Source: Clostridiales bacterium (GTDB lineage Bacteria; Bacillota; Clostridia; Lachnospirales; WRAX01). From it: a stretch of 50,804 nucleotides of DNA. Shown here one piece after another: positions 1-50,804 of this stretch. Numbering within the stretch: the first letter of the stretch is position 1; every line of letters begins with the position of its first letter. Under the pieces are notes generated by a model. The model did not search any database. It saw only the letters and a program-made list of their open reading frames with translations, and was not told the DNA's origin. The position numbers were made by a program, and so were the translations under genes. Location: NCBI GenBank assembly GCA_031271375.1, contig JAISVU010000175.1, positions 1-50,804 on the forward strand, in the 5' to 3' direction.

Positions 1-1
1 G

Positions 2-3000
2 ACCGAGGTTGTCGTCAGCAACCCCTCGGGATACATAATCACTGACATCGCGCTCTCTGGCTCCGGCGGGGGCGGCGTTGTGGTCACCCCAATAACTTCA
101 ATGATCCCCATTCTCAGACCCGGCGAATCGGAAGTCGTGCCGGTACATCTAAACGCGTTGAACGTGGCCACAGGCGGGAGCGGCGCCGACTGCACAATCA
201 CCGCCGTATATCAATACTCTGCGGACGGGGAAACCAATATGCAGCCCGGTACCGCCAGCGGCTTCGTCGCCGTATATGTTACCGACAAGCCGCAGGCCCC
301 CGGCCCCGCGACGCCGACGCCTGTACCAACCCCTGTGCCGGAGCGGGCGGCGGATCTTGTAATGACGTCCCCCGCCAGCTATATCACGACGAAGCCCGGC
401 GAATCCGTCAATATCGGCATCGTAATGCAGAACAACCATAAGACCAACATCGCCAGCAGCCTTGTCTTAACGACCGCGATGGCGGTGGACTTCAAGACAG
501 AGTTTGTGCGCAAGAGCCCCACCGTCATCCGCCCCGGCGAGAAGGACACGTTCTATTTCATCGTAACCCCCAGCGCAAACTGCAAGCCGGGTTATTACGA
601 CGTTCCGTTCAACTATCAGTATCAGGGCCCCGACAGCAAGACCTACAAGGGAACAGGCACTGTGAAGATCCAGGTGGAGGAATCGCCGGTGTCGCAGCCC
701 AGCCTGGTTATCGACGGCTTCGGAACCAGCGCAGATGTCATCAACGCGGGCGATTCATTTGAGGTTTTCGCCAATATAACCAACATGGGCAGCGGCGTAG
801 CCGAGTCCGTTGAGGTAACGGCCTCGGGCTTTACCACGCAGACCATTTCGCTCTCCGGGTCAGACACCGCGATATTACAGCCCATCGGTATCGGCCTCAG
901 CTCAAAAGCTACCTTTAACCTGTCGGCCAACGAAACTATGGCCGCCGGTGCATACCCGATCAAGTTCACGGTCACTTATAAAAACTCCGCCGGGGAAGAA
1001 AAGACATTCGAGAGCCAATACTACATAAACGTGGCTTACGAAGGCGGCGCGGCCAAACGCGCGCAGCTGGACACCTACACGTTTGAAATGACAAAAGGGC
1101 CTTTGGAAGTCGGCGACACGATAACCGTGAACTATGTCTTTGTCAATAACGGCTCCGCCCCAGCCGAGAACATCCGCGTAACCGCGAGGAACCCCGAGGG
1201 CGTGCTGGTTCCCACCAGCGATAATATACAGCTTGTGGATGAGCTGATCGAAGACGACGCCTACCAGATGATCTTTACGTTCACCCCCACGGAGGCCGCC
1301 AAGTCCCAAACCTACATGATAGAGATAGAGACGAAGTATGACACGGGCCGGAAGAACGCCGACGGCTCGGTCGAGACGCTGACATTCGTAAAGAACTCCG
1401 GCGCTTATGTGAGCAATCCTGAAGAGGAAGAGGAAGAAAACCGCGCCGGGACAGCACCGAGGGCGAGGCTCACGGTTACGGATATGACCGGCCCCGCCGA
1501 ATCCCTCGGCATCGGCGAGACAGGCGTCATTCAAATGACAATAAGGAATAGCGGCAACAGAGCCGCGACCAATATCAAGGTTGACGGCTCCGCAACAGGC
1601 GAGGCTTTGGCGGGGCTTGAGCATTCCTCTGTCGCGGTGCAGACCATCAGCGAGCTGCGTGCGGGGGAATCCCAAACGATAGAGTTCTCTTATACGCCCG
1701 GGCCAAGCGCGAAGTCCAAGACCTACACCATTCCTTACGCAATAGACTATGAGAACGGGCTGTTCACCACTGACGAACGGCGCGTAACGGAGAGCTTTTC
1801 GGCTTACGGGAGCATCAGCGTCCTGGGAGCGGACGACGACGGCGCCGCCGCCAACGTAATCGTATCGGCGTTCAAGAGCCCCGAAGGCTCCTACGACGTG
1901 GGCGAGAGCGGCTCGTTCACGCTGACGCTGGTAAACAACGGGGACAAGGCCGCGAAGAACATCAAGGTCAGCGCTCAGCCAGAGGCCGGGATAGTCCCTT
2001 CGCTGACCGGTAACATCCAGTCTGTAACCATTCTCGAGCCGGGAGCGGAGTATCAAATGACGTTCGCGTTTATGCCCGCTTCCTCGGCCAAGACCCAGGC
2101 CTACAGCGTGGGCTTCACGGTTGAGTACGAAAACGGGCGGCAGACATCCGACGGGCAGAACGAACGTATGACCTTCACTCAGTACGGGAGTTTCAGCGCA
2201 AGCGTCGCCGGGACCATTGACGACGGAAGGCGGGCAAGCCTCAGCCTCCAAAGCATTGTTAATCCCGAGGGGATCATCGGCCCGGACGGCAGGGGCATCT
2301 TCGAGCTGACTATCGAAAACACCGGGCAGAAGGCGGCGTCCAATATACGCGTATCCGTCGCGAACCTCCCCGGCGGCCTGACATACGCCTCCTCCAGCGC
2401 GAGAACTATAAACGGCATAGCGGCTGGCGCGTCGGCGACAGTGTCCTTTGAGCTTAAACCCAACGCCTCCGCCGTGACACAGACCTATACGCCGGAATTC
2501 ACGATAACCTACGAGAACGGCGGCCTTGCCGAAAACGGCAGGCATGAGACCGAGAGTTTTTCCGCCTACGGCAGCATGGAGGTCAATATACCGCCTACAG
2601 CCGGGGCAAAGCTGGTTGTCTCGCGGCTTTCCGCCCCCACGGGCGAGTATAATGTGGGCAGCGTGGGGACATTCAGCCTTACCGTGACGAACAGCGGCGA
2701 CAAGCCCGCGTCCAACGTGAAGCTGACGGCTCAGATACCCGAGGGTCTGGTACCCTCTTCCCCCAGCGTCCTTACCGAGACAGGGCTTGCGCCTGGGGAT
2801 TCGGCGGAGTTCAGCTTCTCCGTTATGCCTAGCAGCCAGGCCAGAACCCAGTTCTATGCGATAGGCTTCCAGGTGGATTACGAAAACGGCCTCGCCGGGG
2901 CCGACGGCAGACCGGAAACCGCCAGCTTTTCCCAGTATGGGAGCATGGACGTTAAAACGGACATAGGCGATGACGGAACCAGCGCGAACCTCAGCATTTC

Positions 3001-4423
3001 CGGGCTTGAAAGCCCCGAGGGAAGCTTCGCCATTGGTAAGAGCGGGGATATCCGGCTTACGCTGACCAATAACGGCGACAAGGCAGCCACAAATATCCGT
3101 ATCAGCGCCGCGCCTCCCGCAGGGATCGTGCCATCCTCGCCCAGCATACAATCTATTAACACGCTGGAGCCCGGGGCTTCCGTCGCGCTGACATTCTCCT
3201 TTATGCCCAGCTCCGACGCGAGAACCCAAACCTACGCTGTGGGCTTCGATGTAGAGTATGACACGGGGCGCAGCTTAACCGACGGGCAGAAGGAGCGGTC
3301 GAAGTTCTCCCAGTACGGGAGCATCGCCGCCAATGTCCCCGCCGAGTCCAGCGACGGCACGAAGAGCGTTCCCAAGATAATTCTGAGCGAGTATAAGATC
3401 ATCAGCGATAATGAAGAGAACCCGCTTATCGTACAGGCGGGCCATGAGTTCGACGTGTATCTCCGCATAAAGAACACGCACCCGACAAAGACGGTTAAGA
3501 ATATCATCGTCTCCCTCAGCGTGCCGGACAGCGCCACCGCCACAGGCACAACCGCAACAAACAACGTCTTCACGCCGGTGAACGCGAGCAACTCCTTCTA
3601 CATCGACGAAATCGAGCCGGGCGGCGAGCTGGAAAAAACCATCAGGATGTTCTGCCTTAATAACGCCGTGGGCAAGAACTATACGATGCTGGCCAAATTC
3701 AACTACGAGGATGACGACGGCAACGCCCACACCGCTACCGAGGAATTCGGAATAACCGTAAGCCAGATAGACGAACTGGACATCGAGGCGATCCCCTTCC
3801 CCGAAATGATGTATGTGGGCAGCGAGCATTACCTCTTCTTCTATTTCCGCAACACCGGGTTTGTTACGCTGCGCAACCTGAAGATAATCGCCGAGGGCGA
3901 GGGGTTTGAGTGGAACAACGCGAACCTTCTTGTCGGTCACTTCACCTCGGGCAGCTCCGATTACTTCGACGCAAGCCTTACGGCGATTGAACCCGGCGAG
4001 CATACAATCAAGATCACGGCGACATATTCCCTGGATACCGGCGAGGAAATAGAACTGGTTGAAGAAGGCGTCGTAAACGTAATGGACATGGGCGGCGACC
4101 CGTCTATGGCTGGATATAACGGTATGGGCGGCGGCCGGGTTGTCTCGATGTCCGGCGGCGGCGGTGTGGTGATTGTTGACGGCGGAATGGGCGGCGATAT
4201 GATGGGCGGCGGCTCCGGCTTTGACCCGATGACCGGGGAGCCTATCGACGGCATGGGCGGCGGAACCGAAAGCGGGTTCGTGGGCTGGGTTAAAGGCGTG
4301 TTTAATTACTTTAACGCCAATGTATGGCCCTGGGTCGTAACCGGCGCCGTAATCGCCGCAGGCGTGTCCGTCGTGCTTGTTCGCCGCATTAGGCGGAGAA
4401 GGGCCTTCTCGCTGGAGGATTAG
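2..4423 (+). CDS. Giant repetitive cell-surface protein (10 or more CARDB/COG1361-like Ig-fold modules, Gly/Met-rich linker, C-terminal TM anchor); the 5' end runs off the window
   Basis: The frame is open from nt 2, with no stop before the listed GTG at 80. A module signature recurs: G-x-S/T-G-x-F-x-L-T-L/V-x-N-x-G-x-x-x-A-x-N-I/V ... Y-x-V/I-x-F-x-V-x-Y-E-N-G ... F-S-x-Y-G-S. Its period is about 375 nt between ~1430 and ~3330, with more divergent copies on both sides. A hydrophobic helix VWPWVVTGAVIAAGVSVVLV followed by RRIRRRR lies at 4322-4402. Confidence 0.75.
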   Translation, partial: TEVVVSNPSGYIITDIALSGSGGGGVVVTPITSMIPILRPGESEVVPVHLNALNVATGGSGADCTITAVYQYSADGETNMQPGTASGFVAVYVTDKPQAPGPATPTPVPTPVPERAADLVMTSPASYITTKPGESVNIGIVMQNNHKTNIASSLVLTTAMAVDFKTEFVRKSPTVIRPGEKDTFYFIVTPSANCKPGYYDVPFNYQYQGPDSKTYKGTGTVKIQVEESPVSQPSLVIDGFGTSADVINAGDSFEVFANITNMGSGVAESVEVTASGFTTQTISLSGSDTAILQPIGIGLSSKATFNLSANETMAAGAYPIKFTVTYKNSAGEEKTFESQYYINVAYEGGAAKRAQLDTYTFEMTKGPLEVGDTITVNYVFVNNGSAPAENIRVTARNPEGVLVPTSDNIQLVDELIEDDAYQMIFTFTPTEAAKSQTYMIEIETKYDTGRKNADGSVETLTFVKNSGAYVSNPEEEEEENRAGTAPRARLTVTDMTGPAESLGIGETGVIQMTIRNSGNRAATNIKVDGSATGEALAGLEHSSVAVQTISELRAGESQTIEFSYTPGPSAKSKTYTIPYAIDYENGLFTTDERRVTESFSAYGSISVLGADDDGAAANVIVSAFKSPEGSYDVGESGSFTLTLVNNGDKAAKNIKVSAQPEAGIVPSLTGNIQSVTILEPGAEYQMTFAFMPASSAKTQAYSVGFTVEYENGRQTSDGQNERMTFTQYGSFSASVAGTIDDGRRASLSLQSIVNPEGIIGPDGRGIFELTIENTGQKAASNIRVSVANLPGGLTYASSSARTINGIAAGASATVSFELKPNASAVTQTYTPEFTITYENGGLAENGRHETESFSAYGSMEVNIPPTAGAKLVVSRLSAPTGEYNVGSVGTFSLTVTNSGDKPASNVKLTAQIPEGLVPSSPSVLTETGLAPGDSAEFSFSVMPSSQARTQFYAIGFQVDYENGLAGADGRPETASFSQYGSMDVKTDIGDDGTSANLSISGLESPEGSFAIGKSGDIRLTLTNNGDKAATNIRISAAPPAGIVPSSPSIQSINTLEPGASVALTFSFMPSSDARTQTYAVGFDVEYDTGRSLTDGQKERSKFSQYGSIAANVPAESSDGTKSVPKIILSEYKIISDNEENPLIVQAGHEFDVYLRIKNTHPTKTVKNIIVSLSVPDSATATGTTATNNVFTPVNASNSFYIDEIEPGGELEKTIRMFCLNNAVGKNYTMLAKFNYEDDDGNAHTATEEFGITVSQIDELDIEAIPFPEMMYVGSEHYLFFYFRNTGFVTLRNLKIIAEGEGFEWNNANLLVGHFTSGSSDYFDASLTAIEPGEHTIKITATYSLDTGEEIELVEEGVVNVMDMGGDPSMAGYNGMGGGRVVSMSGGGGVVIVDGGMGGDMMGGGSGFDPMTGEPIDGMGGGTESGFVGWVKGVFNYFNANVWPWVVTGAVIAAGVSVVLVRRIRRRRAFSLED

Positions 4424-4446
4424 TATATAAAGGTTAAGGTGGAATT

Positions 4447-5838
4447 ATGAGCGCTTTCGACACATTAAGCATGGCTCTTAAAAATCTGTATAAACGCAAG
4501 CTGCGCACCTTCCTTACGGTTCTTGGCGTTATCGTGGGCTCCTGCGCAATCATAATCATGATTTCGCTGGGCCTCGCGATAAACAAAAGCTTTGAGGACC
4601 GCATGATGACCACGCCGAACGCGACGACCATCATGATATATAACTGGGAGGTCTACAACGGACAGGACAAGGTATCGCCCGCCGTTGACGACGCAGCGCT
4701 TGCCAAGATCGCCCAGATACCGGATGTCGAAGCAGTCACGCCCTGGCTGAATAACTACGTTGCGGTCAAGGCGGGCCGCTAGTCCGCCGAGGTTCAAATA
4801 ATCGGCGTTATCCCCGAAGCCCTGCCCGCTATGGGCATAACGCTGCAGGAAGGGCAGTTCCTGCAATCAAAGGACGAATGGGGCATGATGTTCGGCTCCG
4901 CGGTAGCGCAGAACTTTATGACCGCAAGGGAGCGCAATAACTGGTACATGCAGATGAACCGGGATCCGAACGCGAAGCCCAAGGTTGATTTGATGAATGA
5001 CCGTTTGCAAGCCTCCGCCGATTACAGCTTCGGCATGGAAACCAATACCCCGGTTGAGGAAGGCTACGAAGGATATGAGGGCGAGAGCCAAAACGCCCAG
5101 CCGCCGGTAAAGCCTCATAACGTCAACGCCGTCGCCATTATGGCCCCCGGCGACGATTATGAGACGACCAGCGCGGCGTTTATGAACATTAAAACCGTGC
5201 AGCTGCTTATGAAGGAACGCGAGGAGATGTGGGGCCGTCAAGCCCGGGAATATAACGGTTATGAGGTAACGCGGATTAAAGCGACGACCGTCGCCGCTGT
5301 TGAAAATATCACGGCGGCCTTGCAGGATATGGGCTTTTCAGAGAATATTATTCAAACCCCCACGTCTTACATCTCCGAGCTAAAGGGGACGATGGCCAGC
5401 CTTCAGACGCTTCTTGGGGCTATGGGCATTATCTCCCTCTTTATCGCTACGATCGGCATATCCAACACTATGGTAATGTCGACGGTGGAGCGCACGCGCG
5501 AGATCGGCGTAATGAAGGTTATCGGCGCATCCCTGCGGGATATCCGCAAGCTCTTCCTGCTGGAGGCTGCTATAATCGGCTTCCTGGGCGGTCTGCTGGG
5601 CGTCGGGGTGAGCTATATCGCCTCGTTTATACTAAACAACAACGGCCAGTCCCTGTTCGCCTTCATGGACGCCTACAGCTATTACGGCGAGATGATGTCC
5701 AGCGACGTTTCAATCATACCCATATGGTTAAGCGCGGCTTCGCTCGGCTTCGCCGCCATAATCGGGCTTATAGCGGGGTTCTTCCCGGCCCAGCGCGCCA
5801 CTACGATAAGCGCTCTGTCGGCTATAAGGGCGGAGTAA
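4447..5838 (+). pseudogene. MacB/FtsX-family ABC transporter permease interrupted by one in-frame TAG (4780-4782)
   Basis: ORFs 4447-4782 and 4831-5838 share one frame. The N-terminal TM1 reads RKLRTFLTVLGVIVGSCAIIIM. The sequence across the stop (AGR*SAEVQIIGVIPEALPAMGITLQEGQFL) reads like a MacB periplasmic domain. The C-terminus has an FtsX domain (TREIGVMKVIGASLRDIRKLFLLEA) plus TM helices. An AAGGTGG RBS precedes ATG 4447. Confidence 0.8.
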
Positions 5839-5851
5839 GCGGTAAAAAATA

Positions 5852-6487
5852 ATGGGTGAATCGATGATACGTAACCCGGTTAAATTATACATAAAATCCG
5901 ACACACTTACCCCTCGCATCGCTCTCCACGATAAATACAGCGTCAATAAATACGGCTTCGCCAACTGGGTCTTTGACCAGTACGTTTTAAGAGAAGGCAT
6001 GAACGTGCTGGAACTGGGCTGCGGGACGGCGTCGGGCTGGGCCGGAAGGGTTACTCTGCCCGTTGGCATAAACGTGTGCCTTTCGGATTTCTCGCCGCTT
6101 ATGGTAAAGAAGGCTGAAGACGCGCTGGGGGATAACCCCGCTTTCTCGTTTAAAGAGATTGATATACAGGATATCCCATTTAAAGGGCAGTCATTTGACT
6201 TGGTTATAGCGAATCATATGCTGTATCATGTGCCGGACATAAACAAGGCCCTGTCGGAGGTTTCACGAGTGCTTAAACCATCGGGCCGGTTCTGCGCGAC
6301 GACGATCGGCTGGGATTCACTAAAAGAATTGAGCGATATGTACCGTAAGATGGACTATATTAATTCATACAACGATATCCCCGCAAATGCTGAGGAAGAG
6401 CTGCGCGGTTATATCAACGCCCAATTCATTGACGGGGTTTTCAAGATACGCAAAACACAGGGAATGTTCATCTCATCCCTCATTTAA
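5852..6487 (+). CDS. Class I SAM-dependent methyltransferase
   Basis: It has SAM-binding motif I VLELGCGTASGW, an acidic loop CLSDFS, and the motifs LVIANHMLYHV and LKPSGRF typical of Methyltransf_11/25-type enzymes. Confidence 0.75.
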   Translation: MGESMIRNPVKLYIKSDTLTPRIALHDKYSVNKYGFANWVFDQYVLREGMNVLELGCGTASGWAGRVTLPVGINVCLSDFSPLMVKKAEDALGDNPAFSFKEIDIQDIPFKGQSFDLVIANHMLYHVPDINKALSEVSRVLKPSGRFCATTIGWDSLKELSDMYRKMDYINSYNDIPANAEEELRGYINAQFIDGVFKIRKTQGMFISSLI

Positions 6488-6875
6488 CATATTCACGCCA
6501 ATTAAGGTCGCCCTGCTCCAGAGCCAGAATCAGCACCTCGGCGGTCGCCAGGTTCGACGCGAGGGGAATATTGTGCGTGTCGCAAAGCCTCGCCACCTCG
6601 TTAAAATCCGATTCCGGCAATATACGCACGTCCGGGTTGCACAGGAACACAACCAAGTCTATGTCGTTATGGGATATCTGCACGCAGAGCTGCTTCTCGC
6701 CGCCCACATGGCCGGGCAGGTATTTGTTCAGCACAAGCCCGGTGGCCTCCTCGATAAGCCAGCCCGTAGTACCCGTGGCGAACACATTGTGCTTACTCAG
6801 CACATGCCTATAGGCGATGCAGAAGTTCTCCATCAATATCTTTTTACTGTCATGGGCCACCAGCGCTATGTTCAT
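6480..6875 (-). CDS. mgsA: Methylglyoxal synthase
   Basis: The 131-aa product from the internal ATG at 6875 starts MNIALVAHDSKK and contains ATGTTG and HNDIDLVVFL..D..HNIPLASNLATAE. The listed 221-aa ORF start would overlap rodA and is rejected. Confidence 0.9.
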   Translation of the reverse strand: MNIALVAHDSKKILMENFCIAYRHVLSKHNVFATGTTGWLIEEATGLVLNKYLPGHVGGEKQLCVQISHNDIDLVVFLCNPDVRILPESDFNEVARLCDTHNIPLASNLATAEVLILALEQGDLNWREYVK

Positions 6876-6898
6876 ATGCCACTCCCGATCCTTATCTG

Positions 6899-8056
6899 TT
6901 AATCTGTAAACAGCGTATTCTTTGTCCTCTTCATGCCTATATTGATAACCATTCCGATTGCGGCAAGGTTTATCCACATGGAACTCCCCCCGGCGCTTAC
7001 GAATGGCAGCGGTATGCCCGTATTGGGCAAAAGCCATGTCGTTACCCCGATGTGGACGAAAGCCTGGGCTCCTATCATTGCCCCTACCCCAGAGGCTATA
7101 AGCCTGCCGGAAAAGCTCTCGGCCCTCCAAGCCACATAGAAACACTTAGCCACCAGCGCAAGTATCACAAGTATAACCAATACACAACCAGCGAACCCAA
7201 ATTCGGCGCCGATTATAGAAAAAATAAAGTCGTTGAAGGCCAGGGGAACCGTCACCGTGTTCTTAAACAACCCCTTGCCCACAAGCTGCCCGGAACCGAT
7301 AGCCTTCACAGACTGCTCAGACTGGTACAGATCGTTCGGGTCAACCTCGCCGATGCCGAAAAAGGGCTTTATGCGATCCTCAAGCTGATAGGTCAAAATC
7401 TTGTCTATGATAATCGGATCTTCCCTGTTGAGGTCAAACCACATAAAGGCCGCGAGAGGCACAATCACAGCGAGGCCTATCAGGATATACTTATATTTAA
7501 CGCCGCCAACGAATAATAATACCAGCAAAATAATCGTCTGCAGTATGCTTGCGGACAGGGCGGGCTCCAAAAAAATCATAACAATCGGCAGAAGCCCAAA
7601 GGCGAGAACCGATAAAAGTATAAGTATATTATTGATTCTTTCGCCGATTTTGTCAATGTATTTGGCTAAGAAAATCAACATGAAAATCTTGGCGAACTCC
7701 GACGGCTGGATGCTGAACTCCCTCGATCCCAGGTTAATGAAAAGCCACCGGGCCGTGGAGGGCGGCGGCGGCTGTAACGCCTCGGAAAGCAGCAGCAGCC
7801 CTATCATTATTACATATAACGGAATATAGAGCTTGCACAGCACCTCGAAGTCGATAAGGGACACCGTAACCATCACGACGAAACCGGACACAAGCCACAT
7901 TATCTGCGCATTGAATGTGGACGACATAACACCGTCGCCAAGTCCGGTGGCGCTGCCGATAACCAGCACCCCAAAACCCGAGAGCACCAGCACAAGAGCC
8001 GCCAGCGCATAGTCATAAACGGACAGTATCCGTCTTATACGCTCGCTTATAATCAA
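6899..8056 (-). CDS. rodA: FtsW/RodA/SpoVE-family peptidoglycan polymerase (RodA by context)
   Basis: It is a polytopic membrane protein with SEFAKI, FIFSIIGAEFGF and PLPFVSAGGSS motifs. It lies directly after minCDE in the mre/min cluster. Confidence 0.85.
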   Translation of the reverse strand: MIISERIRRILSVYDYALAALVLVLSGFGVLVIGSATGLGDGVMSSTFNAQIMWLVSGFVVMVTVSLIDFEVLCKLYIPLYVIMIGLLLLSEALQPPPPSTARWLFINLGSREFSIQPSEFAKIFMLIFLAKYIDKIGERINNILILLSVLAFGLLPIVMIFLEPALSASILQTIILLVLLFVGGVKYKYILIGLAVIVPLAAFMWFDLNREDPIIIDKILTYQLEDRIKPFFGIGEVDPNDLYQSEQSVKAIGSGQLVGKGLFKNTVTVPLAFNDFIFSIIGAEFGFAGCVLVILVILALVAKCFYVAWRAESFSGRLIASGVGAMIGAQAFVHIGVTTWLLPNTGIPLPFVSAGGSSMWINLAAIGMVINIGMKRTKNTLFTD

Positions 8057-8319
8057 CGCGCGACCTTTCTTAGGGCTTTTACAGGGATATTGGCGGTGAG
8101 CACGGGTTTACCGTCCCGTTCCGAAAAACTTTGGGCGATTTGAATGTCCATCTCGCTCTCGTCAAAGTCCACATATTGCGCTATGACTTTGAGGATGTCG
8201 TTTTTCATCATCTCCAGCATCTCGGTGCTGCAGTTAAGCCTGTCCTGGGTCAACACCAGTTTGAGCCTGGACTTTGCCAAATCCTTAGACTTTTTATTTC
8301 TGTTAAAGAATGAGAACAT
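8053..8319 (-). CDS. minE: Cell division topological specificity factor MinE
   Basis: The product is 88 aa and its N-terminus reads FFNRNKKSKDLAKSRLKLVLTQDR. It sits immediately downstream of minD, and its stop overlaps the rodA start by 4 nt. Confidence 0.85.
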   Translation of the reverse strand: MFSFFNRNKKSKDLAKSRLKLVLTQDRLNCSTEMLEMMKNDILKVIAQYVDFDESEMDIQIAQSFSERDGKPVLTANIPVKALRKVAR

Positions 8320-8335
8320 GTATTAACCCCCGTTT

Positions 8336-9130
8336 TTAGCTAAGTCCAAAATAGCTCTTGAGCTTCGCGAAGAAGCCCTTGTCGCCCAGGTAATTCATCA
8401 GCGGCACATCGTTTCCAAGAATCCGCTCGGTTATGTTATTAAATGCCTGACCCGCCTTTGATATCGGATTGGTGATGGCGGGTTCTCCCTTGTTCGTAGC
8501 GATGACGATGGACTCATCGTCCGGCACAACACCCAGAACCTCAATGGCCAGTATATCCGTAACATCGTCCAGATTCATCATATCGCCGCGCTTTACCATG
8601 TCGGCCCGTATGCGGTTTAAAATCAACTTGGTGCTCTTTATCTCGGCGGCTTCCAAAAGGCCTATAATCCGATCCGCGTCCCTGACGGCGCTTACCTCGG
8701 GCGTGGTGACGACAACGGCGCGGTCGGCCCCGGATATGGCGTTTTTAAACCCTTGCTCAATCCCTGCGGGGCAGTCCACCAGAACAAAATCAAACTCTTC
8801 CTTCATGCTATCTGTGAGCTTTTTCATCTGTTCGGGGTTTACGGCGGTTTTATCCCTCGTCTGTGCGGCGGGAAGCAAGAACAGCTCGGGGAAACGCTTA
8901 TCCCGTATAAGGGCCTGCTTCAAGCGGCAATGCCCTTCCACCACATCCACCAGATCGTATACGATGCGGTTCTCCAAGCCCATTACCACGTCCAGATTCC
9001 TAAGCCCGATGTCGGCGTCGACCAGGACGACCTTCTTGCCCTTCATTGCCAGACCGACGCCCAGGTTGGCGCTGGTAGTGGTTTTACCTACGCCGCCCTT
9101 TCCCGATGTAATTACCAGAACCTCTCCCAT
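8336..9130 (-). CDS. minD: Septum site-determining ATPase MinD
   Basis: It has the deviant Walker A ITSGKGGVGKTT, the DADIGLRNLD motif, and a C-terminal amphipathic helix FFAKLKSYFG. An AGGAGGA RBS lies upstream. Confidence 0.95.
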   Translation of the reverse strand: MGEVLVITSGKGGVGKTTTSANLGVGLAMKGKKVVLVDADIGLRNLDVVMGLENRIVYDLVDVVEGHCRLKQALIRDKRFPELFLLPAAQTRDKTAVNPEQMKKLTDSMKEEFDFVLVDCPAGIEQGFKNAISGADRAVVVTTPEVSAVRDADRIIGLLEAAEIKSTKLILNRIRADMVKRGDMMNLDDVTDILAIEVLGVVPDDESIVIATNKGEPAITNPISKAGQAFNNITERILGNDVPLMNYLGDKGFFAKLKSYFGLS

Positions 9131-9217
9131 GTATATTTCCTCCTATGTATACTCATGGTTAAATAATAACAGATGATGAAGGGCGTTGTCAATATTGCCG
9201 TTGAGGGCTTCGCTACC

Positions 9218-9391
9218 TCAAGACCGAAATGGGTTAATTATAAGTAACCTACTGTTTATCGTCTGTCCGTGACTCATGTCTTCCGATCTTTCCACTGCCT
9301 CGTATGCAATTTCCCGTTTTATACTTTCATCTTCCGAATACAGGTAAACAATTATATTAGTGTCAAGGAATACTCTGCTCCTACCGTTCAT
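9218..9391 (-). pseudogene. Truncated PIN-domain (VapC-like) toxin remnant, 57 codons
   Basis: My own translation of the minus strand gives MNGRSRVFLDTNIIVYLYSEDESIKREIAYEAVERSEDMSHGQTINSRLLIINPFRS*. VFLDTNIIVY is the canonical PIN N-terminal acidic motif. The ATG overlaps the stop of the upstream antitoxin ORF. The length is under half of a normal ~130-aa PIN protein. It is absent from the ORF track because it is shorter than 60 aa. Confidence 0.55.
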
Positions 9392-9608
9392 TGGCTTCCT
9401 CCCGGTTAAATTTCCATCCTTTAGTTTTTAATGTCGGCGGGGTCAATGAAGCCGTTTTCCTTCTCTTGCTCGCTTCTTGTCTGTCTTTCTGCTCAGTCTC
9501 CGTACCGATTATAATAACCTTAACATTATCCACTATATCTTCCCTGTAATCCTCAGGTATCTCAATAATCCCGTTAACAGGCTTCGCGTAGAATTCGTAT
9601 GTCTTCAT
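9381..9608 (-). CDS. Putative antitoxin of a VapBC-like module
   Basis: The product is 75 aa with a strong AAGGAGAG RBS. It is translationally coupled to the PIN remnant and has a charged, disordered C-terminal half. The assignment rests on context only. Confidence 0.45.
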   Translation of the reverse strand: MKTYEFYAKPVNGIIEIPEDYREDIVDNVKVIIIGTETEQKDRQEASKRRKTASLTPPTLKTKGWKFNREEANER

Positions 9609-9625
9609 AAAAAACTCTCCTTTAT

Positions 9626-10303
9626 TTACACCATCGGCGAGATATGAATCTGCTCGTCCTTAACAAACGCATACAGGGGCCGGCGGGCATAGATATCGTC
9701 CTTAGCGAAGCTCTTTGGGAAGTAGGTGATTTTATCGCCTATCCTGAGCTGCACGGGAAGGAGGCGCAGGGCGGCGACGAAACAGCCGTCCACGCCGGAA
9801 CAGCCCGCATGGGCCATACCAAGCAGCTTACCTAATACCACCACGTTCCCCTCGGCCACGATTTCAGCCCCGGGGTTTACATCCCCCACTACAACGACGC
9901 TGCCGGGATAGCACACAGACTGGCCCGAGCGCAGGCTTTCAACCTTAAAGACCGTCATGTTTTCGCCGAATGCTTCTATCGTGCGCGCAAGGGGATCCTC
10001 CTCGCCGTCTGCGGCGTCTTCCGTGACCTGTACGCGGCTTTCGCTTAACCCCGCGTTCTGCGCGAATGTGATGTTCAGGTCGGACTCGTTTACGACTATC
10101 TCAAGCAGCTCCTGCTCCTGTTCGTCTGTAAGCTCCCGGCCTTTTAAGGTTATCGCGGTTTTACCGTCACGGAAGAATCCTTTGGCGTCCGCCATTTTAT
10201 CGTGCAGGGCAGCCTTTATCTCTTCAAACGCGGTATCCCTGTCCAACAGAATCACAATGCCGTCCTTCCGGCCTTTAAAAATAACGCTGTTGTTTTTTTT
10301 CAT
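9626..10303 (-). CDS. minC: Septum site-determining protein MinC
   Basis: The C-terminal beta-helix repeat reads GSVVVVGDVNPGAEIVAEGNVVVLGKLLGMAHAG. The gene lies upstream of minD in the cluster. Confidence 0.85.
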   Translation of the reverse strand: MKKNNSVIFKGRKDGIVILLDRDTAFEEIKAALHDKMADAKGFFRDGKTAITLKGRELTDEQEQELLEIVVNESDLNITFAQNAGLSESRVQVTEDAADGEEDPLARTIEAFGENMTVFKVESLRSGQSVCYPGSVVVVGDVNPGAEIVAEGNVVVLGKLLGMAHAGCSGVDGCFVAALRLLPVQLRIGDKITYFPKSFAKDDIYARRPLYAFVKDEQIHISPMV

Positions 10304-10316
10304 CTAAAATCAACTC

Positions 10317-12788
10317 CTAATTCATTACCAGTGTATTGTCTTTCTCCATTTTCTGCGGCTCGGCGTCCAGCCGGAAGTAAATACTAAGCGCGTCCCTGCC
10401 TATAACCGCTGCGGGGGCGGCTACCGTGTATTGGTAGCTGTGGGGCAGCAGGACATATACCGCCACCTCCGGGATGTCATACGGCGCAAAGGCGGCGAAG
10501 GTCGTGTGGTTGGGTACGGCGTCACTTATCTGCGCGGTTCCAGTTTTTCCGCCAACCTCTATCGGGAAGCCGTCGAATACGCCGCGGGCTGTTCCCTTAG
10601 CGCCGGCAGTTACCGCCAGCATCCCTTTCCTTATCGTTTCAAGCGTTACCGCGCTCATCGGCACCGTCTCTTCAATCACGGGTTCAAACTGGTCCACCAA
10701 GACGCCGTCTGCGGACAGCACCTTGTCCAGGAAGTGCATCTGATAACGTTCCCCTCCGGTCGCAAGGGCCGCCGTGTATTTCGCCATCTGGCCGCAGTTC
10801 AGTTCATTGTCGGCCTGGCCTATCGCGGTTCTGATATTGTCGCCGTCGCTCCATATTTCGTTGGCGTTCCGCGTGAAGGGCCTGTAGGCGGGGGACGATA
10901 TGGGCAGAACACCGGCGGAGAGGCTGGATGTATCGTATGCTTCCTCTATTTCCACGCCTGTCAGCGACGCGAGGCCGAAATACTCCATGTACTCGTTCAG
11001 CATCGCTATCCCTTCCAGCATGTTGCCGTCCCTTGTGTTGCCCATTCGATATTCCGTTTCATAAAAGAAATAGTTGCAGGAAACCGCCAGCGCGTCCACC
11101 ACGTTTATAGAACCGTGGTTGCTGGTGCAGCGCGCGTAAGGCAGGCCCGCCTTCGTGAATGTGACCTCGTCGCGTATTCGTGTAGCAGGCGTTATAATAC
11201 CGTTCTCAAGCCCCGTTACCGCCGTAATCATTTTAAACGTGGAACCCACGGCCTGCCTGTCCTGGAAGGGGCGGTTCAGCATCGGGACCGTCGGGTCGTT
11301 CATCAGCTTCAAGTAATAATCATAGTTAAAGGTGTTGACCAGCTCGTTGTTGTCATATGTGGGATATGTCACAGCTGCAAGCACGGCGCCTTCCATATCC
11401 AGCACGACGACGGAGCCCGTGCAGGGCTGGATGTTCGTCATCTGCGGGGTTATCTGCCCTGTTTCAAGCATACGCACAAGGAAGTTCAAAACATTCAGCT
11501 TCCCGCTTTTCATACTCTCCAGCTCGTTCGGTTCGGGAGCGATTATCCCCTGTTCATACATAATCAGGAGCAGCTGGGTCTGCGTAATCTTCCCCATTTC
11601 GACGGACTCGCCTGCGAACTCCATAAGTTTTTTCCAGTAATCCCCGTCTTCCGGGTCCACCTGGCCATGTAACCTGAGGTATTCCTGAACGGGCTTGGAA
11701 AAACTGCCGTCCTCCGCCTCCATAATCGCCTGGAGCGATATATTGTTCGCAGTAAGAATCGATGCAAGCATAGCCCTGGTCGTGACATGATCCTCGGGGT
11801 TAGCGTTACGCCTGTTGGGGTTGGATTTGAGCTTACCAATAAGAATCTCCGCAAGGCGTCGCTCCAGCGCGTGATAAATCTCTATTTGCATGTTTAAATC
11901 CAGCGTTAAAAACACATTGTTTCCGGGGACAGCGGGGTAACTGTTTAAGACGCCCAGCTTCGCGCCCGACGCGTCCGTCTCCGTCTCAATGGCCCCGTTC
12001 TTCCCTGCGAGGCTCAGTTCAAACGCGTGCTCGATCCCCAGCTGCCCCACAATATCGTCTTCGGTGTAGCCGAGGGGCTTCATCTCTTCCAACTGGTTTG
12101 CCGTAATCTTCCTTGTGTAACCGATGATATGCGATACATACGGCCCTCCGGGATACTCCCTCAGGTAGTCCAGGTCTATATAGACGCCGGGATAATCGGC
12201 GGTTCGCTCCTCAACAGCCGCGCAAGCCTCCGCCGAGACATCATGGGCGACGACGACCGGGTTCTTATTAAATCTCTGCAAATGCACGGACTGCCTAAGA
12301 GACAGCACCATCCGCGCTTCCTCGGGGGTAAGCTCCGTCTCCTCCTCGGTTATCTTGAACTTCTTATCCATCAGCTCCGTATACGCCTCGTCCGCCGTAA
12401 TATCCTGATCCAGGCCCATATCGTTCTTCCAGGTCTTTTCCCTGGAAGCGCTGCCGTTAAACTTAAACTCCCTCGGCGCCGTATCCGTTATGGGCAGGGC
12501 GTCAATCATCTCTACGCCGTAGCGGTTCATCAGTCTTACGAACCTAATAAGCATGTCGTTTTTCGCGGTCTCTTTGTTCGCGGTATTGATCTTAATCATC
12601 AATGTACTGCGGTTTACGGCAAGAGGCTGGCCGTTGCGGTCGTAAATCCCGCCCCTGGGCGCGGATATCTCCTGGGTGTTTTTATATATCCTGGCGCTTT
12701 CCTGAAACTCATCCCCGCGGACAATCTGGATATTATAGAGCTTTGTTATCAGCACAAGGAACATCGCCCCAAAAACAACCAGGAGCAT
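10317..12788 (-). CDS. mrdA: Penicillin-binding protein 2 (class B elongation transpeptidase); the true start may be a non-ATG codon near 12842
   Basis: It has an N-terminal TM helix, a dimerisation domain, and the transpeptidase motifs STFK (GSTFKMITA), an S-x-N-type motif (TSNHGS) and KTGT (GGKTGTAQ). It lies between mreD and minC. Confidence 0.9.
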   Translation of the reverse strand: MLLVVFGAMFLVLITKLYNIQIVRGDEFQESARIYKNTQEISAPRGGIYDRNGQPLAVNRSTLMIKINTANKETAKNDMLIRFVRLMNRYGVEMIDALPITDTAPREFKFNGSASREKTWKNDMGLDQDITADEAYTELMDKKFKITEEETELTPEEARMVLSLRQSVHLQRFNKNPVVVAHDVSAEACAAVEERTADYPGVYIDLDYLREYPGGPYVSHIIGYTRKITANQLEEMKPLGYTEDDIVGQLGIEHAFELSLAGKNGAIETETDASGAKLGVLNSYPAVPGNNVFLTLDLNMQIEIYHALERRLAEILIGKLKSNPNRRNANPEDHVTTRAMLASILTANNISLQAIMEAEDGSFSKPVQEYLRLHGQVDPEDGDYWKKLMEFAGESVEMGKITQTQLLLIMYEQGIIAPEPNELESMKSGKLNVLNFLVRMLETGQITPQMTNIQPCTGSVVVLDMEGAVLAAVTYPTYDNNELVNTFNYDYYLKLMNDPTVPMLNRPFQDRQAVGSTFKMITAVTGLENGIITPATRIRDEVTFTKAGLPYARCTSNHGSINVVDALAVSCNYFFYETEYRMGNTRDGNMLEGIAMLNEYMEYFGLASLTGVEIEEAYDTSSLSAGVLPISSPAYRPFTRNANEIWSDGDNIRTAIGQADNELNCGQMAKYTAALATGGERYQMHFLDKVLSADGVLVDQFEPVIEETVPMSAVTLETIRKGMLAVTAGAKGTARGVFDGFPIEVGGKTGTAQISDAVPNHTTFAAFAPYDIPEVAVYVLLPHSYQYTVAAPAAVIGRDALSIYFRLDAEPQKMEKDNTLVMN

Positions 12789-12832
12789 AATAAGCCGGTT
12801 TTCAAGTATTTCTTTTATTTTTCCTATAATAT

Positions 12833-13339
12833 TTAAAATAATTTGCGCCTCCCCCTCTCATAACCCTCAATGCGCTTATTTATCCAGAACATCAGCCGGT
12901 ACACCGGCACCGCAAGGAGCGTGGTATAGATCGTCTCCGGCAGGATAATAATCTTAAAATAGTCCCAGAGCCGGCCCTGCAGCGAGAAATTAACAAAATA
13001 AAAGACGCACTCGTAAGCCATCATAGCGAACAGCGTGAGCGACACCGGAAGAATAAAGTTGTCGGTGAAGAAGTCCTTATAGGGCTTTCCGCAGAAATAC
13101 CCCGTCACAGCGAAGAGAAGCGCGTACAGCCCCAGGTAATCCATAAAAAAAATATCCTGTAAGAGACCCGCGAAAAACCCCAGGATAGCCCCTTCAACGT
13201 CCCCGCGCAGGATTGCGTATGAGATGATAATAAGCACCGAAGTTATCGGCACAACATTTAATATTGCGGCGTGATGTATAAACGTCGTTTGCAGCAAGAA
13301 ATTAATGTACACCACAAGCCCCATCACGACGGCGCGCAT
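12833..13339 (-). CDS. mreD: Rod shape-determining protein MreD
   Basis: It is a 168-aa polytopic membrane protein located between mreC and PBP2. Its start overlaps the mreC stop. Confidence 0.75.
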   Translation of the reverse strand: MRAVVMGLVVYINFLLQTTFIHHAAILNVVPITSVLIIISYAILRGDVEGAILGFFAGLLQDIFFMDYLGLYALLFAVTGYFCGKPYKDFFTDNFILPVSLTLFAMMAYECVFYFVNFSLQGRLWDYFKIIILPETIYTTLLAVPVYRLMFWINKRIEGYERGRRKLF

Positions 13340-14181
13340 TACTCCAAGTCCTCCTCGCCGTACAGCTCCGTTATAACCAGCACCGATTTAACCAGGGAGA
13401 AGTTCATAACAGGCTCGATTACGGCGGATCTCATTCCGCGCACATCGGTCATAACCTCTTTAACGGTGCCTATCAGGATATCCGGGGGATAGATGCTGGA
13501 AATCTGCGAGGTGCGTATTTCATCCCCCACCGCTATGTCAACCCCGGTCGTGTTAAACTCCATCAGGCACAGCCCGTCCAGCATAAGCTCCGGGTCGCCT
13601 TTGACGTTGCCGATATCCTCCGTGCGGGTGACTTTCGCGCTGACGCCGCTGCCGCCGCCGTCGATAATGGATGTCACCCTGGACGAATGGCTCCGCACCT
13701 GGGAAATGAACCCGGCGAGCGCTCCGTCCGCCAAGACAACCATATTATTCTTTATACCGTCTTCCGCGCCTTTGTCAATGATAAAGCGCTTATACCAGTT
13801 CCCCGGGTCATAGGACATGACCATAGCAAACATTGAAGGATAGGCATACATCCGCGTCGTGGCTAAAAGGGCCGCCATCTCGGTATTCTCCTGCTCCAGC
13901 AATTTAACGCGGCTGTTTTCAAATTGCAGCTGGCTTATGCGGTCTCGCAGAAGCTGATTCTCGTCATATAAGTCTGACATGCCGGTAAAAAAGTCGATTC
14001 GGTCGCGTATCCAACCCCCGGCCTTAGATAACCCGGATTGTATCGGCGTCGTGATGAACGAAAGCGCGTTCCCGAATATAGTGGGGTTGGCGCTGCTGAT
14101 ATAGGTAATCGCCATCATAAGAACGCAGATCACAACGATGGCTATAATAAATATCCTTTTATGCCGTTTAAGAAAATCCAA
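13339..14181 (-). CDS. mreC: Rod shape-determining protein MreC (TTG start)
   Basis: It has an N-terminal TM helix, a coiled-coil (LLRDRISQLQFENSRVKLLEQEN) and a C-terminal beta-barrel region with GDEIRTS and PPDILIGTV. A GAGGGT RBS precedes the TTG start. Confidence 0.85.
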   Translation of the reverse strand: MDFLKRHKRIFIIAIVVICVLMMAITYISSANPTIFGNALSFITTPIQSGLSKAGGWIRDRIDFFTGMSDLYDENQLLRDRISQLQFENSRVKLLEQENTEMAALLATTRMYAYPSMFAMVMSYDPGNWYKRFIIDKGAEDGIKNNMVVLADGALAGFISQVRSHSSRVTSIIDGGGSGVSAKVTRTEDIGNVKGDPELMLDGLCLMEFNTTGVDIAVGDEIRTSQISSIYPPDILIGTVKEVMTDVRGMRSAVIEPVMNFSLVKSVLVITELYGEEDLE

Positions 14182-14211
14182 ATCATTACCCTCTAAATAA
14201 CCCGATAACTG

Positions 14212-15237
14212 CTACCGCGACTTGGGCCGCTCCGGATTAACCAGCACGTCCCTGAAGGCGTTGGTATTCTCTATAAATATACCCGTGCCGAGAACAACGG
14301 AGTTCAGGGGCTCTTCCGCGACATAGACAGGCATCCCGGTTTCGATGGAGATCAGCTGATCCAAACCCGCGATAAGCGCTCCGCCGCCGGTGAGCATAAT
14401 ACCGGATTCCATTATATCGGAAGCCAGCTCCGGCGGGGTCTTCTCCAGCGTAAACTTTATAGCGTCGATAATAGCGGTGACGGGCTCCGACACCGCTTCG
14501 GCCACCTGATCCGACGATATGCGTATCGTCTTTGGAAGGCCCGAGGTGAGATCGCGCCCGTGTATCGACATCACCATGTCCGGGTCAGGGTTAAAAACGC
14601 TGCATATGCTGAGTTTTATTGTCTCGGCGGTACGCTCGCCAATCGCGAGGCCGAAGTTCTTCTTAACGTAAGCTATGATATGTTCGTCCAATTCGTCCCC
14701 CGCGACGCGGAGGGACTTGCTGGTAACTATGCCTCCCAGGGATATAACGGCCACCTCGCTGGTTCCGCCGCCGATATCCACCACCATACTGCCCGACGGC
14801 TCCTCCACAGGAAGGCCCGCGCCGATAGCCGCCGCCATAGGCTCCTCGATAAGCCCGGCTTCACGGGCCCCGGCGGAGATCGTAGCTTCTTTTACCGCGC
14901 GCTTTTCGACCTCAGTCACCCCAGAAGGTATGCATACAACGACCCTCGGCTTCCCTACAAACAGCCCGCCTTTGTTGGCGCGCCCGATAAAATAGCGGAG
15001 CATTGCCCTTGTCGTCTCAAAGTCGGCTATTACGCCGTCCTTCATTGGCCTGATAGCCACCACATTACCGGGAGTGCGCCCGATCATCTGCTTCGCGCCG
15101 TCGCCGACCGCCAGTATCTTGCTGTTGGTCATATTATATGCCACGACGGATGGTTCGTTTACCACCACACCCCGGCCCTTGACGTATACCAGCGTATTTG
15201 CCGTCCCCAGATCTATCCCTAAGTCCTTGTTAAACAT
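14212..15237 (-). CDS. mreB: Rod shape-determining actin homologue MreB
   Basis: The product from the internal ATG starts [18 protein letters not shown]. It contains the phosphate-binding motif [19 protein letters not shown] and the motif [11 protein letters not shown]. Confidence 0.95.
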
Positions 15238-15322
15238 AGGCAGCTCCTTTATTTTATCGTGCGTAGAATATACCAAGAACTATTATATCCTATTTTTACC
15301 CAGAATGATAGAATAATTTTCG

Positions 15323-15601
15323 TTACTCGTCAAATATATCTTGATGTGTGCCTGTTCGAGTTAGCAGCACAACCAGGACATCCTTATATTTCTTATAAAC
15401 CAGCAGCCAGTCCGGGGCGATATGGCACTCCCGGCAGCCTTTATACTTGCCTTTCAGCGGATGGTCGTTGTATTCAGGGGGAAGCCGGGTTCCCTTAGAT
15501 AAAATATCTACAGCCATTTCAAGCAAATTGATATCCTTCCCCTGACGAATAGCCAATCGTAAATCACGCTTATACTTCTTAGCCAGGATTACTTTATACA
15601 T
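15323..15601 (-). CDS. yafQ: Type II toxin, YafQ family (RelE/ParE superfamily mRNA interferase)
   Basis: The product is 92 aa and contains HPLKGKYKGCRECHIAPDWLLVY....VLLTRTGTHQDIF, the YafQ signature. It overlaps the upstream antitoxin by 8 nt. Confidence 0.85.
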   Translation of the reverse strand: MYKVILAKKYKRDLRLAIRQGKDINLLEMAVDILSKGTRLPPEYNDHPLKGKYKGCRECHIAPDWLLVYKKYKDVLVVLLTRTGTHQDIFDE

Positions 15602-15896
15602 AAAAGTCTTCCGGTAAATTCTCCGCTAATGCGGCCTCATGCGCTTCTCTCGCGCTGTTATACGCGACATAATTCCCGCTGGCTATCATTTCGTCGGCTT
15701 CCCTAATGGCTTCTAACGTCTCGTCATTGAACTGCGGTTGTCTCAGCTTAAAGGGCAACCCGTGTACCATCAAGGACTGACGTAAAAACATATTAATGGC
15801 GTCCGTCACCGTTATCCCGAACGAACCGAACAGTTCTTCCGCTCTGGCTTTCGTCTCCGGGTCTATCCTTATATTTAGGCTTGCCGTCTTTGCCAT
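15594..15896 (-). CDS. dinJ: Type II antitoxin, RelB/DinJ family
   Basis: The N-terminal ribbon-helix-helix reads SLNIRIDPETKARAEELFGSFGITVTDAINMFLRQ. The gene is coupled to yafQ. Confidence 0.85.
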   Translation of the reverse strand: MAKTASLNIRIDPETKARAEELFGSFGITVTDAINMFLRQSLMVHGLPFKLRQPQFNDETLEAIREADEMIASGNYVAYNSAREAHEAALAENLPEDFYV

Positions 15897-15948
15897 CTGT
15901 TATCACCTCGGTATTATTATACTACAACGCGGACGCAACGCAATACTT

Positions 15949-16752
15949 TTAAAGCGTAACCCTCTCCGCTTTTATTTCCATTCCCAGCAAATTACCAGCG
16001 ACGCGCTCAAATGTGTCCGTATCGCCGGTTATGTAGAACTCGCGTTTTGGCGGGCCGGGGTTTTCCAGCCCCGCTTCCCGTATCGCGCCTTTTACCTTTG
16101 CGGCCGACGCCACCGCCGGGTCAATGAGCTTAACATTCCCGCCCAGGTATTCGGCAAAAATGTCGGCGTATAACGGAAAGTGCGTACATCCCATCACAAG
16201 GCGCTCTATCCCCGCTTCTTTCATGTCCCGCAGATATTCGGCGCATTTCTGTCGCGCGGCCACGCTGTGGGTAAACCCCTTCTCCGCAAACGTCACCAGG
16301 TCGGGGCAGGGTTTTTGAATTATATTTAAAAACGGATGCCGCTTCAACAGCTCTATCAGATAGCCGCCGCTTCTTACCGTGGCCTCCGTCGCGATAACGC
16401 CGACATTCGCTCCTTCCCTGGGCACCCCTATTACGCATTCCTCCGCCGCGCAGGAAACTATCTCAAACAAAGGGACATTAAAAGCCTCGGCCAGCTCGTA
16501 ATAGCTGCTTACGCATATAGTATTGCAAGCGATGATAACCATCTTCAACGGCTTGGCCGTTAAGTAACGCATTATGTCCATTGAGTACGCCGTGATCGTC
16601 TCTTTTGAATGAACGCCGTAGGGCGCCCGGGCCGTGTCGCCGAAATACACGACGCTCTCGTTAGGCATCTGCTCCATTACGCGGCGGGCCACGGTCAATC
16701 CGCCAACCCCCGAATCGAATATACCGATAGGATATTCGCGGCTGTTTGCCAC
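15949..16752 (-). CDS. murI: Glutamate racemase (GTG start)
   Basis: It has the motifs IGIFDSGVGGLTV, IIACNT and MGCTHFP. A GGAGG RBS lies 7 nt before the GTG start. Confidence 0.9.
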   Translation of the reverse strand: MANSREYPIGIFDSGVGGLTVARRVMEQMPNESVVYFGDTARAPYGVHSKETITAYSMDIMRYLTAKPLKMVIIACNTICVSSYYELAEAFNVPLFEIVSCAAEECVIGVPREGANVGVIATEATVRSGGYLIELLKRHPFLNIIQKPCPDLVTFAEKGFTHSVAARQKCAEYLRDMKEAGIERLVMGCTHFPLYADIFAEYLGGNVKLIDPAVASAAKVKGAIREAGLENPGPPKREFYITGDTDTFERVAGNLLGMEIKAERVTL

Positions 16753-16940
16753 TTTATAACCTCCAGTTTACATGGGATTTACCTGCCCCTATTATATATG
16801 CAGCGGCGGATTTTCTCAAGATTATAAATGAAATTACCGAAATAAGGCATAATATGTATATAAAATTTTTGTAGCATTTTCCCAATTACGTCGTATTTAC
16901 ATATGAACGCGCGTTGATACATTGAAAGAGGAGGTGCGCA

Positions 16941-17495
16941 ATGACTGGCAACATACTGCCCGCTATCCGGGCGGTGGATAATAATATGCTGGAAGCGGCG
17001 GATATCGAAAGCATGTATCTTGCTTACGCCGGGCGGGTTTATAACTTCATGCGCTACAGAGCGCAGGATTCATTCGCCGAGGATTTGACCCAAATGGTAT
17101 TCGAGCGGGCTCTAAGCCGCTATAAGAACTATAACTCCGTTAAGGGTAGCTTAGAAGTATGGATATTCACGATAGCGCGGAATATCTTGTATGACCATTA
17201 CCGCAAGGCGGGGCGGGCGGACTTCACGGAGCTTGAATCCCTCGTTGATCTCGCTTCCCCGGACGCTTCTCCCGATAATGGCCTCCTGGCTGCGGAAGAA
17301 CGCCTCGCCCTTAAAAAAGCCCTGGGAACGCTGAAGAAACGCGAACTGACCGCGGTATCACTGAAATACGCAGGCGGGCTTCGCAATACCGAGGTCGCCG
17401 CGGTGATGGGCATAAGCGAAAAGAACGCAGGGGTCATACTGAGCCGCGCTTTAAAGAAGCTGCGCATAGTAATGGAAAGGAAGATGAAGCAATGA
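16941..17495 (+). CDS. ECF-type RNA polymerase sigma-70 family factor
   Basis: Region 2 reads DLTQMVFERAL....WIFTIARN. Region 4 has the helix-turn-helix LRNTEVAAVMGISEKNAGVILSRALKKLR. A GAGGAGG RBS lies upstream. Confidence 0.85.
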   Translation: MTGNILPAIRAVDNNMLEAADIESMYLAYAGRVYNFMRYRAQDSFAEDLTQMVFERALSRYKNYNSVKGSLEVWIFTIARNILYDHYRKAGRADFTELESLVDLASPDASPDNGLLAAEERLALKKALGTLKKRELTAVSLKYAGGLRNTEVAAVMGISEKNAGVILSRALKKLRIVMERKMKQ

Positions 17496-18250
17496 GTTAT
17501 TTAAGCGAAAATAACATCGAGGATATGCTTGCAAGCCTTAACGCGCCCGACAGTTTCCCCGGCAGGGAAGCCATGTGGAGCAGGATAAAAGCCGGGGCTC
17601 GCGTAAAAGCGCCTGTACCGGGACGCAGGATATTCCGCGCCGGTATTATAGCCGCCGCGCTTGTAATGATAACCTTCGTGACGGCCTTCGCCGACGAGAT
17701 AGCGGAAATCATCAACAGCATCGTCAACGGCAACATATCCGCGACGGCCTATACCGCGCTACAAGACCAAAACAGCGGCAGGGAAATTGGCGGCAGGGTT
17801 ATTATATCTGCGGACGGAGAATGGACGCCTGCCGCCGGCTCGGAGTATGCGGAGCTTGGAACGCTTGAAGACGCCATTAACGCGACTCCCTTCCCACTCA
17901 AAGCCCCGGCTTGCCTTCCGGAAGGCTATTCCCTCTGCTCGGTTAAAGTCGTGCGCGCGCCGGACGGCGCATACGGCAAAGACGCTATGCTTGAATACAG
18001 GGTTTCCGCAGCGGAGCCTTACCTCGGCCAAATAATGATTAACCAGTATTGGGCCGGCGGCGATGCCAGCGTAAGCATCGACGTTGTGGACGGGCAAGGG
18101 ACGCTTGAAGCCGTTACGGTAAACGGCTGCGAAGGGATTTATACGCCTGTAATGGGCCTTCACTGGATTCAGGACGGGGTTTATTGCAGGATATCCTCCG
18201 GTTTCCTTACCCTTGACGAGCTGCTTCTTGTGGCGGAGTCGATGGAGTAA
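17492..18250 (+). CDS. Putative membrane anti-sigma factor (DUF4367-like extracytoplasmic domain)
   Basis: Its start overlaps the sigma gene stop (ATGA). It has a single TM helix, IIAAALVMITFVTAFA, after a short cytoplasmic N-terminus. The assignment rests mainly on context. Confidence 0.55.
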   Translation: MSYLSENNIEDMLASLNAPDSFPGREAMWSRIKAGARVKAPVPGRRIFRAGIIAAALVMITFVTAFADEIAEIINSIVNGNISATAYTALQDQNSGREIGGRVIISADGEWTPAAGSEYAELGTLEDAINATPFPLKAPACLPEGYSLCSVKVVRAPDGAYGKDAMLEYRVSAAEPYLGQIMINQYWAGGDASVSIDVVDGQGTLEAVTVNGCEGIYTPVMGLHWIQDGVYCRISSGFLTLDELLLVAESME

Positions 18251-18269
18251 GCACAGGGGAATTTATGAG

Positions 18270-18299
18270 AGTTCGATGAACAAAACCGTTCATCGAACT
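18270..18299 (+). terminator. Perfect 12-bp hairpin downstream of the anti-sigma gene
   Basis: The hairpin is AGTTCGATGAAC-aaaacc-GTTCATCGAACT, followed by a T/A-rich tract. It lies between convergent genes. Confidence 0.5.
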
Positions 18300-18416
18300 T
18301 TAATTATATATTCGCACATTTTTTCGCAAGTACCGCGAAAAAATATGCTCATAACGTGAAAACTGCTGCGCAATTTCAGCCGCTAAAGCGGCTGGTTCGA
18401 CTTCGTCGAACTCACG

Positions 18417-27661: not shown

Positions 27662-27869
27662 GGGAGTCTTTCGTAGAGCGCGGCCTCCTGGACGCGCCGA
27701 AGCTGGCATTCAATTCAAATCCCGGCGCGTTGCGGGTCAAGCCCGCAATGACGACCTGCGCCCTACATAATTCCCTCGGATATCTTTATGTCGTTACGGG
27801 TTGACTTTACAGGATTTTTATGGTATTTTGTAGTTGGACAAGCGGATAAGCAATGCGAGCGGCTTGTCA

Positions 27870-27991
27870 CAGACGTAGCCGGGCGGGGTCATCCCGCCCG
27901 GCGGGAACATAAGTGGCAAAACGTTGCAAATTCGCGCCTGCAACGGGCGGCATTACGCCGCCCCTACGGGTTGTTGGCATTAAGCGGATTA
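27870..27991. repeat. Copy 1 of a ~120-nt hairpin-rich direct repeat
   Basis: The sequence CAGACGTAG-CCGGGCGGGGTCATCCCGCCCGG...GTGGCAAAACG...GGGCGGCATTACGCCGCCCCTACGGGTTGTTGGCATTAAGCGGATTA aligns base-for-base with 28012-28131, with roughly a dozen substitutions and a 2-nt indel. Confidence 0.8.
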
Positions 27992-28011
27992 GTAATGTGA
28001 TCGGATTGGCG

Positions 28012-28131
28012 CAGACGTAGGGGCGGGGTCATCCCGCCCGGCAGGAGAATAAGTGGCAAAACGGCGCAAATACGCGCCTGCAGCAGGCGGCATAACGCCG
28101 CTCCTACGGGTTGTCGGCATTGAGCGGATAA
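28012..28131. repeat. Copy 2 of the ~120-nt hairpin-rich direct repeat
   Basis: See copy 1. Copy 2 begins 142 nt after copy 1. A degenerate partial third copy is visible at about 27794-27855 (TTACGGGTTG ... TTGGACAAGCGGATAAGCAATG). Confidence 0.8.
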
Positions 28132-28142
28132 GGGGTGGCGGC

Positions 28143-29234
28143 GTGGCAGATAAAATCACAAATGAGGAATTCTCGCGGCTTCTTGAGCGGAAGGCAGAAA
28201 AAGGCGACGCAGAGTTTATATATCGTGTGGCGCAGTGTTATCACGAGGGGTATAATGTCGATAGAAACTATGATGAATCTATAAAATAGGCAAGATTATC
28301 AGCAGAAAAGGGCTACGCCCCGGGCCAGTATATATTGGGAAGGCATTATTATTTGGGGCATGGTGTTAAAACAGATTTTAACGAGGCTGTCAAGTGGTTT
28401 AAAATGTCTTCAGATCAAGGCGATTGTAACGGACAGTTTTTGCTTGCATGGTGTTATATGCACGGTCATGGAGTTTCTCAAAATGACCGCGAAGCCGAAC
28501 GTTTATATAAACTATCTTCGGATCAGGGTTATCCTATCGCACAAGCCTCTCTTGTACGGATGTATCTGAACCTAGGAGAATCATTATGTGAAGCTAACAA
28601 GTCCATTGACAATATTAACACAGCAAAAGAATACTATGAAAAAGCATTAAAAGCTGCCAAAGACTACAACAGATATAGATGGGATGTAAAAGCAAGAATC
28701 GACAAGGGATTAGCTATGACAAACACCAAACTCGAAGAATTCAAAAAAGAAGAGGCAATAGAAGCCCATATTTCACCACGCAAGGATATCTTTATCAGCT
28801 ACTCCCACGAAGATATGCTCTACAAGAACGAGCTTCTCAAACATCTGAAAATGTTCAAATACATATATAACAATACAAAGTGGTGGGATGATTCACAGAT
28901 AGAACCAGGCGCAAAATGGAAAGACGAGATAAAAGCGGCTATGGAGCGAGCCAAAATTATCATTATTATGGGCTCGGTTAGTTTTTTTGCATCTGAATTC
29001 ATACAGGACGAAGAAATTCCTAAAATCCTAGAAGCCGCCGAAGAAGATGAGGCGGTAATACTGTGGCTGCCCGTCGGCACTTGCCTTTATGAAGATACCT
29101 TTGTAGGAAAATACCAGGCGGTATCAGACCCTTCCAAGCCGCTTGAGGATATGAACCCAAGCGACCGCAACAAGGTATATACCGCCCTGCTTAATCAAAT
29201 TAAAGATATATACGGCATTTCTACCGAGGCTTAA
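28143..29234 (+). pseudogene. Sel1-repeat (SLR) + TIR-domain protein, frame interrupted by one in-frame TAG (28287-28289)
   Basis: ORFs 28053-28289 and 28335-29234 share one frame. The probable start is GTG 28143, preceded by an AAGGGGTGG RBS, because the upstream 30 codons merely translate the repeat. Three to four Sel1 repeats are present (AVKWFKMSSDQGD, AERLYKLSSDQGY). The TIR domain spans ~28779-29231 (DIFISYSHED, SVSFFASEFIQDEE). Confidence 0.8.
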
Positions 29235-29335
29235 ACGGCAGCGCAGCCTTTACCTTCCTCTCCATCGCAGCCCCAAAGAACACGGCAGAAATCTCAACTG
29301 AATTAGTTTCCCGTCTCCGGTCATACTAACATCGG

Positions 29336-30688
29336 GTGATTTACATGAAGAGAATAATTGCCGCGCTCTGCGCGGCGCTGATGGTGTGGCCGGGGAGCAT
29401 CTTCAACGCGAGGGACAGGCGGATCGTTGAGCGTCTGAACAGCGACGCGATATACGACAACATCCATATCTCCGGGGTGCCTGTGGGCGGCCTGACTAAA
29501 GACAAGGCAAGGCAAGCCCTGTGCGAACGCTTTCGCGAACTGGAAAACCTGACGGTGACATTAACCGGGGCAAAGGAACCCGTGAGCTTCACGCTGCGGG
29601 AGCTGGGCGGGTTTTACAACGCGGACAGGGCGATTGATGCGGCCTGGAACTACGCGAGGGAAGGCGGAAACGCCGAACGCGTCCGCCAGCTGAACCTCAT
29701 CGCCGAGACCCCTCTCAGCCTTGAGGCCGACTTTATTATTGACGGCGAAAGGCTTGATTCCGTCATTGATTCCCTTTCCAAACGGCTGTACAGCCCTCCA
29801 ACGGAACCGTCCCTGCGTTTTAATAACGGCGTTTTCAGCGTTTCGGATCCTGTATGCGGGTCTGAGGTGGACGCGGCCCGGTTGAAAAAGATGCTTATGG
29901 ATATTTTGACGGCGCGGGAATCCGCGAGTGCGGAGCTGCCGCTGACCGCTGTGAATCCCAAGCTCGCGCCTTCCGACCTGTGGCGGGCGACAAGCCTTTT
30001 GGGTTCCTCCTCCACCGATATGAGCGCAAGCTCTGAAAACCGCGTGAAAAACCTGGCTTTGGCCGCTTCCAGGCTTAACGGTGTAATGATTATGCCGGGA
30101 GAGGTGTTTTCCACAAACGCCGCGCTTAACCCGGGAACGGGCGATAACGGCTACCTGCCCGCGGGTTCGTACCTTAACGGCGAGGTGGTTGATTCCGTTG
30201 GCGGCGGCGTTTGCCAGGCGGCGACGACGCTGTACATGGCCCTTCTGTGCGCGGAGCTGCCCGTAGTGGAACGCCAGAACCATTCGATGCCCGTCGCTTA
30301 CGCGGATTACGGCTTCGACGCAACGCTGGCCGAAGGGTTAATAGATTTGAAATTCAAAAACACAACGGAGCTGCCCGTTACATTAGAATGTTTTATCGCG
30401 GACGGACGGCTGCGGGTTAATATCTACGGGGAGGAAACCAGGCCGTATAACCGCACGCTGCGTTTCGAGAACGAGCTGGTGGAGGTAATGGCCGCGCCGG
30501 AACAGGAAGTGATCAGCGACCCGCTGCTGCCAAAGGACGGATTTGTCGTAGAGGTTAAAGCCAGGGACGGATATGTCTACAAACTATATAAATTGGTGTA
30601 TGTGAATAATGCGCTTGTGAACCGCGTACAGATTAATACCAGCACATACAAGCCCGTCCGGGGAAAGGCGCGCGTCGGGATACGGTAG
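29336..30688 (+). CDS. VanW family protein
   Basis: It has an N-terminal signal/TM segment, and the VanW core contains GGGVCQAATTLYMA. The start may instead be ATG 29345. Confidence 0.8.
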   Translation: MIYMKRIIAALCAALMVWPGSIFNARDRRIVERLNSDAIYDNIHISGVPVGGLTKDKARQALCERFRELENLTVTLTGAKEPVSFTLRELGGFYNADRAIDAAWNYAREGGNAERVRQLNLIAETPLSLEADFIIDGERLDSVIDSLSKRLYSPPTEPSLRFNNGVFSVSDPVCGSEVDAARLKKMLMDILTARESASAELPLTAVNPKLAPSDLWRATSLLGSSSTDMSASSENRVKNLALAASRLNGVMIMPGEVFSTNAALNPGTGDNGYLPAGSYLNGEVVDSVGGGVCQAATTLYMALLCAELPVVERQNHSMPVAYADYGFDATLAEGLIDLKFKNTTELPVTLECFIADGRLRVNIYGEETRPYNRTLRFENELVEVMAAPEQEVISDPLLPKDGFVVEVKARDGYVYKLYKLVYVNNALVNRVQINTSTYKPVRGKARVGIR

Positions 30689-30755
30689 ATATGATTGACT
30701 TGTCCTCCCCTTTGCTGTAAAATAGTAATTAAGAAAGGTGCTGGGGAGGATACGG

Positions 30756-31931
30756 ATGATCTATAAGGCATTCAAGGATTTACAGCTGTCATGGCTTGGC
30801 ATGGGCAATATGCGCCTGCCAGTCGTCGGCGAGCGCGGTCCCATCGACGAAAAGCTGGCAAGCGAGATTATTGATTACGCCTATGCCAACGGCGTTAATT
30901 ATTACGACACCGCCTATATGTATCACGGCGGCCATTCCGAGGAGTTTATAGGCAAGGCCCTGGCGCGGTATCCCAGGGACAGCTTTTACCTCGCTACGAA
31001 GATGCCGGGGCATATTATGCGCCGCGCGGGGGATACGATGGAAGTCGGCGGCACGATGATTGCTAAGAAGACGATATCCGGCCCCGCCGACGTGTTTGAA
31101 GAGCAGCTGGAGAAATGCGGCGTCGATTATTTCGATTTCTATCTGCTGCATAACCTTTCAGAGAGCTCTTACAATTTATACGCCGACGACGAGCTGGGTA
31201 TTATCGAGTATGTCCTTGCCCAGAAAAAAGCGGGGCGCATACGTCACCTGGGCTTCTCCGCCCACGCCTCGGCCGCGACTATCGACAAGTTCCTTAGTAA
31301 ATACGATTGCTTCGAGTTCGTTCAGATTCAGCTCAATTATATGGACTGGATGCTGCAGGACGCCAAAACAAAGTATGAGGTTATTACGAAGCACGGCCTT
31401 CCCGTTGTCGTTATGGAGCCCTGCCGGGGCGGCAAGCTGGCGGCCCCCGGCGAAGCCGCAACCGAGATACTCAGGCAGGCAAGGCCCGGCGACAGCCCGG
31501 CGGCCTGGGCGTTCCGGTTCATACAGTCCCTCCCGAACGTAACCGTAGCCCTCAGCGGAATGACGACGCTGGAGCAGCTTAAAGAGAATGTCGCTCTGTT
31601 CTCCAAAGACGATCCGCTTACTGAGGAAGATAAAACCGTATTGCAAAAGGCGATAGCGGCAATGGCCAGTATCGTGCCCTGCACCGCCTGCCGCTACTGC
31701 TGCGACGGCTGCCCGCAGAAGCTGGATATTCCCAAGCTGATCGGCTTGAACAACGAGGCGTCGTTCTCGCTGTCGTGGCAGGTGACAAACGCCCTGGGCG
31801 CTATGAGCGAAGCGGAAAAACCTTCGGCCTGCGTCTCCTGCGGGGAATGTTCAAAAATCTGCCCGCAGGGCATTGACGTACCCGGCGTGCTGCAAAAATT
31901 CGCCGCAAGGTTAAACAGCGCGGCTTCCTGA
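30756..31931 (+). CDS. Aldo/keto reductase with C-terminal 4Fe-4S-binding extension
   Basis: It has the motifs GMGNMRLP, YDTAYMYHGGHSEEFIGKAL and GFSAH. Two Cys clusters are present: CTACRYCCDGCP and CVSCGECSKICP. A GGAGG RBS lies 6 nt before ATG 30756. Confidence 0.8.
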   Translation: MIYKAFKDLQLSWLGMGNMRLPVVGERGPIDEKLASEIIDYAYANGVNYYDTAYMYHGGHSEEFIGKALARYPRDSFYLATKMPGHIMRRAGDTMEVGGTMIAKKTISGPADVFEEQLEKCGVDYFDFYLLHNLSESSYNLYADDELGIIEYVLAQKKAGRIRHLGFSAHASAATIDKFLSKYDCFEFVQIQLNYMDWMLQDAKTKYEVITKHGLPVVVMEPCRGGKLAAPGEAATEILRQARPGDSPAAWAFRFIQSLPNVTVALSGMTTLEQLKENVALFSKDDPLTEEDKTVLQKAIAAMASIVPCTACRYCCDGCPQKLDIPKLIGLNNEASFSLSWQVTNALGAMSEAEKPSACVSCGECSKICPQGIDVPGVLQKFAARLNSAAS

Positions 31932-31948
31932 TATACCGCAGCCCCCAT

Positions 31949-31984
31949 CTCGGTTCCGGCCCCCGGTTCCGAGTTCTTTTTTCT
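31949..31984 (+). terminator. Rho-independent terminator after the aldo/keto reductase gene
   Basis: The hairpin CTCGGTTCCG-gcccc-CGGTTCCGAG has a 2x2 internal mismatch and is followed by TTCTTTTTTC. Confidence 0.5.
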
Positions 31985-31985
31985 A

Positions 31986-32015
31986 TTGATTAACATTTAT
32001 AGTATGTAGTATAAT
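31986..32015 (+). promoter_or_regulatory. Sigma-A-type promoter candidate for asp23-yloV-recG
   Basis: TTGATT (31986-31991), an 18-nt spacer and TATAAT (32010-32015) lie 32 nt upstream of the GTG start, with a GGGAGG RBS. Confidence 0.4.
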
Positions 32016-32047
32016 AAGACTTGGACTTTTGTATGGGAGGTAGTTAA

Positions 32048-32404
32048 GTGGCCGGAGGCGTCCGAAACCAATATGGAGAGATAGCGATAGGCAACGAGGT
32101 AATAGCGCGGATAGCGGGCCGGGCAGCGATGGAGTGCTACGGCGTCGTCGGCATGGCCGCGAAGAATGTGAAAGACGGCATCGCAAGGCTTTTGAAGAAG
32201 GAAAGCCTTACAAAGGGTATACGCCTCACAGCGGAGAATAACGAGTTGAGTATCGACCTCCATGTGATAATGCTGTATGGCACGAGCATTTACGCCATCT
32301 GCAACTCGCTGATCGACTCGGTCAAGTATAAAGTGGAGCAATACACAGGATTAACCGTAAAAGCCGTCAATGTTTTTGTGGACGGTCTGCGGGTGGAGAA
32401 TTGA
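32048..32404 (+). CDS. Asp23/Gls24 family envelope stress protein
   Basis: It contains GEIAIGNEVIARIAGRAAMECYGVVGM, is 118 aa long, and has the conserved position before yloV-recG. Confidence 0.85.
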   Translation: MAGGVRNQYGEIAIGNEVIARIAGRAAMECYGVVGMAAKNVKDGIARLLKKESLTKGIRLTAENNELSIDLHVIMLYGTSIYAICNSLIDSVKYKVEQYTGLTVKAVNVFVDGLRVEN

Positions 32405-32423
32405 TAACCCGGGAGGGCTGTAA

Positions 32424-34067
32424 TTGAAAAAGTGGAGGCTTAACGGGCGGATGCTTAAAACGGCGGTAATAGCCGGGGCCAACGCCCTTTACGAAAGAAA
32501 ATCGGAGATCGACGCGTTGAACGTCTTCCCTGTCCCGGACGGTGATACGGGAACCAATATGTACCTGACCGCTCTGTCCGCCGCGATAGACGTGGAAAAG
32601 CTCCCCAGGGAAGCGACGGTTCATGCCGTCGCGAAGGCCGCGGCTACAGGGGCTTTACGCGGGGCGCGGGGCAATTCAGGGGTTATCCTGTCGCAGCTGT
32701 TCCGCGGCTTCGCAAAGGGTTTTGAGGGCATGGAATCCGCAAGCTGCGAAAACCTGGCCTCGGCGCTGAACGCCGCGGTTGAAACGGCATACAAAGCTAT
32801 AATGAAGCCCAAAGAAGGCACGATCCTCACTGTGGCCAGGGAGACGGCGGGGAAGGTTCAAGAGCTGCATAATGAAGGCGTCGCTCCGTGCAAGCTGTTT
32901 GAGCAAAGCATCACATACGGGCAGGACATTTTGTCGAGGACAAAGGAAATGCTGCCGGCGCTCAAAGCCGCCGATGTGGTGGACGCCGGGGGTATGGGTT
33001 TTATTACGATTATTGAAGCCGCTTACGAGGCCCTTGCCGGGCGGAAGCCGGATCAGCCCGTTCTTGAGATTGCCGATCATACGGAACGTTCAGACGAGGT
33101 AAGCGGCGCCTTCAGGGCTCTTAACCGCTTCTCAACCGACACGATTGAGTTCGCTTACGACACGGAGTTTTTTATCTTTACCGATGGCGCGAGCGAACCC
33201 TTCGAAGAGGCGTTCGTAGAATACCTGGACACAATGGGCGATTCCATTGTCACCGCCGCCGAGGAGAATTACATCAAGGTTCATGTTCATACAAACAGAC
33301 CCGGCGCGGTGCTGGAAAAGGCGCTAACAATCGGAGCGCTGGACCGGGTGAAGGTCGAAAACATGCGTTTCCAGCATGAGGAAAAGACGGCGGAAGCGGC
33401 GGCGTATAAACCAACCGGTTTCATCGCGGTTGCCGGTGGCGAGGGATTCAAGGAGATATTCCGGAGCCTGGGGGCGGATTATGTCATTGAAGGCGGCCAG
33501 ACGATGAACCCCAGTTCCGAAGACTTCCTCAACGCCATCTACTGCGTCCCCGCCAAAGAGATCGTTGTTCTCCCAAATAATAAAAACGTAATACTCGCGG
33601 CACGTCAGGCAGGGGAACTATGCAAGGAAAAGACCATCTATGTCATTCCGACGCGTTCGATGCCGCAAGGCCTCACGGCGCTTATGTCCTATATACACGA
33701 TGAAGGAACCGCCGAAAACGCCGCCAATATGGAAGATGCAATAAATAATATCCATACGGCCCATATTACCACCGCGGTACGCAGCACGGTTATCGACGGC
33801 ATCAGCGTGACAAAGGGCGACGCGATAGGCATTGTGGACGGCGAAGTGACCCTTAGCCATAAAAACATGAACGAGGCGGCGCGCCGCACCGCCGAAAAAC
33901 TCATAACGGACGATACGAGCTTTGTTACCATATATTACGGCGAGGACGCGAAGCCGAAGGACGCGGACAAACTAATGGAGTATATTAAGAAGCGCTATCC
34001 CGCCTGCGAGGTTGAGGTTCAAAGCGGCGGCCAGCCCGTGTACCGCTATATCCTGTCCGCCGAATAA
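32424..34067 (+). CDS. yloV: DAK2 domain-containing protein YloV (TTG start)
   Basis: It has the DAK2 signature LNVFPVPDGDTGTNM. The C-terminal DegV-like half and the synteny with recG support the call. Confidence 0.85.
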   Translation: MKKWRLNGRMLKTAVIAGANALYERKSEIDALNVFPVPDGDTGTNMYLTALSAAIDVEKLPREATVHAVAKAAATGALRGARGNSGVILSQLFRGFAKGFEGMESASCENLASALNAAVETAYKAIMKPKEGTILTVARETAGKVQELHNEGVAPCKLFEQSITYGQDILSRTKEMLPALKAADVVDAGGMGFITIIEAAYEALAGRKPDQPVLEIADHTERSDEVSGAFRALNRFSTDTIEFAYDTEFFIFTDGASEPFEEAFVEYLDTMGDSIVTAAEENYIKVHVHTNRPGAVLEKALTIGALDRVKVENMRFQHEEKTAEAAAYKPTGFIAVAGGEGFKEIFRSLGADYVIEGGQTMNPSSEDFLNAIYCVPAKEIVVLPNNKNVILAARQAGELCKEKTIYVIPTRSMPQGLTALMSYIHDEGTAENAANMEDAINNIHTAHITTAVRSTVIDGISVTKGDAIGIVDGEVTLSHKNMNEAARRTAEKLITDDTSFVTIYYGEDAKPKDADKLMEYIKKRYPACEVEVQSGGQPVYRYILSAE

Positions 34068-36061
34068 TGTTCCGCATTGACGACCCTGTAACGGTGTTAC
34101 GAAGCGTCGGTCCCGCGAGGCTCGGTACGCTGAGACGTTTGAGCCTTTGCACCATCGGGGATTTGGTGAACCATTTCCCCAGGGACTACCGGGACAGGAG
34201 CGTAATAACGGCGATAAGGGATTTGGAACCCGGAATCCCCGCAACGGTTGTGGCGGAGGTTAAAAAATCACCGGATGTCCGCATAAAACATAAGATGACA
34301 ATAACCACGGCGGAGATATGCGACAATTCCGGAGTTATGGATATTACCTGGTATAACCAGCCCTTTATGAGAAACGCGCTGAAACCGGGGAAATACGTCT
34401 TCTCCGGCGAACCTTCGTGGTTTCACGGGCGCATGACGATGGAGCAGCCGGAATACGAGGCAGTCACAGGCAAGGAACTGCTGTCTGGGGCGCGTATCGT
34501 TCCGGTCTATCCGCTTACAGAGGGCATATCCCAGAAGATGATGCGGATGTGGCAGAAGGAAGCCCTGGACGGCCTTCCGCCCATTGAAGAAACCCTGCCA
34601 GCCGGGCTTTTGCGTGAATATAATTTAATGAATAGGGACGCGGCAATACGCAATATACATTATCCCGAAAGCCCGGCGGCCTTTAACAGCGCCAGGCGCA
34701 CGCTGGCCTTCACCGAGCTGTTCAACCTGCAAGCCGCCTTGTTCCGCGCCAGGGGCGTTGTTAAGAAACGCGAGGGGATAAGGCTTGACGATATAGATAT
34801 CAGCCCCTTCACCGAGCGCCTGGGGTTTACCTTCACGGGCGCGCAAAGCAAGGTTCTTGCCGAGATACAGGCGGACACCTGCTCGGGCTATATGATGAAC
34901 CGTTTGATCCAGGGAGACGTGGGTTCCGGCAAGACGGCGGTGGCAATGGCCGCAATGTACATGACCGTAAAAAGCGGCAGGCAGGCGGCGCTTATGGCCC
35001 CGACGGAGACGCTGGCCCGCCAGCATTACACTTACATGAAGGAGCTGTTTGAGCCGCTGGGCATATCCGTCGCGCTCCTTACAGGCTCCCTTGCCGCGAA
35101 AACGAAGAACGCGGTTAAGAAAGACCTGGCCTCGGGTATTGTCGATATAGCGGTAGGCACCCACGCCTTGATTGTGGACAACGTGTCGTTCGCCGCGCTG
35201 GGCCTTACGATATGCGACGAGCAGCACCGCTTCGGCGTGCGCCAGCGCGGGGCGCTGAACGAAAAAGGCCCTGCTCCGCATGTGCTGGTAATGACGGCGA
35301 CGCCGATCCCGCGGACTTTGGCGTTAATCCTTTACGGCGACCTGGATATATCCGTCATCGACGAGCTGCCCCCGGGCAGGACGCCGATAAAGACCAACGC
35401 GGTAACGTCGCAGTATCGCCAGCGTATATTTAACTTTATCAAAAATCAAACGGACGAAGGCCGTCAGGCCTATATCGTCTGCCCTGTGATAGAAGAGAAC
35501 GAGAGGGATTTGCAATCCGTAAAGACCTACGCCGCCGGGTTCGCCGCCGCCACGGGCCTAAGCCCGGCCATCCTGCACGGAAGGCTTAAGCAAGATGAAA
35601 AAAACGCGGTTATGGAGGGTTTCTCAAGCGGGGATATCCCCGTATTGGTGGCCACGACGGTTATTGAGGTGGGGATTAACGTCCCCAACGCTTCGATCAT
35701 GCTGATTGAGAACGCCGAACGCTTCGGCCTGGCCCAGCTGCATCAGCTCAGAGGCCGCGTAGGGCGCGGGGCCGCCCAGTCTTACTGCGTATTGGTTACG
35801 GACGCATGGAACGAGATAACGAAAAAGCGCATGAAGGCAATGACCTCCACCACCGACGGTTTCGCCTTGTCAGACCTTGACCTGAGCATCCGGGGCCCCG
35901 GCGATTTCTTCGGCACGCGCCAGCACGGCCTGCCCGAAATGCGCGTCGCCAACCTATACAAGGACGGGGATATATTGAAGGAGGCGCAAGCGGCGGCGAG
36001 GAAATATTATAGAGAAATAGAGACGGGAGACGAGAACCAAGAACTCAGATGGTTACTTTAA
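34067..36061 (+). CDS. recG: ATP-dependent DNA helicase RecG
   Basis: It has a wedge domain, Walker A GDVGSGKT, DEQHRFGV, and motif VI QLHQLRGRVGRG. Confidence 0.95.
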   Translation: MFRIDDPVTVLRSVGPARLGTLRRLSLCTIGDLVNHFPRDYRDRSVITAIRDLEPGIPATVVAEVKKSPDVRIKHKMTITTAEICDNSGVMDITWYNQPFMRNALKPGKYVFSGEPSWFHGRMTMEQPEYEAVTGKELLSGARIVPVYPLTEGISQKMMRMWQKEALDGLPPIEETLPAGLLREYNLMNRDAAIRNIHYPESPAAFNSARRTLAFTELFNLQAALFRARGVVKKREGIRLDDIDISPFTERLGFTFTGAQSKVLAEIQADTCSGYMMNRLIQGDVGSGKTAVAMAAMYMTVKSGRQAALMAPTETLARQHYTYMKELFEPLGISVALLTGSLAAKTKNAVKKDLASGIVDIAVGTHALIVDNVSFAALGLTICDEQHRFGVRQRGALNEKGPAPHVLVMTATPIPRTLALILYGDLDISVIDELPPGRTPIKTNAVTSQYRQRIFNFIKNQTDEGRQAYIVCPVIEENERDLQSVKTYAAGFAAATGLSPAILHGRLKQDEKNAVMEGFSSGDIPVLVATTVIEVGINVPNASIMLIENAERFGLAQLHQLRGRVGRGAAQSYCVLVTDAWNEITKKRMKAMTSTTDGFALSDLDLSIRGPGDFFGTRQHGLPEMRVANLYKDGDILKEAQAAARKYYREIETGDENQELRWLL

Positions 36062-36147
36062 GCAAGACACGGCTTCAGGACACGCTGATGACGATTGTAT
36101 TATGGAAAGTATATTAACGTTTTAGCAACTTTAAGGAGGTATAAACT

Positions 36148-37314
36148 ATGCAAGATGTTTTTATAACAAAGATTCATATTGATAAAGTCCGGCATTTGGA
36201 GAATCTTGATATTGATTTATCCGCTCCTGGTGAGGAGCGAAAGCATCTTATACTCACTGGGAAGAATGGCAGCGGGAAGACGAGCGTGCTCTTGTCATTG
36301 AAGAATCTCATTTTTTCAGGGCAATATTATAAAGATGTGAACTATATTACTTCACCTAATGATTCAAACCATATGTCACGTATTAAATCTTTGATGCAAG
36401 TTTATAATCAATATGTGCCAAACATCAAGGTAAATTTTTCAAATGAAACCAATGCCTTGATGGAAACTATATTTATTTATATACCTGTTAACCGTATGGA
36501 TTTGGCGACACCAACCTCTATAGAGCAAATTGATATGCAAAGCAAGGTTGAAATTGTGAATAGCTTAAGCATGGATTTTTATAAATACATGCTTAACCTT
36601 GATTATCAGCGAAGTGGTGCTTTTGTTGATAAAAACACAGAGTTATTAGGTAAGCTCAACATGTGGTTTAACCGATTTACTGAAGCGGTGCGTGAGATAT
36701 ATAACTGTAATGATCTTAATATCCGCTACTCAAGAGACAAATTACGTATTGAGTTTGATATCCCTGGGCGTGAGCGTTTTTCACTTACAGAAATGTCTGA
36801 CGGTTATAAGGCGCTGCTAAATATATATATGGAATTGCTTATGCGTTTCGGAGATAATGAGGGTAATATTGACTTTGATTTAGCTGCCGTTGTGCTTATA
36901 GATGAATTAGAAACCCACCTCCATGTCGAACTTCAAAAGCGCGCGCTTCCGTTCCTCACTAAAATGTTCCCCAACGCCCAATTCATTGTGACGACACACT
37001 CGCCATTTGTGATAACATCGTTGCCTGACGCCGTTGTATATGACTTGGAAAAAAGAGAGACCCTGGAAAATCCCAGCCTGTATTCATACGAATCCGTAGT
37101 GGAATCCTTTCTTGACACAGGTTCTTATTCCCAGGCGCTTCGCGATTACTTCAACAGATACAAGGAACTGAGCTTCAAAGAGCGGACGCCGGAGGAAAAT
37201 GAGGAATTCTTGCGGGCCAAGACCGAGCTTGAACTGATGTCCCCCGCGTCTAAGGAGCTGTATATCGCGTTCACAAACCTTGAAAAGGAACGAAAGGCTA
37301 AAAAGAATGGTTAA
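36148..37314 (+). CDS. Soluble ABC/SMC-type ATPase (AAA_15/AAA_21-like), PtuA-like
   Basis: It has Walker A GKNGSGKTS (K44), the signature-like MSDGYKALL, Walker B VVLIDELETHLH and H-loop VTTHSP. It has no TM segments. An AAGGAGG RBS lies upstream. The gene is AT-rich, with 18 G+C in the 60 nt at 36148-36207. Confidence 0.8.
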   Translation: MQDVFITKIHIDKVRHLENLDIDLSAPGEERKHLILTGKNGSGKTSVLLSLKNLIFSGQYYKDVNYITSPNDSNHMSRIKSLMQVYNQYVPNIKVNFSNETNALMETIFIYIPVNRMDLATPTSIEQIDMQSKVEIVNSLSMDFYKYMLNLDYQRSGAFVDKNTELLGKLNMWFNRFTEAVREIYNCNDLNIRYSRDKLRIEFDIPGRERFSLTEMSDGYKALLNIYMELLMRFGDNEGNIDFDLAAVVLIDELETHLHVELQKRALPFLTKMFPNAQFIVTTHSPFVITSLPDAVVYDLEKRETLENPSLYSYESVVESFLDTGSYSQALRDYFNRYKELSFKERTPEENEEFLRAKTELELMSPASKELYIAFTNLEKERKAKKNG

Positions 37315-37951
37315 ACTCACGAAAAGCCCCCTGCCGGACGGGATTGTGATAAACTCTGCGGACGTTTACAGGTCAGGGATTGCATTTGAAACATTAATCA
37401 ATGACTGCCACCAGAAATGTTACATATGCGAGGATAAGCCCACAAGCATAAATGTGGAGCATATCGTTGCACATAAAAGCGATCCGGCGCTTAAATTTGA
37501 CTGGGATAACTTATTTATCGCCTGCTGGCATTGCAACAATATTAAAAGTACAAAGTACGACGATATAATCAATCCGGTATTGATCAATCCCGAAGAATGT
37601 ATCGCTTTGTCTGTCAGGATATCCGATAATTTTATAGAAGCCGTACAGGTTATACCGTTAAAAACGGATGCCCAAGCCTTGAAAACAGCCGAACTGCTGG
37701 AGATTGTATATAACGGCGGTTCAACCGCGATGAAGAAGGTTGAAAGCGCGAATCTGCGCAACGAGCATTTACTGCCCGATATCAAGCTGTTCCTCAAATA
37801 CATAAGCGATTATATCGATGAACCGGATTTGGGATACGACAGCATTATCAGGCAAGAAATCAGCTGTTCGGCCAAGTTCGCCGCGTTTAAACGCAGAATA
37901 ATCGCCGAAGATACCGAATTGTCAGTAGCATTCGCCGATGCGTTAGCATAG
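37307..37951 (+). CDS. HNH endonuclease (TIGR02646-like), PtuB-like
   Basis: The HNH motif reads CYICEDKPTSINVEHIVAHKS...WDNLFIACWHCNNIKS. ATG 37307 overlaps the ATPase stop (ATGGTTAA). An alternative upstream ATG lies at 37280. Confidence 0.8.
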   Translation: MVKLTKSPLPDGIVINSADVYRSGIAFETLINDCHQKCYICEDKPTSINVEHIVAHKSDPALKFDWDNLFIACWHCNNIKSTKYDDIINPVLINPEECIALSVRISDNFIEAVQVIPLKTDAQALKTAELLEIVYNGGSTAMKKVESANLRNEHLLPDIKLFLKYISDYIDEPDLGYDSIIRQEISCSAKFAAFKRRIIAEDTELSVAFADALA

Positions 37952-38008
37952 AATGCAGACGCGCAATACGCGTCCCTACAGTATATGAAAGTGTGGTTGT
38001 GATGAATA

Positions 38009-39187
38009 ATGACGAAACTCATCGAATCTATAACGGCGAAGGATAAGCGCCTCGCCGTGGGCATTATGTCCGGCACGTCCTTTGACGGTGTCGATGTGGC
38101 GTTTTGCGAGATAACGGGGCATGGGCCGGGGACGAAGGTAAGGCTTCTGCATTTCGACACAAAGGCTTATTCCTCGGCGAACCGGGCGGCCCTTTTGATG
38201 AACAGCTCCGCCGAGACCAGCAATGTCGCCGATATCTGCCGATTGAACAAGCAGCTGGGCGTCCTGATCGGCGGCGCCGTGCTGGAAATAGCCGAATCCG
38301 GCGGGATATCAATGGATGATGTGGATTTTATCGCTTCCCACGGGCAGACGATGTTCCATATGCCCGATATCGGGGCGACGCTGCAAATCGGCGAGCCAGC
38401 CGACATCGCGGCGATAACGAACAAGCCCGTCGTCGCGGATTTCCGGCCTTCGGATATGGCTTACGGCGGCCAGGGCGCGCCGCTTGTGCCCTTTACGGAC
38501 TATATTCTTTACAGGGACGAGAACCTGAACCGCGTGACCTTTAACATCGGCGGCATCGGCAATGTGACGATTTTGCCTAAGGGCTGCGATATGGACGCGG
38601 TCAGGGCCTTCGACACCGGCCCCGGCAACGTCAACATAGACAATCTTATGCGGCTGCACACAAAGGGCGAGGAAAACTTTGACTATAACGGCAACATGGC
38701 GTCAACGGGCAAGCAGAACATGGAATTCTGCGAATACCTTGCGGACGCCGACCCGTTCCTTACGATAAGGCCGCCAAAGAGCACCGGAAGAGAGTTTTAC
38801 ACGATCTCATTCGCGGAAAAGCTCCTGCGCAGAGCTCAGGAGTTCGGCATACCGTTCCCCGATGTGCTGGCTTCCGTAACCAACCACACGGCCTACGCAT
38901 TATGGTACGCGTTGACATATTTCAACAATACCCCCGTAGACGAGATCCTTGTCACCGGCGGCGGGGCGCGGAACAAGTACCTGATGGGCTGTATTGAAGC
39001 CCTGTTCCCCGGCAAAGTAAAGAAGCTGGACAACTTTAAAACGTCGGACGCTAAGGAAGCCGTAGCCTTCGCTATACTGGGCAATGAGTTCCTCCACGGC
39101 GGAGCGAATAACATGCCCCTCTCCACCGGAGCCAAAAGGGCGGTAATCATGGGCAAGCTGACGCTGCCCTCGGGAGGAACGGTATGA
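38009..39187 (+). CDS. anmK: Anhydro-N-acetylmuramic acid kinase
   Basis: It has the motifs GIMSGTSFDGVDVA, SHGQT, RPSDMAYGGQGAPLVP and VTGGGARN. Confidence 0.9.
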   Translation: MTKLIESITAKDKRLAVGIMSGTSFDGVDVAFCEITGHGPGTKVRLLHFDTKAYSSANRAALLMNSSAETSNVADICRLNKQLGVLIGGAVLEIAESGGISMDDVDFIASHGQTMFHMPDIGATLQIGEPADIAAITNKPVVADFRPSDMAYGGQGAPLVPFTDYILYRDENLNRVTFNIGGIGNVTILPKGCDMDAVRAFDTGPGNVNIDNLMRLHTKGEENFDYNGNMASTGKQNMEFCEYLADADPFLTIRPPKSTGREFYTISFAEKLLRRAQEFGIPFPDVLASVTNHTAYALWYALTYFNNTPVDEILVTGGGARNKYLMGCIEALFPGKVKKLDNFKTSDAKEAVAFAILGNEFLHGGANNMPLSTGAKRAVIMGKLTLPSGGTV

Positions 39188-39888
39188 AGCTCATTAACGG
39201 AATAATCGGCGCTGCCGGCGGGCTGGCTTTGGTGGTTTTCCTGCTGCTGCAGTCCGTGCAAATCCCGGCTCTTGGGCTGTGGTTCTACAGGCAGGAATTC
39301 GATAAGAACGGCACATACGCGGCAATGGGCATGGAAGAAAACGCGTTGGACGCCGTGGCCCGGGGGATGATCAACTACCTGAACGGCAGCGACGAGACTT
39401 TATCCGATGATGTGGCCGTTGTACGCGGTACGGAACGCCTCTTCTTCAATGAAAAAGAGATAAGCCATATGATAGATGTCGAGCTTCTCTTCGCCTGGGG
39501 CCTTACGATAAAGAATATAGCTTTGTTCGCGCTGCTGGCTTCGCTGGTTTATTTTATTCTTACGCATTTATTGTTAAAATCCTGCTCTCTGCGAACGATG
39601 TTCGGGTGGTGGCGCGGCTTTTCGGCTGGGACGCTGGCGCTGCTCGCTGCCCTCGGCATCATTATCGCGCTTAACTTTCAGCGGGCGTTCACGATATTTC
39701 ACGAGATTTTCTTCAACAATGACCTATGGCTCCTTAACCCCAGGACGGACCTCTTGATAAATATGCTGCCTAACCAGTTCTTCCAGGACATCGCGGTGTT
39801 CATCGGCGGCTGCTTCCTCGCGGGGCTGGTGTTGGTAATAATACTCAGTTCAGTGCTGCGCGGAGTATTTAAGCGTAATGGACGATAA
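39184..39888 (+). CDS. Integral membrane protein (TIGR01906/DUF1461-like)
   Basis: It has four predicted TM helices and a FFNEKEISHMIDVELLF motif resembling that family. The family assignment comes from memory of the motif only. Confidence 0.45.
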   Translation: MKLINGIIGAAGGLALVVFLLLQSVQIPALGLWFYRQEFDKNGTYAAMGMEENALDAVARGMINYLNGSDETLSDDVAVVRGTERLFFNEKEISHMIDVELLFAWGLTIKNIALFALLASLVYFILTHLLLKSCSLRTMFGWWRGFSAGTLALLAALGIIIALNFQRAFTIFHEIFFNNDLWLLNPRTDLLINMLPNQFFQDIAVFIGGCFLAGLVLVIILSSVLRGVFKRNGR

Positions 39889-41509
39889 AAAGCAGGGGAG
39901 CCAGTTCGTCAAGCAGGCAATGATACTTGCGCTGGCTTCCTTCCTTTCGCGGCTGCTGGGTTTTATCTACCGGATGCCGCTGACGAACAAAATAGGGGAC
40001 GAGGGCAACGCCTATTACGGCAAGGCCTATACCGTCTATACGTTTATCCTTATTTTTTCCTCCGCCGGCCTGCCTTCGGCTATCTCAAAGCTGGTGAGCG
40101 AGCGGATAAGCCTGGGGCGCAGGGATGAGGCCCACCGGGTGTTTAAAGCGGCTCTTGCCGTCTCGGCCGCGTTCGGCGCGGTGTGCATGGCCGCCCTGTT
40201 CTTTGGGGCAAGGGCCTTTTCGGTTTTTATGGACAGCCCAAACAGTTACTATTCCCTGCTGGCTTTGGCACCCACGGTCTTTATCGTGGCTGTTATGTCG
40301 GCCTTTAGGGGATATTTTCAAGGGCTCGGAACCTCGGTGCCCACGTCGGTTTCCCAGGTGGTGGAACAGGGGTTCAACGCTGTCTTCAGCATCGTCCTCG
40401 CATCGCTGTTTATGGATATGGTATCCGAAAACCCCATAGCCCTGGGAGCGGCGGGCGGCAGCGCAGGGACGGGCGTCGGCGCCGTGTTCGGCATCTTCAC
40501 GGTTGTCGCCTTCTACTTCATGCAAAAGCGAGAGATTGATTACGCTGTGAACCGCTCCCGCCAGGCCAATATACGCAAGGCCCGAGCCGGTTTCGGAAGC
40601 CTCGCGGCGGAAATACTCAAAACCTCGATGCCCATTATCGCAGGTACGGCCGTCCTGACGATAACCAACCTGATAGACAGCTCGATGATGACGGACAGGC
40701 TCTTGGCCGGAGGATTAAGCATTGAGCGGGCGGACGAGTTGTTTGGGCAGCTCACCGGTAAATACTCCACAATAATCACGCTGCCGCTATCCATCAGCGC
40801 GGTCTTCGCCACGGCGTCTATGCCCAGCATATCGTCGTCGAATGTATTGATGAACGCCCGGGCCGTCGAGTATAAGATAAACACCGCGCTGAGACTGACG
40901 ATGATGATCTGCGTGCCCGCCGCGGCGGGGCTCGCTATCTTGGGGGATCCGATTGTCCGGCTCCTGTTCCGGGACTACCCGGAGGGCGGCATACTGATAC
41001 AGATAGGCGCGGTAAACATTATATTTATGGCGCTTAACCAGATACTTACCGGGCCGCTGCAGGCGACCGGGAATGTTGTGATCCCCATTATAGCGGCGGG
41101 GGCAGGCGCGGCGGTTAAGATTATTTCCAACTTCATCCTGGTGCCAATCCCGGAAATCAATATCATTGGCGCGGTTATCAGCACGCTGCTGTGCTATGTC
41201 ACGGCTTCGGCGATAAACTGGCGTATGTTGAAGATACGCACCGGGGCGAGGCTCAATTTCCGCTCGCTTATGTTAAAGCCGTTGTTCAGCTCGGTGATCA
41301 TGGGCGCGGTGTGTTTTATCGTATATAACTGCACCCTGATAGCGGGGGCAGGCAACGGCCTCGCTGCCGTCGCGGCTATCGGGATGGGTTTCGTCGTGTA
41401 CCTGATGCTGATGTTCATCTCCGGCGGCATAACCGCAGACGACGTGCGGCTGATGCCGTTCGGCGCGCGGGCCGCCGAATTCCTTCGAAGGAACGGGTTT
41501 GTTAGGTAA
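39878..41509 (+). CDS. MOP-superfamily flippase (polysaccharide biosynthesis protein / SpoVB-MurJ-like)
   Basis: It is a 543-aa polytopic protein with about 14 TM helices. The N-terminus FVKQAMILALASFLSRLLGFIYRMPLTN is typical of this family. Confidence 0.75.
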   Translation: MDDKKQGSQFVKQAMILALASFLSRLLGFIYRMPLTNKIGDEGNAYYGKAYTVYTFILIFSSAGLPSAISKLVSERISLGRRDEAHRVFKAALAVSAAFGAVCMAALFFGARAFSVFMDSPNSYYSLLALAPTVFIVAVMSAFRGYFQGLGTSVPTSVSQVVEQGFNAVFSIVLASLFMDMVSENPIALGAAGGSAGTGVGAVFGIFTVVAFYFMQKREIDYAVNRSRQANIRKARAGFGSLAAEILKTSMPIIAGTAVLTITNLIDSSMMTDRLLAGGLSIERADELFGQLTGKYSTIITLPLSISAVFATASMPSISSSNVLMNARAVEYKINTALRLTMMICVPAAAGLAILGDPIVRLLFRDYPEGGILIQIGAVNIIFMALNQILTGPLQATGNVVIPIIAAGAGAAVKIISNFILVPIPEINIIGAVISTLLCYVTASAINWRMLKIRTGARLNFRSLMLKPLFSSVIMGAVCFIVYNCTLIAGAGNGLAAVAAIGMGFVVYLMLMFISGGITADDVRLMPFGARAAEFLRRNGFVR

Positions 41510-41532
41510 CAGATTAAACCGGGAGATATAGT

Positions 41533-42258
41533 ATGGATAACGCGAAGATAACCCAGCTCACCGAGATAATAAAAGCCGGAAACGCCGTATTCCTGGGCGG
41601 GGCTGGCGTGTCCACCGAGAGCGGCATACCCGATTTTCGCGGCACATACGGGTTATATCAGGGAAAGTACGAGTACCCCGCCGAGGAGATACTGTCCATT
41701 GACTTCCTTGAGGACAACCCGGAATATTTCTATGAATTCTACAAAAAGAACATCATTCACACCGAAGCCAAACCCAACGCCGCGCATATCAAGCTGGCGG
41801 AGCTTGAGGCCGCAGGGCTTCTTACGGCGGTCATAACCCAGAACATCGACGGCCTCCATCAAATGGCGGGGTCGAAGAATGTCGTCGAAATGCACGGCAC
41901 AATACATAAGAATTACTGTATAGAGTGTGAGAAGGGCTACCCGCTTGAGGCGGTAACGGAAGCCGCCGGGATACCGCGCTGCCCCTGCGGCGGGATTATA
42001 CGCCCCGAAGTGACGTTATACGGCGAATCCCTTGACATTGACGCGATAACATCGGCTGTTGACTATATCTCCGCGGCGGACACGCTGATAATAGGAGGCA
42101 CAAGCCTCATCGTGTACCCGGTGGCAGGGCTTCCTGGTTATTTTAAGGGGCGTAATCTGGTCATCATCAACAAATCAAGAACGCCGCTGGAAGGCAGAGC
42201 GAAACTGGTGATAAGTGCGAGTATCGGGGAGACGCTGGACTTGGTTAGGGTTTCATAG
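41533..42258 (+). CDS. cobB: NAD-dependent protein deacylase (Sir2/CobB family)
   Basis: It has the motifs GAGVSTESGIPDFRG, TQNIDGLH and catalytic HG, plus a Zn ribbon CIEC...CPCGG. Confidence 0.9.
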   Translation: MDNAKITQLTEIIKAGNAVFLGGAGVSTESGIPDFRGTYGLYQGKYEYPAEEILSIDFLEDNPEYFYEFYKKNIIHTEAKPNAAHIKLAELEAAGLLTAVITQNIDGLHQMAGSKNVVEMHGTIHKNYCIECEKGYPLEAVTEAAGIPRCPCGGIIRPEVTLYGESLDIDAITSAVDYISAADTLIIGGTSLIVYPVAGLPGYFKGRNLVIINKSRTPLEGRAKLVISASIGETLDLVRVS

Positions 42259-42270
42259 GGAGACGATAAA

Positions 42271-43782
42271 ATGGACGCTAAGATAATAAGGTTTGAGAAG
42301 CCGGAAGCGCCGATAAGGAAAAGGCGCAAATACAACGACGGCGGAATACTGTACGGAATCGCGCTGGCGCTATTGTTACTGTACCTCGGGGGATACCTGT
42401 ACACGTTTTTCACGCGGGAAAAGGTGCCGGAGACCGTTGTGGTTTACGGCAGCATAGAGCCGGTGATGGTGTTCAACGGGGTTATCGTCCGGGACGAGAC
42501 GGTGTACCGCAGCGCGGCGGAGGGCCTTCCGGTGTATTATAAAAACGACTTGGACAAGGTTCCCGCCGGAGCGGTGGCTTGCAGCATTCAAGACGAGGAA
42601 GCGGTAAAAAAACTGATGGCCGATATAACGAGCCTTGAGAAGAATATACTCAGCGCACAGGAAGAACGGGCGCAGAGCCAGGCCGTGGGCAGCCAGATTA
42701 AAGAGCTTACCGACCGGATACGGCGCACGGCAGACAACGCCGCGCTGTCCATCAACGCGCTGAATACCCAGGCGCTCTATGAAGCGGCGATACAGACAGA
42801 ACAGCTGCTGAACCACAGGAACCAGATATTGATCAATGAGAGCCGGGGAAGCGTCAAGAGCATGTCGCAAGGGCTCAGTATCTACCTTTCGCAGATGGAG
42901 GGCGTCGTCAGCGAGATGCCCATTGGCCGCAGCGGGATAATCAGCTACAGAACCGACGGATACGAGGAACAGCTGACCCCGTCGCGGATAAAGGTTCTAA
43001 GCCCCGAGGAAACGATGATAGACGCGGACTTGGATGCGATATACGCGGAATCATATGTTCAAGCGGGCGACCCGGTGTTTAAAATAATCAACTCCAATGA
43101 CTGGTACATCGCCTCCTACCTGCCGGCGGCACAGACGGAGGGATGGCAGATGAATGATCTGCGTAACATTTATGTCGACGACGGCAGCGGCAGCTTCAAG
43201 CAGCTGGAGACAAGGATCGACAGCATTGATTCAATCGGCGAGATACGCTATGTGGTATTCCATATAGATAAACGCGTAACGGATTACCTGGACCGGCGCG
43301 GCGTCAGCTTTAAGATAAAGGAAGGTCTTGGGGAAGGCCTGAAGATACCCAATTCGGCGATAATAGAAAAGACATTGGTTAAAATCCCCAAAGAATGCGC
43401 TGTGGAAACCGATGAAGGCAGGCATGTGCTGCGTTATAACATGGGAACGGGTATTTATGATAAGATGGGTATTGTACCCTTTGCCTCCGATAATGTGTAT
43501 TACAGCGTTATCTGGTACGCGGACGGCATCCGCCCGGGAGACATATTGGCTATACCCGCCAGGCTGGGCGAAACATACACCGCAGACCAGACAGAGATAA
43601 TAAGCGGCGTGTATGTTACCAATACGGGCGCCGCCGTATTCAAGCGGATATATACATCCGGCGGCGCCTTTGAGAATATCTCCTATACCATTGTAGACCC
43701 TGCGGACAACCCCAATGTAAAGGTTAAGGACCGGATAGTGTCCGACGCGAGTACCGTGGAGGACAGGCAGATGATATATTAA
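42271..43782 (+). CDS. Membrane-anchored HlyD-like (membrane-fusion-fold) protein of unknown function
   Basis: It has an N-terminal TM helix, ILYGIALALLLLYLGGYLYTFF, then a beta-strand/coiled-coil/beta architecture. No adjacent transporter is present. Confidence 0.4.
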   Translation: MDAKIIRFEKPEAPIRKRRKYNDGGILYGIALALLLLYLGGYLYTFFTREKVPETVVVYGSIEPVMVFNGVIVRDETVYRSAAEGLPVYYKNDLDKVPAGAVACSIQDEEAVKKLMADITSLEKNILSAQEERAQSQAVGSQIKELTDRIRRTADNAALSINALNTQALYEAAIQTEQLLNHRNQILINESRGSVKSMSQGLSIYLSQMEGVVSEMPIGRSGIISYRTDGYEEQLTPSRIKVLSPEETMIDADLDAIYAESYVQAGDPVFKIINSNDWYIASYLPAAQTEGWQMNDLRNIYVDDGSGSFKQLETRIDSIDSIGEIRYVVFHIDKRVTDYLDRRGVSFKIKEGLGEGLKIPNSAIIEKTLVKIPKECAVETDEGRHVLRYNMGTGIYDKMGIVPFASDNVYYSVIWYADGIRPGDILAIPARLGETYTADQTEIISGVYVTNTGAAVFKRIYTSGGAFENISYTIVDPADNPNVKVKDRIVSDASTVEDRQMIY

Positions 43783-43785
43783 GCA

Positions 43786-43844
43786 GCTTGAGCAGTAAAA
43801 AGACTCAGTGCGTTTACGCACTGAAGACTTTTACTAGCTCAAGC
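43786..43844. repeat. Long imperfect palindrome (about 59 nt) directly after the HlyD-like gene
   Basis: The structure is GCTTGAGC..AGTAAAA..TCAGTGCG-ttta-CGCACTGA..TTTTACT..GCTCAAGC. No U-tract follows. Confidence 0.5.
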
Positions 43845-43983
43845 CCCACATACGACTTCCGCCTAAACAAGGCATTTATGCCTTGCAAATCCGAAGGATG
43901 AGTGCAAGCGAAGCGCCGCGCATCGAGTTTCACGAAGTGAAACTTTTAGGCGAGAAGGAGTATAGAGCCGGAGGAAACAGGCT

Positions 43984-45840
43984 ATGCGGTTTGATTTTGC
44001 CGATCGGCTGGTCGGCAATATAACGGAGTTTAGAAAGAGGGAAAACGAATCGATCCGACGCGGGTTCGATAAGGATACTCTCACCTCTCACCTGAAAGAA
44101 CGGGCCGAGAGGAACGCCGTTATAATGAGGGACACAAACGCCATAATAGACGAACGCTTAATTCCTCTCCTGCGGGATGTGGAAAGCCTTTCCGCTGGGG
44201 ACATAGACCGGCTCTTTGAGCTGTCTCAAAAGCTCTACACCATAACAATTAGGCTTGACATGGGTCTCGCGCTGGAAATCCATAAGGCCGCAATAATATG
44301 GGCGAAAACGCATAATGATACGGACCGGCTGATACGCCATTTATACTGGGCGGGCCTTGCCTCTATGCAAATAGACCCTAAAAGCCTATGCGAGCTATCT
44401 TTTGGGTTTTTTACTGAAGGAGCGGCTTATAAAGACCAATACATGAGTATCACGAATAAAGAAACCCGCTCATACATAAACCGCTGTCTTGGCAATACCT
44501 ATGTTTCCATTTCCGGCTTGGGCAATAAGGACCCGTTCGGGATAATGACGCCGTTTTTCGCTTGTGTAGACGCGGCGCTGGTATTTTGGAGCAACAGTGA
44601 TGTACAGGCTATGGATTTGGATTTTCCCTGGGACGGATTTTTTAGGAACGCCAGGCAAAATGTATGCAACTGGGTTGATATTTTGAGAAGGTATCGTTGG
44701 GCTGATGTTTCCATCGCGCAGCGCATATACGAAAATGCCCAGGCGTTAGGAAAAACCGGCCCCGTGTCCATTTACTGGGAAAAGAACCGTTACGAGTATT
44801 TGAGGCTTACCAGCAGCTTCCATGTAAACAAGCTCTCCTACCCCGCTTTGATGGACGGCCTTAAAACGCTTTTCTACTCAATCGGCGACAGCGACCTCTC
44901 CAATAATGGGTTGTATACTGTAATCCATATATCCTCAGTCTTATTGGAGTACATGGAGAACTTTTCACACATGTCCTGGGAGATTTATGAAGCCGAGCAG
45001 AAGGTTATTCTGGAACGGGTTTTGGGTTATTTGAAGAAGGTTATTAGCAGGACAGACCGCCAACGCTTAAATAATATGCTCGGTTTCTTTACCCTGTCCA
45101 TGAGAACGACCAAATACTCAGATCAATATCTCGATATTGTACTGCGTTTTACCTCATTCAGCCATCCTTCCACATATGTCCACTCGCTGCAGGTTAAGAA
45201 CATTACAATGCACCTCACCGATTACTTTATTGAACATGAGCCGGGTGTCTTTATTGGCTACTGCGGGGCGAAGGACGCTGACGAAGTCCGCAAAAAGAGA
45301 GAAGAGATACGGAACCTCACCGGCAGGGCGGGGTTATGCCATGATATAGGCAAGATTACATACGCGAATACAGTATCATTATGCTCACGGCGGTTGCATG
45401 ATTACGAGTTTAACTTAATCAAGGAGCATGTAAGTATCGGTTTTGAACTTCAACCCGGCAGCGAAAGCATTGAATGTGTAAAAGCCGCGATATTGGGGCA
45501 TCATCGCTGGTATGACGGGTCAAAGGGCTACCCCGAGGGTTACGATGCCGGCGCGTCGAAATACGCATTTACCGCTTATATGGTTTCGGCCGCGGATTCC
45601 ATTGACGCCGCAACGGACACCATAGGCCGCAGCTACGCCCCGGGTCTCACGCTGGAACAGATCATAAAAGAGATTAAAGACGGAGCCGGTACCCGCTACG
45701 CCCCGGCGATAGCCCAAGCGTTAAACGATGATATATTGCTGGCAAAATTGCGTATTTGTATAACCGACGACCGTAAGAATTCCTATTTTGAGGTTTATAA
45801 TGAATTGGGAGTCATAGAAAAGCAAGAGGAGCAGCCATAA
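43984..45840 (+). CDS. HD-GYP domain phosphohydrolase with ~400-aa uncharacterised N-terminal region
   Basis: The C-terminus contains GLCHDIGKI and GHHRWYDGSKGYPEG, an HD...HHxxxDGxGYP pattern. Confidence 0.75.
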   Translation: MRFDFADRLVGNITEFRKRENESIRRGFDKDTLTSHLKERAERNAVIMRDTNAIIDERLIPLLRDVESLSAGDIDRLFELSQKLYTITIRLDMGLALEIHKAAIIWAKTHNDTDRLIRHLYWAGLASMQIDPKSLCELSFGFFTEGAAYKDQYMSITNKETRSYINRCLGNTYVSISGLGNKDPFGIMTPFFACVDAALVFWSNSDVQAMDLDFPWDGFFRNARQNVCNWVDILRRYRWADVSIAQRIYENAQALGKTGPVSIYWEKNRYEYLRLTSSFHVNKLSYPALMDGLKTLFYSIGDSDLSNNGLYTVIHISSVLLEYMENFSHMSWEIYEAEQKVILERVLGYLKKVISRTDRQRLNNMLGFFTLSMRTTKYSDQYLDIVLRFTSFSHPSTYVHSLQVKNITMHLTDYFIEHEPGVFIGYCGAKDADEVRKKREEIRNLTGRAGLCHDIGKITYANTVSLCSRRLHDYEFNLIKEHVSIGFELQPGSESIECVKAAILGHHRWYDGSKGYPEGYDAGASKYAFTAYMVSAADSIDAATDTIGRSYAPGLTLEQIIKEIKDGAGTRYAPAIAQALNDDILLAKLRICITDDRKNSYFEVYNELGVIEKQEEQP

Positions 45841-46550
45841 TGTCAACTATTGAAGATAATGTGCGCAATGTGTTAGGCAGGGCAGAAGCCGCAGCGAAGC
45901 GCGCGGGCAGGGATTTTAAAGATATAACCGTCGTCGGTGTTACGAAAACCCAGGACGCGGAAGCTGTAATAGCGATGGCAAGGGCCGGGATCAATAACGC
46001 GGGCGAAAACCGCGTTCAGGAATTTCTGCCCAAAAGGGAAGCCGTTGCCGCGGCAGATGCCGGGTTTGATATCAGATGGCATATGATCGGGCATCTGCAG
46101 ACAAACAAGGTAAAGCAAGTGCTTGGAAAGGCCGCGCTGATACATTCCGTTGACAGTTTTAGGCTTGCGGAAGAAATAAACCGCCTGGGCGGGGCCGATG
46201 TGCTGATAGAAGTTAATATTGCTGAAGAGGCGGGCAAGTTCGGAATCAAACCTGACGACGCGCTATATTTCGTCGAAAAACTGGTTGATTTACCGAAATT
46301 AAACCTAAGAGGATTGATGTGCGTTGCTCCATATGTCGAAAATCCAGAGGAAAATCGTATATATTTTCGAAAAATGAAGAATATTTTACTTGACATTAAT
46401 AAAAAAAGGCTTCATAATGTTGCTATGGAAATTTTATCTATGGGTATGACTGCGGATTACGAGGTCGCCATAGAAGAAGGGGCTACTGTCGTGCGTGTCG
46501 GAACCGGGATTTTTGGAGAACGGCAGCAGGCACTTATAAGCCGCAGGTAA
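45840..46550 (+). CDS. yggS: YggS/YlmE family pyridoxal-phosphate homeostasis protein
   Basis: It has the motifs VGVTKT (PLP lysine), HMIGHLQTNKVK and LSMGMTADYEVAIEEGATVVRVGTGIFG. Confidence 0.9.
   Translation: MSTIEDNVRNVLGRAEAAAKRAGRDFKDITVVGVTKTQDAEAVIAMARAGINNAGENRVQEFLPKREAVAAADAGFDIRWHMIGHLQTNKVKQVLGKAALIHSVDSFRLAEEINRLGGADVLIEVNIAEEAGKFGIKPDDALYFVEKLVDLPKLNLRGLMCVAPYVENPEENRIYFRKMKNILLDINKKRLHNVAMEILSMGMTADYEVAIEEGATVVRVGTGIFGERQQALISRR

Positions 46551-50804: not shown

Follow-up and report, generated by a model that had tools for sequence, protein, structure and literature searches.

The locus described here raises a simple question: why is a gene that is otherwise open over its whole length broken by a single in-frame TAG, and is this stop codon a regulatory device or damage? 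The gene combines Sel1 repeats with a TIR domain and lies on a 50,804-nt contig from a Clostridiales bacterium (the window, by which we mean the whole stretch that was analysed). The answer that we favour, as a moderately probable one, is that an acquired single-gene Sel1-TIR is present, that the intact family would function as a self-contained abortive-infection defence, and that the copy in the window is a recent null allele produced by a TGG-to-TAG change at Trp49. The features discussed below are collected in Table 1.

Table 1. Positions of the features of the Sel1-TIR locus and of the second interrupted gene in the window
Feature	Position	Strand	Description and basis
MacB/FtsX-type permease	4447-5838		broken by TAG 4780-4782; MacB_PCD in the upstream piece, FtsX in the downstream piece
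Tandem repeat, 140-nt unit, 2.1 copies	27840-28132	.	TRF; GC-rich; ends 10 nt before the start codon
Shine-Dalgarno-like AAGGGG	28130-28135	+	7 nt 5' of GTG 28143; read from the sequence
Sel1-repeat/TIR gene	28143-29234	+	364 codons with one internal stop; conceptual full-length protein of 363 aa (translation)
Pre-stop fragment	28143-28286	+	48 codons; encodes the N-terminal helix plus the greater part of Sel1 repeat 1
Four Sel1-type helix pairs	28206-28658	+	residues ~22-57, 58-93, 94-129 and 130-172; AlphaFold2 model
In-frame TAG, codon 49	28287-28289	+	Trp in 13/13 homologues (K48-W49 motif)
299-aa ORF from TTG	28335-29234	+	publicly annotated as 'TIR domain-containing protein' MDR1704371.1
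Long linker helix, residues 179-209	28677-28769	+	joins repeat module to TIR domain; secondary structure of the model
TIR domain, residues ~214-357	28782-29213	+	Pfam, PADLOC, PDB sequence matches, model
Glu291 codon	29013-29015	+	invariant; aligned to the Glu in PdTIR's WPQKE-L segment
TAA terminator	29232-29234	+	translation of 28143-29234

Translation bore out that the frame is open from the GTG to the TAA apart from the TAG; no further stop and no frameshift was found in it, and the strings quoted in the first-pass annotation (DIFISYSHED, SVSFFASEFIQDEE, ESIK*ARLSAEKG, EAVKWFKMSSDQG and EAERLYKLSSDQG) all occur in the translation. In the family alignment with the 13 intact homologues, the initiator Met of the homologues aligns with GTG 28143. 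The 48 codons in front of the stop match the N-termini of intact homologues co-linearly and without gaps (E = 1e-12 and 2e-13), and their identity to the homologues (42-44%) amounts to a conservation equal to that of the remainder of the gene. Homologous coding sequence is therefore present on both sides of the stop, and the conserved codon that it replaced is one base change away. Since the homologues have Trp at this column without exception, and none has a stop there, a single G-to-A transition turning TGG into TAG is the simplest origin, and its earlier proposal for this gene is likely to be correct. Because the segment before the stop is as conserved as the rest and no other stops or frameshifts are found, the break appears to be recent, and, of the two options that had been raised, a recently inactivated effector is the one best supported here. 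With such a change at the invariant Trp49, the native start yields a peptide of only 48 residues, and the window copy would thus be a recent null allele or a young pseudogene.

The genome does not seem to read TAG in an unusual way. TAG ends 8 of the 39 normal genes of the contig, so that an alternative genetic code or a Pyl-type decoding was rejected. No tRNA and no Rfam element was found on the 50.8-kb contig. All this points to an ordinary nonsense mutation, and the TAG is likely to be damage rather than a regulatory device, with no sign of regulation found. On the other hand, no family member diverges more than the window copy, which deviates at 8 of the 43 columns that are invariant elsewhere (0 to 4 in each of the other members); at residue 131, for example, it has Pro where the other family members have Trp. 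Judged from the alignment, this divergence could reflect a different specificity, or a decay older than "recent".

A fairly unlikely alternative is that the TAG is not the true or majority sequence, being an error of assembly or consensus or a minority allele in a metagenome-assembled genome, and that the gene is intact in the population. The contig is of such an origin, with a single record each in NCBI and IMG. No same-species copy was found among the matches listed for the GTDB species genomes, which include at least two relatives at about 42% identity, or in JGI metagenomes, where nothing exceeds 43% identity; a search of 5.8 billion protein clusters, with the listing of the cluster, returned this contig alone for the organism. 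Apart from the TAG the ORF is flawless, the family-invariant residues are kept apart from W49 and six others, at which the changes are mostly conservative. Furthermore, another single-base stop lies within the same 50 kb, in the ABC permease gene, which confirms the earlier observation of a second TAG-broken gene at 4780. However, stops arise from only some 4% of random substitutions, and for errors to have made two of them within 50 kb the error rate would have to be about 0.1%, with many other errors besides. Damage of the frameshift type, which is usual in error-prone assemblies, was looked for as a sign of poor assembly and is absent here.

The second TAG had also been taken to make a general explanation equally possible, and this proved weak. 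In the permease the TAG replaces a Tyr codon and requires a transversion, as judged from only two distant homologues, and the solved MacB structures are uninformative at this column. A common cause for both ambers was rejected, as one is a transition in a Trp codon and the other a transversion at a Tyr position. Of the nonsense hits expected in the TIR gene, 35-41% would give TAG; for the permease this share is about 57%. The chance that both of two nonsense hits are amber is about 0.2. An ORF at 6387-6902 has no family match and looks spurious.

What would the intact gene encode? Both families named in the first-pass annotation score above their Pfam cut-offs: TIR_2 (PF13676) with 39.3 bits (cut-off 28; 1.1e-9) at residues 216-308, and Sel1 (PF08238) with 92.1 bits (cut-off 30.7; 1.7e-26) in three stretches. 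Among the PADLOC models the best match is a ThsB-type TIR (ThsB1; 6.5e-16, residues 215-341), and Pfam ThsB_TIR (7.7e-4) is slightly under its cut-off. Sequence matches in the PDB are PdTIR (3h16, 1.1e-3) and AtTIR (3jrn, 2.1e-3). The full-length AlphaFold2 model, for which X was entered at position 49, has a mean pLDDT of 84. Its TIR part is predicted to have strands at residues 215-219, 270-277 and 305-310 alternating with helices, in the order expected for a flavodoxin-like fold and with a pLDDT of 79-94 over most of it; modelled alone by AlphaFold2 from the single sequence without an alignment, the domain has a pLDDT of 42. The Sel1 half dominates a Foldseek comparison of the whole model with the PDB: the top matches are Sel1 proteins of Oxalobacter, LceB, SEL1L and HcpC (E to 2.5e-8), no TIR-only structure is among the 50 matches listed, and the multi-domain TIR-1 of Caenorhabditis elegans is a weak match (rank 42, E = 7.7e-3, TM 0.33). 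The model agrees with the earlier count of three to four Sel1 repeats, with four helix pairs against the three Pfam stretches; the fourth pair is degenerate, with low confidence at residues 145-152. Sel1 repeats belong to the TPR-like class.

In the C-terminal TIR domain, the residues S278, F281, S284 and E291 are invariant in the alignment of all 14 family members, and thus the proposed Sel1-TIR fusion is upheld with a conserved S-x2-F-x2-S-x6-E region. By its place in the sequence, Glu291 probably corresponds to the glutamate with which NAD-cleaving TIR domains catalyse, located where the helix after the third strand begins, and may have the same role, with an exact register that is ambiguous by one residue because of the neighbouring E290.

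The setting of the gene is consistent with a horizontally acquired single-gene islet. Its GC content is 41%, whereas the 4 kb on either side have 58% and 55%, and the count of 23 G+C in the 60 nt at 28801-28860 was confirmed, in agreement with the AT-rich character noted before. The gene also stands alone, as had been stated: the 5' neighbours are an AmmeMemoRadiSam pair (a LigB/AMMECR1 fusion and a radical SAM enzyme) and the 3' neighbour is a VanW-family gene, all of them housekeeping genes, with a partner on neither side. An intact Septu PtuA/PtuB pair, itself a compact AT-rich defence islet, lies 7 kb from the Sel1-TIR gene, which shows that the genome takes up such islets. An empty-site and synteny comparison through the flanking radical SAM gene gave a nearest relative of 71% identity on tiny contigs, of which the one usable contig was not syntenic. 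The 140-nt repeat upstream of the gene is strongly structured (RNA fold z = -5.8); it matches no Rfam family and has no other copy in the contig or in the homologue loci compared.

The 13 intact homologues (326-365 aa) come from uncultured Clostridia/Oscillospiraceae, and align from their start codons with 38-43% identity over 92-99% of the query length. Both full-length loci found in species genomes match nearly the whole query, and L001, the one checked by translation, has no internal stop. Across six contexts of the family no conserved partner gene was found, and the homologues occur as single genes. In NCBIfam, PHROGs and annotated phage and plasmid records the Sel1 half alone matches, and no named family spans the whole protein. 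A profile made from the family alignment was run against 1.84 billion representatives; its results are dominated by long multi-repeat Sel1 proteins and are no measure of family size. By analogy with the systems compared below, the family appears to be a small, uncharacterised one of a known kind, namely single-protein defence with a TIR domain and TPR-type repeats.

The first-pass annotation knew of no single-protein system of this build, which is outdated. TIR-II is a single-protein system of TIR and TPR that protects E. coli and requires the TIR active-site residues, and it was reported as the most widespread among the new TIR systems (PMC11350192). Judged by domain content, TIR-II and Sel1-TIR are alike in that a single polypeptide carries TPR-class repeats together with a TIR domain and has no obligatory partner. 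TIR and TPR form one protein or two separate ones in TIR-II, which is found in phages too (PMC11350192), just as a 625-aa Sel1x9-TIR gene adjoins the S24/HTH repressor on a Mu-like phage contig. About 30% of the TIR-II members carry an ATPase domain (PMC11350192), whereas none of the Sel1-TIR family does; Sel1-TIR further differs from TIR-II in its Sel1-type repeats, its small 363-aa protein, its uncultured Clostridia hosts, and the broken copy in the window. SpbK of Bacillus subtilis is a validated single-gene TIR NADase that acts by abortive infection and is activated by clustering on the phage portal protein (PMC12847820). Its architecture resembles that of Sel1-TIR in that a single gene encodes a C-terminal TIR preceded by a part of another kind, although in SpbK this preceding part is something other than a Sel1 solenoid. 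In Bacillus cereus, the TIR and TPR-repeat proteins BcTir/BcTpr act against phage with NAD+ consumption, but the NADase activity belongs to the N-terminal domain of the TPR protein and not to the TIR protein (bioRxiv 10.1101/2023.05.26.542521); furthermore, these are two genes, whereas Sel1-TIR is one gene with the canonical TIR Glu.

By analogy with such validated TIR systems, the intact family would most likely be a self-contained abortive-infection defence. The product would be a cytoplasmic protein with an N-terminal Sel1 solenoid of four helix pairs, the long linker helix and the C-terminal TIR. The repeat module would keep the TIR inactive and bind a phage protein, and this binding would cluster the TIR domains, as SpbK does on a phage structural protein. 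Once clustered, the TIR domains would use the invariant Glu291 to hydrolyse NAD+, and the infected cell would cease to grow. A comparable logic is known from animals: SARM1 / TIR-1 is an ARM-SAM-TIR NADase in which the solenoid is an auto-inhibitory sensor. The likeness is that of an alpha-solenoid N-terminal to a TIR domain, which is catalytic in SARM1 / TIR-1; however, these have ARM repeats and a SAM oligomerisation domain, while Sel1-TIR has Sel1 repeats and no SAM domain. The similarity is one of logic, not of demonstrated descent.

It is also possible, with a rather small probability, that the intact family is not a phage defence, and produces, for example, an NAD-derived signal for a distant effector or interacts with a eukaryotic host, a role that has been put forward for other Sel1 proteins and bacterial TIR proteins. 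The strongest TIR match, to the ThsB-type models, counts against the NAD+-depletion reading of the family, as ThsB-type TIRs in Thoeris produce a signal rather than deplete NAD+. To our knowledge, the characterised ThsB proteins have no Sel1 repeats. No ThsA-like effector (SIR2/SLOG, Macro or TM) was found among all genes from 20193 to 37951 or beside the homologues examined, and membership in Thoeris was rejected for this reason; the same absence of a ThsA-type partner speaks against the non-defence alternative. As for a host interaction, Legionella and Helicobacter use Sel1 proteins as host-interaction factors, but the N-terminus VADKITNEEFSRLLERKAEKGD, as read from the sequence, contains no hydrophobic stretch of the signal-peptide type. 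The contexts of the homologues point in both directions, and a defence context is clear in only part of them. Several stand alone amid housekeeping genes without defence neighbours. However, one member lies in a prophage immunity region, another has a type I R-M system and TniQ as neighbours, and a further homologue adjoins an integrase and an FtsK-like gene. In addition, the listed homologues include Sel1 modules joined to HNH, kinase, trypsin-like and caspase domains, a pattern of conflict systems.

That the window copy is still expressed and functional as a truncated protein, from TTG 28335 or from ATG 28404 and possibly deregulated, has a slim chance. The 299-aa ORF is intact and holds two to three repeats and the entire TIR domain, and re-initiation is conceivable because TTG 28335 is only 46 nt past the TAG. 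However, no ribosome-binding site was recognisable in the sequence inspected upstream of TTG 28335, nor does ATG 28404 have one, whereas GTG 28143 is preceded by AAGGGG at the right spacing, and the position of this GTG is where the 13 homologues all begin, with none shorter except one cut by a contig end. Without repeat 1 and half of repeat 2 the solenoid would presumably lose its cap, and selection would probably act against a deregulated NADase. The public annotation, which begins at the internal TTG, conceals the nonsense mutation, and its users should be cautious.

The idea that the UAG is a gate, the toxic effector being made full-length only with the amber-suppressor tRNA of a TAG-recoding phage so that the stop itself senses infection (or, as a variant, that low-level natural readthrough could hold the effector at a safe, very low dose), is hardly credible: the stop lies early, 5' of all functional modules of a potentially toxic effector with an otherwise intact ORF, both broken genes of the contig are amber, and phages with suppressor tRNAs that recode TAG are present in gut communities (PMC10879173, PMC11210395), but the stop is not conserved in the 13 homologues or in the two full-length species-genome loci (Trp or an intact frame), documented recoding phages read TAG as glutamine (PMC11210395, PMC10879173), which would replace an invariant structural Trp although a gate under selection ought to lie where substitutions are tolerated, gating would be senseless at a Tyr position of a housekeeping-type permease, the coincidence of two ambers is compatible with chance as given above, and the absence of a contig tRNA and the use of TAG as a normal terminator also leave this option unsupported. 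No published proposal of a stop-codon infection gate was found in the literature searched.

We thus return to a nonsense allele of an acquired single-gene effector. Should intact members act in the proposed way, the single-gene phage defences that deplete NAD would gain a compact protein (roughly 350 aa) with a Sel1 sensor and a TIR effector. Its source is the poorly sampled gut Clostridia, and relatives are carried by a Mu-like phage. A protein this small would lend itself to structural study of the control that a helical-repeat sensor exerts on a TIR enzyme. Furthermore, the broken copy illustrates the fast loss or silencing of such acquired effectors.

Translation confirmed that, as the first-pass annotation had claimed, the frame beginning at GTG 28143 is open save for one TAG (see the table), and all of the peptide strings quoted there were found in the product. 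A Shine-Dalgarno-like sequence, AAGGGG, lies 7 nt upstream of this GTG; inspection upstream of TTG 28335, where the publicly annotated 299-aa product begins, and of ATG 28404 found nothing comparable. When the stop was translated as Trp, the protein scored above the Pfam cut-offs for both Sel1 (92.1 bits in three stretches; cut-off 30.7) and TIR_2 (39.3 bits; cut-off 28), in agreement with the Sel1 repeats and C-terminal TIR domain read earlier by eye. PADLOC gave a ThsB-type TIR match (6.5e-16), and no curated NCBIfam or PHROG family covered the whole protein. With the family alignment as input, AlphaFold2 gave a model (mean pLDDT 84) that has four Sel1-type helix pairs, a linker helix of 30 residues, and alternating strands and helices as typical of TIR domains. 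Foldseek supported the Sel1 half, and no TIR-only structures were among the matches listed.

Among 5.8 billion protein clusters, a search picked out thirteen homologues of 326 to 365 aa with the Sel1-then-TIR order and 38 to 43% identity, most of which cover 96 to 99% of the repaired protein. GTG 28143 falls in the column of their initiator Met. The stretch of 48 codons that precedes the TAG aligns with the homologous N-termini co-linearly and without gaps (E = 1e-12 and 2e-13), and its identity (42 to 44%) is the same as that of the remainder of the protein; judged from these alignments, the broken frame is a real coding sequence. All 13 homologues have Trp in the TAG column, as part of a K-W pair that is almost invariant in the Sel1 motif, and thus a single G-to-A change in TGG accounts for the stop, as had been proposed. 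S278, F281, S284 and E291 are invariant across the family. E291, in the region earlier assigned to the catalytic-type Glu and probably that residue, is aligned to the Glu in 3h16, a TIR protein of Paracoccus, with the register ambiguous by one residue owing to the neighbouring E290. The window copy deviates at 8 of the 43 columns invariant in other members, including W131P in the fourth repeat. It is the most divergent member and the outgroup of the family set; therefore, these deviations are not clear evidence of decay. Long Sel1 proteins dominated the output of a profile search against 1.84 billion representatives.

We rate the window copy as a probable recent nonsense allele of a Sel1-TIR family gene. 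The window is a complete metagenome-assembled contig, labelled Clostridiales bacterium, with a single entry each in NCBI and IMG. No second sequence of the source organism was found in protein clusters or JGI metagenomes, or among the GTDB-representative matches listed, and the nearest homologue of a flanking gene has 71% identity. An assembly error producing the A at 28288 seems less likely than a nonsense allele, fixed or polymorphic, because only a small fraction of substitutions create stops and the contig is without frameshift-type damage. A scan of the whole contig for same-frame ORF pairs parted by one stop revealed only two genuine breaks, both amber, the other being in a permease gene. 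The earlier suggestion that this second break hints at a general explanation did not hold up: the permease TAG stands at a position that is Tyr in its two detectable homologues (38% identity), which makes it a transversion affecting another kind of residue, and the two ambers accordingly have no common mutational signature. Calculated from the codon usage of the contig, the share of TAG among the nonsense substitutions open to the TIR gene is 35 to 41%, as against about 57% for the permease gene, and the joint chance that both breaks are amber is about 0.2. One and the same suppressor would not rescue the two proteins.

The remaining proposal, that UAG gates synthesis of the effector and so acts as the infection sensor, is unsupported and very improbable. 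No homologue examined has a stop at the codon 49 column. TAG terminates 8 of the 39 likely genes of the contig, so that the genetic code is standard, and neither tRNA nor Rfam elements were found on the contig. Phages documented to recode TAG insert glutamine there, and TGA is the codon reassigned to Trp (PMC11210395, PMC10879173); suppression would thus place Gln at the invariant structural Trp. Literature searches found no published proposal of a stop-codon-gated defence effector.

The Sel1-TIR gene has 41% GC versus 58% and 55% in the 4-kb flanks, and the 23 G+C noted at 28801-28860 (60 nt) were exact on recount. Since the homologues have host-like GC in hosts of about 40% GC, transfer from a low-GC donor fits the window's gene. 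The Septu pair forms another compact, AT-rich islet amid GC-rich housekeeping genes, which indicates that the genome takes up small foreign defence cassettes; this islet is inserted directly 3' of a recG-like helicase gene. Between 20193 and 37951 there is no ThsA-like or other effector gene, consistent with the partnerless gene described initially, and membership in Thoeris was rejected in the absence of ThsA. The tandem repeat preceding the gene folds into multiple strong hairpins (RNA fold z = -5.8), has no Rfam match, and is without a further copy in the contig or in 111 fetched loci; it could be a REP/MITE-like element, leader RNA or insertion scar. A separate 235-aa ORF, the most AT-rich of the contig (37% GC), matches ADP-ribosyltransferase exoenzymes weakly, below threshold (E = 9e-4), gave no hit in PADLOC, and may be a further foreign toxin or defence gene.

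Features of the contig and of loci carrying related genes
Feature	Location	Strand	Remarks
CARDB/NPCBM_assoc surface protein	80-4423		1447 aa; 5' of permease
MacB/FtsX-type ABC permease	4447-5838		split by in-frame TAG 4780-4782 inside periplasmic core domain
AT-rich ORF	20805-21512	-	235 aa
AmmeMemoRadiSam pair (LigB/AMMECR1 fusion, radical SAM enzyme)	25420-27661		upstream of Sel1-TIR gene
sigma70-like site	27801-29		just 5' of tandem repeat
Tandem repeat	27840-28132		140-nt unit, 2.1 copies; GC-rich; ends 10 nt 5' of Sel1-TIR start codon
Sel1-TIR gene	GTG 28143 to TAA 29232-29234	+	sole interruption TAG 28287-28289 (codon 49)
VanW-family protein, aldo-keto reductase, FakA-like kinase, helicase	29336 onward		downstream of Sel1-TIR gene
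Septu pair	36148-37951		intact; 40-44% GC; PtuA 3.8e-85, PtuB (HNH) 1.1e-45
Homologue P0005			adjoins helicase cluster that PADLOC does not recognise
Homologue P0007			solitary amid housekeeping genes
Homologue P0008			adjoins integrase and FtsK-like gene
Homologue P0009			adjoins type I restriction-modification system and TniQ gene
P0018 gene	L130 7001-8641		546 aa; solitary, between mnmA-like and FAD-oxidoreductase housekeeping genes
Phage-borne Sel1x9-TIR gene	L112 5473-7350		625 aa, TIR C-terminal; Mu-like phage contig IMGVR_UViG_3300027864_000668

In the contexts examined, intact members are single genes without a conserved neighbour. Beside P0009 (L002 489-810 and upstream genes of loci L001/L002), two small FibroRuminTarg-family peptides, a radical SAM enzyme and a UvrA-like ABC ATPase (PADLOC mad3, 1.4e-41) may form a peptide-maturation or defence cassette. 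The relative P0018 apparently has the reversed order, TIR then Sel1; its solitary placement between these housekeeping genes (see the table) recurs on a second, shorter contig. GTDB species genomes contain at least two full-length members, both listed ones being Oscillospiraceae MAGs; annotated phage and plasmid records contain none. The larger Sel1x9-TIR gene (31% GC versus 44% for the rest of its contig) lies on a contig identified as Mu-like by Portal_Mu, Gp27 and DUF3164, directly downstream of an S24/HTH repressor gene, a position typical of prophage-borne defence genes. Other Sel1 fusions in the homologue list carry an HNH nuclease, protein kinase, trypsin-like protease, caspase or M48 peptidase, a pattern characteristic of conflict systems, and this range suggests that the Sel1 module is a swappable sensor cassette. 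Closely related Sel1 modules with alternative effector-type domains include P0029, P0036, P0039, P0083 and P0060.

SARM1 is inhibited by its solenoid. TIR-II, a validated single-protein TIR+TPR defence (PMC11350192), matches the Sel1-TIR protein in architecture, and the TIR NADase SpbK is activated on clustering by phage portal protein (PMC12847820). By analogy with these three, the repeat module of the intact protein would hold the TIR domain inactive until it binds a phage protein; oligomerisation might follow, and NAD+ would then be hydrolysed via E291, leading to abortive infection. In the genome of the window, the product would end at codon 49, where translation halts, and the gene would thus be a null allele. 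We rate the Sel1-TIR protein as new and so far uncharacterized, although its general kind is already known.

Follow-up and report, generated by a model that had tools for sequence, protein, structure and literature searches.

What is the two-gene islet that separates recG from anmK in this MAG of an uncultured member of the Clostridia, and where does it come from? It occupies positions 36062-38008 of the window, i.e., of the whole analysed stretch of 50,804 nt (Table 1). A preliminary description of this DNA had seen in it the Septu (PtuA/PtuB) architecture of a soluble ATPase and an HNH nuclease without retron parts, inserted horizontally between recG and anmK, and had proposed a divergent or undescribed subtype. 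PADLOC, fold, and Rfam searches agree with this architecture, and the insertion is supported by an empty site in the closest relative together with a foreign composition. Very probably, ptuA and ptuB together make up a stand-alone (type I) Septu pair that was acquired by horizontal insertion and functions in the general mode of an ATPase-gated nuclease. The proposed new subtype did not hold up. The stand-alone models of PADLOC-DB v2 (2023) already match both proteins near end to end, and the ATPase, which had been considered compact for a PtuA, lies with its 388 aa inside the range of 239-733 spanned by the PtuA model lengths in that database. An undescribed subtype is thus unsupported, and the locus adds an ordinary case to a system that is already well described; it is no new kind.

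Table 1. Features of the ptuA-ptuB islet and its flanks (positions refer to the window, residues to the respective protein).
Feature	Position	Strand	Evidence and remarks
recG	34067..36061	+	Left flank, housekeeping, outside the cassette; NCBIfam NF008168
Upstream spacer, 86 nt	36062..36147	+	Ribosome-binding site AAGGAGG at 36133-36139; from the sequence
ptuA (ORF1)	36148..37314	+	Septu ABC/SMC-type ATPase, 388 aa; PADLOC PtuA, Pfam, and AF2 fold matches
Walker A GKNGSGKTS, residues 38-46	36259..36285	+	G38, N40, G41, G43, K44, T45, S46 invariant in 40 homologues
ABC signature MSDGYKALL, residues 216-224	36793..36819	+	D218, G219, Y220 invariant in 40 homologues
Walker B / D-loop VVLIDELETHLH, residues 248-259	36889..36924	+	D252, E253, H259 invariant in 40 homologues
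H-loop TTHSP, residues 282-286	36991..37005	+	T283, H284, S285, P286 invariant in 40 homologues
PtuA C-terminal three-helix extension, residues ~329-388	37132..37311	+	Predicted PtuB-docking element; AF2
ptuB (ORF2)	37307..37951	+	Septu HNH nuclease, 214 aa, translationally coupled; PADLOC PtuB, Pfam HNH, AF2
HNH / zinc-finger core C38-x2-C41...H52...N68...C73-x2-C76 N77...K80	37418..37546	+	All invariant in 39 homologues
PtuB helical C-terminal domain, residues ~122-214	37670..37948	+	AF2 helices; A193, F194, K195, R196 invariant
Downstream spacer, 57 nt	37952..38008	+	Ahead of anmK, without terminator
anmK	38009..39187	+	Right flank, housekeeping, outside the cassette; NCBIfam NF007148

Both flanking genes score above the cutoffs of their NCBIfam models (E 2.7e-244 for RecG and 3.2e-120 for AnmK). 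Between them, ptuA is directly followed by ptuB on the same strand in one operon, which is the gene order of type I Septu. The ribosome-binding site lies 8 nt before the ptuA ATG. The two reading frames are translationally coupled, as had been stated before, with the ptuB ATG (37307-37309) and the ptuA TAA (37312-37314) overlapping as ATGGTTAA (8 nt). An upstream TTG at 37280, which would extend PtuB to the 223 aa given in the ORF list, was rejected as a start codon; ATG 37307 is preferred because nearly all homologues have 214 aa and begin with MVKLTK. Consensus scans for a promoter or terminator of the cassette itself did no better than on shuffled sequences, and a promoter-like match at 36088-36115 does not exceed the chance expectation (6 such matches versus 6.0 expected). 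Thus, the cassette may be transcribed by read-through from recG.

The assignment of both proteins to the stand-alone PtuA and PtuB families is based on sequence and on fold. The ATPase matches the PADLOC PtuA model PDLC00268 almost end to end (E 3.8e-85; residues 4-364 on 3-384 of 411), and Pfam detects AAA_21 (1.7e-19) and AAA_15 (9.6e-15). In sequence and profile searches of the PDB the top matches are PtuA only, with AriA of the PARIS system far behind, and a PDB fold search with the AF2 model (pLDDT 87.1) retrieved PtuA chains throughout the top 50. The preliminary description had recognised an ABC-type ATPase of 388 aa by its Walker A, signature, Walker B, and TTHSP motifs, and all of these were recovered intact by our analysis alongside the PtuA profile. 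The MSDGYKALL motif aligns to the signature region LSDGQR of retron PtuA (PMC12819146). The C-terminal extension comprises helices 329-343, 348-363, and 369-386 in the AF2 model. [quoted passage not shown]

The second protein matches the PADLOC PtuB model PDLC00321 (E 9.9e-46; residues 16-211 on 20-220 of 223) and Pfam HNH PF01844 (26.6 bits, above cutoff), and these profiles place it firmly within the HNH superfamily. Its top match in PDB sequence and profile searches is a retron PtuB, and the profile match to the PtuB of retron I-A reaches residue 177. With the AF2 model (pLDDT 95.4), the top 10 matches of the PDB fold search are PtuB chains throughout, all of them full length. The HNH signature reported for ORF2 stands as a motif, being invariant and recognised by Pfam, but its spacing has to be corrected to CYICE-x8-EH from x9. 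It includes the catalytic His/Asn and the Cys4 zinc site (C38, C41, H52, N68, C73, C76, N77), and, as judged from conserved positions, the nucleotide-binding and HNH catalytic residues of the pair are all intact. The C-terminal region of about 120 aa, which the preliminary description had been unable to assign, is the known helical domain of PtuB that docks on PtuA (PMC12673091, PMC12819146), with helices at 122-136, 141-171, 177-184, and 192-213 in the AF2 model. [quoted passage not shown]

Compared to stand-alone Septu type I as represented by PDLC00268 (PtuA1) and PDLC00321 (PtuB1), the locus has the same two-gene operon, in which the gene for an ABC/AAA_15-21 ATPase precedes that for an HNH nuclease. 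Apart from its new sequence, this copy shows no substantial difference. For the E. coli Septu PtuAB, solved structures are available (8EE4, 8EE7, 8EEA, and 8SUX; Li et al. 2024, as cited in PMC12640716 and PMC12673091). The folds of both proteins agree with these over the full length (8eea_G, prob 1.0, TMq 0.61; 8eea_D, prob 1.0, TMq 0.58), and both systems have the C-terminal helices on PtuA and a helical C-terminal domain on PtuB, whereas the sequences share 14-17% identity and PtuA has 388 aa here and 465 aa in E. coli. The assignment should be read with the caveat that identity to the solved PtuA and PtuB overall amounts to 14-21%. The Walker A Lys and Walker B Asp are K44 and D252 here and K43 and D316 in E. 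coli Septu EcB88 (PMC13096335). About 64 fewer residues thus separate the two motifs, and the oligomer may therefore differ. As in E. coli Septu, the signature is devoid of the Gln of retron PtuA; the residue is Tyr220 here and Leu in E. coli Septu (PMC12819146).

The effectors of type I-A retrons (Retron-Eco7/Ec78 and Retron-Eco4/Ec83; "type II Septu") likewise consist of a homologous ATPase and HNH nuclease, and the same docking of a PtuA dimer to PtuB is predicted here (PMC12819146), but neither an RT nor msDNA accompanies the pair. The retron PtuA proteins are longer (542-552 aa), leaving the PtuA found here ~155-165 aa shorter. About 55 residues of the retron chains precede the first aligned position (query residue 6 corresponds to chain residue 63), which matches the retron-specific N-terminal extension described for these proteins (PMC12819146). 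The helical flap or coiled-coil element (PMC12819146, PMC12673091) is likely missing as well. A further pair, unannotated in its record, is found in E. coli H240 (NZ_OL790696.1, 2947-4866). It has the same architecture (416 and 221 aa) and the same HNH signature KCYxCE...VEH...WDNLF...CxxCN, but it is distant in sequence (30% and 29% identity), belongs to a different phylum, and its genes are 3 nt apart instead of overlapping.

The composition of the islet is foreign to its surroundings. Its 1947 nt have a G+C content of 41.2% versus 53.4% in the remainder of the window. None of the 900 other stretches of this length in the window is as low (lowest value 45.6%; z = -3.65). GC3 is 0.43 in ptuA and 0.53 in ptuB versus 0.66-0.73 in six neighbouring genes. 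The sharp drop first noticed by counting, from 36 G+C at 35761-35820 to 18 G+C at 36148-36207, was reproduced exactly. The host MAG has its nearest relatives among Defluviitaleaceae from termite guts, and the only syntenic relative that was found is a Defluviitaleaceae MAG with RecG and AnmK 65-69% identical to those in the window; a genome scan with RecG and a metagenome scan with AnmK both peaked at this relative. It shares an identical order of seven genes (asp23, yloV, recG, anmK, TIGR01906, spoVB-like, and sir2; 50-69% identity), in which recG and anmK lie adjacent, ~55 nt apart, without the cassette. The cassette must therefore be regarded as an insertion, with the empty site documented by one independent and fairly distantly related genome. 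The pair is neither conserved at this position in the closest relative nor backbone-like in composition, which together would have spoken against horizontal acquisition. A left junction within the 3' end of recG was also considered. The last 62 nt of recG have ~37% G+C (counted by eye), and the alignment to RecG of the Defluviitaleaceae MAG ends at residue 650 of 664. This placement was dropped as unsupported: since the alignments of several RecG proteins from more distant relatives extend to residues 658-664, the tail of recG is probably native.

Homologous ptuA-ptuB pairs with overlapping stop and start codons occur in three unrelated genomic contexts in low-G+C Clostridia (37-40% G+C). These clostridial pairs encode a PtuA of 360-392 aa and a PtuB of 214 aa, and all three homologous loci inspected are bare two-gene cassettes. 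At least 20 PtuA and PtuB matches fall on contigs of identical size. Both observations speak for mobility of the cassette. The clade of compact PtuAB is abundant in metagenomes, and the closest known proteins in a collection of 5.8 billion are at most 61% (PtuA) and 68% (PtuB) identical. In all likelihood, the cassette stems from a Bacillota donor with lower G+C content and was placed between recG and anmK, into a spacer of ~55 nt, in a Clostridia genome resembling those of Defluviitaleaceae. The islet is adjoined by no integrase or transposase, and the window contains no tRNA gene. A search for direct or inverted repeats around the islet gave nothing convincing, its best pairs showing 70-88% matches over 13-27 nt as is typical of chance. 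The upstream and downstream flanks of four cassettes did not align and revealed no conserved non-coding ends. Phage and plasmid records hold no close copy (the best match, on a Persicobacter plasmid, has 35% identity). The cassette is situated outside any defence island, alone among housekeeping genes, and thus offers a clean case of a two-gene defence cassette in a housekeeping spacer without a visible mobility gene or repeat.

Other interpretations of the pair have to be weighed against a stand-alone Septu. Retron I-A systems employ PtuA/PtuB homologues, and the best PDB sequence matches are the PtuA of retrons Ec83 and Ec78 and a retron PtuB, as would be expected of an orphaned type I-A retron effector (Retron-Septu) that has lost its RT and ncRNA. 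However, retron chains probably lead this ranking because retron complexes dominate the solved structures, and the PADLOC models for retron I-A reach only 2.4e-31 and 2.5e-08, so that the lead of the stand-alone models exceeds 50 orders of magnitude for PtuA and 37 for PtuB. The NCBIfam equivalogs for retron PtuA (NF041760, 103.7 bits versus a cutoff of 500) and retron PtuB (NF041761, 23.4 bits versus 150) are far under cutoff, and TIGR02646 scores 24.5 bits versus 52.15; such values are what one would expect of a non-retron clade, yet they also indicate distance. PtuA is too short at 388 aa compared to 542-552 aa and is devoid of the retron N-terminal extension. No RT is present at the locus, where recG and anmK leave spacers of 86 and 57 nt, and Rfam searches for ncRNA came back empty both with the gathering threshold and with E<=1; the three homologous loci are bare, too. 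The pair has neither the scores above curated cutoffs nor the adjacent RT or ncRNA that mark a type I-A retron effector, and this lack of RT and ncRNA is what separates type I from the retron-linked type II Septu. An origin from a retron is very unlikely. Even less credible is a different ATPase-nuclease defence system that is merely Septu-like, such as PARIS AriA/AriB, Gabija, an OLD-family/AbiL-type system, or a type IV HNH restriction enzyme. The weak matches that hint at it (AriA in the PDB at E ~1e-5 over residues 246-297, the restriction-system AAA ATPase TIGR04435 at 4.3e-05, and PADLOC mREase_IV for ORF2 at 3.8e-05) are local, restricted to the P-loop or HNH cores, and tens of orders worse than those to the PtuA and PtuB models. 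According to Pfam, ORF1 lacks a Toprim domain, and ORF2 has none of the domains that the partner proteins of these systems carry; PARIS would combine an AriA-type ATPase with a Toprim/DUF4435 AriB, but the partner here is an HNH protein, and the fold search ranks PtuA and PtuB chains first without exception.

Two further readings concern the role of the pair in its host. Its position directly 3' of recG on the same strand, and weak matches to SMC_N and RecF over the P-loop, could suggest a housekeeping DNA-repair pair of a RecF/RecN/SMC-like ATPase and a nuclease that partners with RecG. These matches are under cutoff, however, conserved linkage to recG was not seen, the one relative with matching synteny has no such pair at this site, the composition of the pair is foreign, and its homologues adjoin unrelated genes, all of which makes a repair function extremely improbable. 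A selfish addiction module resembling toxin-antitoxin systems, or a decaying passenger without a role in phage defence in this host, would agree with the toxicity of free PtuAB upon over-expression in E. coli (PMC12640716), with the lack of a demonstrable promoter, and with the solitary position among housekeeping genes instead of in a defence island. It is nevertheless unlikely, as both reading frames are intact and full length, the family-invariant catalytic and nucleotide-binding residues are kept, and translational coupling is preserved as in the homologues. Moreover, the Septu systems that have been assayed protect against phages (PMC13096335).

If the pair is a stand-alone Septu, its mode of action can be outlined from the literature on E. 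coli Septu and retron PtuAB, with each step being roughly an even call. PtuA would form ATP-sandwich dimers, and the three C-terminal helices of two PtuA protomers would clamp one helical C-terminal domain of PtuB. These dimers may in turn build a larger assembly, which is 6:2 in E. coli. As long as ATP stays at its normal level, its binding would keep the HNH nuclease silent, consistent with the ATP-bound, non-hydrolysing PtuA and the ATP-inhibited nuclease of the 6:2 complex (PMC12673091, PMC12640716). [quoted passage not shown] PtuB might subsequently cut nucleic acid and halt phage replication at the expense of host growth. [quoted passage not shown]

The importance of the islet hardly goes beyond annotation: it contributes a further Septu of type I, carried by a MAG from uncultured Clostridia, and touches no open question. 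The clostridial clade is characterised by a PtuA of ~360-392 aa in which Walker A and Walker B are ~64 residues closer together than in E. coli Septu, by an invariant signature Tyr, and by a PtuB of 214 aa whose C-terminal domain contains the invariant motif FAAFKR. It is conceivable, albeit doubtful, that these compact PtuAB differ from the E. coli 6:2 complex in stoichiometry, trigger, or substrate. If true, the clade would be a mechanistically distinct Septu variant and not a mere sequence variant. With 388 plus 214 aa, abundance in metagenomes, and high-confidence models, it lends itself to biochemistry as a small Septu. One public ptuB gene call (JGI, 165 aa) begins too far 3' and leaves out the first Cys pair of the HNH motif along with its catalytic His; the protein therefore has no Pfam domain, and the system would be overlooked, so that miscalled ptuB starts deserve attention in annotation.

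The two genes between recG and anmK belong to the stand-alone form of the Septu anti-phage system, which pairs the ATPase PtuA with the HNH nuclease PtuB. Both proteins match the stand-alone models of PADLOC-DB nearly end to end, PtuA with PDLC00268 (E 3.8e-85, residues 4-364 on 3-384 of 411) and PtuB with PDLC00321 (E 9.9e-46, residues 16-211 on 20-220 of 223); the retron I-A models score more weakly (2.4e-31 and 2.5e-08, respectively). Both stay well under the cutoffs of the retron-specific NCBIfam equivalogs and of TIGR02646, and a search for a reverse transcriptase or non-coding RNA at the cassette found none, as the preliminary description had it. Pfam detects an HNH domain in PtuB and the ATPase families AAA_21 and AAA_15 in PtuA.

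Sequence and profile searches of the PDB rank PtuA chains first for the ATPase, with AriA of PARIS far lower, and match PtuB to its retron I-A counterpart across residues 22-177, well past the HNH core. AlphaFold models, built from alignments of 40 (PtuA) and 39 (PtuB) homologues, reach pLDDT values of 87.1 and 95.4, and their predicted folds lead to the same families: in Foldseek searches of the PDB the 50 best matches are PtuA chains and the 10 best are, over their full length, PtuB chains, including E. coli Septu 8eea. Because of these full-length folds and the profile match to residue 177, the C-terminal region of about 120 residues, left unassigned at first, corresponds to the known beta-hairpin and helical C-terminal domain of PtuB. 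In solved complexes this domain is clamped by C-terminal extensions of the PtuA dimer (PMC12819146, PMC12673091), and the three terminal helices of the PtuA model (329-343, 348-363, 369-386) are consistent with such an extension. In the family alignments, PtuA has invariant residues in Walker A (G38, K44, T45, S46), the signature (D218, G219, Y220), Walker B (D252, E253) and the H-loop (T283, H284, S285, P286), and PtuB in the Cys4 site (C38, C41, C73, C76), at H52, N68 and N77, and in the C-terminal motif A193 F194 K195 R196.

Features of the window discussed in the text
Feature	Coordinates	Strand	Product	Remarks
235-aa ORF	20805-21512	-	235 aa	ADP-ribosyltransferase exoenzyme PF03496 as sole match, weak and below threshold (E 9.5e-4)
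Sel1/TIR gene	28335-29234	+	299 aa	PF08238 Sel1 repeats (4.5e-17); C-terminal TIR_2 (1e-9)
recG	34067-36061	+		left flank; above NCBIfam cutoff
ptuA	36148-37314	+	388 aa	ORF1
ptuB	37307-37951	+	214 aa	ORF2; ATG start
anmK	38009-39187	+		right flank; above NCBIfam cutoff

The flanking genes and the overlap of the ptuA TAA with the ptuB ATG (ATGGTTAA) are as first described, and AAGGAGG lies 8 nt 5' of ptuA. A mechanical ORF list places the ptuB start at TTG 37280; ATG 37307 is preferred because nearly every homologue among about 120 listed has 214 aa and begins with MVKLTK. The public JGI gene call for ptuB (P0121) comprises 165 aa, 77% of the protein, with no Pfam domain recorded. Because its start lies 3' of both the catalytic His and the first Cys pair of the HNH motif, the system could escape an automated defence finder that relies on this call.

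The suggestion that a compact ATPase marks a divergent or undescribed subtype finds no evidence. PADLOC PtuA models range from 239 to 733 positions, and PtuA falls within this range and matches the best, 411-position model almost end to end. Compared with E. coli Septu EcB88, the stretch from Walker A to Walker B is shorter (K44/D252 versus K43/D316; PMC13096335). The Gln of the retron PtuA signature LSDGQR is missing both here and from E. coli Septu, which has Leu in place of Tyr220 (PMC12819146). Another compact pair, in E. coli H240 (416 and 221 aa), shares 30% and 29% identity with the cassette. It lies at 2947-4866 of its locus (NZ_OL790696.1), with no annotation in the gene table; this 4.8-Mb record, labelled 'unnamed plasmid' in a plasmid collection, is evidently chromosome-sized. 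Stand-alone PtuA/PtuB is known, and one further locus with previously unrecorded sequence is added: as judged by database comparison, the cassette sequence itself is new (closest identities 61% for PtuA and 68% for PtuB).

Horizontal acquisition, proposed from the drop in composition (18 versus 36 G+C per 60 nt, recovered exactly), is supported by foreign G+C and an empty site in a relative. The interval 36062-38008 (1947 nt) has 41.2% G+C versus 53.4% in the rest of the contig, less than in any of 900 other stretches of equal length (z = -3.65; the lowest of these has 45.6%), and GC3 is 0.43 in ptuA and 0.53 in ptuB versus 0.66-0.73 in six neighbouring genes. A RecG scan with one genome per species yielded a single relative with conserved synteny, a termite-gut metagenome MAG of the Defluviitaleaceae (RecG 65% identical), and an AnmK metagenome scan found the same organism again and none closer. 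Its gene order is the same (asp23, yloV, recG, anmK, TIGR01906, spoVB-like, sir2; identities 50-69%), with recG and anmK adjoining across about 55 nt without the cassette. Homologous pairs (360-392 aa plus 214 aa, overlapping stop and start) occur in three unrelated contexts in Clostridia with flanking G+C of 37-40%, and at least 20 PtuA and PtuB matches in two match lists come from contigs of identical size. The empty site, the unrelated contexts and these paired matches therefore identify the cassette as a self-contained mobile unit, whose donor was most likely a lower-G+C member of the Bacillota. Flanking repeats, a tRNA, an integrase and conserved non-coding ends were not found around it.

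GC3 is uneven within the cassette (0.365 in the 5' half of ptuA, 0.50 in its 3' half, 0.53 in ptuB), the latter two being nearer to host values. Such a pattern may reflect a recombinant origin or uneven amelioration. Along three homologous cassettes whole G+C, as distinct from GC3, rises slightly at most (0.337 to 0.332, 0.360 to 0.362, 0.353 to 0.389). G+C has already fallen to about 37% in the final 62 nt of recG (36000-36061), and alignment with the RecG of the closest relative ends at residue 650 of 664. This tail is probably native rather than inserted, because the alignments of more distantly related RecG proteins continue to the terminus.

The working mode of the cassette can be inferred from E. 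coli work. Passages on Septu in two papers, both citing Li et al. 2024 (PMC12673091, PMC12640716), describe PtuA as binding ATP without hydrolysis, its dimers as carrying PtuB in a 6:2 complex (three dimers plus two PtuB), and the nuclease as inhibited by bound ATP and enhanced when infection lowers ATP. By analogy, PtuA here would bind and not hydrolyse ATP, three of its dimers would hold two PtuB, and the nuclease, silenced by ATP binding, would gain activity as ATP drops in infection. A phage tail fibre is reported to sensitise Septu (PMC12819146). [quoted passage not shown]

Two further low-G+C patches occur in the window. At 21001-22000 (44.7%), the 235-aa ORF has no match in PADLOC. At 28001-29000 (43.5%), the Sel1/TIR protein partially matches ThsB of PADLOC (4.4e-16), with no ThsA nearby, and may, like the Septu cassette about 7 kb 3' of it, be a defence-like gene acquired horizontally. 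Its true start or frame is uncertain because a 78-aa ORF just 5' of it (28053-28289) also appears Sel1-like by eye.
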